A stretch of DNA of 64,000 nt. Origin: Macrostomum lignano. Lineage: Eukaryota. Positions 1 through 64,000 of this stretch are shown in pieces. Both the position numbers and the translations under genes were made by a program. The first letter of the stretch is position 1, and the number at the start of each line of letters is the position of its first letter. Under the pieces are notes generated by a model, which was given only the letters and a program-made list of their open reading frames with translations, had not been told where the DNA came from and did not search any database. The stretch covers positions 248,001 to 312,000 of the forward strand of contig NIVC01000449.1 in assembly GCA_002269645.1 (NCBI GenBank). The letters are read 5' to 3'.

Positions 1-1
1 T

Positions 2-1249
2 GAAGCTCAGCGGGCTCGGCTTGAGCGCAAACGCGCTAAACAACGCGCCAAAAGGCAGGCCAAGAAGGGAGCTGCGGGGGCCAAAGCGGCGGCGTCCACC
101 ATGGATGCTGAAGCGACTGGAGTCCCAAGGCAACCAGGCGGGCCGGCCGGTGGAAGCTCCAGTAGTTCAGCGGCGGCGCTCCCTGGAGCTGCTGCCGCGG
201 CTGCTGAGGCCGAAACCACGGCGCAACAAATGGCCACTGCCAACAAGGAGGTTCCTTCGGGAGCTACCTTTGCGGCGAAGGCCAAGGCCAAAATCCCGGG
301 AGTGATCATCCAAGGTCGCGACCAGGACTGGACCACTGATCAGCTTCAAAAAGTGTGGAGTGCTGTTGACTCCTATCTGATTGAGCTGACTGTCGAGGAG
401 GGAATCTCCATCGGCATTGAGCGGATGGTGCTGCGAAGCACATTCGTTCTTATTGCTCCTAGCAGCGAGGAGGACGCTCGGCGGCTGCTCCAGCGGCTAC
501 CGACGGTCTCCTTGGATGCTGACCTTGGCGGAGCTCTTTTTCTTCGCGAGGGCCAGCGTCCAAAGACGATACCCTATGTGGTTTTCGTCCCTGCTAAGAG
601 CACCGCAGCTGGACCAGACGTTATTCGCCGGGTCCTACTGCGTCTGAACCCCGACCTCCCTGCTAGTGGACTGGTGTATCACCGTAAAGTCCGCAGGGGG
701 GAGACGGGCAACTCAATTGTCCTCGGCCTTTCCAGCACTTGGGCGAGTCGGTACCCTAATGGATCCTCTTTCCAGCTGGGTGCCCTCAAGCTCAAGATGC
801 GCCGAGGAAAGTCTGCCAAAGGGAAGGCTACTGCCAACCCCGGCATCTCCGGCAAGAGCGGGGCGCAGTCTAAGGCCCAAGGAAAGGCGCAAGCCGATCC
901 CAAAGCCAAAGCTGCATCTCGCCCCTCTGCTAGCAGCAGTTCGGCGACCGCGGTAACGGCTCCGGCCAAGCCCCGGGAACCAAACCTGCCAGTCGGAGAA
1001 GGAGTTGAGGACGAGGCCGGGTCTTCGGAATCCGAGCTCTCCTCGGCCACCTTGGTGGGGTCTGAAGGTAAAGATGCAGGTGAGGAAGCTTCCTCCATCC
1101 TGTCATCGGAGCCTGAGGACTCTGCTGGGGGGGCCGGTGGGGGTGAGGAGGCCATGGACGTCGACCAACTCCCATCTCCCAGTCAAGCCCCAGCGGCCTG
1201 GGACGAGGACGATCTGTTGTCCAAGTCTCCTTATGGCCCGGGGCTCTAG
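2..1249 (+). CDS. LINE ORF1 (nucleic-acid chaperone, low-complexity termini; core resembles the DUF4780-type ORF1 of LOA elements)
   Basis: Frame is open from position 2 (EAQRARLERKRAK...) through the ATG at 101 to TAG at 1249; it ends 23 nt before the ORF2 ATG. No CCHC knuckle. DUF4780 resemblance is from memory of the pattern RVLLRLNPDLP. Confidence 0.8.
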   Translation, partial: EAQRARLERKRAKQRAKRQAKKGAAGAKAAASTMDAEATGVPRQPGGPAGGSSSSSAAALPGAAAAAAEAETTAQQMATANKEVPSGATFAAKAKAKIPGVIIQGRDQDWTTDQLQKVWSAVDSYLIELTVEEGISIGIERMVLRSTFVLIAPSSEEDARRLLQRLPTVSLDADLGGALFLREGQRPKTIPYVVFVPAKSTAAGPDVIRRVLLRLNPDLPASGLVYHRKVRRGETGNSIVLGLSSTWASRYPNGSSFQLGALKLKMRRGKSAKGKATANPGISGKSGAQSKAQGKAQADPKAKAASRPSASSSSATAVTAPAKPREPNLPVGEGVEDEAGSSESELSSATLVGSEGKDAGEEASSILSSEPEDSAGGAGGGEEAMDVDQLPSPSQAPAAWDEDDLLSKSPYGPGL

Positions 1250-1272
1250 CCAGCTATTGCATTTAGTACAGT

Positions 1273-2934
1273 ATGACTAAGCTCCACGCTGCCAAAGGAG
1301 TGACATTCTGTCTGCAAATTAATTTACAGCATTGCGTATCTGCGTCAGTAAATCTGATGAAGATTGCTGAGCTGTACAGGCCAGGCCTCATCCTGATCCA
1401 GGAACCCTGGATGCGCAACGGTAAGTTGCCCAACATTCCCTCTGGCTACTCTGATTTTTATGTGTGTGGCCCGGGGAACAGCCGCCCTAGAGCGGCTATC
1501 CTCGCTGCTAGCCATCTCCAGGCTTGGCTGAGGACTGATCTCTCTGATGGAGACCTTTGCGTCATCCAATCTAATCATTTCTCTCCGCGTACGTGTCTTG
1601 TTGCCTCGGTTTATATCCCAGGCGACAGAGACCCTGCTCCTGAGAGTTTACTGCGCCTCGCGCAGTACTGCGAGTCCCAGAACGCTGAGCTGTGCTTAGG
1701 GGGTGACCTCAACGCGCACCACAAGCACTGGGGCAGCAAAGATACCAACACTAGAGGAGAGGAGCTTCTGGCCCTCATCTCTAACACAAACCTCATGCTC
1801 TGCAACCGCGGCAGCACTCCTACCTTTAATAATGGCAGATGGACCGAGGTCCTCGACGCCACACTCGTTACCCCAAGACTCTTTGACAGAGTTGAGGAGT
1901 GGAGAGTCTGGTCTGAGGAGCCCTCCCTGTCTGACCACTGCTTTATCGCCTTTAACATCGCGGACACTAAAACCCAGTCTCCGATCACTTGGAGACGCAA
2001 TATCCGCAACACTGATTGGGCGGCCTACAAGGCTGCCCTTGATCTGCACCTGCAGGAACTCACGGACTTACGTCCGGACTTACGATTGAGACCTGCGAGG
2101 ATGTGGATCATATGGCTGAGACGCTGACAGGTTGCATTATTGAAGCCTACGAAGCGGCTTGTCCTGCTCGCGCCTACAAAGGCAAGACCTCGGCGCCGTG
2201 GTGGAACCCGGAGCTGGGGAAACTCAGGCGGAAGGCCAAAAGCCGTCATCGCCGTGCCATGAAGACCGGAAACCCGGAGGACATGGAGCTTTTCCGGCAA
2301 GCCTCCCGCAATTTCAAATCTGAAGTGCGCAAGGCCAAGGAATGTAAAGTGGCGCCAATTCTGCAATGAATTGGATCAAGACAGACCTACTTCTAGGCTT
2401 GTCAAGGCCCTTACAATGGACAAAATGTCCAAATTAGCCATGATAAAAAAAGATGATGGCTCTCTTACTAAAGACCCTGAAGAAGTGCTTCAGCATATGC
2501 TTAGCACATTCTTCCCGAGGGTACCTACTGCTAGACCGGAGCCCAACCATTCGATGGATGGAGCCACCCTAGCGGCGGGCATTGTCACTGAAGACCTAAT
2601 CGCTCGTGCGGTCAGAACCTTCAAACCCTTCAAATCTCCTGGACCTGATGGTATCTACCCTGTTCTCCTTCGTGAAGCAGTCAAGATACCCTCGTTCCTG
2701 AGACTCACCCGCAATCTCATGCGGGCCTCTATCCAGCTGGGATACGTTCCCAAATGCTGGACTGAAGCTCGGGTAGTCTTTATTCCCAAACCTGGGAAGG
2801 GTGACTACCAAAGCGTCAAGGCCTTCCGGCCTATTAGCTTAACGTCAGCAATGCTTAAGCTCACTGAGAGGCTTATTCTCTGGCGGCTGCTGTCCTGCGA
2901 GCTGACAGCGATGCCCCTCAGCAATAATCAGCAC
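1273..2934 (+). CDS. LINE ORF2, N-terminal part: APE endonuclease and start of reverse transcriptase (two +/-1 frameshifts near 2070 and 2346)
   Basis: LILIQEPW, GDLNAHH, LDATL, SDHCFI (APE motifs); PWWNPEL, KSPGPDGIYP, ARVVFIPKPGK, FRPISLTS (RT domains 0-2). Confidence 0.92.
2930..2934. repeat. 5-bp target site duplication AGCAC, left copy (right copy 9405-9409)
   Basis: AGCAC directly flanks both outer LTR ends; removing LTR-to-LTR plus one copy restores NNQHAFRTGRSTDSAL in frame. Confidence 0.95.
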
Positions 2935-3190
2935 TGTTAAAGAAATAATTAAGTCTAATAAATCTGAGGGTTAGACTTTAACAAAAAAACAGGTAAATGA
3001 GCCCTGTGGCTAAATTATTGCATATATATTAAATTAAATCGATGTTCTCTCTCTCCAACCCTCTAACTCATCAACGCCTCACGCACATCAACCCCACCCC
3101 AACACACTCTGAGACGGGGACCGCCAAGTGTACACTGGCGACGCTACACATAGCAGAGGGTCGGTACGCAGGCACTCCAAATCCAACACA
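2935..3190 (-). repeat. 3' LTR (256 bp)
   Basis: Identical to 9149-9404 except two C/T differences; TG...CA ends. Confidence 0.96.
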
Positions 3191-3198
3191 CTCCCCCT
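3191..3198 (-). promoter_or_regulatory. Polypurine tract AGGGGGAG
   Basis: CTCCCCCT on the plus strand directly abuts the 3' LTR. Confidence 0.9.
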
Positions 3199-3543
3199 AA
3201 TGATGCTTCATCATTACAGTACTTAACATTGATATTCGAAAAAGGAAACTCGCTATTAACTTAAATGAAATTAAACGAAACGAATAGCAAAAAACAAATG
3301 AACAACAAAAAACGCTCCAACATTACAACAGACTTGATGACTAAAAATGTGACACACCATCACCAGAGTACTGAGTTAACGAAAAAGTAGGAACAAAGGG
3401 AAAACGAAACTCAAAAAAAATCCAATCAGCGCTAAGGAGCTCAAAAGGTAAGATTGAAAGGGAGTGAAAATTACTGCGAACTAAAACTAAACAGAAACTC
3501 GAAACAACGATTAGAACAGTCATTGAAAGTCAGTTACTTAAGT

Positions 3544-6500
3544 TCATTCAGTCACAGCTTCCAGCAAAATCAGGTTCTCCACCGGTCGGCGAATCAAGCA
3601 TCTCCTGGGACCGCGGCCAGGTCTGGGCGCGACTCGAACCGTTGCAGATCTCACCGCCCCGTCTCGGCCAGGATGCACCGACTCGATGACACCGGTACAC
3701 CAGGTAAGCCTCGGCTGCCCGGCCTCACCTTTCACCAGGACGATGTCGCCGGCCGTCGCTTCTCGAGTTACGCCATGCTTGGGACTTAGATTATGTTCTC
3801 GCAGGCTGGTCAGATACTGTCGCTCCCAGCAGTCCCAGAAGGCTTGCAGTCTGGCGCGCATTCGCCTCAGCAGTGTTGGCAACGGCAGCAGGAGCTCGGG
3901 CGTACCGCTAGAAGTTGGCTCCGCCGTCAGCCGTTGCAGGACCAGAAAGTGCGCCGGCGTCAGGACTTCTCCGTTGGTTTCGGCATCCACGTAGAGTAGA
4001 GGCCGACTGTTGAGCACCGCTTCCACCTCCATTAGCACTGTCCGCAGTTCGTCCAGCGTCAGGGTTGCGTTGAGGATGGTCTTGCGCAAAGCCAGCTTGA
4101 TGTCCCTCATCAGTCGCTCCCAGAAGCCTCCTTGCCACGGTGCGCGTTCGACGATGAATTGCCAGGTGATTTTCCTGGTGGCGCAGAAGTCTTGAACTTG
4201 TCGACTCTCCGACGCCTGAAGTATTTTGGCAGCCTTGGTGAATGTCTTGGCGTTGTCACTGATGAGATTGGGAATTCCTCTCCGAGCACAGAACCGTCGG
4301 AGGGCTCGCAGGAAGGTCTCGGTCGTCAAGTCGCTCACCAGTTCCAGGTGAAGGGCTCGCGTGGCCGCACAGGTGAAAACCAGGATATAGCCTTTCTCGA
4401 TCTCTGTGTCCTCCATCAGTTTGACAGGTCCGCAGTAGTCGAGTCCGCACCACTCAAAGGCTCTCCCAGACTTCACGCGTGCTTCAGGTAAGGCTGGGAT
4501 TTGCTTCACTGCATATGGTAGTCCTTGAAGACGTCTGCAGACAAAGCAACTTCTCAGGATCGACTTGACTCGCTGTCTTCCTCTGATTAGCCAGAATCTC
4601 TCTCGCAGCTTACAAAGAGTGCTGGGCACTCCCCCGTGCAGAACCTTGGCGTGAGCGTCCCAGATGAGAAGAAGCTCCAGGTGTGACTTGCTCGGGATCA
4701 GAATCGGACAGTCAACCTCGGCAGAGGCGTTGGACTCCTTCAATCGACCTTGGCTTCGGAGAATACTCTTGTTGTCGAGAAAAAGATTCAACTGCCTGCT
4801 GAGATCTGTACTGGCCGCTGACTCCTGAATGTGAGCAATTTCGGCTTGAAAACTCCGTCTCTGCACTTCTCGCAGCCAGCGCTCTTCAACTTCAAGGACT
4901 TCTGCTGCAGCCAGTGGTCCCACTCGCTCCTCCCCCGCTGCAGAAGTTCTAGCTTGCAGGTTTCTGACGAAGCGTAGGACATAGGCTGTCACCCGAATCA
5001 GCTTGATCCAGGATGAGAAGTTCGTGTCATTGAGAACTTCCTGTAGACTGATGTCAGGACCGGCTTCAGTTAGCAGAACAACTGGACGGTTCACTTGTGT
5101 CTTTTGCTCCTCGGCAACTGCCGCTGTCGGTAAGCTGAGAAAGGATTGGTCGGGCCAATCGTCAGGAGGTCGTGCCAGCCAGTCTGGACCGTGCCACCAG
5201 CTGTCGTCCGCCTTCAACTTGCTCGCTGATGTTCCTCGAGATGCAACGTCCGCCGGATTCTCCTCGCCTGGGACATGTCTCCAGGCATCCTCTGGCACCA
5301 GGCGGCGGATCTCCGTCACCCGATTATGAACAAAGAGCTTCCAGGGTCTGTGCTGCCGGATCCAGTAGAGCGTGTCGGCACTGTCTGTCCAGCAAAACAC
5401 CTGGCGAACATGAGGATACTGACTCATGGATGATGTCAACAGTCTGGCGAGTATCAAGGCACCCAGGAGTTCGAGCCGAGGAATTGAAAGAACCGACAGT
5501 GGAGCCACTCTCGCCTTGGCGGCCACCAGGTTGCAGCTGACGGAACCATCGGTGTACTGCACTCGCAGGTAAAGACACGCCGCATAGCATTTGATTGACG
5601 CATCACAGAACCCATGCAGCTGTATCTCCTCGACCTCCTTCGTCGCCGAAAGCACCAACCTTGGAACTTGAAATCGACCTGCCAGCATCTCCTGCAACCA
5701 CTTCAGCCACTGCTGCTTAATCGGCTCCTTTAGCGGGCAGTCCCAAGCGATCTTTTCAACGCACAGCTTCTGGAACATCGATTTCGGCAACGTAAGCAGC
5801 GGAACCAGGAAGCCCAGAGGATCGTAGACACGGGCCAGCAGCTGTAGCACGACACGCTTGGAGGGCGACGCCTTGAGCAAATCTTCTGGCGGAGAAAACT
5901 GCAGCACGAACACGTCCGATCCTGTCTCCCATCGCAGCCCGAGGACTTTTGACGATACGCCATCTTCGCCCAAGGAGGCGGCTGAATAGCTGGAGGGGTC
6001 CTCCGTGATGTCCTTTGTCACCGCCGACAACGCCGGAGCAAGAACATCACTGTCTAGTGTGCTGGCGCGAACCGCTTTCAATACATTCTTGCTGTTGGAC
6101 TGCCAGTGTCGCAGATTCATTCCAGCCTGTTGGAATATGTGCCGGGATTTTTGGATGAGATCCAGGGCCTGCTGTTCATCCACGCACCCAGAGATCAGGT
6201 TGTCCACATAGATTTCTTTGGACACCTTATCCACGAACTCTGCATGCTGGCCTCGGTGAGATGCCAAGTGGTGTTGAATGACAGTCTCCAGGACGGCAGG
6301 TGAGCAGGTGAGTCCGAACACCAGAGCAGCGTAGCGCAGAACAACGAGAGGTGAATCAGCTTGACTGGGATCCCGTGGCCAGAGGAATCGTAGAGCATCG
6401 CGATCGTCTTCTGCAATTCGGATCTGCAAAAAAGCCTTCTCAATATCGGCAGTCAAGGCGATCGGATGAAGTCGAAATGCCTGAAGCAGTCGCGGAATCT

Positions 6501-9019
6501 CGGCCAACGAACAGGTTCCTGTTTCCAGACAGTCATTCAGCGATGGACTGCACTGATCTCGCTTGGCACTCGCGTCGAAAACCACTCGAACTTTGCTCGA
6601 TTCAGCTTCAGGACGGATTACGGCTCGGTGGGGTAGGTAGTGGATGAGATCGCTGGTCCCATCTGGAGCTTCTTCGACTACGCCAGCTTCCTTCTGACTG
6701 GTCAGAATGCGGTGGTACTCCTGAAGTAGCGCAGGCTCACGACGCAGCCTCGTCAGATTGGTCTTTAGTCTCTTGAACGCTACCTCGAAGTTGTCGGGCA
6801 ATCTTAATTCCTTTTTGGGAATCTTCCACGGCAGCTGAACTGAGTAGCGACCCTCTTGGAACTGGGCATTCAGAGTCAGTGGACGCTGATCAGGCTCGGC
6901 TGCACTTCTGATGCCGAGACCTTCTAAAGTCCAGAACGCCTCGATGGTGCTGCTGTCCAGACCTTTCTCGCTCCTTGAGCACAGCAGAGAAGAACCTGCT
7001 CTGACCTGGTCTCTAGCTCACTTGCGGCGAACCCATCTGACAGTGACCCGCACAGCAACCAACCGAGCTGACTGGATACGGCAACTGGACCGGAGCCGAC
7101 CTCTGAGCGAATCACTTGACCTGTGACGAGGTCGTAGAATTGGTCAGCTCCGATGAGGATACTGATCTCGGGATTCTGTTCACCACCGATGTCCCAGTCT
7201 GCCATGTCGAGGTGTTGAAAGTGCTTCATGCACAAGCTGCTGACAACTGGCTGATGAGAGCAGATGTAAGGCACTGTGTTGGCGCGCACTGTGAACTGGG
7301 CGGTGCTGTCAGATTTCCGAAGCTTGAACTCGACCATCGCAGTCTGCAGCACCTTGGCCTCTGTGCCACCGAATGTTGTCACCTCCATCGTCTCTCTGCC
7401 CATGACCTGGAGCCCCATCTTCTCAGCCAAGCTGGTCAAGATGAACAAACGGTTGCTTGCAGAGTCAAAGAGAATTCGCACCGGAGTCTCCTGATTGTTA
7501 ACAGTCGAAATCAGTACAGCTCCCGCTGTTGGAAGGATCACTGTTTGAGCTTTTGTCACCATAGCCATGGTCTTCACTTCTTGACTCTTCACATTCTGTG
7601 CAGCAGCCTGCTCGGACTTCTTCCGGTCTTCTCCCACCTTTCCAAGTGTGGAGCCGGGTGCCTTCGGTCCACCTTACCCTGCAGCTTCTCCATGCGTGCG
7701 CTACAGAGACTTGGGTGATGCTTCATCTGGCAGAATTCACATTGCTTCTTGTGGTAGCAGGTCTTGACGCTGTGTCCCTTGCAGAGACAGCTGAAGCAAC
7801 GCCTCTGCTCCTTCAAAAACTGGAGTCGTGCCGCAACGTCTACCAGGCGAGTGCACTTCTCTGGAGCATGTTCAGTTTCGCAGAAGGGACAAGCCGTGCT
7901 GATCTTTTTGACCTTCGTGTGAAGCGCAGCCACTGTGCCGCCATCCCTTGTCTGTTTCTCACCAGCAGTCTTGGACGCTCCATTGGAACCGGACGTCTGC
8001 CCTGCAGCTCCAACGGCCGCCTCCTCCCGGACTAAAATCTCCATTTCCAAGACCTGCAGAAACTCCGTCACAGAATCTAAGCCATTGCCATCCTTCATCT
8101 GCGACAAGCTGCTACCAAAGGAATAACCGACGGAAGCAATCCGAGCAGTTCTCAGCATCCCGAGACGAACGACTTCCGGCAGCTTCGCCAGCAAGTTGGG
8201 CAGCAACATGGATTCGTAAGATTCGACACTCACCCCGAGATTCGTCAGACTGCGGACATTTCCATTGACTTGGTCGTAGAAATTCCTCAGGTGCTGTGCC
8301 GACGAACTGGAGCAGGTCAGCACCGAGAACTTTGCCAGGTGCTCGCGCACGGCTCCGTTGCGGGATCCAAATCGTCGTTGCAGGTTGTCGATGGCGATAT
8401 GGTAGTTGTCCTTCGTGATGTTGAGACCAGCGATCGAGTTTCGGGCTTCCCCAGACAGACACGACTGCAGGTAGCTGAATTTGTCGACGACACTCAGGCT
8501 CGGGTTGTCATGGATACTGGAGTTGAAGCGGTCCCAGAATTCCGTCCATTGGGTCCGATCGCCACTGAATGACGGTGGCGGCAGTTTTGGCAACCTGATG
8601 GCAGTCTGAGTCCTTGTCGTTGAAGAATTCTCTTCCGAAGACTTGGACGAAGTCGTCGTCTGTATGGCTGTATTCTGCAGCAGATTTGTTGCCTGCGGCG
8701 TGCCGGTCCGCGCGGTCTGAAGCTCCTGGAGCCGTCTGGTGAGGTTCGAGATCAATTTGCCAGCCAGCAGGTCGTACTCCATTGTCGTCTCTGCTTCAGC
8801 CTGCACGTCCTTCTCGTCAACCTCCGCGGCGAGCTCTTCATCTGCTGCTTGGAGCTGCTGCTTCTTGAACCGTAGAGCCTCTAGAACGCTGTCGATTTCA
8901 TCTTCAGCAGCATCTGTTTTGAGCAGGTCTTCGGCTTTCTGTGCCAGTCTGGTGACCGTCGCTCGTAACACGCCTCTCTTCCTGGAGTCCATGCTGTTGT
9001 TGAAAAATCGCTGAGTCAC
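3544..9019 (-). CDS. BEL/Pao Gag-Pol polyprotein, split by two -1 shifts (ORFs 7589-9019, 6924-7637, 3544-6801)
   Basis: Domain order Gag-PR-RT-RH-IN. The span is 5476 nt; adding two bases (G-run sites near 7672 and 6975) gives one 1826-codon frame and restores FWTLEGLGI before RT. Confidence 0.92.
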
Positions 9020-9060
9020 TGTAGCACTCTTGCGCTCACTGCTTGATTTTACTGTGATTT

Positions 9061-9074
9061 TGGTTCGGGCGCCA
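9061..9074 (-). promoter_or_regulatory. Native PBS, 12-nt match to tRNA-Lys(UUU) (TGGCGCCCGAAC)
   Basis: Reverse complement of 9063-9074 is TGGCGCCCGAAC, which then diverges into the leader CAAAATC. Confidence 0.85.
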
Positions 9075-9130
9075 TGTTAAAGAAATAATTAAGTCTAATA
9101 AATCTGAGGGTTAGACTTTAACAAAAAAAA
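9075..9130 (-). repeat. Extra partial LTR copy: 56-nt U5 end
   Basis: TGTTAAAGAAAT...TTTAACAAAAAAAA matches the first 55-56 nt of both LTRs on the plus strand. Confidence 0.95.
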
Positions 9131-9148
9131 GTCCCTGTTCGGGCGCCA
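9131..9148 (-). promoter_or_regulatory. Perfect 18-nt PBS complementary to the tRNA-Lys(UUU) 3' end (TGGCGCCCGAACAGGGAC)
   Basis: Plus strand GTCCCTGTTCGGGCGCCA equals nt 59-76 of canonical tRNA-Lys3 (the same sequence as the HIV-1 PBS). Confidence 0.93.
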
Positions 9149-9404
9149 TGTTAAAGAAATAATTAAGTCTAATAAATCTGAGGGTTAGACTTTAACAAAA
9201 AAACAGGTAAATGAGCCCTGTGGCTAAATTATTGCATATATATTAAATTAAATCGATGTTCTCTCTCTCCAACTCTCTAACTCATCAACGCCTCACGCAC
9301 ATCAACCCTACCCCAACACACTCTGAGACGGGGACCGCCAAGTGTACACTGGCGACGCTACACATAGCAGAGGGTCGGTACGCAGGCACTCCAAATCCAA
9401 CACA
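9149..9404 (-). repeat. 5' LTR (256 bp)
   Basis: 254/256 identical to the 3' LTR; followed by TSD AGCAC. Confidence 0.96.
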
Positions 9405-9409
9405 AGCAC

Positions 9410-11495
9410 GCCTTCCGCACCGGGAGGTCGACTGACAGCGCCCTGCATGCGATTGTCGAGAAGATTGAAAGGGCGGTACTGGGTGACGGTTACGCTCTGG
9501 CTCTCTTTCTTGACATTGTTGGCGCCTTCGACAACGTTATCTTTGAAGCGTTTCAGAGGGCCCTTCAAAATCGCAAAGCTCATGCTACCCTCATACGGTG
9601 GATCATGTACATGATCTCCAACCGTACGGTCACTGCCCAACTTCTTGGGCAAACTGCCTCCACCAGAGTCTGTAAGGGTGGACCCCAAGGCGGAGTCCTC
9701 ACCCCGACGCTCTGGAACCTGGTCATGGACGCTCTTTTGAGTGACTCCCGACCCGCCCCGTCTTCAAAGTCGGGTATGCTGATGACGTCACGGCCATTGT
9801 GGCAGGACCGTCTCCCAGCACGCTCAGGGATCTGATGCAGAGCTTTATCCGCAAAGCAGAATCCTGGGCCAATGACAATGGTCTGGAACTCTCTGAGCCC
9901 AAAACCGTTGCCATTATGTTTACCAGCAGACTACGCTGGAACATACGTCCTCTGCAGCTCTACGGCAGAGATATTGCCTTCGCGCACCAGACCAGATGTC
10001 TCGGGTCACACTTGACCACCGGCTCAACTGGTCCTTCCACGTGAAAGCAAAAGCCAAGCGTGCCTCAGCCATCCTGGCCCAGCTCCGACGAGCACTTGGC
10101 ACTTCTTGGGGTCTATCCCCAAAGCGGCTTTGGTGGATCTATACTTCCGTAGTTAGACCTGCCATTACGTACGCCTCTGTTGTCTGGGTTAGCGCTACCC
10201 AGGTCAAAAGCCATGCAGACCTGCTCAACACGATCCAAGGCAGAGCGTGTAGGCTCATCTGCAACGCCACCAGGTCCACGCCCTTTGCTGGCATGGGGGC
10301 CTTCCTTAATCTTCCGCCTCTTGACCTCTTCATCAGGGGTGAGGCGGCTAGAACGACGCGGCGTCTAATTGATGCCGGCGTCAAATTCATTTACATGAGA
10401 GCACCTGCTAAGCGGAACCTTGTCCCGCATAGCGATCTGTGCCTCAACTTTCTCAACGAGTGTCAGGCCAATCGCGTCTTCACCGATGGCATTGCCTCAA
10501 CGCTCAACCTGAGACAGCGCTACTCCGTAGCTATTGACTCGCGCGATAACATCAATGACCATTGGAACCCTGGTGAGCTTCATTGCTACACCGACGGTTC
10601 TAAGCAGTCAGCCAACACCGGCTTTGGTGTTGGAATCTTTCTGAACGGGAGGGTCATCGCTACCCACGCTCAATACACTGGGGTCAACTCCAGTGTTTTC
10701 CAAAATGAAGTTCTGGCCATCAGCTCCTGCACTGCAGAGCTTCTCGCCACTGGCGTTACTGGTAAGAACATCATTTTCCATTCGGACAGCCAAGCTGCCT
10801 TGCACGCCATCAGTGGCTGCAGCACCAACTCTGCTACAGTCCTTGACTGTATCAAACTCCTCAATGTGTTGGGTTCCGCCAACAAAATTACCCTTAAGTG
10901 GGTTCCGGGGCATGTGGGGATCCGAGGAAATGAGTTGGCTGACACCCTTGCAAAAGTTGGTGCCTCCGGCTCCTCTCTCGGCCCCGAACCTCTTGTCCCG
11001 ATTCCTGGCTGTGTCATCGACTCACGCATCAAAGCGTGGATCAGGACTCAGCACCGCTCGACTTGGGCGAACCGCACGAACTGCAGGCAATCCAGAGGCG
11101 CTGTCCCTCAGCCCTCTCACCAGCTCCGGAAGCTCCTCTTGCGCCTCTCGCGCAGAGACATCCGGGCTGCCACCATGACCCTCTCTGGTCACGGCTGCTT
11201 CTCCAGGCACCAGTACCTGCAGGGCAACGCCACCAACGCCACCTGTAGTTTCTGCAACTCAGGTGACGAAACCGCTGAGCATTTCGTCAGCATCTGTCCC
11301 GCCTTCACGCGGGCCAGACTCACTTACCTCGGGCCACACACATCTATTACTGAAGCGTGCAAACCCGAAAACTTTAATCAGCTCATGCGCTACCTTCGGG
11401 CCACCCGCAGGGCTGAACTCTCCTTTCCAGAGAGCACCATAGCTGCTGGCGACACTGGGGGACCTCCCTGGGCGGCGCCAACCCTCCGTCCATAG
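9410..11495 (+). CDS. LINE ORF2, C-terminal part: RT core, RNase H, CCHC zinc finger (two -1 shifts near 9756 and 10005)
   Basis: FLDIVGAFDNV, GGPQGGVLTPTLW, GYADD; RNase H YTDGSK...QNEVLAI...SDSQAAL...WVPGHVGIRGNELAD; GHGCF...CSFC...ETAEHFVSICP. Confidence 0.92.
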
Positions 11496-11826
11496 CGACG
11501 CGTCGGCCGTTCAGGGACTAGCGGAATGGGCGCCCGCGCCTTCCCGCTGTGTCCCCTCCGGGACAGCCCTGCAGCTAAGTCAAGTAAGTCAAGGGTTGAA
11601 GAAGCGGCACAATGACAACCCCTGGATCCCCTTAGCTGTGTCCTGCCAATTTTCGAGCACAATATTGCCCTAAATGAATGTACCTGCATGCACACGGGAA
11701 TCGAATCAGGGCGAGGGGGTCGCGGCTCGAAAGTCGTTTACAGCTTGATATGCACTGCTCTGCCCCAACGAAAGAGCAATCTAATTCGATGAAATGAGAG
11801 AGTAGAAACGAGCAAATAAATGAGCA

Positions 11827-11973
11827 CAGTCAGTCAGTCAGTCAGTCAGTCAGTCAGTCAGTCAGTCAGTCAGTCAGTCAGTCAGTCAGTCAGTCAGTCA
11901 GTCAGTCAGTCAGTCAGTCAGTCAGTCAGTCAGTCAGTCAGTCAGTCAGTCAGTTAGTCAGTCAGTCAGTCAG
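11827..11973. repeat. (CAGT)n microsatellite
   Basis: About 36 near-perfect CAGT units. Confidence 0.97.
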
Positions 11974-13057
11974 CAGTCACCATAGACACAATCTATACCA
12001 TTGTCTGCAGGTTAATTTAACTGATTGGCAAACAAGAAGACGTAGTGAGACAGCTATGCCAACTGCCACTAAGCTGGATGGCCACCCATCCTGGGTGTAG
12101 GTTGAGAGCTAAATGTGGAATGGATGAGCATATTGAGAACTATGCAAACAGTAGTTAGGCTAATGAGCCAGCACATCTCTTCCCGCCAGAGTTTCTACAC
12201 AATGCGCTCTTATGAATAATAAAGCGATAGACACTTTTGAAGAAAATAGGAAAATTCTGCCTTTCCAGAACTTGTCTAACATGGATGGCAAACATGAATT
12301 GTTTGAAGCATTGTTGAACTAAAACTTCTCTTGCCTGCGTGTAGGCTTACAGCTATTCCCACTAGCAAACAAAAGCTGCGCAAACAGCAGATGCTGCAGG
12401 TTCTCTTCAATGCATCTTGTATTTTATTGCAGCCACTGACAAGTGACAATAATTTCGGCTTCAGAGTTTTGAGCAACCAACTGTGTCCTAGCTGAGAAGG
12501 AGGACAACCATTGCAGCGCTGTCTATGGCCAAACTAGTTGTCCTATTCCTGTCATATACCGAGTCCTCGTACTTCAACCAAGGCCATAGACAGCCTAAAA
12601 ACTGTTTTATGGCTTCGAAAAAACGAAATTGTTTTGTCTATGGCCCCAAGAGACGCCCGTCTTGAAAGTTAGGAAAAAACGTCACTTGTCACTTGTATTT
12701 CCTTTGTGAAGTCGGCCCCTTAGGGTCATCGATTGAGAAATCCGCACAAAATCTCACTGCGAATGTCTGACATTCATTTCAGTCCAGCATTTTGAGCTCA
12801 AAGTATCGAACAATATTCGAATGAAAGTCTGAAATTTCAATTTGTGGGGGCCCTGTACGGCTATTCAGAGCCATTCAAAATTATAACTGCAAAACCAACT
12901 GATCATAAATTTATTATTTGAAAACCTTATTTTTCCTTCTAAAATAAAATTATTCATTAAGTATAGCCACAAGATGTTAAGAGTTGCTTTCAGTTTGTCT
13001 ATGAAATTAGTCTTCATAATTGATGCCAATCGCTGAATCAAGGTAGTAGAGGTAAAT

Positions 13058-14305
13058 TCATCCACGCACGAAGTAGTCTCCATCGGTGCTGCTCAGACTG
13101 GCAGGCGGGTAGGCGAACCTCAGCAGGTGGCACAGGCGCTGCTGGCCAGAGAAAATCACAGCCTGGCAGTAAGCTGAGGCCTCGCACAGGATCAGGCAGT
13201 CCAGAGCTGTTTGGGCAGCGAGGCTCCAGTAGGTCGGCAGGGTTGACGAGACCGTGAGGTTAGGCATCTTCGACTGCTTGAAGCAGCTCATCTCTGAAGT
13301 TTAATTGGAAGACAATAGAAAATTAATGATATAGTTGTTGTAACTTGTATAGATGTATGGTTATAACTTAATACGAGTAATGGGGGTTGTAGTCTAGTGG
13401 TTATAGCGTCTGACTCCCGACTGAAAGGTTGGGGGTTCGATTCTCGACCTATTCGGAACAATTTGTGTCCTTGAGCAAGAAATTTAACTCCAGTTCACCC
13501 AGCTGTAAAATAGGTTGCCAAGCATTAAGCTGGGGTAATTGGAGGGTGTGTGTGGCGACCCCCAGTCCTTGGACTGAACAGCCGTACGCAGCCTTCAGAT
13601 GCGCCGCGCAATAGAGCTATAAGAAAGGCACAGCATATCAAAAGATGAACATTGGATCTGCCTCTTATTGAAAGCAATGACAATTTATGTACTGAAAAAA
13701 TGGAAACTTCCTATCTCCGTAGTGTATTCTTGTGCGAAAAGTGGCCTTCAAAACATTTTCCATAGATTTTAAGTGTTGCGTCCTTCTATTTTAGTAGTCC
13801 TTAGTGTATATGTTTCCCTGTTTGGCCGCAAGCTAAAATACTTTTACGCGCAGACTAAAGAGTACATATAGGTAAAAAATCTGTTCTCAACGCCAAGCTT
13901 ACTTGGGTAGGTCAGAGAGAACACCGAGTTGCGCCAATTTCCTCCACACATCTGACTCGAGTTTCCCAAGCAAGGACGGTTGCAATCAGTTTCATTGGAC
14001 TTTCCGTGACGACCGTAGGACCAGCCGCAGAAGCACTGTTTTTGGCCCTGCAGTCCAAAATAATTAAAGCCTCCAACGGAGCAGAAGTCACTGCAGAACT
14101 CGATAGTCATGTCCGAATTTGTAGTTTTTTCTTTGTGTACGGATTCAGCACCGATTGCAGTGATGCCTGCCAGCCCATTCAGATCCCTGTCAGACTTGTC
14201 AACAAAGCAGCCAATGTAGGAAACTCGGAGCACTCTGCCCCAGACCGCGCAGGTCAACAGGACTGCCGAGCAGGCGATGAGCAGGAATAAGCGGCTGTGG
14301 AGCAT
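13058..14305 (-). CDS. Secreted WSC-domain plus PAN/apple-domain protein, paralog 1 (exons 14305-13903 and 13293-13058)
   Basis: Signal peptide MLHSRLFLLIACSAVLLTCAVWG; WSC YIGCF...MTIEFCSDFC...YFGLQ...CFCG...C...C.GN..QMCGG.WRNSVF; donor CCA A|GTAAGC, acceptor TTCAG|AG; PAN-like exon LDCLILC...CQAVIFS...CHLL. Confidence 0.85.
13382..13625 (+). mobile_element. tRNA-derived SINE, family A (in the intron of WSC-PAN paralog 1)
   Basis: A box TAGTCTAGTGG, B box GGTTCGATTC; central GTGTCCTTGAGCAAG...CACCCAGCTGTAAA motif like conserved central SINE domains; second copy inverted at 26392-26612. Confidence 0.8.
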
Positions 14306-14989
14306 TGCTTCTGGTTCTGGCGTTTCTCGAGAAGAAATTGCTTCATCTTCTACCTCTCCTTTTATACACCTCAAAGTTGAATTCTGATGAACGGCTACTA
14401 CTAGCAGTAGCCATATTAGTCTATAGGATTTGCGATTTTTCAACCTAATGAAAGATATCTACTTGAGTAGATTGTCAACTAAAACTTAGTCAGCGAGCTG
14501 CAATTTTCTAAATCAAATACTTGGGGCGTCTTCTTTTGTCACAACCCTTAAATGTGTCTTTCATCCAGATCCACTGAAATTTGTCTTCCTGTAAATCGTT
14601 ACAAATTAAGTTTCTGATGTACTGTCCGATCTAAGACTCTGTTTTCAGAGACAAGCACAAACTTGATCGAGTTTAAAAAGGAGTCAATTCAGCCAAAAAA
14701 TTGACTCCTTTCTTTGTTGCCTCCCAAATGGGGGCAGATTGCCCCCGGTAAGTCTAAGAAAAGCAAGTCAGTTAGTGTAGTTTGCTGCGCATGTACTTTA
14801 GCAGAAATTCAACAAATTGCATTGGCTTTTTTTCATACGCACTGGACTGGCCCTGTTCATGGCAAGAGAAGTATGTGTCTCTGTATCTCAGTAACCTAAC
14901 CAGTTCACTGTGGATAAAAGCCTCACTAAAAAGGTGGTCTGGCTATGTCATCCTATCTAGTGCAGGTAGTTTTAGCAAGGCATTACCTT

Positions 14990-15515
14990 GATAAGCCAAG
15001 GATTACTGCACTTGAAAAACCAAGGATTATTGCACTTTATGAGTAAATGATCATTGCACTAGATGAGAAGAGGATTATTGCGCTAGCTGAGACATGGTTT
15101 ATTGCACAACCTGAAAAAGCGATTATTGCATTAGCTGAGAAAATATTTGCATTAGCTACTTGCTGTCGGGTGGATGCTTGCTATCTGAGGGGATGCTTGC
15201 TATCTGCGGTTGATTACTCTTGGAGGGGGGATACTTGCTATCTGGGGGATGCTTGCTATCTGCGGTTGATTACTCTTGGAGGGGGGGGTGCTTGCTATTT
15301 GGGGGATGCTTGCTGTCTTGGGGATATTTTCTATTTAGGGGAATGTCTGCTATCTTTGAGAAAGCTTTATTTTGTCGTCTTTGTTAATGTTAGTAAAAAA
15401 GAGATTCATAGCAAACATCTGGAAAGATGCTTGCTATCTGGGGGATGCTTGCTATCTGGGGGATGCTTGCTATCTGGGAGGATGCTTGCTATCTGGGGGA
15501 TGCTTGCTATCTGGG
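14990..15515 (+). mobile_element. Partial non-autonomous Helitron-family copy with internal 18-bp GGATGCTTGCTATCTGGG array
   Basis: Homologous to 48150-48720 and 49480-50060 (ATAAGCCAAGGATTA..TGCAC, GGTTTATTGCACAACC, GATGCTTGCTATCT arrays). Confidence 0.65.
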
Positions 15516-15517
15516 AG

Positions 15518-15718
15518 AGTCTCTTGGTGGGCGCCCCTGTCTCTTGGTGGGCGCCCCTGTCTTTTTGTGGGTGACCCTGTCTCTTGGTGGGCGCCCCTGT
15601 CTTTTTGTGGTCGCCCCTGTCTTTTTGTGGGCGCCCCTGTCTCTTGGTGGGCGCCCCTGTCACTTGGTGGGCGCCCCTGTCTCTTTGTGGTCGCCCCTGT
15701 CTCTTAATTGGCGCCCAT
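15518..15718. repeat. 20-bp minisatellite (CTCTTGGTGGGCGCCCCTGT)n
   Basis: About 10 tandem units. Confidence 0.93.
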
Positions 15719-16533
15719 ACCCATAATCTCCTGGATAGGTGGATGCCATGTCAAAGATGTGGCAAAAGTTGAGTTCCTGCATTGTTTCAGTTTAGTTATC
15801 TCTTTCATTTAGTTTTTAAAGTAGCGCAGAGTTGTTGTGGTGGCAGTGATGAGGCTGCCCCAAATTCGGTAAGTGACTCCAGCCAGTGCTGTAAAAGCTT
15901 TGGAAATTGTGCTACACAGTTCTGCTTTGTGTGATGCATTTTCTTCATTTAGGAAAACCGATGAGTTGTTCGAGCTGAAGCGACTGTTTGATGAAGGAGA
16001 TTTGGCTGGTCTGAGGAAGGCGGCAACTCGATTCAACTGCGACATTCCCAATCTAATGGGCCGCACCCTGCTGTTCTCTGCAGCACAGAGCGATGCTCCA
16101 ATTGACATACAGACTTAGAAGCTACTTCTGAATCTGGGAGACCCCACTGTAATGGGCAGCATCAAAGAAGGCAGTCTGGTGCACTATGCAGCTGGATACG
16201 GGAGCCTCCGCCAACGCAAGAAGTCCTAAAACCGAATGCACGGCCCTCATGCAGCTGGTGGACAGACGGTTGGCTGCACTCGAATTACTGGGATTCTGCG
16301 CTGGACATCGTCAGGGACAACGAAAAAGCCTCCACTGACTCCTGAGCACAACCAAGCGCGTCAATGCTGTCCGCAGGCACGGCACTCATACACACACTCA
16401 CACAGGGTGTACAGCAACACAGACTTTCTAATAATCGACCCGGGATCATGGCGCAAGAATCAGACGCGTTCAGCGGTTTAAGTTTATCCCTTTAATTTGC
16501 TTTGACCCAATTTGAACTGCTGAATTTTATCAT

Positions 16534-16790
16534 GATGTACCAGCGGCTCAGGGTCGATTCCAATCGCAAGTCAGGGGCTAAACTTAAATCTTGACTTGGG
16601 TCTGCTCATGCAATTAAGGGCTTTAAGGGTCAACCCCCAAGGCACAGTGAAGTATACATGCCTAGCGATAAATTGAATCACTGTGTGTGTGCCCGTGCGT
16701 ATGACTGCGTAACGTACCCGCGCGATTGTGTGCCTCCTCATGGGAGTCGGCGGAATCGGCAGTAATGCCTCTCGCCGGTTGTGTGACAAT
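16534..16790 (+). mobile_element. tRNA-derived SINE, family B, 5'-truncated copy
   Basis: Aligns with 17444-17729 and 35991-36375 (GATGTACCAGCGG..CGATTCC, CAGTGAAGT.TACATGCCTAGCGATAAA, GGCAGTAATGCC). Confidence 0.8.
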
Positions 16791-17443
16791 TATGTACGAA
16801 ACATGCATGTGCGATTTAAATACAATACATACAGTAAAATCTTGCCTCCAACAGCCTTATGTACTTTTTTGCAAGTCCGACTACGCTATCAAGAAGTACT
16901 TTAATGAGCCGCTTGATCCATCGTAAGTGTTTTATTAAATCGACGATTGATTCAAGTATTATAGATCAGAAAAAATACATATCAGCGCTTTGCATTCGAT
17001 TTTCAGTCCCGGCTGTCCGACATTCATAGAGAAGTGGGACTCAATCCGCGTTCTGAGTAAAGGCAGCTTCGCTATCGTCACTGAGGTGCTCACCGACAAG
17101 AACCTCAGGTGTGCTGCAAAAGCGGTCAAACTTCCTGTGGGGCAGCATGCAGTGGCCGAGCGGCAACGTGGACTCCGCTAACTCCCAAATCAACAGAGCC
17201 ATTGAAGCCCAGTCACCCTTGCTTCACCTGCGGGACAAGAACATTGTGAAAATGTTGCATCTAGCTCAGATTATGGAGCTGCTGGGCGGCCGCACCCTGG
17301 AGGCGTTTATTGATGAGAAGCCTCTTAAAGAGGCTGTCATACAGAAGTTCTGCAAGCAGGTAAGAGCTTGAGCAGTACATGGAGCTGTTTTGAATTGAAA
17401 ATTAAAACCGTAACTCAACTGCACTCATCTGCACCTGAGGAGA

Positions 17444-17729
17444 GGCCGTAGCCCAGCGGTCTAGCGCGCCGCTCTGATGTACCAGCGGCCCAGGCTCGAT
17501 TCCAAGTGCAGTCACATTACTTTAGGGCTAAACTTAAATCTCGGCTTTTCTCTGCTCGTGCAATTAACGGCCTTGATGGCCAACCCCCAAGTCACAGTGA
17601 GGTGTACATGCCTAGCGATAAATAAAGTCAGGGCCGCTGTACACACCTGTGTGAGTGTAAACCTGTGCGTATGACTGTAATGCCTCTCGCCGGTTGTGTT
17701 GTGACAATGTCGCTTACTCAAAGTGCGCC
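17444..17729 (+). mobile_element. tRNA-derived SINE, family B
   Basis: Head GGCCGTAGCCCAGCGGTCTAGCG (A box) and GGCTCGATTCC (B box); body shared with two other copies. Confidence 0.8.
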
Positions 17730-18264
17730 CTCCTGGACGCTTCCAGAGCTGCTGCAGGCGAGCGGTGCGCCGCCACTGCCCGATGGCTGCTCAAGGGATC
17801 TGCGACGATTCTACGGGTGCTGTACGAAGAGAAACGTCGGCGAGAGGGTGCCGGCGAAGGAGCTGCTGGAGCACGATTTTCTGGCCAAATCGTCTTCTGG
17901 ATCCAAGTGCTTGCTGATGTAGCCGCTTCAAGGCCTTGGATAAATGGCTTGCTGAGAGACTTTGTCAGCAGATCTGGCGGACTTCTTGAGACGCAAAGCT
18001 GGTGAACTAGCCACTGGTTTGTCGCCGGATTTAACAGTTTCTGTAGTTACGAGTGTTTAGATTTCTGTCAGCTTCAGTTCAGTAAGTCGCTTTGTTATAC
18101 GTCTTTATGAATGTGTATCTGCACTAATATGCTAATCAGAAGTAGTTTGATTCCATTAGCGAAATAGATTTCGGTTAATTTCGGCAGTTTTTTCATTTTA
18201 GCTGCTTTGCTGAAAAAAATTGTAGAAATTTTACCTTAAATTCAATTAGTTTCGTGTATTTTAA

Positions 18265-18715
18265 AGCGGCTGAAAGCGTCAGCAACCCAGAATATGGAAC
18301 AGTGTGTTCCGCTGTTAAATACGACCGGAACCAAGGTGAACAGATAAAACTTTAATCCGGGATTCTTGTACTTTCAATGCAAAAAATGCAACAAGTTATA
18401 TGTGATCGATACTGTCTAAAAGCTAATATGAGATGAATGGTAATCTTATGGCAACTTTGCATTCTCTTGTCGTTGATCCGCCATCAGACGCATTGATGAT
18501 TGACACTGGCATTCTGCCATGGTGAGGGAAGTCGCTAATGGATTTTATGGTGGATGGACAAAGCTAAGAATTCTTTGGTGAGACGCAGAGAGTTGGAATT
18601 TTCATCGATTCTGCCCTCATTGCGGCTCCAAAAGAGGAATCTGTCGACAGCAAAAGTGAAGCTCTGGTGCACTGTTCCTCATTTCGGGACTAATTATCCA
18701 TAGTTTAGATCCCCT
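18265..18715. mobile_element. Possible Kolobok-type non-autonomous element
   Basis: TTAA flanks both ends (18261-18264 and 18716-18719); weak terminal inverted similarity AGCGGCTGAAAGC vs AGGGGATCTAAAC. Confidence 0.3.
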
Positions 18716-19597
18716 TTAAGCCAGAAAAAATGCTTGATAAGTCTATATAAAAAGATTTTTAACGATTCAGTACGAGCGTACTGACTCGATTCGATAACTC
18801 GATATTTCAAAAAAATCCTTAAAATCGCAAAAATTTACGTCTTTCTGTTGTCATTGCAATCCAAAATTTGTTGTGATACAAACAATCTGTAGAGCGCTCG
18901 ATAGATTTAAGTGTTTTTAATCTTATTATAACAAAACCGCAACTCAGTACCTTGTACAATGTAAACATCCTATATTGTGACAAACCTAAGTATGCTCGTA
19001 GAGAGCTATGTTCTTCCATTATTACTTCTGCAGCCTTTAATGATTCAAGTAGTAACTATCGAGGATTGTTTTTAATCAATAAACCAAAATACATCGAAAC
19101 AGATGCCTCTAGTTAAACAAATTTGCTTAATTACTCGTTTTTACTACTTACTTGTCTCGGTATTTGCTGTCACAATTTTTATTTGTAACTGTTAATTTTT
19201 TCTTCTAGCCACATGAAAAACATGTTAGCAACGAGAGCAAATAGAATTGTAGTGATTTTGTTTAAAATACACTTCTAAAATTTATGATGTACAAAAAAAA
19301 CTAAAAAAAACCCGTATGAAAGCGCAAGTCTTCGTATCTCGATGGTATTTTTTTGTGGGTCGTAGTTCTACAAACTCGAATATAGTTCATAATAAAAACG
19401 TTATTTTAATTATCAAGCTTAGTAATATATTAATTGGCTGCAATGGTCAAACCAACTTTCAAGTAAAAATTTTTCAAACAAAACTCTTAGTAACTTAAAA
19501 AAATGGTTTCCAAAAGGTATTTTCAGTAAGATTTTACTGTTCTTGGCTTTAAAGGTTTTAGGCTCCAAGTTCCAGTTATCCAGTCCAGGTGTGCAAA

Positions 19598-20686
19598 TCA
19601 ATTGCCGCAGTACTGGTTTAGTTCGACAATCTCATCGGCAGTGAGAGCGGCATTGGCAACGGCGTAGCAGATGTAGCGACCTTTGAGAGCGGCGCTGGAG
19701 GCGGCATTGTGGCCGAGACGGAGGCACTGCAGGTCGCCGTTGTAGGCATGGTTCAAGTCCCCGCTATTGGCCACCGCGGAGCCGTTGAAGTAAAGCGCCG
19801 ACAAGTTGACGCCAGTGAAGACGGCAGCGGCTGCAACACCTTGGACGATGTTGGCCTGGTTCAACAGCTCGGCGGTTGAATCGACAGTCTCCGTTTGATC
19901 CAGCAGGACAGCTTTCTCCGGAAATGAGTGGCTGATGTGCAACTTGCCGACGCGATCGCAGAACTCAGCTCGAAGATTGCCGCTGCAGTCGTGAAACAGG
20001 TGATAATTCTGCTGGTTCCAAGTCTGCCTAACCAGCTTTACAAAGAAGGTGAAGTTACAAGACGAATTCAAGTAAGTTGTAGCCAGACTGAATCGATCGG
20101 TGTCAATCTCGATGTAGTCCGAGTTTGTTCCCGGAAAATGGGCTCCCTGATTATCTCGGGTGATGGAGCCGTAGGGGGTGGCCGCATACTTGGACGGGTT
20201 GGCCAGGTTGGTGTAACCCTGTCGAAAATCGATCAAAATCACCAACTTCGCAGCGGTTGAAGCGGTAAGTCCAGGAATCGTCAGGGGAGCGGCTGTTGTA
20301 GTCGGAAGGTCGGTTGGTTCGGCCATAAGCGAATCTCTGATGGCGGGAGAGACGTAGCTCACGCATCCATCCGAGTCGGAGGTGCTCAGCGTATTCCAGA
20401 GCGTGCTCAGCTGATCTAGATTGCCCAGGTAGCATTTCGACAGCGCTGCGGAGTAATGAATGCCGGCACAGGCAGACGAGCGGGCGCATTGGGCTGCACA
20501 GCCGGCTAAGTCTTTAGCGGAGTTGTCCGGGCTCAGTGTAGCAAGGTTCGTGACCGATGGACATTTTCGAACGGAAAGCAAAACCGACTTGCTCTCAGCA
20601 GTTCCGTTTGCTTCTGGAAGGACAGCTGCCAACAGAAGAACAAACTGAAAAGTCGTATAAAAGACCGGTCGGTACAGTCGAGACAT
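19598..20686 (-). CDS. Secreted PAN/apple plus Thr-rich linker plus LamG/ConA-like lectin domain protein, single coding exon
   Basis: Signal peptide MSRLYRPVFYTTFQFVLLLAAVLPEANG; PAN-like AGCAAQCARSSACAGIHYS...CYLG; LamG-like GAHFPG...NFTFFVKL...LYFNGSAV...LRLGH...LKGRYICYAV.N.ALT.DEI. TATAAA at 20748-20743 and a pyrimidine tract with TAG just upstream of the ATG. Confidence 0.78.
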   Translation of the reverse strand: MSRLYRPVFYTTFQFVLLLAAVLPEANGTAESKSVLLSVRKCPSVTNLATLSPDNSAKDLAGCAAQCARSSACAGIHYSAALSKCYLGNLDQLSTLWNTLSTSDSDGCVSYVSPAIRDSLMAEPTDLPTTTAAPLTIPGLTASTAAKLVILIDFRQGYTNLANPSKYAATPYGSITRDNQGAHFPGTNSDYIEIDTDRFSLATTYLNSSCNFTFFVKLVRQTWNQQNYHLFHDCSGNLRAEFCDRVGKLHISHSFPEKAVLLDQTETVDSTAELLNQANIVQGVAAAAVFTGVNLSALYFNGSAVANSGDLNHAYNGDLQCLRLGHNAASSAALKGRYICYAVANAALTADEIVELNQYCGN

Positions 20687-21469
20687 TTGTGTCAAACTAA
20701 AAGAGAGAAGTGAAGCGCAGAAGAAGAGCCCGCAGCGTTTGCTTTATAACGACTAGAGGGGGCACTTGGAAGCTACGGACTCATGTAGTGGAATTGTCAG
20801 AAACTTGTCAAAATTTTTAGCTACACGCCTGGAAAAAATCTACAAGTGTAGTCAGCTGCTGTTGGCCTCATCATTAATGTAGAGCCTTGGAAGCTCTCAA
20901 AACTTTCCAGACACCTTTTTGCAGCATTGTATTCGTAGGCCATAACTAAGAGTATACTCAGCCAGTCTCAAGCAAGGTCGCTGCAATGCTGCCTTGCAGC
21001 TGATGAGGGCCTCAATGGCGCCGCTGCCAATACGTGAATTTGGGGATTTCTTTTGCGAAAGACCCGCGAAAGACTGTATAATTGCTGCGCAAGCAGCGGA
21101 ATTGTTCTCCCAGGGCTGGCTTAAACCCTCCGTTGCCTATTTAGAGTGCCAGCTATAGTCACGAAGTTCTCTGCATAAAGAAGGCAGCTCTGGGGGAAAA
21201 TTCCATGCCTAACTCATCGTTTGAACCGCGACTAAGTTGTCTCACCAGGTGAAAAGTAACGGTGCAATTGTTATGTCTTTGAAAACGTTTGATGGTTCTC
21301 AGGTTTTCCGAAAAAACACTACTCTTGATTGAGATTTAAACTACGAAAGCTTTATACTGGAGGCCGGTCAAATGCCATTATTAATGTAGCTATAACGATG
21401 TCGTAGTACTTTCCGGTCTTTTTGGCTACGGGTTCATCAATAAATTTCAGTGTCGCAATGGAAACTCGA

Positions 21470-22210
21470 GCTCGTCGCTGATCTTGAAGGCGGCGCGCAG
21501 CAGGCCAGCGTGTCCCGCGTCTACTTGTAGTTCGAGCGAGTGCGTCAGCGTCCAGATCTCAGCTTCGTACAGCAGGACGGTCTCGACCACTGCCTGGAAC
21601 AACGCTGCCCTCTGGCGATCAGGTGTAGGGCCTCGGACTGCAGGACTGGCTTTAAAGAACGAAAGGCAGCCCGCGACGATGTTGCAGATCCTCGAGGACG
21701 CCGGGAACCAGACCGCAGAGGTAGATGAACTGCTGGTAACGTCGAAGCTCCGTCGCCTGTTTCATCTGCACCTCGGCACAAAATTGCAGCCTTGATTTAT
21801 TCCGACACGCCAGGCAGCTTGACCACCAGGCCGACACTCACCGCAACAGCAACTAGCTTGTCCAGTTGTTGCTGGGCGACCTCGACAGTTGAGGAAAGCA
21901 GGACGAGATTTTCGGCGTAGCCAGGCACGCGTCGCCGCAGCAGAATGCCGTCGTCGTTGGTAGTATAAGCAATCAACAGCACCCATTCAAGCACCAGAAC
22001 GAGTCGGATCTCCCTGAAGCTGGAGATGCCTGTTAGGCCGATTGGTATCGAAACAGCCGGTTTCATATTACGGCACATTGTCATGATGGCGGAGACAAGC
22101 TGCTCAAGCTGCTTTGGCACGTTGTAGCCCACGGAACACTTTTGGCAGCATAAATCTGACGACCAAGTCGAATGCCTTCTTCAAATGCTTCAATTCTTTA
22201 ATATGTTTTA
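21470..22210 (-). mobile_element. Degenerate RTE-clade LINE reverse transcriptase fragment
   Basis: LKKAFDLV, RGYNVP.QL..AIM, YAENLVLLSSTVEVAQQQLDKL (decayed YADD), QQFIYL, LFQAVVETVLLYEAEIWTLT across shifted frames. Confidence 0.75.
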
Positions 22211-22404
22211 TTGTCATAACAGTACTACTGCAAGTACTGCAAAGAGGTTTGGATCCCAATCCATTTCCCAATGCTCTGACATTTTTTGTGCCGGAATGGA
22301 GCAACCCAGGAACACGAAGTTCAGGAAAACGGGCTTGCTTTTTGTTGCACATCTTCTCAAACACGATTTGAATCACCAGCCATGCAGTACGTCAATCAGC
22401 AATG

Positions 22405-23790
22405 ATAGATTGTGTATATGGTTTTGGAGGTAGACAATGATAAATTTTTCACGAGTGGCGAAGCCACGAGTGACTAAAATTTATCATTGTCTATGACAAA
22501 ACCATATACACAAACACATTGTCTCATGAATGTATTTTTAGAAGCCTAAAATAATGATTCCTAAGCGTGGAATAATGAGCGTACAGCATGACACAATGCG
22601 CTTTTATATACGGTGTTGCCAAGCCTTCAAATTTCATCAGCACGTCAATCACATGTGACTGAATAATTTCTGACTTCCGCGGCCAACAGCCTTCACCTAA
22701 TCAAAACCATAGACACAAATCTACTATTGTCTACCTTTAAAACTATAGAAAAAATTTACCATTGTCTGCCTCCAAAACCATAGACAGCACAATCTACCAT
22801 TACCTGCCTCCAAAACCATAGACACAATCTACCATTACCTGCCTCCAAAACCATCGACACAATCTACCAATACCTGCCTCCAAAACCATAGACACAATCT
22901 ACCATTACCTGCCTCCAAAACCATAGACACAATCTACCATTACCTGCCTCCAAAACCATAGACACAATCTACCATTTTCTGCCTCTAAAACCATAGACAC
23001 AATCTACCATTACCTGCCTCCAAAACCATAGACACAATCTACCAATTCCTGACTCCAAAACCATAGACACAATCTACCATTATCTGACTCCAAAACCATA
23101 CACACAATCTACCATTATCTGACTCTAAAACCATAGACACAATCTACCATTATCTGACTCCAAAACCATAGACACAATCTACCATTACCTGACTCCAAAA
23201 CCATAGACACAATCTACCATTACCTGACTCCAAAGCCATAGACACAATCTACCATTACCTGCCTCTAAAACCATAGACACAATCTACCGTTGTCTGCCTT
23301 CAAAACCATAGACGCAATCTACCATTACCTGACTCCAAAACCAAAGACACAATCTACCATTGTCTGCCTCCAAAACCATAGACACAATCTACCAATTCCT
23401 GACTCCAAAACCATAGACACAATCTACCATTATCTGACTCCAAAACCATACACACAATCTACCATTATCTGACTCTAAAACCATAGACACAATCTACCAT
23501 TATCTGACTCCAAAACCATAGACACAATCTACCATTACCTGACTCCAAAACCATAGACACAATCTACCATTACCTGACTCCAAAGCCATAGACACAATCT
23601 ACCATTACCTGCCTCTAAAACCATAGACACAATCTACCGTTGTCTGCCTTCAAAACCATAGACGCAATCTACCATTACCTGACTCCAAAACCAAAGACAC
23701 AATCTACCATTACCTGCCTCCAAAACCATAGACACAATCTACCATTGTCTGCGCTGCTTAAAAAACCACAGAGACAATCTACCATTATAA
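22405..23790. mobile_element. Non-autonomous palindromic element whose right terminal repeat is amplified into a 35-bp minisatellite
   Basis: About 100-bp hairpin at 22411-22512 centred on GTGGCGAAGCCAC; array (AAAACCATAGACACAATCTACCATTACCTGCCTCC)n at 22700-23790 is the reverse complement of the left terminus. Confidence 0.65.
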
Positions 23791-24262
23791 AGTAAGAAAG
23801 CATATGTGCAATTCAAGTACGAGGTCGATTAGTTTGAAAAAACTATTTATAATAATAGCTGTATTTTCTAAACCGGTTCCAAAAAGATTCCTTTTCTTTC
23901 GCATTGCGTTGAATAAAGAATAGTATAAAAATCAACAAAGGACGTTAAAGTAACTTTAATTTCGCCGTAAAGTTTGCGGTTTCAAATATTACTTTTAATG
24001 GTAACAAGAAAGCTGTCAAACTCTTACGGAAACAACAAAAAACTCGGTACGCTCGTATCTCACCCGAACGTCTAAATATAATCCAACCAAATTCCGCCAA
24101 TGGTGAGAAGATCCAAGCTGATTGGTTATAGTAAGCTGAAAAATCATCGCTTCTAGTAGCTCGTACTCCAGTAGTTATAAAATCCAAAACCAAATCTGAA
24201 ATTCTTCAAACAACAGACTTAAGAGTTAATAATCGCCAAAAAACATAACTGTGTGCTTGTCA

Positions 24263-24982
24263 ATGCATATTTCCCTGTTTCATTCGACATTTCTGTGCGT
24301 TATTGTGACCTGCGCTGTTGCCAGGGTTGCTAAGATCTCATATGTCGGTTGCTACCAAGACGGTGACAACTCGAACAGAGACTTGACCGGTCTGAAGGGA
24401 CTGAGCCAGCTGGGGCCGTACAGTATTAATGATAGAATCGGGATCATAAGCGATCCTGATAGGATGTCGTTGGAGTTTTGCAGCGACGTCTGCTCTCTGG
24501 GCGGCTTTCCTTACTTTGCAGTGCAGAACATATGGTACTGCTTCTGCGGCACAACCTATGGCTTGCATGGAAAGCTCGACGAGAGCAAGTGCAACAAGAA
24601 CTGCGCCGGAAATCCATCGCAGACTTGCGGAGGCTTCGGCATCAACTCGGTGTTTGCTTTAATCTACCCGAGTAAGTTGAAATTAATACGTAACTGCAGT
24701 AATATTTCACATAATTTCTTTTTAAAAACAACATGCGCTTCAGACAGGAACATCTACAACATTGTGAAGCATTCGGAATTCCCTGGAATGACCACCAGCA
24801 AGACCTTGTCCTGGCCAGCTGCTGCCCAGTCTGACGCTGACTGCCTGCTCCAGTGCAGCGCCAGAGCCGACTGTCAGGCTGCAGTTTTCTCCCAGCGGCT
24901 GCTCGCCTGCCACCTGCTGGCGTTCGCCCAGCCACCGGCCAGCCTGACCGGACCCAACTGGACTCTGTTCGTGCGCAGCTGA
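24263..24982 (+). CDS. Secreted WSC-domain plus PAN/apple-domain protein, paralog 2 (exons 24263-24671 and 24744-24982)
   Basis: Signal peptide MHISLFHSTFLCVIVTCAVA; WSC YVGCY...MSLEFCSDVC...YCFCG...C...CAGNPSQTCGG; donor CCG A|GTAAGT at the same position as in paralog 1; PAN-like ADCLLQCSARADCQAAVFS...CHLL. Confidence 0.87.
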   Translation: MHISLFHSTFLCVIVTCAVARVAKISYVGCYQDGDNSNRDLTGLKGLSQLGPYSINDRIGIISDPDRMSLEFCSDVCSLGGFPYFAVQNIWYCFCGTTYGLHGKLDESKCNKNCAGNPSQTCGGFGINSVFALIYPSKLKLIRNCSNISHNFFLKTTCASDRNIYNIVKHSEFPGMTTSKTLSWPAAAQSDADCLLQCSARADCQAAVFSQRLLACHLLAFAQPPASLTGPNWTLFVRS

Positions 24983-25261
24983 GGGAGAACGCGTTTGACT
25001 TGCGCTGACATGAGCCTGCTGTCGATCGATATAACTCTGAGTACTAATGAGACTTCAATTTTAAATCGAGTCACTGAGATAAAAAAGTTTGAATTTTAAA
25101 TAAAACGACCCTTTATTCATTGCAATTGGTTAAGACCAAAGTCTACCAAAAAACTATATCAATGAGTGACTTTTTTTACTGACTCTCAAATACGAGTATA
25201 GTCTTGCAACAACTATGAATGGATTCAATAAAACTAAACGCTTTTTGGGCGCCAAAATGGG

Positions 25262-26045
25262 GGCTGACTGTGCACAAAAATGAGTGACTGTGGCACAAAA
25301 ATGAGTGACTGTGGCACTAAAATGAGCGACTGTGCACAAAAATGAGTGACTGTGGCACAAAAATGAGTGACTGTGGCACAAAAATGAGTGACTGTGGCAC
25401 AAAAATGAGTGACTGTGGCACAAAAATGAGTGACTGTGGCACAAAAATGGGTGACTGTGGCACTGAAATGAGTGACTTTAGCACAAAAATAGGTGACTGT
25501 GCACTAAAATAAGTGACTGTGGCACTAAAATGAGTGACTGTGGCACTAAAATGAGTGACTGTGCACTAAAATAAGTGACTGTGGCACTAAAATGAGTGAC
25601 TGTGGCACTAAAATGAGTGACTGTGCACTAAAATAAGTGACTGTGGCACTAAAATAAGTGACTGTGGCACTAAAATAAGTGACTGTGGCACTAAAATGAG
25701 TGACTGTGGCACTAAAATGAGTGACTGTGGCACTGAAATGAGTGACTGTGGCACTAAAATGAGTGACTGTGGCACTGAAATGAGTGACTGTGGCACTGAA
25801 ATGAGTGACTGTGGCACCAAAATGAGTGACTGTGGCACTAAAATGAGTGACTGTGGCACAAAAATGAGTGACTGTGGCACCAAAATGAGTGACTGTGGCA
25901 CCAAAATGAGTGACTGTGGCACCAAAATGAGTGACTGTGGCACCAAAATGAGTGACTGTGGCACCAAAATGAGTGACTGTGGCACCAAAATGAGTGACTG
26001 TGGCACTAAAATGAGTGACTGTGGCACTATAATAAGTGACGCGGC
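25262..26045. repeat. 21-bp minisatellite (AAAATGAGTGACTGTGGCACT)n
   Basis: About 37 tandem units with minor variants. Confidence 0.96.
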
Positions 26046-26391
26046 ACTAAAATGAATGACTGTATGAATGAATAAATGTGGTGCCAAAATAAGTGAGTGT
26101 GATGAGTGGTAAATTGTGTTCGAACAGTTAGTATGGGAATTTTCCTGGAAATTTTTTAATGAAGAATTTAATAAATAATCAGTGAATAAAGGAGCCCTCA
26201 ATAATACCATATCATAGATACGTACGAGCTTATGCAATGTTTGGTCAGCAAAATTCTCATTGTTTCCGGCTTGTGCTGGGTATCAAATAACTATAAAGCT
26301 TATATTGACACAGTCTGAAGCCACGCTTTCTTACGGTGAATAATATTTATTGAGCACACCATGCAGATGTGCAACCGACAGCTCAGCCGCA

Positions 26392-26612
26392 GCTATTGCG
26401 CGGCGCATCTGAAGGCTGCGTACGGCTGTTCAGTCCAAGGACTGGGGGGGGGGGTCACCACACACACCCTCAATTACCCCAGCTAATGCTGGCACCCATT
26501 TTACAGCTGGGTGAACTGAAGCAATGCAAAGTTAAGTGTCTTTCTTGCTCAATGGCACAATGAATCGAACCCCCGACCCTTCAGTCGGGAATCTAACGCT
26601 CTAACCACTATA
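26392..26612 (-). mobile_element. tRNA-derived SINE, family A, second copy
   Basis: Reverse complement of 13382-13625 (GCTATTGCGCGGCGCATCTGAAGGCTGCGTACGGCTGTTCAGTCCAAGGACT...). Confidence 0.85.
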
Positions 26613-27714
26613 TAGAAGCTCTTTTTTATCATTCCAGCTTACGAATGCCTACCATGCCTACCATTTTTTGCAAATTCTGCTCTATATTTACCCAAAGAGT
26701 TATCGATCTCAACACAACGCAACACAGAACTTTCCCATTATTCAAGTTTGCTCTGCATGTCGAAGAAAATTTCCGGTGTTGATGAGACAGCTTAAGGCAG
26801 GTTGATGAAGGTTCTCAAATAAGTGACAGTACTCCCGGGTTTAATAAAGCTTGACTGCTTTGTTTAACTAGACGAAATATTGACGGTACTCAATAAAATC
26901 TTGGCCAAAACTAAAAATTTGCATATTCTTGTCCACTAGATGACGATTTCACGAGTTGACAATTTTTTCATGAGGTAAAAGCTTCTCAGGGCCAAAATTT
27001 CATGAGCAAGCTAGGAATTGAACCTACCGTCGAACGACTTTACCTGCACTCTCAAAAATGGCTACCACAGACGGAATCTTCTGTGATGGCGAGTCTTTGA
27101 TGTTGCTGAGTTTAGTTTTAGTTTCAGTTTCAGTTTTAGTTTTAGTTGCTGGGTCAATTGACAATGAATCTGGATACTGCAGTTGGTGCCCAAACAGTTT
27201 TATACAGAATTGTAGCTAAACTCGTGCAAATTCCGTTATGGTCAGTTGTTCCCAATCCAAACCCAGGCAGGTTAGGCTTTATGATTTGAGCATAATTCAG
27301 ACCAGGTTGTAAAATTCAAATAAGCGATCTACATGTAGCAGCTGCTTTAGTTATGAGAGTTGGCATCCAGCATTGGGTTGGTGCGACATGCAAACATTTA
27401 TCTTGGCAACTGCAAACTCTGATATTTAACACCGATCCTGTTGGTGCTGACTAAAAGCTTTCCCGGTGCGTTCAGTTTTTGTGGACGCTGCAAAGGGGAG
27501 AACTTATCTTAATTGAAATTCAAATTACGCTCGTAGTAGTCTGCTAAATCATTTACCTAATCTTTAAAGGCTTATGGGGAAATCGCTAAGATGCTAAGAA
27601 TCACCCATGGTATTAGGAGTAGGGTTTAGGGTCAGTTTTGGGGTTAGAGTTGGGGCTCAATCATAGAACAACTCATAGAATAATCGCCGTGTCAATCATA
27701 AAATATGGCGGAAG

Positions 27715-28790
27715 GCTGTCGGCAGCGGAGAGGTCACTGAGTGTGGCAGCGGTCAGGTCACTGAGTGGGGCAGCGGTCAGGTCACTGAGTGGGGCAGCGG
27801 TCAGGTCACTGAGTGGGGCAGCGGTCAGGTCACTGAGTGAGGCAGCGGTCAGGTCACTGAGTGGGGCAGCGGTCAGGTCACTGAGTGAGGCAGCGGAGAG
27901 GTCACTGAGTGAGGCAGCGGAGAGGTCACTGAGTGAGGCAGCGGAGAGGTCACTGAGTGAGGCAGCGGAGAGGTCACTGAGTGAGGCAGCGGAGAGGTCA
28001 CTGAGTGAGGCAGCGGAGAGGTCACTGAGTGAGGCAGCGGAGAGGTCACTGAGTGAGGCAGCGGAGAGGTCACTGAGTGAGGCAGCGGAGAGGTCACTGA
28101 GTGGTCGTAGCGGAGAGGTCACTGAGTGAGGCAGCGGAGAGGTCACTGAGTGAGGCAGCGGAGAGGTCACTGAGTGAGGCAGCGGAGAGGTCACTGAGTG
28201 AGGCAGCGGAGAGGTCACTGAGTGAGGCAGCGGAGAGGTCACTGAGTGAGGCAGCGGAGAGGTCACTGAGTGAGGCAGCGGAGAGGTCACTGAGTGGTCG
28301 TAGCGGAGAGGTCACTGAGTGAGGCAGCGGAGAGGTCACTGAGTGAGGCAGCGGAGAGGTCACTGAGTGGTCGTAGCGGAGAGGTCACTGAGTGAGGCAG
28401 CGGAGAGGTCACTGAGTGGGGCAGCGGTCAGGTCACTGAGTGAGGCAGCGGTCAGGTCACTGAGTGAGGCAGCGGTCAGGTCACTGAGTGGGGCAGCGGT
28501 CAGGTCACTGAGTGGGGCAGCGGAGAGGTCACTGAGTGAGGCAGCGGATAGTTCACTCAAGGAGGCAGCGGAGAGGTCACTGAGTGGTCGTAGCGGAGAG
28601 GTCACTGAGTGAGGAAGCGGAGAGGTCACTGAGTGAGGCAGCGGAGAGGTCACTGAGTGAGGAAGCGGAGAGGTCACGAGTGGTCGTAGCGGAGGGGTCA
28701 CTGAGTGAGGCAGCGGAGAGGTCACTGAGTGAGGCAGCGGAGAGGTCACTGAGTGAGGCAGCGGAGAGGTCACTGAGTGGGGCAGCTGTG
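27715..28790. repeat. 24-bp minisatellite (GGTCACTGAGTGAGGCAGCGGAGA)n
   Basis: About 44 units, with periodic GGTCGTAGCGG variant units. Confidence 0.96.
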
Positions 28791-29421
28791 AACCCACATA
28801 GCATAATAATGTAATATACTTTTGTACCAATTCGTATTAAGGACAAATAAATTCACAATCCAATTCAAATTCATGAGATAGCAATTGACAAAAGTTGATT
28901 CAATTATGTCTTAAATGTAATTTTTCATTGCTAAAAATGTCTTGATTGCAAAAAGTTGAAAGATGCTTTCAAACAATAAACAGCAGTACGTACTGTACTT
29001 TCTTGTAAACAATCCAGTCATGAATACAAATATAAATAAATACATGAATAAATCTGATTGTACAGTCGATTTGTCGGGCGTGCGCAGTCTGTAAAAATGT
29101 GCAATTGTATATAATCATGATACAAAAACAATAATGGACTACAAAATCAAAATCAGATTAGGAGGAAGCAAAGCATAGCTAAGTTTAAAGCTTGGCAAAA
29201 AATTGGTTGCAAAAATTGGACACAACAAAAAAATGGAAAAATATTGCACTTGCAAGTGTGAGCCATGGCATTGCAAAATGGCGATTGGAATGATTCAAAG
29301 AAATACCGTTTTGTACCACTTTATCAATCAAAAAGACGTTTTTATCGAAGACATTTATCAGATTTCGAGTAGAACTTTAAATAAACTTGGCAGGGGTCAA
29401 ACATTCATTTAGGTTCTGAGT

Positions 29422-32400
29422 TCACAGCCACCACTCTTTGCCGCGAACCGCTGGCAGAGCTCCGCCTTGTCGTTGAAGCGCTGCATCAGCATCATCTTCA
29501 TCTAGGATCCCGTCGCCAGCCTCCTTGGTCTCGTAGTCGCCCCTCTCAAAAGTGTAATTGCGCATAAAGCAGGCAACGAATAGCAGTGTGAGCAGGGCTA
29601 AACAGCTGATTGAGACCAGCACCACGATTGTCTGGTTGCGCTGTTGGATCTCTTCCGGTCGGACAAAGGACAGGTTTGGCGGGATGGTCGGGTAGGGCCG
29701 GATTTCCGCAGGGTCTGCGATGGGCAGCACCTGAATCGGGTGTTGGGGTTGCCATTTAAGGCTATTCATAAAAGTATAACGAAATCACAGACTATCCTGA
29801 AGCAACATCACAGACTATCCTGAAGCAATCACAGACTATCGTGAAGCAACATCACAGACTATCCTGAAGCAATCACAGACTATCCTGAAGCAATCACAGA
29901 CTATCCTGAAGCAATCACAGACTATCCTGAAGCAATCACAGACTATCCTGAAGCAATCACAGACTATCTTAAAGCAATCACAGACTATCCTGAAGCAATC
30001 ACAGACTATCCTAAAGCACATCACAGACTATCCTGAAGCAATCACAGACTATTCTGAAGCAACATCACAGACTATCCTGAAGCAATCACAGACTATCCTG
30101 AAGCAATCACAGACTATCCTGAAGCAATCACAGACTATCCTGAAGCACATCACAGACTATCCTGAAGCAATCACAGACTATCCTGAAGCAACAGCACAGT
30201 CTATCCTAAAGCAATCACAGACTATCCTGAAGCAATCACAGACTATCCTGAGCAATCACAGACTATCCTAAAGCACATCACAGACTATCCTGAAGCAATC
30301 ACAGACTATTCTGAAGCAACATCACAGACTATCCTGAAGCAATCACAGACTATCCTGAAGCAATCACAGACTATCCTGAAGCAACATCACAGACTATCCT
30401 GAAGCAACAGCACAGTCTATCCTGAAGCAACATCACAGACTATCCTGAAGCAACAGCACAGTCTATCCTGAAGCAACATCACAGACTATCCTGAAGCAAC
30501 ATCACAGACTATCCTGAAGCAACAGCACAGTCTATCCTGATGCAACATCACAGACTATCCTGAAGCAACATCACAGACTATCCTGAAGCAACAGCACAGT
30601 CTATCCTGAAGCAACATCACAGACTATCTTAAAGCAATCACAGACTATCCCTGAAGCATTGAGGACTATCCCTGAAGCATTCAGTACTATCCTGAAGCAT
30701 TAAGGACTATCCTGAAGCATTGAGGACTATCCCTGAAGCATTGAGGACTACTATCCCTGAAGGATTGAGGACTATCCCTGAAGCATTGAGGACTACTATC
30801 CCTGAAGGATTGAGGACTATCCCTGAAGCATTGAGGACTATCCTGAAGCATTGAGGACTATCCCTGAAGCATTCAAGACGATCCCTGAATAATTTACGAC
30901 AACCCCTGAAGCATTTAAGGCTATATTCTCTCACCTCCTCATTCCCGCAATAGTCCTCCTTAACTCCGGAGGACACAGCCACCCTCTCATTTGCTGGCTC
31001 CTGAAACGCGGCCTTTAACGGAAAGAAGTTGTTGAACTGAGCCCTGTAGATGCAGCCCTCGAATCCTGCAGGCATGCTGCTGTTTCTGCCGATGTAGATT
31101 CTGGCCGGGTTGTCCAGCCGAGTGTCCGAGGTCTCGTGCAGGATGGGCGAGAAGTCGTGGAACTGCACTGGGTAGTCGTCAATCTTGATGTTCACCTGTG
31201 CGAGTGGAAAGGGGCGATTCTTTTATTGGTTTACTTGAATATATTCTAGCTTTCCCCGTTTCCCTGTCCGTCTCTTCCTCTCCGTCTCTCTCTGTCACTC
31301 TCTCCCTGTCACTCTCTCCCTGTCACTCTCTCCCTGTCACTCTCTCCCTGTCACTCTCTCCCTGTCACTCTCTCCCTGTCACTCTCTCCCTGTCACTCTC
31401 TCCCTGTCACTCTCTCCCTGTCACTCTCTCCCTGTCACTCTCTCCCTGTCACTCTCTCCATGTCACTCTCTCCCTGTCACTCTCTCTCTGTCACTCTCTC
31501 CATGTCACTCTCTCTCTGTCACTCTCTCCCTGTCACTCTCTCTCTGTCACTCTCTCCCTGTCACTCTCTCCCTGTCACTCTCTCCCTGTCACTCTTTCCC
31601 TGTCACTCTCTCCCTGTCACTCTCTCCCTGTCACTCTCTCCCTGTCACTCTCTCCCTGTCACTCTCTCCCTGTCACTCACTCTCTCCCTGTCACTTTCTC
31701 CATGTCACTCTCTCCATGTCACTCTCTCTCTGTCACTCTCTCCCTGTCACTCTCTCCCTGTCACTCTCTCTCTGTCACTCTTTCCCTGTCACTCTTTTCC
31801 TGTCACTCTCTCCCTGCCCTTCACTCTCTCCCTGCCCCTCCCTCCATGTTCCTCTCACATTCTCCCCGTCACTCTCTCCCTTTCCTCTCACTCTCACCCT
31901 CTCACTCTAACCCTCTAATCCTCTCCCCGTTAATTTCTCCCTCCCACCCGCTCCCTCCACTCTCTCTCCGTGTCACCTTAAATTCTGTCAATAAACACAG
32001 CCATAATAAAGTGGCCATGCATCTCCCTCTATGCCCGAAGCTCACCTGCCTGCCAGCCTTAGTCCTGTACACAATAACCGTGTGATGCTGATCGTTAGCC
32101 AGATCCACGTCCAGCCCGCTGGTTGTCACCTCGTGCCAGCGGAATCCGACATTGATTTCCACCGTGATGCCGCCGGCATTGTTTAAACGAACAATGATTG
32201 ACTCACTGCGGGTTGTTAAGTTTCCTTACTAAAATATGTGTTCTGTTTAGTTTGTTTATATTTCACCTACTCTTAGTAATATGAAGCGGTATGAATGAAA
32301 TTCATTTAATTATCAACAATTTTTACTCTTCGAGTTTGAGAAGTCTCAAGCTTTGAGAAGTGTCGAGTTTTGAGAAGTGTCGAGTTTTGAGAAGTGTCGA

Positions 32401-35400
32401 GTTTTGAGAAGTGTCGAGTTTTGAGAAGTGTCGAGTTTTGAGAAGTGTCGAGTTTTGAGAAGTGTCGAGTTTTGAGAAGTGTCGAGTTTTGAGAAGTGTC
32501 GAGTTTTGAGAAGTGTCGAGTTTTGAGAAGTGTCGAGTTTTGAGAAGTGTCGAGTTTTGAGAAGTGTCGAGTTTTGAGAAGTGTCGAGTTTTGAGAAGTG
32601 TCGAGTTTTGAGAAGTGTCGAGTTTTGAGAAGTGTCGAGTTTTGAGAAGTGTCGAGTTTGAGAAGTGTCAAGTTTGAGAAGTGTCGAGTTTGAGAAGTGT
32701 CGAGTTTGAGAAGTGTCGAGTTTTGAGAAGTGTCGAGTTTGAGAAGTGTCGAGTTTGAGAAGTGTCGAGTTTGAAAAGTGTCAAGTTTTGAGAAGTGTCG
32801 AGTTTGAGAAGTGTCGAGTTTGAAAAGTGTCGAGTTTTGAGAAGTGTCGAGTTTTGAGAAGTGTCGAGTTTTGAGAAGTGTCGAGTTTTGAGAAGTGTCG
32901 AGTTTGAGAAGTGTCGAGTTTGAGAAGTGTCGAGTTTGAGAAGTGTCGAGTTTGAGAAGTGTCGAGTTTGAGAAGTGTCGAGTTTGAAAAGTGTCAAGTT
33001 TTGAGAAGTGTCGAGTTTGAGAAGTGTCGAGTTTTGAGAAGTGTCGAGCTTGACTTGAGAGGTGTCGAGTTTTGAGAAGTGTCGAGCTTGACTTGAGAAG
33101 TGTCGAGCTTGAGAAGTGTCGACTTTGAGAAGTGTTTGTCGAGCTTGATAAACTAACCCTTGGAAATGAATCAATGTTAACTAAACTGCAGAAGAATACG
33201 AACCTCGGCCCTTCAATGGGATTATTTTCGGGTATATCGGGATTCCGAATCTGCATCAGAATTCCGAGCTTCGACCGAGTTTTAAATCCAACTTGAATGT
33301 ATTCATCCACCGTGTTGATTCCTTTTGCGGCGGATTTTTGCGAATAGTCGATGCTGATCTGGTCGGAGCTGGACTTGAAGGTGGCTCCGACCTCCCTGCC
33401 GCAGATGTAACCCCGGTAGGGGGTCAGGCCGCACTCACAGTAGTAGTGAGAGTAGTACTCCACGCATTCGCCTCGGTTCAGGCAGGGGTTGTCCAGGCAA
33501 CGGGGCTGGCAGCCCGCGGTGACGCCGTACGTGACCAGACCGCGCTCCACCATGCCCCGGATGTCCTGTGGGGTTGTTTGGGGTTGGGGTTATTTAGGAT
33601 TGGAGTTGTGTGGGGTTTGAGTTGTTTTGGATTAGAGATTTTTTAGGGTTGGGTTGTGTGGGGTTGATTTGTGTGGGGTTGAAGTTGTGTGAAGTTGGTT
33701 TTTGTGGGGTTGGGGTTGTGTGGGATTGGGGTTTGTGTGGGGTTTGGGGTTGTGTGGGGTTTGGGGTTGTGTGGAGTCGGAGTTGTTTGGGGTTGGGATT
33801 GTTTAGGGTTGTGGCTACTGGGGGTTGGAGTTGACGCATCAAGTTGATACATACTAGTAAAGTTGGTTTGTTGGTATTAATTAGTGTTCCGTGTTTATTG
33901 TAGGGATTATGATTCACAGGAGTATACACCAAAGGTAAATGTAAAAAAGTTTATCAGTTAGTTAGCTACCAAAGACGCACCTGCATCACGCCATTAACCA
34001 TCAGATTGGACAGGCACCCCAGATATCCTTCGTTGAAATTCTGCGTGGCTCCCACAAACAGAGGACTGTTGAATTTCAAGAACTGGAATGCCTGTTCTGA
34101 GGGCTCCCGGTCTCTGCGAGTCTCGTCCTGGTTGAAGGATGCGAGCGGACATACATGTTGTTATTAGTAAGTAACGAACAATTAATAAATCTGGACAAGA
34201 TTTCAAGTGTTTTTAGGAGGGAGATGAAGAGAGACAGAGAGGTAGAAATGGGAGAATCAGAAGTCAAAGAGGGAGATCGGGGAGAGTCAGAGGTTGGAGA
34301 GGGAGATTGGGGGGAGTCAGAAGTTGGAGAGGGAGATTGGGGAGAGTCAGAAGTTGGAGAGGGAGATTGGGGAGAGTCAGAAGTTGGAGAGGGAGATTGG
34401 GGAGAGTCAGAAGTCGGAGAGGGAGATCGGAGGAGAGAATCAGACAGAGAGGGTGATCGCAGAGAGTCAGAGGTCAGAGAGGGAGATCAAGAGAGTCAGA
34501 GGTCAGAGAGGGCGATCGGGGAGAGTCAGAGGCAGAGAGGGCGATCGGGGAGAGTCAGAGGCAGAGAGGGCGATCGGGGAGAGTCAGAAGTTGGAGAGGG
34601 AGAGAGGGAGATCGGGGAGAGTCAGAGGCAGAGAGGGAGATTGGGGAGAGTCAGAAGTTGGAGAGGGAGAGAGGGAGATCGGGGAGAGTCAGAGGCAGAG
34701 AGGGAGATTGGGGAGAGTCAGAAGTTGGAGAGGGAGAGAGGGAGATCGGGGAGAGTCAGAGGCAGAGAGGGAGATCGGGGAGAGTCAGAGGCAGAGAGGG
34801 AGATTGGGGAGAGTCAGAAGTTGGAGAGGGAGATTGGGGAGAGTCAGAGGGAGAGAGGGAGATCGGGGAGAGTCAGAGGCAGAGAGGGCGATCGGGGAGA
34901 GTCAGAGGCAGAGAGGGAGAGAGGGAGATCGGGGAGAATTAGAGACTGAGAGGAAGATAGGAGAGTCAGAGACAGAGAGGGAGATTTGGGAGAGTCAGAG
35001 GCAGAGAAGGAGATCTGGGAGAGTCAGACATCAGAGAGGGAGAGTCAGAGACAGAGAGAGAGGATGAGAGTCAGACAGAGAGGGAGATCGCAGAGAGTCA
35101 GAGGTCAGAGAGGGAGATCAAGAGAGTCAGAGGTCAGAGAGGGAGATCAAGAGAGTCAGAGGTCAGAGAGGGAGATCAAGAGAGTTAGAGGCAGAGAGGG
35201 AGATCAAGAGAGTCAGAGGTCAGAGAGGGAGATCAAGAGAGTCAGAGGTCAGAGAGGGAGATCAAGAGAGTCAGAGGTCAGAGAGGGAGATCAAGAGAGT
35301 CAGAGGTCAGAGAGGGAGATCAAGAGAGTCAGAGGTCAGAGAGGGAGATCAAGAGAGTCAGAGGTCAGAGAGGGAGATCAAGAGAGTCAGAGGTCAGAGA

Positions 35401-38400
35401 GGGAGATCAAGAGAGTCAGAGGTCAGAGAGGGAGATCAAGAGAGTCAGACAGTCGAAAGTTACAAGAGAGCCAGTGGCAGTGGCAGTCTGCACAGACCTG
35501 GTCCACCCTGAGCGTAAACTCTTTCCGATTGCGCTCGAACTGCACAATATGCCATTCGTTGTCGTTATAGATGACAGTGACCTGACTCTCCCCCGGGTTG
35601 CTGCTGAAGGCCACAGAGCTGATTGACAGCACACCGTAGCCGGCGTTAAATGAGAATTGAACTTCTCTGCCGCGCTTCAGACGAGCCTCAATAAAGTGAC
35701 CGGTTCGGTTGCCGTTGATCTGGAAGAAGACGGCGTCAGTCTGGGTAGTCTTGAACAGAAACCGGATGTCCAGCTCAGTCTCAGAGTAGATTGGCTCCAT
35801 TTCAATGGTGGCGTCGGTTTTACGGAATGTCACCGTGTTGTCAAACAGGTTGTCGCCTGTGCACTCGAGCGGACCGAGGGTGAACTGGCCTGGTGAGAAA
35901 AGATAGGCATGCAGGATGATTGTGTGAGATCTGGATTGGAAAGCCGAGTCAATGAGTCATCATGAAGCTCGCTTGCACAGTTAAATGGGATTGTAACCCA
36001 GTGGTCTAGCATGGTGCTTTGATATTCCAGCGGCCCAGGCTCGATTCCAAGTGCAGTCATATTAGTTTGGGGCTCAATTGAAATCTCGGCTTGGCTCTGC
36101 TCGTGCAATTAACGGCCTTGAGGGCCAACCTTGCAATTAGGCGCAGTGAAGTGTACATGCCTATCGATAAATAAAGTTAGAACCGCTGTACACTCCTGTG
36201 TGAGTGTGTGCCTGTGACTGCGTAAGTATCCGCGCGCTTGTGTGCCTGCTCAGGGGAGTCGGCAGTAATGCCACTAATGTGACAATGTGACAGTGTGACA
36301 GTGTGACAGCAATGTGATAATGTCGCTTAAAGTGCGCCAGGGTGCACAGAGCTCCCTGTCTCGAATTAAAAATGCTCACGTTGCGTTTAACGTTATCCTT
36401 ACTACCACATCAGTTGTGCTTTGAGTGACCCCGGTGAAACCTTCTTGTGTATCTGAGACAGTTACCGTGTCTTCCCGTAATCTTAAGCGTCCCAGATGTA
36501 CTTATTGCGTTTCTAGCGTACTTTAAAGCTGTCTGTCACTGTAGTATCTAGAGTACCTTGGCACCCCAGATTTACTGTAAAAAAACCCTCATTGTCTTTG
36601 GTGCATCGGAGTGCGTACTTTGGACATCTTTGGCGTGTTTAGGGACCCAGACAGCAGAGAGAGACAAACAAAGAACCAAATCCAGACCAACTCACCCTCC
36701 TTATTATCAGCGGTGGACCCGGTATCACCAAATCTCAGCTGAGTAACTGGCAGATCCTCCTTATAGGTGAAATACCCAGTATCCTGCTGATACTCAACTA
36801 AGTCCACGGACGCCTCAGAGAAGCTGTCGCAGTTGCACACGGCGCCTCTCTGACAGGTTCCAGTTACGCCGCAGTCGCATCGTTGAATTCCTGGCGCCGA
36901 GCCGCCCCAGTAGAACCGGGGCTGGCCGCGCCGGGACACCCACCAGGACCAGGCCCGGTTGGCCAGGTTTGTCCCGCCCAAAGTCGGCCGACTGAGCAGG
37001 CGGGTGTTGCGGCATTTGTAGTTGATCATCTGACGGCAGCTGACGCTCCGACGGACCAGTTCGGCCAGCGACAACGTCGAAGTTTGATAATCAACGTTGA
37101 AAATAAATGAGCCCGGCAGTTGGTAGCCGTTTACCTGTCGAAAGTTTAATGTGAGGTCAGATTTCAAAATTTCTTGACCAGTGATACGTGTTGGGGTATC
37201 ACAACCAGCATTGAGGCAAAATTGTTTGTCTATCCCGCTGGCTTTTGAGTAAATAATTTAAACTTTGCTATTGTACGAGTATCCTAAAGGTGGCCTTTCG
37301 AACTAGCAGAAAGCCAGGATGGACAAGAGTGGCCCTATTCGCCTAACCAGGATTTTTATTGAGGGGAGCGGAGCGTATTTATGGAGTGCTGGGGCGAGAC
37401 GACAGCGCCATCGTAAAAGTCACCACAGTGGCGCCAGCACCAAGGGGCGCAAGCACCAAGGGGCGCAAGCACCAAGGGGCGCAAGCACCAAGGGGCGCAA
37501 GCACCAAGGGGCGCCAGCACCAAGGGGCGCAAGCACCAAGGGGCGCCAGCACCAAGGGGCGCAAGCACCAAGGGGCGCCAGCACCAAGGGGCGCAAGCAC
37601 CAAGGGGCGCAAGCACCAAGGGGCGCAAGCACCAAGGGGCGCAAGCACCAAGGGGCGCAAGCACCAAGGGGCGTAAGCACCAAAGGGCGCAAGCACCAAG
37701 GGGCGCAAGCACCAAGGGGCGCAAGCACCAAGGGGCGCAAGCACCAAGGGGCGCAAGCACCAAGGGGCGCAAGCACCAAGGGGCGCAAGCACCAAGGGGC
37801 GCAAGCACCAAGGGGCGCAAGCACCAAGGGGCGCAAGCACCAAGGGGCGCAAGCACCAAGGGGCGCAAGCACCAAGGGGCGCCAGCACCAAGGGGCGCAA
37901 GCACCAAGGGGCGCAAGCACCAAGGGGCGCAAGCACCAAGGGGCGCAAGCACCAAGGGGCGCAAGCACCAAGGGGCGCAAGCACCAAGGGGCGCCAGCAC
38001 CAAGGGGCGCAAGCACCAAGGGGCGCAAGCACCAAGAGGCGCAAGCACCAAGGGGCGCCAGCACCAAGGGGCGCAAGCACCAAGGGGCGCCAGCACCAAG
38101 GGGCGCCAAGGGACGTGAGTGGACTAATGACAGCACCAAAGAGGCGCCAAGGGACGTGAGTGGACTAATGACAGCACCAAAGAGGCGCCAAGGGACGTGA
38201 GTGGACTAATGACAGCACCAAAGAGGCGCCAAGGGACGTGAGTGGACTAATGACAGCACCAAAGAGGCGCCAAGGGACGTGAGTGGACTAATGACAGCAC
38301 CAAAGAGGCGCCAAGGGACGTGAGTGGACTAATGACAGCACCAAAGAGGCGCCAAGGGACGTGAGTGGACTAATGACAGCACCAAAGAGGCGCCAAGGGA

Positions 38401-40898
38401 CGTGAGTGGACTAATGACAGCACCAAAGAGGCGCCAAGGGACGTGAGTGGACTAATGACAGCACCAAAGAGGCGCCATAGTTTTTCCCATCCTTTTAGAA
38501 AGCCGTGCCCCCTTTGCGCTTCCTGGCTATGTCCATGCGGCTACTTGAATGCTCAAGTCTGAACCTTCTGGCACAATAAATCAATCCCATATTTATCGAG
38601 CTACATTCTTAAACTGTGTCTGAGTGAAACTAGTACATAGTCGCAGTATTTGATAGAAATGATGAATGAACAGAACCCTCACAGAAGTGTCAGGCCTAGC
38701 CGTATGATTGACCAGAGTTCGTACAATTCCATCCCGAAATATGCAATTGACATGAACCGGCTCCAAAATCTGCGAGCCATCGATATCGATTGTCGCATTC
38801 TTCTCACTGATAGTGGGATAAAGCAGCTGCATCTCTGAGCAGGAAGTGAAGTGAGTAGACTGATGACAGACTGCGCTATCTGAGTAGCCCTCCGGGCAGG
38901 TGCAATAGAATTCGCCCCAGTCCTGGCTGCAGTGCGCACCCCGTTTGCACGGATTTGGCATGCAGCGGTCGCGCATAGCGCAGGTGCCGTTCAAAATCGT
39001 GCCCTGCTTGTTTAAAGGGTCCAACTCGCGATAGATCACTGCTCGACTCTGCACGCTGAGCTGCTTGATGCAGCCGCGAAATGCTTTCCACTTCTTGTTG
39101 ATGAGGCTGAGTCGGTCAGGTGACCAGCCGATGTAGGTTAGCGTGTTGAAACTGAGACTGAGTTGCTGAATAGTTGAGTACAGTGTGCCGTCGATTGTAA
39201 CTTTAATGGAGTTCCTGGATGCGTACAGATCGACGTAATGCCACAGGCCGTCAGCGAAATTGTCAGGCGTAGCATCTGGGTCAAGATTGGTGTACACCAC
39301 GCTGATATCTTTGGTTACAGAGTCTTTGAGCTGCACCACGAGCTCAAGGTTTCCATCTTCTTTGATATCCAAGGCTAGAAACTTGTCTGTTACTCCGTTC
39401 GTCGTCTGCAGTGGGTGATAGATCAGCACCGTGTCCTTTTGAAATGTTCTAAAGTACAACGATGTCTGCAGGCTACTGCCTGCGTCGCGTAGCGCTTTGA
39501 TAAAAGCGTCCTCTGAGCCTAGAGTTATGATCTCGTCCGTCACTGCACTACTCAATGGACACCTGGAGCCAACCTCTCCGATAGTTTGAAATCCTTCTAT
39601 GGCATTGTCTGAGTCAGGCGTTGTTCGGGCATCCCGGATGAGATTCAAACCGTTGAGCCAGACATTCTCCAGACACCCCGTGAAGTTCTTGCGCACTAGA
39701 AGGCCCGGCTTGTTGGTGAATACATCCATTCCTCCTAAGTAGATGGCTCCATTCAAATTCAGGTGCATGTACTCTGTCTGCAGCTCTAGCCAAACTTTGA
39801 CTCGATCAACGCTGATGTTAAACATTCTCTGCTCGCGAACAATCAGCACATCGTGCCACATGTTATCGTCAAGCAGCGAACCAGCAAAAACCTCGTTTAC
39901 ACCGGATAGCGAAGGCGTCCGACCCAGGTTAATGCTGATCCTCAGTTTGGACTGGTACAGCTCCACAGCAAGGTGGTCAGTTTGATCGGATGATGCGTAC
40001 AGAATCAGGCCGTTGGTGTCCTGAGTACGGAACCGGAACTGGATCCGATCGTTGACGGTCTGCACGCCGTGGCTGAGGTCCAACTCGATCCGGCTGCTGC
40101 CAGTGAAGCTGGCAATGTAGGACTCGAGTTTGCAGCCGTACAGTTCGGCTCGCATCGAGATCAGATTGTGCCAGCGCTGCGGATTGATGCGAACGTAGCG
40201 GCCACAATGGGATAGGAGAAGCGATTCTCTGCTACACCATGGTCATCGATGTTGCCTTCGAACAGGTAGGGCGAGCCGTATTCGTCTCGGTAGAACAGCC
40301 AGTTCCGCGGCAGGTCGTCGTCAGCGTATTGCACCAGGTAGTCCATCACCCATTCGCGACCACCTTTGCGGCCCTGAGTGGCCACCCCAGTGAGCACGTG
40401 GCGCTCGCCTAGGTCAATCTGCAGCCACTGGTTTGTGTTCTGGTCGCCAGCGATCCACGCTCCCGCACCGACTCGATTTCGGAAGAACAGGAAGCCTGAG
40501 TGGATGGGTTTCGAATGCGTTAATGTGAGTAGCTATTAAAACCGAATAAATTAAGCAAAGAGCTGCTTGACTTTACCATCTGCGTAGTGCAACCGTCCAA
40601 ATGAAGCTCGTGTCTGAGCGTTCATGAACGACGAGGCGGTGATCTGATCGTCAGGGATGCCGTTGTGTACGTCGGTCAGTCCGAGCGGAATCAGCGGGAA
40701 AAGATCGCATCGCTCTGAATTTGCGTAAATATTGGTTGTAAAAGTTATACTTGCAACTAATACTTGCATGGTTGTTTTCATTTTTTCAATTTGCTGTGAT
40801 GATTCGGTCACGGAAACGATATACACATGTCTCGTTTTAGCAGCAAGCAGAAATAAAGTAATAAATACAGCAAAAACCATGCATACTGCATTCTGCAT
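29422..40898 (-). CDS. Nrx-IV: Neurexin IV / contactin-associated protein (CASPR/CNTNAP) ortholog. Exons: 40898-40577, 40495-38683, 37134-36696, 35889-35498, 34127-33981, 33565-33204, 32205-32046, 31195-30935, 29730-29422
   Basis: F5/8C discoidin (QWLQIDLG...GVATQGR...SMRAELYGC), LamG x2, EGF, fibrinogen-like (SCRQMINYKC...YWGGSAPG...CNCD), LamG, EGF, LamG, TM, band 4.1 motif GDYETKEA and PDZ-type tail KEWWL. All introns are GT-AG with matching phases; one -1 shift at about 40200 (CC vs CCC). The 5' coding end is less certain. Confidence 0.93.
29780..30880. repeat. 21-bp minisatellite (GAAGCAATCACAGACTATCCT)n grading into GAAGCATTGAGGACTATCCCT, in the last Nrx-IV intron
   Basis: About 50 units, with sequence drift toward the donor end. 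Confidence 0.95.
31285..31810. repeat. 14-bp minisatellite (TGTCACTCTCTCCC)n, intronic
   Basis: About 37 units. Confidence 0.95.
32325..33145. repeat. 17/16-bp minisatellite (GAGAAGTGTCGAGTTTT)n, intronic
   Basis: About 48 units. Confidence 0.95.
33570..33830. repeat. Degenerate G/T-rich repeat (GGGGTTGTGT-like), intronic
   Basis: Low-complexity tandem pattern. Confidence 0.8.
34250..35450. repeat. Purine-rich 29-30-bp minisatellite (GAGAGTCAGAGGTCAGAGAGGGAGATCAA)n and variants, intronic
   Basis: 30-mer units on the left, homogeneous 29-mers on the right. Confidence 0.93.
35991..36375 (+). mobile_element. tRNA-derived SINE, family B, longest copy (Nrx-IV intron)
   Basis: A box TAACCCAGTGG, B box GGCTCGATTCC; body shared with the 16.5-kb and 17.4-kb copies; internal TGTGACAG repeats. 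Confidence 0.8.
37425..38477. repeat. Compound minisatellite: 16-mer (GCACCAAGGGGCGCAA)n followed by about 9 copies of a 41-mer
   Basis: 16-mer at 37425-38105; 41-mer GGGACGTGAGTGGACTAATGACAGCACCAAAGAGGCGCCAA at 38108-38477. Confidence 0.96.
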
Positions 40899-41706
40899 CG
40901 TGATAATATTGACTTAAAACTAAACCTCGATCAGGTTCTCAAATGAGAAATAGAGCCTTATAATAAAATAAAAAGAATAAAAAATATTCAAACTTATTTT
41001 AAAAGCTAGCAAGTAAAGTTTATGGTTTTGTTGTTAATTGAGAATATCATTGAGAATAGAATAGTTACAGTAAACACAATGATGCGTTCCATTTGAGAGC
41101 AATAGAGCACTGCAGACGCCTCAAGTCAGAAACTCAAGTCAGATTTATTAGTTTCCGGGTCCTTGACTAGTAGAAGAAATAAACGAGACCAGCCGCCTCG
41201 GAGCTGAGCAAAAACGGCTCATTCTCTGGAAAAAATCCTAAATCAAGCGTTGCATAGCAAGCCGTGCAGAAATTTAAAGAGGCGTGCAAAAATGTTCTAC
41301 ATGTACATGTATACTGTGGAGGTACAGTATACAAGCGATTTGTGCTAACTTGCTTTATTGCACTGTAGAATTTCTCCACAAGGTAAAAAAATCAAACCAG
41401 GAGAAAACGTTTTCCAGGCGAAAAGTATAAATATTTTATATCAATTAATGTTAGACAACTAATGGTGGGAAAGCCAACTGAAGTGGACGCCTTTTTTAAA
41501 TAGAATAATGATGCAAAACATAAATGCATCATGCATGTCAGGTACAATCTCTTCGAAATAAAGCCAGGAAGCTTTAAAAAGGGGACATCGCATAATACTG
41601 TCATGCAGGGTCAATAAACGTCTAGTTGTATCAAGAGCTTTTTAATGCAAAATTAACAGCCAAAAGTGGAAAAAAACGTAATATTTAAGCACAGTAAATT
41701 AACTTA

Positions 41707-42319
41707 CGTGATAAAGCTGCAGGAAGCAAGCAAAATAGGACTAAAAAGATTCCACTCATTTTATAACTGCATTCATTCAACCCTAATTCTAACTACCTAA
41801 TAAAATACCTAAGTCTATAAATTACATGTATATATTAACCCATGCTTTAATGTGAAGTCGAACGGAAGAATTTTCGATTTAAACACTTTTCATCAAGAAA
41901 ATCGATAAGACTTTTGAAGCTTTATTTTTAATTAAAAAGTTCAATAAAATTAGAATCTTATGGATATACTTTCATTTTTAATTTCTTAAGGCTTTTAAGT
42001 ACCAAGAACTTGTTATAGTTATAAACAAATTAAATTTAGCCATTAAGAAAAAGTTTCAGAAAAATTGAAGATTTTAGTTTATGAGGGTTTTCTTGCATGC
42101 TAAAAAATCTGAGAAGCTTTTTAACTAAAACTTTAGTTAATACAGTATAACCATCCACCGCTAATTACTAAAAAACATTTTGAGTCTACAAATAAAATTG
42201 CATTGCCTTGACGGCTTGAAATTAACTAACGATTTTCTTCAAATTTAAAAAGTAATCTCTTTCATCGCAGATTTTCCTTTATGCGGGTTGCAAATTTGGA
42301 TTGGAGAAGCTTGAGAAGG
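41707..42319. promoter_or_regulatory. Putative bidirectional promoter between 5'UTR exons of Nrx-IV (minus) and Pur-alpha (plus)
   Basis: Outward-facing strong donors: minus strand CAC|GTAAGT at 41707 and plus strand AAG|GTAAGA at 42319. Matching 5'UTR acceptors at 41363 or 40913 (minus) and 54909 (plus). Confidence 0.35.
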
Positions 42320-42859
42320 TAAGAGTTGTCTCTGTCTCTGCCGTCAATTTTTTAATGCAATCGTGTTTTTGTGTTTTTTTTAATGAAAATACTAGTCTTA
42401 GTAGGTACTTTATTAATTCTAAAGTAATTTTATAGGCCTATTAGGGCCTAAGCTGATCAGTGATTGCTGTAGAATGCATTTGAATTTAAATTTGGCTTAG
42501 GTCAGTGTAACTGGTTCTGAACAGACTTTTAAGACGGACAAAAAACTTTGCGAAATTTAGGTAATTAAGATTCAATACATGGACAATCATATTGAATGTC
42601 TGTTGGAATATATGTTATGTTGAGAAACCCCACATCTAATATAGGCCTAGTAGGCCTAAGCAAGGACAACAGGACAAGGTCAAAAGTAAACACAAAGAAT
42701 GATTTGGTTGGTCATTTTAATCATTATCCCAATAAAAGTTAAATATGTTTATGTTTATAAATCTATATTTCCTTTAGAGTTTATATCCTAAAAATGATGT
42801 TATGCAATAGATTATGCAATAGATTCTAATAGATTCTGCAATAGGATATTGCATATATG

Positions 42860-43300
42860 CAATAGATTTTTAAAAAATGGCTCAACTAATTTTATTCAAA
42901 CTTGCACCATTTGATTAGAAAATTTTCTAGGACAGTACATACATCTTGGCTAAGAAATCACTCAATGTTAAAAGGATTAAATATTCAAAAACATGCTTTT
43001 TTGCAAAGGTCAAGCAGCTCTTTCAATCTGAAATTCATTGTAAAAATGCTAAAGAAAAAACTGACAGGCTGAATTCCAATTGTGATAAAGATTGTATCAC
43101 AACAAGTTGAAAACAGTGTCGAAGAAATGCACACCAGACTTGATTGAAATTGCGTAACTATATTGCTAACTTTAATTGAGACTAATACTGGCTGACTGAG
43201 AAATTGATTATATCATAACTTTTAACTCTAACCAACTTGCTATAAGTATTGAATTCTAAAGGCCACAACATACATGTGCAACTTTGGGAATCACCTGGGT
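42860..43300 (+). mobile_element. Partial copy of the non-autonomous Helitron 5' region
   Basis: Direct repeat of 48880-49320 (AAAAATGGCTCAACTAATTTT..TCAAACTTGCACCATTTGA...GCAAAGGTCAAGCAGCTC). Confidence 0.7.
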
Positions 43301-43809
43301 AAATCTCAAACACAGAAGTAAAAAATTTGACAAAAACTAAAAGTTCAGAGACATGGAAGAAAATACTTTACCTCTAAAGATTAAACATTAGTATAATAAT
43401 TTTTCTACTTAAAACCACAAGTAACACTGAATTTCAAGAAAGAAGAGTTTTCTTTGGCGTCATCCTTGCCCACCACATGCCTAAAGATCAGAATGTCAAT
43501 CAGCAGTATTTCAAACACTTCATAATTCACCATCTTCGCCCAGCTCTCTGCAAAAAGCGTCCGAGGACTTGAATCTCTGTGAACAATCAACTGTTTGTTC
43601 TGATGTCAGTCCAAACTACATGTAAAACATGATTGCACAAACTTTTGGGATGACCCTTAGAGATATAAAAAAAACTTACACCACACGACAAAAAGTAGTG
43701 CAGTAAAGATTTGATAAATGGAGCTTGTTTCTTCACAAAACACAGGAAACGTCGCAGAAAAAAATTTCTGGAATGTCATCGCGCACTCTGATGCCAGCAC
43801 ATTGCCAGT

Positions 43810-46400
43810 GCTACCATTTATGGTAGCCATCACATTGGATCCACTGAAGCTTGACGGATTGCAGCCGTAGACTGTTCAGACTCGCTATCACCTACGTGTT
43901 GATGTCGATGTCCATGGCGACGCACACGATTGCAATTTGAACCATCAACTGACTGTAGATTTTTCGGTGTATCGTTCTGACTCACACGTGCAGCTGCAGT
44001 GCCTGAGACTCAAAACAGGTTCCAGATTTTGGCGTCATAGCAATGGCACTCTGGTGTTGAATGAGGACACAAATAGGTAAGCCAGCGATACACGATTTCT
44101 CTTTGTGTTCAGCAGACGTCATGGCAGTTTGCAATTCCTCGCATTTCATTTAGGTTGATCATTCAAAGTACGCCTTTCTGCAGGTCGATATCTTGTGCTG
44201 TGACAATAAATAAAATAACCTTTAAATCTGGTTCACAATGAGCAGCCGCCATGACCTCATCTGGGGTTCGCACAGTGCCTCCCATCAATACAATGCTGTC
44301 GCATCGCCTCTTGATAACTGCTCCTACTCCGTCAGCTGCGCCTTTGCCATGGCCCACTTCTGTAAAAAGCCACTGCCAGTCATGTACTCCCATTTTTCGC
44401 AGCAGACAATTGAAAACATACAGATTAAATTGATTTCTATACTGGCTGCTAGGAGAGTCTGATATTACAGTAATCTTGGTAATTTTTGGAAATTTGTCCC
44501 AGAACTACCTTAGGACAGGCAAAAGGTGAGCTCCTACTGCGTCTTTAGTCTTGCAATTATCTGCTAACAACGTTGAAAAGCAAACAGGACTTTGACTAGG
44601 GTGATAGCACACTCCTTGATGAATAGTCACTTCATGCTTGGCACCAAAATGACTCAACTGCACTTCATGTCCACACTTCCCAGAGTAGTTCTCGGAAAAA
44701 TCAATTAGCAAAATGAGATGACTTGGTTTTTGATTGAATTTTAGCTCCCGGATGGCTCAGTACTGATGTCTAAGCCGAAAAAAGTGGCAGGAATACTTCA
44801 CCATTTGCTTTTTCATCTTACTTAGGGCAAGGTCGCATGGAATACTTTTTTGCACCAACTGAGTGCTGAAACTGCCAGAATCTCCTATGGGAACTGACTT
44901 CCACTTGCAGTAGCAAATCTCTTGGTTGGATTCCTTAAATTTTGAAGGCAGCTTGTCGTGGCATTGTGTACAGTTTTGCTGAAGGCATGCTTCATTCTCC
45001 ATTGAGCATACCATTTCATTAAGATTCTGGTTCACATCAGTGGAGGCAATCAGCTTTGATGCATGAAAACCTTTCAGTAACAGAGCAGTATTCGTGCATT
45101 GCTGACACAAGCACATATCTCTGTCAGTAAGCTTCGGGTGAAGCACATGCCATGGCTTCCATCTATAAAATGTTGCCCTGCTCACTCGAGCTGTTGGATG
45201 CTCTGAAACAAACTTTAGTCGGAGAACCTCAATCATAGAAAGAAGGTACCTTTTCTGGCGGGTCTACTTTTTGCATGTTATGGACTCCTTCTTTCCTGCT
45301 GTTGCCTGACTATTATCATCTTGCAGAAAAAAGTCTTGTACCACCAAAAGCCAAGGGTTAACCCAAGGCTTTTTCTCCTTTGGATTCCATAGGCTTTTCG
45401 AGCACTTGAGTGTTGTCTTCAATGCCCTTTCAAGCATGGGATTGGAGGCAGCCAAGGAGCACATTCCCTTGAAGACTTGTTGGGTCGATCGCTTTCTTTT
45501 CGAGGTGAGAAGGTACTGAACAATCGCATTAGCGGACTCTGAGCATTTCTCCTTCGACCCCTTCTGACCCTGCTTCTTCAAAAATTGAATCTCTTTCTTT
45601 AAATTATCTACTTGACTTGCCAGAGACTGATTGGATTTATTACTTTCTGTCGCTCTCTTTGCCTTGCTGCTTTGGATTTGGACAGGCCTGTTCTTTTTCT
45701 GTCTTTCTCACAATCACTAGACACCTTGATTGATGTTAAATTGCTACATGTATGCTTCATTTTTGCCCTGTAACGTCGGGCAGACGCCAGGCTTTCTGCC
45801 TCTCTTTCACTCTGCTTTTGCTCGGCACTCAAAGAATGTCGTCTCTTGGCACTCCAATTCCGCTGTAACTCTCTCTGCTTCTCTGGGTCAGTCTTGTACT
45901 TCTTTGCAAGTGCACAACGGTTTGCTTCTAGCCAACACTGCCATTTTGGTTTTGCCATGGGCAGAAGACTGAAAAGTTGCCAAAATTGGTTGTGTATATT
46001 GAATGACAGCTCAAAGAGCAGGTGCTGCAGCAGCTTGTCGATGCAAAAGAGTGAGGTTTTAGCATTGCAACAGCCCTGCTGCTTGAAGAAAAGGCAGGAC
46101 AGACGAAATATTTTACAGACCGGAGCACTAGTCCTGCCCTTATTCTCCAAAGAAACAAATGGCACTGACTGCTGGAGGAGCAATCAGACCAACCAGAGTG
46201 GATGCCATTGAGCAGCAGAAGTTTTCTTCATCTGCCTTTGGTGGCATAAGGCACACCAGGGTTCCACTAGCCTCACCAGGCACTAATCTGCCTAAGGCAA
46301 AGTTTGCCTGGTAGGCTTCTTGGGTTGACACCCATGACACATAAAACTCAGGTGTGCTCGCGCATGAAGTTGGACGCTGATCCCTGGGGCCACACTTCAC
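43810..46400 (-). pseudogene. Decayed DDE/D DNA transposase, Sola2-like
   Basis: Collinear ORFs broken by stops: FFLQDDNSQATAGKKE, VSRATFYRWKPWHV, CLCQQCTN, IDFSENY, EVGHGKGAADGVGAVIKR. Superfamily assignment is from recalled motifs; TIRs not located. Confidence 0.6.
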
Positions 46401-47904
46401 AGAGCTGCTTACACTGCTAGCTTATTAACATGGTTGTGAGCCTACTAATATATTAATATATTCTATTATCATGCGACATCCATTTTTATTCCAGACAGAA
46501 AATGAATTTTTAAGTCAATTTGTGTATTTCAGAAACCATATAAGAATGAGGTATTATCATCTTCATGGTTTCTGGTATCAATTTAATGAAAATAACTGTG
46601 GTAATTTTAAGAATATCTGCATTTAAAATTGCCAAAATTTACAAATAGGCAGATGAGACTCTCACTTTCTATTTTTGTATGTAATTATGAAGATTGACAA
46701 TTGAAAATAACTAAATAGAGTGGTAGATATGGCATTCAGATTGCAAGGTAAACATATACTGCTACACAGATATAAATACAAATAGAAATAGATAGATTGT
46801 GCTAGTGTTAGATACTAAGGGGTCATTAAATACAATAAAAATATGTAATATCAGGGTTCTTTTTGCTTTAACCTAACCATGGGATCTGTTTCTAAGGGTT
46901 CCTGCCATACCTATTATCCTGCCATACCTATTATCCTTTGCTAGCCAAAAACAGGCATCAAATATGATAATATAAGAGGAACATACTAAATAGATTGACA
47001 GGAATAAATTAGAGTTATTCTGTGGATTACTGAACATTAGAGCTCAAGATATACACATAAGATCAAAAAAAAATATCATTACAAGTGAATTCATCGTAGA
47101 TTTTTGCACAAAAAAACTAAAACTGCTTATTTAGTTATAATACTTGGCTATGAATGTTTAAAAACCCATATAATGAACTTAATAAGGTCCATACTTCTTT
47201 AGTAAAATCACAAGAACATGCAATGAAAAACTACTCTTTGTTTAGTATTTTTCTACATAATTAAAACATTTTGGGAACATATACAAGCTTATGAGCTGAG
47301 TAAACTGACACCTTACAAGAAATTTTGTGCTTATGAAAAAAGTCAAAATGTAACATCAATAGGCATAAGTAAGTAACAATGCATTGACAATTGCAGATAA
47401 AATGGAAAAACTATATTTAAAATGTCTCTGAAAGAATGAATCACTAAAGATCAAAAATGTTTGGTGTTGTTTATTAGAAAACTTACACCTTACAGGAACT
47501 TTTCAACAGTAGACAAATATCATGCAATTGAGACAAGGCCAAATAAGTTCATAAATATTAAAAACACAGTGGTACAATATCCACAAGCTCCCAGATAAAG
47601 GTTTTCCCCAATATTTTCAGTCTTTGTCACATAGACAAAGATAGTACACGTGCAAAAAAGCGTTATGAAACAAAAAATGTACTTAAGATAACAAGTCAGA
47701 AAGCTACGTTTTTAGTTGCTATCGCCACGAAAAAACAGAAGCTCTGGCTAAACGTTTAAAGAAACATTTATTGATTGGTTTTTTTTATAAATACCAGGTA
47801 AAGTTATGTACAAATACTTCTGATTTAACTATGAAATTCATGCTCAAAGAAAAAATTTGTTTATAATTTACATATATATTGTCAATCTGAGATTTACCCA
47901 CCTG

Positions 47905-48019
47905 GCTGTTTCTATTGGCAATACAATACACACGTAAGTTGCTATTGGCTAAGAGCAGTCACGTGACTATTATTCCATCCAACAGCGACTTACATGTGTG
48001 TGTTGCCAATAGAAATGGC
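47905..48019. repeat. About 115-bp imperfect palindrome with central AGTCACGTGACT
   Basis: Arms of about 43 bp (TTTCTATTGGCAA...GTAAGT.GCT.TTGG) in inverted orientation. Confidence 0.8.
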
Positions 48020-48149
48020 TGAGTGAATCCCATGTCAAATATATACATGACTACATGTTGAACATAAAAGAGCCACTATGTCAAACATAGAAGAGCCAAC
48101 CATGTCAAACATTATGGAGCCACTATAAAGCTGAGGATATTATTGTACT

Positions 48150-48779
48150 AGCTACTTCTTGTCTTGGTGGATTCTTGCTATTTAAGGAGAGATTATTGCT
48201 ATCAAGGGGATGCTTGCTATTAGAAGAATGTTTGCAATCTGGGGTAATTGGCTATTGGATGATGCTTGGATAGAGAGTACTTGCTATCTGAGAGGGGGTT
48301 GCTATAGCTATCTATAAGGATTTTTTGTATCTAGGGATGCCTGTTATCTAGGGGATGCTTGCTATCAGGGGATATTTGCTATCTGGTAGATGTTTGCTAT
48401 ATGGGGTTGCTTGCTATCTAGGGGATTCTTGCTATCTAAGGCCTGAGAGATGCTTGCATGCTGTCTAGGGATGCTTGATTTTGGGGAGGCAAGAAGCCTA
48501 CTCTTGGAGGAAGGGGGGGTACATGCTATATTGGGAGGGGTTGCTATCTGGGTGATGCTTGCTATCTGGGAGATGCTTCTTGTTATTGTATTTAGGGTGC
48601 TTGCTATTATATTTGGATAGGGTGCTTGCTATTTGAGGGATGCTTGCTGTCTTGAGATGATTTATTTTTAGAGAGAATGTCTGTTGTCTTTGTGAAGGCT
48701 TTATTTTCCTGTCTTTGTTACTTGTAGAGAACAAAAATTCTATCTAGATGTCCCCCCATTAGGGGGCAAAAATTGCTAG
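48150..48779 (+). mobile_element. Non-autonomous Helitron, 3' portion
   Basis: 18-bp GATGCTTGCTATCT array, then GC hairpin CCCCCCATTAGGGGG, spacer and CTAG|T terminus at 48776-48780. Confidence 0.7.
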
Positions 48780-48786
48780 TTATAAA

Positions 48787-50187
48787 TCTAATATACAAAA
48801 AATAAAAAAATTGCTTGCTTGCTTGCTTGTCCATATACTAAAAATGGTCTGTCTATGTCTATCTATCTGTGATTGATTAGAGAAAAATGGCTCAACTAAT
48901 TTTCTTCAAACTTGCACCATTTGATCAGAAATTTTCCCGTGATGGTATATGCATTATGGCTAAGAAATTGCTCAATGTTAAAACTATCAAATATTAAATA
49001 AACATGCTTTTTTGCAAAGGTCAAGCAGCTCTTTTGACTTCAAATACATTTTAAGATTGCTCAAAAATAAATTGACTAGTTGAATTCTGATTCTAAAATA
49101 GATTGCATCATACTAGGCTTTTATTAATTTAGTCTGTGTACTGGCTAAATTTTAATACTGAATTGAATTGCATTGCAATATTAAAAATTCAGTATGGAAG
49201 CTTTGCACAAGGCTTGATTTATATTGCAGAACTATATTATTAACTATAATAGAGACTAGTATTGACTTGCCTGAGAAATTGATTAATGTCATCAACTAAA
49301 TTGGTGTAAGTGTTGAATTATAAATGCTATAAATTCATTTACAAATTCAATGACAGCTAGCCTAGATATAAATAGACTGAACTGCTAATGCAGCAACCTA
49401 GGTTTAAATCTTAGTAAATATAATTTTTTTATTGAAAGCATTTAATAATAGACTAATTAAAAAGACACAGATTATTGCACTTCATAAGCCAAGGATTATT
49501 GCACTTGATAAGTAAATGATTATTGCACTTGATGAGTAAATGATTATTGTACTAGTCTAGATTAAAAGATTCATTATGCTGCCTAATATATGGTTTATTG
49601 CACAACCAAAAAAAGCAATTATTATAATAAAAATATTTGCATTAGCTACTTGTCTGGTAGATGCTTGCTATTGTATCTGGGGGATGCTTGAACTGATATA
49701 TTTGGAAGTGGGTGCTTAGTATTGGGGGGAAGCTTGTTCTCTAGCAAGAGGGGGGGTACTTGCTATTTGGTATAGAGGGGTACTAGCTATATGTATCTAT
49801 ATTTATGGGATTATTTCTATCCAAAGATGCTTACTATTTAGAGATACTTTGTATCTATAGGATGCTTCCTATCTGGGAGATGCCTGCTATCTGGGAGATG
49901 CTTGCTATCTGGAAAATACTTGCTATAAAGAGGAGGGATGCTTGCTTTCTGGGGGGTACTTGCTATCTGCAGGAGGCTTTCTATCTTGGGGATATTTTAT
50001 ATTTAGGGAGAATGTCTATTATCTTTGTGAAAGCTTTGTCTGTCAATTTTAATAAAAAAAGATTTATAGAAAACATCTTTGTCCGTGACAATTTTACTTG
50101 AATAAGATGATTTTTAAAACTGAAAAAAGAATTGGTTTTTAAGAGAATGTGCTTATTTGGCACCCTGAAAGGGTACTAGATTGCTAG
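48787..50187 (+). mobile_element. Non-autonomous Helitron, about 1.4 kb, head-to-tail with the previous copy
   Basis: 5' A|TC start followed by (GCTT)n and GGCTCAACTAATTTT..AAACTT; internal 18-bp array; 3' hairpin ACCCTGAAAGGGT and CTAG at 50184-50187. Confidence 0.65.
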
Positions 50188-51931
50188 ATTTTTTCTGAAA
50201 CAAATGTAAATAGACCTATATTTTATAATATATATTTGCTTTTATTTTATTTTATGTAATTATATTACAAATATATTGATTTAAAAAAAACAGAATTTTT
50301 ATTTATATTTTCTTTTGTATACATATTGACATCTACCATTGTCAAAAAGATGGCCTTTTTTTGACAAAAAAATTATTGCACAAAATGGGGTTAGACATAT
50401 ACTCCACTAGCCCATTCCAATGCAATAGGAAAATCCTAGGGGGAAAATCCAGCTTAGTGCAACACAAGACAAAAGAGTTGCCGCAATTTATTGCAAGGCA
50501 AAAACTTTTGGCAAGACTATTTTTACAAATGGAAAATTAGCATGTAATTTCTTTTTATTAGCAAATTTTTTTTCACTAGTATATTGATGGCTTTTTAAAA
50601 TTAAAATATATTACCATTGCATTTTTCTATGAAACAGATTCAAATATAAGTTTTAAGGGTATCACAGATATTAAAATAACTTAATAGGTCTCTCTGGCAT
50701 ATACTTAGCAAAACAGCTTTCTACTTTCAGTTCAATAGCATAGAAGAATATATAAGTTATTTTATGAAAACAAAGGTAGCTAAAACAACTTTAATAAGTT
50801 TAGAAGCCCAATGCTTGCAGGTGAAAACAACTTCCTAAATGGTTCAGCAATAATGTACACTGGCCAGTCCACTGAAATGTACATAGTAGCTTTAGACTAG
50901 AATTCTATGAAAAGCAATCAAATTGGGGCAGGGCAGGCAGAAAGTAGTATAGAAAGGTGTGGTTGGAGGGTTTAGGCTAGAGGAGGGGGATAAGAGCCAA
51001 TAAATGAGCCTTGGCTTTAAAAATGCATTAAAATGCTTTGGTTTAACTTACTACGGAACTGAAAGTAGCTTGCATGCAAATGTGCTGAGTGACCCATCTA
51101 GTTTTTCTAGAATGGCTGGTATAAATATTGATTTTTGTGTTTCTTTTAAAAAAGTTTTAACACAACAGAAGCAAACTTTTTTGATAAGATTTATTCTGGC
51201 ATAGGCAAGTCATGATTTTGACTATAAAACATCCATAGTTTGGATGGTGTATTAGTATATGCCAGCTCCAGTGAGGGATACAAGTAGAGGACCTCATTTG
51301 TATGCTAGGGCATGGGACTAAAAAATGTGCCACTCATCAGTGTTTCTACTGTTATATATGCTAGGATGTATATAGATGTATACTAAAAATAGCAAGTAGC
51401 CTTGTTATATGCCAGGAAATCCGAGCATATATGTTGCCTTCCAAACTAAAGATTGGCATGTCATAATACCTTTATTGAATTCCTTATCTCTAAGGTCTTA
51501 GTTTCTAAAATTAAATTTGTTGCTTGCCTATTAGGCCTACAAATATAAACTTTGGTATGATTAATTTGTTTTTAAAAGCCTATATCATAAAGTTTTATTG
51601 GGATATAGTTAGAGTTCTATAGGAAGTTACAGATATGGAGGTTTTTTGGCAAAGTATATGGGTACTGAAATAGTTCTAGGAATATATTTCCTATATCTAG
51701 TTCCTGTATCTAGTAATACCACTCAACTGGGACCATTGGAGCTATTGATTCGATGGGTGTAAGATAATAGAAATAAATGAATGTTGCTAGTTTCAAAGTG
51801 AGGAGAATCCTTAAGTCCTTGGAATTTAGGACTTAAGCATCAACATAGATTTTTAATGCCATGTCCACATTGTGATTGGGTGGTAAAGGCTAAAGTTAAG
51901 ATGAACATTTTATCACTTTCAAAGAGCTCTA

Positions 51932-52717
51932 GGCTCATTCCATATAAGCATGGTCGTAACATGACAGGTTATTTTTACTTATAAAATGAAATCTAATAAT
52001 AGAATATACTAAACCAATATTTTAAATGAAAGATTATTTTGTCTAGAATATATTTATAGAGTTTCATATAGATATCATCATTAGTATAGATGCTATTAAA
52101 CCTTAAATGAAACTTATGGTCGTAACGACAGGATTTTTGACATATAGAAACTAAAAGGTAAAAGTCTTATAACATTTTTCATTTTTGATATTTTGCAATA
52201 CATTTTTAAAATTTGACTAAGAACATCTTTAGAAATCATACTCTTTTATTAGAATATATAAACTCAAAAGGCAACAAAGATACAAAAGAAAAGGCAGCCT
52301 TATGGTCGTAACATTATGGTCGTAACATATTTTTTTCTGTCAATTCAATAATTTTGAGGTACTAATACATTAAAAATATAATAGATTATTTGGTCACCAA
52401 TGCTTTTATCTGATGATGCAAGTACTATACTTTTATCTATAGTTTGTTTCAACCTTCAAAAGCTTTCTATTTGTTTTTAAAAGGTACAAAATCTTAATGA
52501 TGTCTTTTGCTTCGAAAAATGTCCAAATTTTTACAAAAATGACTTTTTGCCAATTGATAACATACTAATCCAACATTTTACCATTCCTTTATTCTTAGAT
52601 TGTATATATTGCACAATATAAACATTTGGTAAAAAAATAGGCTAATTAGGCAATGGCAAGCAAAAATATTGACTTTTTTCTATTTTCCAAATATGTCCAT
52701 CTTATATGGAATGAGCC
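51932..52717. mobile_element. MITE with 21-bp TIRs and 4-bp TSD TCTA
   Basis: GGCTCATTCCATATAAG(C)ATGG ... CCATCTTATATGGAATGAGCC; TCTA on both flanks; internal ATGGTCGTAAC repeats. Confidence 0.8.
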
Positions 52718-53395
52718 TCTAGGTCTTTGCAAAGATTTGGAGACTTAAGCAACAGAGAGTTTTGATGCCACTAGACTGTTGCATACTCCAAATGCTGTAC
52801 ATATCATGGCTACATGTGCAGTATTCAGCTGTCTCTCTAAGGTATCTATCAGGGTCCAGGCCTTGGCATTGTATAACAGTTATAGAAAGTTTACTAGCTA
52901 TAGATACAGATATGGACATAGATAGGCTACAGGAAAAATTTTGAAATATGGCTATAGATATAGATATAGGAAAAATTTCGTTATAGAAGAACTTTAGATA
53001 GAAAGATTAAAAAGATTTAAAATGCCAATACAAATATTAATATATGCAACAAATTTTGTAAAAACTAGCATCTCTAAACAAAAACTTTTAATCAATATTG
53101 TAGATATTTTTTCTGTTTTCAACATGTTTCAATTGATATGGGTCATTTTGATGTACCAAATTAATTTTTTGCAAATAAAACTATATAAAATTAAATAGAC
53201 AATTGTTAAAAAGTGGACCTGATGAATAGTTAAATAGGTTGAAATGTCAATGTACAGTTTAGAGTAAAATGAGCTAGGGGCTAATGAGCAAATTGGAGAC
53301 AGAGTCCATTCCTAGATCCAAATAGAGTGCAGTCTTTAAAACACACTTAAAAGATGCCCACACTACTATATATAAGTTATATATTTGTTTAGTAG

Positions 53396-54325
53396 GTAGG
53401 TTGCATTGACACAAGTTTGCTGTCATTTGAAAGTGGCTAGTCTCTTTAAAATGACTCAAACTGCAATCTATTTGGATTTGTATTTCAAGAGATATATAAA
53501 CTTAAGTAGAGGAAGATCTGCCATAGACTTACAGAAGCTCAAATATCTACTAAAATTAGCATTCTTCTTAGTGGCAATCAATATTTATTGCATGCATGAG
53601 TTGTTTCAAAGTTGAAATTGTGACACAGTGAAAAGCTCTCTCAAGACTATAGCTGCACCAGTTAAGCAGAAAAAATTCAGTTGCTTAATTTTCATCTGTC
53701 AATTGTCAAATGAACAGTCATTCAAGGACTGGGCAGTAGCATGACATCTTTACACTTTGGGGCTCCAGGTACAAAACAGCTGGTACTCACAAGTAACTTG
53801 GCACTGCGCATAGTGACCATTCCATCAGCATAATGACTGTGAACAGGTGGGTGAATGAGTTCAAGGGTGAAAGAACTGATGTTAAGCAACATGCCAAGGT
53901 AAGGACACCATGAGATCCATGACAGCAGTGGCTTAGTGGATCCCATTCTCAACTTGATCAATGAAGACTACTGCCAAAGCATCTGTGAAATACCCCATTG
54001 ATTGATTGCTTGAAGTCCACAGTTTACAAGTGTCTGCAGAAGATTAATCATGTCAAACTGAGTGCTTGCTGGGTTTCTTGATAGCTCACTGAGGACATAA
54101 AGCTGGGTCATCTGTCCAGATAGCTTGTGTGTCTGTAAGTCTATGACCAATGTTCCTCTACTTAAGTGCACATATCTCTTGAAATACAAATCCAGATTGA
54201 TTGCAGCTTAAGTAATTTTAAATAAGAGAATTGCCACTTTCAAATAACACCAAACTTGTGTCAATCCAACTTACCAAATGTCTGCTACAAGTGAAAGTAA
54301 CACTATTTTTTGGACACCCCTTGTA
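53396..54325. mobile_element. Foldback/MITE-like element with about 160-bp inverted arms and a Tc1/mariner-like right end
   Basis: 53396-53550 is the reverse complement of 54115-54275; right end TTTTGGACACCCCTTG|TA. Confidence 0.6.
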
Positions 54326-55019
54326 GAATTGTACAAATGGACACCCCTTGTACAAATAAGCAACTCATTCAACTCTTAAAGTTATTTCCAAAGGTCTGAG
54401 TAGTTATATATTTGAACCAATATGATATGGAGCAGTAAATGGTTATCTATATTCTAGAGCAAAAATTGCTTCTTTATATAGCCAATATTTTACATATATT
54501 TATAACAAAAAATAATTAGGCTATCTATTTGTACAGTAAAACAAAAGAAAACTTGATTAGGTGTCTTGCACAGATTTGGTTTCTGAAAAAATGAGTAGAA
54601 TATTAGTGCTACTTCAATACAATAGTTAAATGTCATCATTTAAAATTAAGCAAGTTTAACTATTTTTTTTTCTTTTACCAAAATGATAAGTTCATTTTTT
54701 GCTGTTCTTGTAGTTTCCTGCTATATTTTCTATAAAGAAGTATGTTTTAATATTAATTTACACTTGATTCTATATGGAAAACTTAAGTCTAATGTATCAT
54801 ATCTATAAAGATTCCTCTGTCAACTATGTTAAAATTGCATCTTTGCAAGGTTACTGGTAACATTAATTTGAGTTTATATTTAATATTTTTGTGTAAACCT
54901 ATTTCACAGGGCTGGTCGGTTTCGTTGCAAAACAGTTGGCTGATTGATTGATTAGTTTGCCTGCTTGCGAGCGAAAGGAGAACTCTACTTACTATTTGAA
55001 TTACAATCGGCTATTGAAC

Positions 55020-58000
55020 ATGTACAACAGCGGCAGAGATGCCAGAGATGGCGACTCGGTCAATGCCGAGAAAGAGATTGCTTCTAGGAATGTGCAGGTA
55101 ATAAATAGAGTTATGAATATTTTTAAATATCTATTATTGGCCTAACAGAGTGTACCTTCGCGATCATAGTAATTCAGGGCTCTCATCTTGATCTGCAGCT
55201 TGACGTTATTGAAGTTTCATTAAAATTGATTGAAAAAACCTGTCAGACTCCTCGTTTACAGATGACTCATATTTGGCAGATATAATATAGAGTTGGGATC
55301 GGGACCTGACAGTTTTGAGATTGGAATCGGGATTCTAGTGATCTGGATTGGGATCAGGATTACACTTACGTTGGGATTAAAACTGGAATCGGGATTACAT
55401 TTGGAATGGAGATTGGGATCGGGGTTACATTTGGGATCAGGATTACATTTGGGATGGGGATTACATTTGGGATCGGAATTACATTTGGGATCAGGATTAC
55501 ATTTGGGATCGGGATTAAATTTGGGATCGGGATTAAATTAGGGATCAGGATTACATTTGGGATCGGATTACCATTGGGATCGAGATTACAATTGGAATGG
55601 GGATTTTAGAAAACAGATTCCGGGATTTCAGTATCAGGAAGAATAGATATCCCAATTTTAACCTCTAATCTCGCACCTGCTACCTTAATAACCCGCCGCC
55701 GCAGGTGCAAGCCAAGCGGTTCTATCTGGACGTGAAGCAGAATCGTAGGGGCCGATTTCTGAAAATAGCCGAAGTTGGGGCCAGCGGGCAGAAGAGCCGA
55801 ATCCTGATGGGCATGAGCACTACAACAGAGTTTCGGGAGAAGCTGGACGAGCTGATCAAATATCACAAGCAGACGGATTCTGGCGCCACAGATGGAGGCG
55901 ATCAGCAGGCTTTCAAATTTCGATCGGAGACCATCGTCCGTGAGAACCGGCGCTACTTTCTCGACCTGAAAGAGAATCAGCGCGGCAAATTTCTGCGCAT
56001 CGCTCAGCAGGTGTCGCCGTCTGGGATGCGCAACCAGATTGCCGTGCCTGTACAGGGCCTTGAGGACATGCGAGACCGTCTGGTGGAGCTCATGGAGGAG
56101 TGCGGCACTGATGATATGGCTGGTGAGGGAGGGAGGGAAATCTGCTAAACCGAAGTTCAATTAATTTTCACTTCATTAAAGTCTGGCAAACCTTAGACTA
56201 CAAAGATGGTTAAATTTCGGTTCAGCGCTTGATTTAAGAAAATATTTGAAAGAAAAGTTTCTATTGTATTATGAGTAGTAAGCTGAAAATTCTCGAGACT
56301 GTGTATACATCAAGTTGCTCACTAAAAGTTTTCTTTTGGCCTAAAGCCTGATTTGATATACTAATTAATTTTAGAAATAGTTATCATTTGAAGGCCATTT
56401 AAAGGATTTTTTGTTTTCTTAAAAATATTGTGTCTTCACCTTTTTTAAAAATTAATACGTATCGTGCATTTTGTTATTTAACAATTGTTACGTTGCTAAT
56501 TTCCAAGAATCACTTTGCCAGTCTCCAACAATCACATTGCCATTTTCCAAGAATCGTATTGTCGTTTTCCAAGAATTACATTACCATTTTTTAAGAATCA
56601 CATTGCTGTTTTCCAAGAATCACATTGCTGTTTTCCAAGAATCGCATTGCCAGTTTCCAAGAATCGCATTGCTGTTTTCCAAGAATCGCATTGGCAGTTT
56701 CCAAGAATCGCATTGGCAGTTTCCAAGAATCGCATTGCCAGTTTCCAAGAATCGCATTGGCAGTTTCCAAGAACCACATTGCTGTTTTCCAAGAATCGCA
56801 TTGGCAGTTTCCAAGAATCGCATTGCCAGTTTCCAAGAATCGCATTGCCAGTTTCCAAGAACCACATTGCTGTTTTCCAAGAATCGCATTGGCAGTATCC
56901 AAGAATCGCATTGCCAGTTTCCAAGAATCGCATTGCCAGTTTCCAAGAATCGCATTGCCAGTTTCCAAGAATCGCATTGCCAGTTTCCAAGAATCGCATT
57001 GCCAGTTTCCAAGAATCGCATTGCCAGTTTCCAAGAATCGCATTGCCAGTTTCCAAGAATCGCATTGCCAGTTTCCAAGAATCGCATTGCCAGTTTCCAA
57101 GAACCACTGCTGTTTTCCAAGAATCGCATTGGCAGTTTCCAAGAATCGCATTGCTGTTTTCCAAGAATCGCATTGGCAGTTTCCAAGAATCGCATTGCTG
57201 TTTTCCAAGAATCGCATTGGCAGTTTCCAAGAATCGCATTGCCAGTTTCCAGGAATCGCATTGCCAGTTTCCAAGAATCGCATTGGCAGTTTCCAAGAAT
57301 CGCATTGCCAGTTTCCAAGAATCGCATTGGCAGTTTCCAAGAACCACATTGCTGTTTTCCAAGAATCGCATTGGCAGTTTCCAAGAATCGCATTGCTGTT
57401 TTCCAAGAATCGCATTGCCAGTTTCCAAGAATCGCATTGCCAGTTTCCAAGAATCACATTGCCAGTTTCCAAGAATCGCATTGGCAGTTTCCAAGAATCG
57501 CATTGCCAGTTTCCAAGAATCGCATTGCCAGTTTTCAAGAATCGCATTGCCAGTTTCCAAGAATCGCATTGCCAGTTTCCAAGAATCGCATTGCCAGTTT
57601 TCAAGAATCGCATTGCCAGTTTCCAAGAATCACATTGCCAGTTTCCAAGAATCGCATTGCTATTTTCCCAGAATCGCATTGCCAGTTTCCAAGAATCGCA
57701 TTGCCAGTTTCCAAGAATCGCATTGGCAGTTTCCAAGAATCGCATTGCCAGTTTCCAAGAATCGCATTGGCAGTTTCCAAGAATCGCATTGCCAGTTTCC
57801 AAGAATCGCATTGCCAGTTTCCAAGAATCGCATTGCCAGTTTCCAAGAACCACTGCTGTTTTCCAAGAATCGCATTGGCAGTTTCCAAGAATCGCATTGC
57901 TGTTTTCCAAGAATTGCATTGCTGTTTTCCAAGAATCGCATTGGCAGTTTCCAAGAATCGCATTGGCAGTTTCCAAGAATCGTATTGGCAGTTTCCAAGA

Positions 58001-58950
58001 ACCACATTGCTGTTTTCCAAGAATCGCATTGCCAGTTTCCAAGAATCGCATTGCTGTTTTCCAAGAATCGCATTGGCAGTTTCCAAGAACCACATTGCTG
58101 TTTTCCAAGAATCGCATTGGCAGTTTCCAAGAATCGCATTGCTGTTTTCCAAGAATCGCATTGCCAGTTTCCAAGAATCGCATTGCCAGTTTCCAAGAAT
58201 CACATTGCCAGTTTCCAAGAATCGCATTGGCAGTTTCCAAGAATCGCATTGCCAGTTTCCAAGAATCGCATTGCCAGTTTTCAAGAATCGCATTGGCAGT
58301 TTCCAAGAATCGCATTGGCAGTTTCCAAGAATCGCATTGCCAGTTTCCAAGAATCGCATTGCCAGTTTTCAAGAATCGCATTGCCAGTTTCCAAGAATCA
58401 CATTGCCAGTTTCCAAGAATCGCATTGCTATTTTCCCAGAATCGCATTGCTATTTTCCCAGAATCGCATTGCTATTTTCCAAGAATCGCATTGCTATTTT
58501 CCCAGAATCGCATTGCTATTTTCCAAGAATCAAATCTTCAAGATTTTCTAAGAAACATCTGTTTTTTCGAGATTTGCTACCGCTATTTCTAAGAATTGCA
58601 TTCCCGTCTTTTTTTCTAAGATACTCGTCCCCTTTAATATAAACATCCCATTTCTAAGAATTTCACGCCCCCCCTCTCTTTCCCAATCTCCCAAACCCAC
58701 AGAGGGCGTGGAGCGCCTACCCGCCCCGAAATCGCTACGCGTAGACAACAAGATGTTCTACTTTGACGTTGGCGCCAACAGGCGCGGCATGTTCCTGCGC
58801 CTGTCTGAGGTGCGCGCCAACTTCCGTACGGCTGTCACCGTGCCGGAGAAGTCCTGGGCCAGCGTGCGCGACATCCTGGACGAGTACATCGGCAAGATGG
58901 CTGAAGAGAATAAGGAGGACGCCAAGGAGGCTGACGAGAAGGAGCAGTGA
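55020..58950 (+). CDS. PURA: Pur-alpha (purine-rich element binding protein A). Exons 55020-55097, 55705-56122, 58703-58950
   Basis: Three PUR repeats: EIASRNVQ|[25 protein letters not shown]; [22 protein letters not shown]; [28 protein letters not shown] introns in phase. Confidence 0.95.
55400..55600. repeat. Degenerate 18-bp repeat (GGATTACATTTGGGATC.) in PURA intron 1
   Basis: About 10 units. Confidence 0.85.
56495..58535. repeat. 22-bp minisatellite (CCAAGAATCGCATTGCCAGTTT)n in PURA intron 2
   Basis: About 90 units with interspersed GGCAG/CTGTT variants. Confidence 0.97.
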
Positions 58951-60044
58951 CCTTATCACCACTCCGTGCTCTGGGGATTTGGAGAGCACGGAAATTTGGA
59001 AATTTAATTAAATAAACCATAAGCTGCTAATGAATGTTATTGTGTTAAACAGCCTGGTTGATGGGTGACTGAGCTCTGTGCTCAGCTCAACTTATTTATT
59101 TGTGTTTGTTTTGAGACCAATATTTATTATGTCTAACCTTGTTTGTGTGTGGGGGGAAGCTGAATTCAATTAATAATTAATTCGATTGGAGACACTGTAT
59201 TTTAATACACAATCGCTTCCTACTTCTAATTATAAAAAATCAGTTTGTCTGTCTTGTGCTGTGTGTGTATTGTTGTTTCTTCTTCCATCTCAAAAAATGC
59301 CCTTTTCGGTAACTCTCTTATTGTCTCAGCGTTTCCCTTTGTCACTTTTTGTCCCCTGCAGGTACAGAAGCATTCACAGACAGGCACAGGTTTTAACAAA
59401 AAATGTTAGGCTTGTATTTTTCCCCCTTTATCGAATTTTGTTTGTCTAGGAGTGAAGAGATAAACATTGATTAAAAAAAACAATTGCAGCAATTTTTTTC
59501 GCAACCAATCTAACTTTTGGCATTTGTTATAACGCACCCAGTCCTTTATTGTTACTATATTATTATAAACATAATTATTATTGCTATTATGTATTCATAT
59601 GCCCATGTTTATCACACGCAATTATAAGCGGGTATATTTTCAAACTTAATCATAAATCAATGAAGCGGCTTGAGAAGACTCAAAAACTAATGGTACCATC
59701 TTTCTGGTTTCGAATGCTAAACTATTTAATTGTATTTAATGTCTATTTATAAGAAGTCTGTTGAACATCAATTATACAACACTATAAACATATTTAATAA
59801 AATAAACTCATTCTTTGTTTTTTGACAGTCAAGTTTGAGGATAATAAAAAAACCCAGTTACGCCCGGTTTAAAGTTTGAGAAGCCAATCAGCTGGTACGA
59901 ACTTCTCGCGCTGACGGTTGCTTAAAACCGAACTTTAGCGTGAACTGGTTCTGGTTGACTTTGTTTTGGATTGAAAAAAATGTTTCAAAAAATAATTTTT
60001 TCTGTCTTGTTTGATGCCTCTTGCTTATTTTGCAAAAAAATCAG

Positions 60045-60630
60045 TGGTACCTGTCAGACATTGATGTCAGATATCAGTGGTACCTGTCAGACATTGGGTG
60101 TGAGATATCAGTGGTACCTGTCAGACATTGGGTGTGAGATATCAGTGGTACCTGTCAGACATTGGGTGTCAGATATCAGTGGTACCTGTCAGACATTGGG
60201 TGTCAGATATCAGTGGTACCTGTCAGACATTGGGTGTCAGATATCAGTGGTACCTGTCAGACATTGGGTGTCAGATATCAGTGGTACCTGTCAGACATTA
60301 GTGTCAGATATCAGTGGTACCTGTCAGGCATTGGGTGTCAGATATCAGTGGTACCTGTCAGACATTGGGTGTCAGATATCAGTGGTACCTGTCAGACATT
60401 GGGTGTCAGATATCAGTGGTACCTGTCAGACATTAGTGTCAGATATCAGTGGTACCTGTCAGACATTGGGTGTCAGATATCAGTGGTACCTGTCAGGCAT
60501 TGGGTGTCAGATATCAGTGGTACCTGTCAGACATTGGGTGTGAGATATCAGTGGTACCTGTCAGACATTGGGTGTCAGATATCAGTGGTACCTGTCAGGC
60601 ATTGGGTGTCAGATATCAGTGGTACCTGTT
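60045..60630. repeat. 34-bp minisatellite (TCAGATATCAGTGGTACCTGTCAGACATTGGGTG)n
   Basis: About 17 units, some 32-bp variants. Confidence 0.96.
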
Positions 60631-61339
60631 AGGCATTGGATTCAAATGGCAGTGGTACCCGTCAGTTGTCTGTGGGGTGTCTCAGCCTTAAGTGTCGCTT
60701 GTATACTCGTCAGGCACTTTTAGGTAGTTTATGCTTGACCTTTTGTGTTACGCGTAACGTGTAAATTATAAATTAAAGCAAAAAAATACATGTACATGAA
60801 AGCAAGCATGCACTACTATTATCCATCGGTGAGTAAAATATATTATTTGAGCATGAACATTCTAGGTGTACTTTGTATTTTTAGTCATGCTTTTTATTTA
60901 ACTGTGGCGTTCGTTTTATTACATCGCACACAAGCTGTTCTACTTATTTAGCAAACTGCAGTTTAGTAGTGTGTTTGCGCATTTGCTTGATACAGTAGTA
61001 CATGACTTTTAAATGATTTTTTAAATCCTAAATCAAGTTTTCTGCAGACAGAGCAAAAATTTTGTAAAATCGCATTATATAACATACTTAAACCATTAAC
61101 TGCATGCTAAACTGAATGAGCAATGGGCATGTACATTTCATGTGCCAGATGAGTTCAAGAGACTGATCAGATAGAAAAAAATGTAGCTACGGAATTAACA
61201 TGTATTAATTATTAAACACTAAATTTTGCGACACATTATTCGGAAATTACGCGCTTGTACGAGCGTATGATTGATTGATTTTGTTGCAAAACATCATGTT
61301 ATAAAATAATAATAGATTGTAATGCCACTTTAAGATCGC

Positions 61340-61810
61340 AGTTAAGTCTCAGTTTAAGATCCCATTTTAGTCCCAGTTTAAGATCCCATTTTAGTCTGAT
61401 CAGTTTAAGATCCCATTTTAGTCCCAGTTTAAAATCCCATTTTAGTCTCAGTTTAAGATCCCATTTTTAGTCCCAGTTTAAGATCCCATTTTAGTCCCAG
61501 TTAAAGATCCCATTTTAGTCTGATCAGTTTAAGATCCCATTTTAGTCTCAGTTTAAGATCCCATTTTAATCCCACTTTAAGATCCCGTTTTAGTCCCACT
61601 GTAAGATCCCATTTTAATCCCACTGTAAGATCCCGTTTTAGTCCCACTGTAAGATCCCATTTTAATCCCACTGTAAGATCCCATTTTAGTCCCACTGTAA
61701 GATCCCATTTTAGTCCCACTGTAAGATCCCATTTTAGTCTCACTGCAATTGATCCCATTTTAATTCCACTTTAAAATCCCATTTTAGTCCCACCATATAA
61801 GATCCCATTT
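61340..61810. repeat. 24-bp minisatellite (CCCATTTTAGTCCCACTGTAAGAT)n
   Basis: About 19 units, immediately 3' of the GABA receptor stop codon. Confidence 0.93.
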
Positions 61811-61885
61811 AGGCGTCTTACCATATGCATAGCATGGCATTATTTCATAATTCAAAAGTCTAGTAGTACAAGTACATGCAGTAAG

Positions 61886-62512
61886 TCAGCCAGTCAGCAA
61901 GTAGAAGCACCAGTAGCACAAATTGAAAAGTACAAACAGTGACGGAAAAGCCAGCCTCGAATACTTGTCAATCTTGTTCACATCCTTGATCCTTGGTATT
62001 TGATTGCGAATATGTTTGGCCCTCTGTCGAATGTTGCTCATTAGACGGTAGCGTCGTTTTGCCTGCTGGTAGCTGGAGCAGTGATGGCTTTGTGAGTTCA
62101 AGCTGTACATCTGTGCCTGCTGCTGGTGCAGGTGATTGCCAGCTGACGATTGGTGATGACGCCTGTGACGCAGCTGGGACCGGAATCCGTGATGGTGATA
62201 ACTGCTTCCGAACAGGTAACTGGGCCGGCTGATATACGGCAGGTGGGGACTCATTGGTGGGTACATGGGGATTGCTGGCGGCTGTCTGGGGTACACCTGA
62301 GCGGGCGGGTCGGCTGCAGATTCAACTCCGTTATCGTCTGAAGAATGTCCCGTTGGCTCGCCGTCAGAAGCGTTTGCTGATGCTGCTGCTCCAGATTCTA
62401 CTGCTGAAGTATCATTGAGCTGCTGCTGCCGCAGACCACTCGCTCGAATCCCAATAATGGGAGAAAGTCGGTGCTGAGGCGGTGCTGCTCGGTCGAAATT
62501 GCCAGCGAAGTA
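61886..62512 (-). CDS. Last exon of a Cys-loop anion channel subunit, GABA-A receptor beta/LCCH3-like (M3-M4 loop and M4)
   Basis: Acceptor CCGCAG|TAC; C-terminus RQRAKHIRNQIPRIKDVNKIDKYSRLAFPSLFVLFNLCYWCFY matches beta-type M4 (PKIKDVN.IDKYSR). Upstream exons lie outside the window. Confidence 0.85.
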   Translation of the reverse strand, partial: YFAGNFDRAAPPQHRLSPIIGIRASGLRQQQLNDTSAVESGAAASANASDGEPTGHSSDDNGVESAADPPAQVYPRQPPAIPMYPPMSPHLPYISRPSYLFGSSYHHHGFRSQLRHRRHHQSSAGNHLHQQQAQMYSLNSQSHHCSSYQQAKRRYRLMSNIRQRAKHIRNQIPRIKDVNKIDKYSRLAFPSLFVLFNLCYWCFYLLTG

Positions 62513-62545
62513 CTGCGGTGAGGTGTGATACAGGCAGGTCAAAAT

Positions 62546-64000
62546 CATCAGTGACTGTTATCAGTGACTGCTATCAGTGACTGCTATCAGTGACTGTTAT
62601 CAGTCACTGTTATCAGTGACTGTTATCAGTGACTGCTATCAGTGACTGTTATCAATGACTGCTATCAGTGACTGTTATCAATGACTGCTATCAATGACTG
62701 CTATCAGTGACTGTTATCAATGACTGTTATCAATGACTGCTATCAGTGACTGTTATCAGTGACTGCTATCAGTGACTGTTATCAATGACTGTTATCAGTG
62801 ACTGTTATCAGTGACTGCTATCAGTGACTGTTATCAGTGACTGTTATCAGTGACTGTTATCAGTGACTGCTATCAGTGACTGTTATCAGTGACTGTTATC
62901 AGTGACTGTTATCAATGACTGTTATCAGTGACTGTTATCAATGACTGTTATCAATGACTGTTATCAATGACTGCTATCAATGACTGTTATCAGTGACTGC
63001 TATCAGTGACTGTTATCAATGACTGCTATCAGTGACTGTTATCAATGACTGCTATCAGTGACTGTTATCAATGACTGCTATCAATGACTGCTATCAGTGA
63101 CTGTTATCAATGACTGTTATCAATGACTGTTATCAATGACTGTTATCAGTGACTGTTATCAGTGACTGTTATCAGTGACTGTTATCAGTGACTGTTATCA
63201 GTGACTGCTATCAGTGACTGTTATCAGTGACTGTTATCAGTGACTGTTATCAGTGACTGCTATCAGTGACTGTTATCAATGACTGCTATCAGTGACTGTT
63301 ATCAATGACTGTTATCAATGACTGTTATCAATGACTGTTATCAATGACTGTTATCAATGACTGTTATCAATGACTGTTATCAATGACTGTTATCAATGAC
63401 TGTTATCAGTGACTGTTATCAATGACTGTTATCAGTGACTGTTATCAGTGACTGTTATCAGTGACTGTTATCAGTGACTGTTATCAGTGACTGCTATCAG
63501 TGACTGTTATCAGTGACTGTTATCAGTGACTGTTATCAGTGACTGCTATCAGTGACTGTTATCAATGACTGCTATCAGTGACTGTTATCAATGACTGTTA
63601 TCAGTGACTGTTATCAGTGACTGTTATCAGTGACTGTTATCAGTGACTGTTATCAGTGACTGCTATCAGTGACTGTTATCAGTGACTGTTATCAGTGACT
63701 GTTATCAGTGACTGTTATCAGTGACTGTTATCAGTGACTGTTATCAGTGACTGTTATCAGTGACTGTTATCAGTGACTGCTATCAGTGACTGTTATCAAT
63801 GACTGCTATCAGTGACTGTTATCAGTGACTGTTATCAGTGACTGTTATCAGTGACTGTTATCAGTGACTGTTATCAGTGACTGTTATCAGTGACTGTTAT
63901 CAGTGACTGTTATCAGTGACTGTTATCAGTGACTGCTATCAGTGACTGTTATCAATGACTGCTATCAGTGACTGTTATCAGTGACTGTTATCAGTGACTG
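62546..64000. repeat. 13-bp minisatellite (ATCAGTGACTGTT)n, intronic, runs off the window
   Basis: More than 110 units with CA/CT variants. Confidence 0.97.

What the first reader, a model, noticed from the sequence alone, without database searches (positions are those of the whole stretch)
9061..9148. Tandem U5-PBS cassette containing an 18-nt direct copy of the primer tRNA: likely fossil of an aberrant plus-strand transfer
Seen in sequence (element sense): 5'LTR - TGGCGCCCGAACAGGGAC (18 nt) - 56 nt of U5 ending in CA - TGGCGCCCGAAC (12 nt) - leader. The inner PBS matches tRNA-Lys(UUU) for only 12 nt, but the outer one matches all 18 nt up to position 59. Established: plus-strand strong-stop DNA copies the primer tRNA up to m1A58, giving exactly 18 nt. 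Inference: the extra AGGGAC was templated by the tRNA itself and joined to a minus strand that had run 56 nt into U5. The A-run has 8 A versus 7 in the LTRs, which would fit A57/A58 microhomology. The result is two complete priming cassettes and an internal LTR end. If other copies carry one or more such units, this would be a heritable, expandable tRNA-primer cassette.
Basis: partly seen in the sequence, partly recalled or inferred. Interest (0 to 1): 0.8.

Follow-up and report, generated by a model that had tools for sequence, protein, structure and literature searches.

The report
Duplicated tRNA primer site in retrotransposon
One inserted copy of a BEL/Pao retrotransposon carries its tRNA-primer landing site twice, and the extra six bases in the outer copy look as if they were copied from the tRNA primer itself; this is a small, real fossil of a reverse-transcription mishap, not a new kind of system.

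Summary
A 6,470-bp BEL/Pao LTR retrotransposon lies on the minus strand at 2935-9404, with 256-bp LTRs and a 5-bp target duplication. After its 5' LTR come an 18-nt PBS (TGGCGCCCGAACAGGGAC), a 56-nt repeat of the U5 end, a 12-nt PBS (TGGCGCCCGAAC), and then the leader.

It is not a plain tandem duplication. Two exact 67-nt repeats are separated by a 7-nt filler, AGGGACT. Six of those bases extend the tRNA-Lys(UUU) match from 12 to exactly 18 nt.

The nearest relative found (60% Pol identity) has a single 13-nt PBS. Two of five more distant Lys-primed relatives have 13-14 nt and three have 18 nt. So the inner, short PBS looks ancestral and the outer extension looks tRNA-templated.

The best explanation is an aberrant plus-strand transfer. 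Similar tRNA-insert products are documented in defective HIV-1 proviruses, but there they create deletions; here the result is a duplication.

Not supported: any sign that the cassette is heritable or expandable. The window has no other copy, the public collections searched hold no family member, and nine relatives each have one PBS. The family census, raw reads and host tRNA could not be checked. This copy also has two reading-frame breaks.

Interest is moderate.

The parts
2930..2934 (.). Target-site duplication, left copy (AGCAC on the + strand)
   Evidence: Same 5 bp at 9405-9409. Joining the flanks restores an open non-LTR RT reading frame.
2935..3190 (-). 3' LTR, 256 bp, TG...CA. It ends normally, with no PBS or extra U5 attached.
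   Evidence: family D7. 2 differences in 256 from the 5' LTR.
3191..3200 (-). Polypurine tract (sense TTAGGGGGAG) directly 5' of the 3' LTR
   Evidence: Sister element L001 has GGGGGAG|TGTAGTGG at the same place.
3544..6987 (-). Pol: RT, Pao A17 region, integrase, DUF5641. It is in a different frame from the protease.
   Evidence: Pfam. tblastn with P0001: residues 650-1799, frame 3.
6924..7637 (-). Protease region (DUF1758 / Asp_protease_2), in its own frame. Frame changes lie near 7703-7562 and 7038-6987, whereas relatives have a single ORF.
7589..8992 (-). gag (DUF1759), ATG at 8992
   Evidence: The N-terminus aligns with P0001.
8993..9062 (-). Leader between the inner PBS and gag (sense CAAAATCACAG...)
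9063..9074 (-). Inner PBS, 12 nt, TGGCGCCCGAAC; likely the element's native short PBS
   Evidence: L001 has the same 12 nt plus A, followed by an A-rich leader.
9075..9130 (-). Extra copy of the last 55 nt of U5 plus one extra T (T8 against T7). It includes the U5 hairpin (9091-9118) and an internal LTR end ...AACA.
9131..9148 (-). Outer PBS, 18 nt, TGGCGCCCGAACAGGGAC. Its last 6 nt (9131-9136), plus the T at 9130, form the 7-nt filler between the two 67-nt repeats.
   Evidence: The 18-mer equals the published tRNA-Lys3 PBS.
9149..9404 (-). 5' LTR, 256 bp. U5 hairpin at 9165-9192; T7 run at 9197-9203; TATA-like motif near 9242-9235.
9405..9409 (.). Target-site duplication, right copy (AGCAC)

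Best explanation
The tandem U5-PBS arrangement is a by-product of reverse transcription, made either in the cycle that produced this copy or in a recent ancestor.

Proposed sequence of events:
1. The family's own PBS is short, 12 nt.
2. tRNA-Lys(UUU) primed minus-strand synthesis.
3. Plus-strand strong-stop DNA copied the LTR and then the first 18 nt of the attached tRNA, up to the m1A58 block. It may have read one or two bases further (A58, A57 -> T, T).
4. Only 12 of those 18 nt can pair with the minus strand, so the 3' tail AGGGAC(T) is a flap and cannot be extended in the normal register.
5. The minus-strand 3' end meanwhile ran 55-56 nt past the PBS into U5. It did this either by copying the strong-stop DNA, which is the normal next step, or by copying undegraded RNA. 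It stopped at the U5 homopolymer run.
6. The two 3' ends then abutted with 0-2 nt of T/A overlap, and each was extended on the other.
7. The product was LTR - PBS18 - T8...U5 end - PBS12 - leader, which integrase inserted normally.

Shown: the anatomy, the 7-nt filler, its match to the tRNA, the short PBS in relatives, and a clean integration.
Inferred: every step of the strand-transfer pathway, and which reverse-transcription cycle it happened in.
For: 1. The structure is two exact 67-nt repeats plus a 7-nt filler, not a 74-nt perfect duplication. The flanks mismatch on both sides.
2. Six filler bases extend the tRNA-Lys3 match from 12 to exactly 18 nt. The chance for 6 given bases is about 1 in 4,096. 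No other template exists in the window.
3. The closest relative, L001 (60% Pol identity), has one PBS of 13 nt followed by an A-rich leader, like the inner cassette. L002 and L009 have 14 and 13 nt. So short PBSs are native to this clade. Read as a tRNA, the short versions would require U at position 61, which real tRNAs do not have (my knowledge).
4. Termination of plus-strand strong-stop DNA at m1A58, and proviruses carrying tRNA-Lys3 inserts from deferred second-strand transfer, are documented (PMC12657518).
5. The element is a bona fide integration: TG..CA ends, a 5-bp TSD, and an empty site that reads in frame.
6. The 3' LTR is normal. This fits priming at the outer or the single PBS and a rearrangement confined to the 5' end.
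Against: - This is one copy only. No other member of the family could be examined, so the ancestral 12-nt state is inferred from the inner copy and from a relative at 60% protein identity.
- Three Lys(CUU)-primed relatives have full 18-nt PBSs (L003, L004, L014), so 18-nt variants in this family are not excluded.
- The host tRNA-Lys(UUU) is unknown; the host is not identified, and the best named relative of a host-like exon is a trematode protein at 38% identity.
- The end-to-end joining step has no direct precedent that I could cite for BEL/Pao.
- T8 against T7 is a single homopolymer base and could be slippage or a sequencing error. The two frame breaks are compatible with either decay or indel errors in the assembly.
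Confidence: 0.6

Rival explanations
1. The family's normal PBS is 18 nt. An ordinary tandem duplication of U5 plus PBS was followed by a 7-nt deletion or other damage in the inner copy, so nothing was copied from the tRNA in this event.
For: Full 18-nt Lys PBSs exist in related BEL/Pao elements (L003, L004, L014). The family census is missing.
Against: - It needs two events, with the second removing exactly AGGGACT and leaving the other 67 nt untouched.
- The sequence after the inner PBS (CAAAAT...) resembles the A-rich sequence after the short PBS of the closest relative.
- Short PBSs occur in three related lineages.
Confidence: 0.13
2. Recombination or template switching between two co-packaged family variants, one with an 18-nt and one with a 12-nt PBS, produced the tandem. 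The 18-mer was inherited from an element, not copied from the tRNA in this cycle.
For: Both PBS lengths occur in the wider clade. Copy-choice recombination is common in retroelements (general knowledge).
Against: There is no homology at the GGGAC|T8 junction beyond a T run. It needs an unobserved 18-nt variant of this same family. Even then, the 18-nt variant itself would most simply descend from an earlier tRNA-templated event.
Confidence: 0.1
3. Assembly or sequencing artefact: the 74-bp repeat, or at least the T8 count, is not in the real genome.
For: The raw reads cannot be checked. The element shows two frame changes relative to single-ORF relatives, and indel errors in an assembly can also produce these.
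Against: An artefact would not be expected to insert a filler that completes a tRNA match. The two repeats are exact and sit inside unique sequence. The LTRs and TSD are coherent.
Confidence: 0.07
4. Host DNA replication or repair (slippage, or microhomology-mediated repair with a filler) duplicated 67 bp after insertion, and the filler matches the tRNA by chance.
For: Short tandem duplications with fillers do occur in genomes (general knowledge). The window is rich in tandem repeats.
Against: The chance of a 6-nt filler completing the PBS is about 2.4e-4. No local template for the filler exists. The repeat limits coincide with functional landmarks (the PBS and the U5 homopolymer run).
Confidence: 0.03

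Closest known systems
Aberrant (deferred) second-strand transfer products in defective HIV-1 proviruses (Commun Biol 2025, PMC12657518)
   Same: An intact 5' LTR and a full 18-nt tRNA-Lys3 PBS are followed by primer-derived bases and then a junction to a non-cognate position on the minus strand. The cause is poor complementarity between the plus-strand strong-stop 3' end and the minus strand.
   Different: In HIV-1 the insert is 7-54 nt of tRNA read through m1A58 (TTGAACC...), and the acceptor lies downstream, giving deletions. Here at most 0-2 bases lie beyond position 59. The novelty lies in the 6 bases that the element's own 12-nt PBS lacks. The acceptor is upstream, in U5, giving a duplication. 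The host element is a germline BEL/Pao retrotransposon, not a retrovirus.
PBS inheritance rules: Retroviridae inherit the tRNA copy on one strand; Ty1 and Ty3 do not (Lauermann & Boeke 1994 and 1997, as cited in PMC7472051 and PMC5371799)
   Same: The question is the same: does the tRNA-templated end of plus-strand strong-stop DNA reach the progeny? Short PBSs of 12-14 nt persisting in four lineages here resemble the Ty1/Ty3 situation.
   Different: No experiment exists for BEL/Pao. This copy suggests the enzyme does copy 18 nt of the primer, as retroviruses do, but that the copy is normally not passed on.
Engineered retroviral vectors with two primer-binding sites (Voronin & Pathak, J Virol 2004; reference seen in PMC4227088, paper not readable here)
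   Same: Two PBSs in one genomic RNA, with the possibility of initiation at either.
   Different: Those are designed constructs with long spacers. Here the second PBS arose naturally, is 74 nt away, and differs in length (18 against 12 nt). Whether either one primes is untested.
Extended primer-template contacts outside the PBS (HIV-1 U5 with the tRNA-Lys3 anticodon arm; Ty1 boxes, Friant 1996; Ty3 bipartite PBS, Gabus 1998; the last two cited in PMC5371799)
   Same: The loop of the U5 hairpin carries ACCCTCAGATT, complementary to nt 37-47 of human tRNA-Lys3. Each repeat unit therefore holds a possible second contact site as well as a PBS.
   Different: This is a post hoc observation (13 of 5,000 LTR shuffles reach 11 nt), it is absent from sister element L001, and the host tRNA is unknown.

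Membership tests
BEL/Pao (Belpaoviridae) LTR retrotransposon | Gag-PR-RT-RNaseH-IN polyprotein with Pao-type domains | tested here: met
   DUF1759, DUF1758, RVT_1, Peptidase_A17 (E 5e-47), Integrase_H2C2 and DUF5641. Pol is 60% identical to P0001 and 37-46% to many BEL/Pao polyproteins.
BEL/Pao (Belpaoviridae) LTR retrotransposon | Direct LTRs with TG...CA ends, short TSD, PBS next to the 5' LTR, PPT next to the 3' LTR | tested here: met
   256-bp LTRs, 254/256 identical. 5-bp TSD and an in-frame empty site. PBS starts at the base after the LTR's CA. PPT is GGGGGAG.
BEL/Pao (Belpaoviridae) LTR retrotransposon | Intact single gag-pol ORF (autonomous copy) | tested here: not met
   Three frames are used, with frame changes near 7703-7562 and 7038-6987, whereas relatives have one ORF of 1,731-1,804 aa.
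Aberrant plus-strand (second) transfer product | Complete 5' LTR followed by an 18-nt tRNA-complementary PBS | tested here: met
Aberrant plus-strand (second) transfer product | Bases present that only the tRNA primer could have templated | tested here: inconclusive
   AGGGAC is a filler absent from the inner PBS and from the closest relative's PBS. The family's ancestral state and the host tRNA were not available.
Aberrant plus-strand (second) transfer product | Read-through beyond m1A58 (TTGAACC...), as in the HIV-1 cases | tested here: not met
   After the 18-mer comes T8 and then GTTAAAG, which is U5 sequence. Only the first 1-2 T could be tRNA-derived.
Aberrant plus-strand (second) transfer product | Junction to a non-cognate site on the minus strand | tested here: met
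   The junction GGGAC|T8 joins the PBS to a point 55-56 nt inside U5. The outcome is a duplication rather than a deletion.
Plain tandem duplication (replication slippage) | Two adjacent units identical over the whole period, with no filler | tested here: not met
   Only 67 of 74 positions repeat, and 7 consecutive positions differ.
   No other family copy in the window or in the collections searched. Nine relatives each have one PBS. The host genome itself was not available.
   Needs mapping of VLP cDNA or strong-stop DNA.

The most novel reading that the evidence does not exclude
The tandem cassette is not a dead end but a transmissible variant. The outer 18-nt PBS, created by copying the tRNA, now primes more strongly than the native 12-nt site. 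Plus-strand transfer then pairs perfectly at the outer site, so the duplication is passed on. It would be a natural route by which short-PBS BEL/Pao elements lengthen or replace their PBS and grow their U5/leader.
Probability: 0.1. Interest if true: 0.6.

Novelty: new variant of a known kind. Interest (0 to 1): 0.4.

Why it matters
How BEL/Pao elements carry out plus-strand transfer has not been studied experimentally, as far as I could find. Retroviruses pass on the tRNA copy of the PBS; Ty1 and Ty3 do not.

If this copy is read correctly, it is a natural record that a BEL/Pao reverse transcriptase copies exactly 18 nt of its tRNA-Lys primer, as retroviruses do, even though the element's own PBS has only 12 nt. 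It also shows what happens when that unmatched tail is not discarded.

It also gives a simple sequence signature, LTR - 18-nt PBS - partial U5 - short PBS, that could be searched across genomes to measure how often such accidents become fixed.

It does not change the current picture of retroelement replication.

Tried and rejected
- Gag protein search for close relatives: nothing at E <= 1e-20.
- U5/PBS junction 19-20-mer in viral contigs: 0 hits.
- The same pattern in JGI metagenomes: 2 hits, both chance matches in bacterial-looking, unrelated sequence.
- The same pattern in prokaryotic genome contigs: 0 hits.
- Pol alignment against IMG/VR: no BEL/Pao.
- Pol alignment against MAG contigs: only relatives at 32-39% identity. 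These were used for a small PBS survey.
- Self-BLAST of the element against the window: no further copy or solo LTR.
- Host identification from a LamG/EGF exon: best hit is a trematode protein at 38%, so the host is unresolved.
- tRNA search in the window: none.
- Literature search for natural PBS duplications: swamped by 'phosphate-buffered saline'. Lauermann & Boeke 1994 and 1997 and Voronin & Pathak 2004 are not held.
- Rejected idea: the strong-stop tail mis-annealed at the LTR's own ACAGGGC motif 12 nt upstream of the T run. The product would then contain CTCATTTACCTG, and it does not.
- Unresolved idea: the U5 breakpoint is the 5' end of the genomic RNA (run-off). The TATA-like motif near 9242 predicts a start near 9212, 9 nt upstream of the breakpoint.

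Full report
**What is there.**
The window holds a complete LTR retrotransposon on the minus strand, 2935-9404 (6,470 bp).
- The LTRs are 256 bp (3' LTR 2935-3190, 5' LTR 9149-9404). They start TG, end CA, and differ at 2 of 256 positions (family D7).
- A 5-bp target duplication flanks the element (AGCAC on the + strand, at 2930-2934 and 9405-9409).
- Removing the element and one copy of the duplication restores an open reading frame through a non-LTR reverse-transcriptase motif (...SNNQH|AFRTGRST...FLDIVGAFDNV). This is therefore a true integrase-mediated insertion into an older non-LTR element (EN domain at 1273-2127, RNase H within 9996-11495).
- The internal ORFs carry DUF1759 (gag), DUF1758/aspartyl protease, RVT_1, Peptidase_A17 'Pao', Integrase_H2C2 and DUF5641. 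The BEL/Pao assignment is correct.
- A purine tract, TTAGGGGGAG, lies directly upstream of the 3' LTR.

**The observation.**
In element sense, the 5' LTR ends ...TTTAACA. It is followed by:
- TGGCGCCCGAACAGGGAC (9148-9131);
- T8-GTTAAAG...TTTAACA (9130-9075, 56 nt);
- TGGCGCCCGAAC (9074-9063);
- the leader CAAAATCACAG..., with the gag ATG at 8992.

Tandem Repeats Finder reports period 74, 1.9 copies and 100% matches. The PBS 12-mer occurs nowhere else in 64 kb, and the U5 30-mer occurs only in the two LTRs and the extra copy. Both LTRs have 7 T where the extra copy has 8.

**It is not a plain tandem duplication.**
The repeated stretch is exactly 67 nt (9063-9129 and 9137-9203), and the two copies are separated by 7 nt, sense AGGGACT. 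The bases on either side of the repeats do not match (G against T upstream, A against C downstream). A simple 74-nt duplication is therefore excluded unless 7 consecutive bases changed later while the other 67 stayed identical.

Six of the seven filler bases extend the match to tRNA-Lys(UUU) from 12 to exactly 18 nt. The seventh, T, could pair with A58. The 18-mer is the published PBS for the 3' 18 nt of tRNA-Lys3 (PMC1084362). The tRNA continues ...TTGAACCCTGG in DNA sense (PMC12657518; full tRNA string confirmed). No other template for the filler exists in the window.

**Which PBS is ancestral?**
I could not find any other member of the family.
- The window has none.
- Exact-pattern scans of viral contigs, JGI metagenomes and prokaryotic genome contigs gave nothing, or chance hits in unrelated bacterial-looking sequence.
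- The protein database holds nothing closer than 60% Pol identity.

That closest relative is P0001, on contig L001, filed as a bacterial MAG. L001 has a similar PPT/LTR start (GGGGGAG|TGTAGTGG), a 268-nt LTR, and a single PBS, TGGCGCCCGAACA, followed by AAAGTGATCG-ATG. That is 13 nt of tRNA-Lys(UUU) and then an A-rich leader, as in the inner cassette.

More distant relatives (37-46% identity) use tRNA-Lys(CUU).
- L002 has a 14-nt PBS and L009 a 13-nt PBS.
- L003, L004 and L014 have 18-nt PBSs.

If the short versions were read as full 18-nt sites, the tRNA would need U at position 61, which real tRNAs do not have (my knowledge). They are therefore genuinely short. Short PBSs are native to this clade, and the inner 12-nt site with its leader is the likely original. 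This inference comes from relatives, not from the family itself.

**Mechanism.**
Two things are established for retroviruses. Plus-strand strong-stop DNA copies the LTR and then 18 nt of the primer up to m1A58. Poor complementarity at this step gives aberrant second-strand transfers, with tRNA-Lys3 inserts of 7-54 nt at deletion junctions in 44 HIV-1 proviral sequences (PMC12657518).

The rest is inference for this element.
- With a 12-nt PBS, the last 6 nt of the strong-stop DNA form an unpaired 3' flap.
- The minus-strand 3' end is paired and is extended into U5 in the normal way.
- If synthesis stalls at the U5 T7/A7 run and the duplex re-aligns, the two 3' ends can abut and each can be extended on the other.
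- The product is exactly LTR - PBS18 - T8...U5 end - PBS12 - leader.
- Read-through of A58/A57 (TT) with a 1-nt overlap would give 8 T. So would one non-templated base, or slippage. This detail cannot be resolved.

The 3' LTR is normal, so the rearrangement is confined to the 5' end.

One alternative version is that the minus strand ran off the 5' end of a second RNA. A TATA-like motif near 9242 predicts a start near 9212, 9 nt upstream of the breakpoint, so this stays open.

**What the clade suggests.**
Retroviruses pass the tRNA copy to half of their progeny. Ty1 and Ty3 strictly inherit their own PBS (PMC7472051; PMC5371799). PBSs of 12-14 nt persist in four Lys-primed BEL/Pao lineages here, which suggests the tRNA copy is usually not inherited. 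The outer cassette suggests the enzyme nevertheless makes that copy. This is a hypothesis from few sequences.

**Heritable or expandable?**
There is no evidence for it.
- All nine relatives with a readable 5' end have one PBS and one U5 end.
- Compared with single-ORF relatives, this copy changes reading frame twice: gag to PR near 7703-7562, and PR to RT near 7038-6987. It is either decayed or assembled with indel errors.
- On paper, an RNA with both sites could prime at the outer 18-nt PBS and regenerate the tandem. This is untested.

**Side observation.**
U5 folds into an 8-bp hairpin (AAGUCUAA / UUAGACUU) with a 12-nt loop. The loop and adjoining base read ACCCTCAGATT, complementary to nt 37-47 of human tRNA-Lys3, that is, the 3' side of the anticodon arm plus the variable loop. 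Only 13 of 5,000 shuffles of the LTR reach 11 nt. This resembles the extra primer-template contacts known for HIV-1, Ty1 and Ty3. However, it is post hoc, it is absent from L001, and the host tRNA is unknown. If real, each 74-nt unit is a complete two-part primer docking module.

**Comparison and novelty.**
The closest known phenomenon is the aberrant second-strand transfer seen in defective HIV-1 proviruses. The differences here are:
- the primer-derived bases are those the element's short PBS lacks, not read-through beyond m1A58;
- the outcome is a duplication, not a deletion;
- the element is a germline BEL/Pao retrotransposon.

I rate it a new variant of a known kind, of moderate interest. 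Its most exciting part, an expandable cassette, is not supported.

**Limits.**
There is no family census, no raw reads and no host tRNA, and the host is not identified (a trematode protein at 38% is the best named match to a host-like exon).

Noticed in passing
window 9165-9192, 9091-9118, 2951-2978 (minus strand): A U5 hairpin (8-bp stem, 12-nt loop) carries ACCCTCAGATT in its loop and adjoining stem base. This is complementary to nt 37-47 of human tRNA-Lys3 and could be a second primer contact site. It is present in both LTRs and in the duplicated unit, and absent from sister element L001.
   Followed up: partly
window 101-2934 and 9410-11495 (+ strand): A non-LTR retrotransposon (ORF1, endonuclease, RT, RNase H) is split by the BEL/Pao insertion. 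The RT frame reads through the restored empty site and then breaks further downstream.
   Followed up: partly
window 7562-7703 and 6987-7038 (minus strand): The BEL/Pao copy has two reading-frame changes (gag to protease, protease to RT) where relatives have one continuous ORF. The cause is either decay or assembly indels.
   Followed up: partly
L001-L004, L009, L014: Among Lys-primed relatives the PBS is 13-14 nt in three lineages and 18 nt in three. The nearest relative uses tRNA-Lys(UUU); the more distant ones use tRNA-Lys(CUU). This points to PBS switching between Lys isoacceptors and to variable PBS length within one clade.
   Followed up: partly
L001 (JGI 3300040801), L010-L019: BEL/Pao elements sit on contigs filed as bacterial or archaeal MAGs (Kangiellaceae, Stappiaceae, Nitrosopumilus and others). 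These contigs are most likely animal-host DNA binned by mistake.
   Followed up: no
window 11827-11970, 15159-15756, 22648-23892, 25223-26086, 27700-28915, 29786-30000: A dense series of micro- and minisatellites: (CAGT)n and arrays of period 18-20, 35, 21, 24 and 21 nt.
   Followed up: no
window 32306-33553, 38593-40155, 61886-62548 (minus strand): Host-like exons: EGF, Laminin G plus EGF (520 aa open), and the transmembrane region of a ligand-gated ion channel. The best named relative of the LamG exon is a Dicrocoelium (trematode) protein at 38%.
   Followed up: partly
window 56471-58642; 32001-36000: About 2 kb has long ORFs open in five or six frames at once, probably a stop-poor repeat. 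A 4-kb block has GC skew of +0.43.
   Followed up: no
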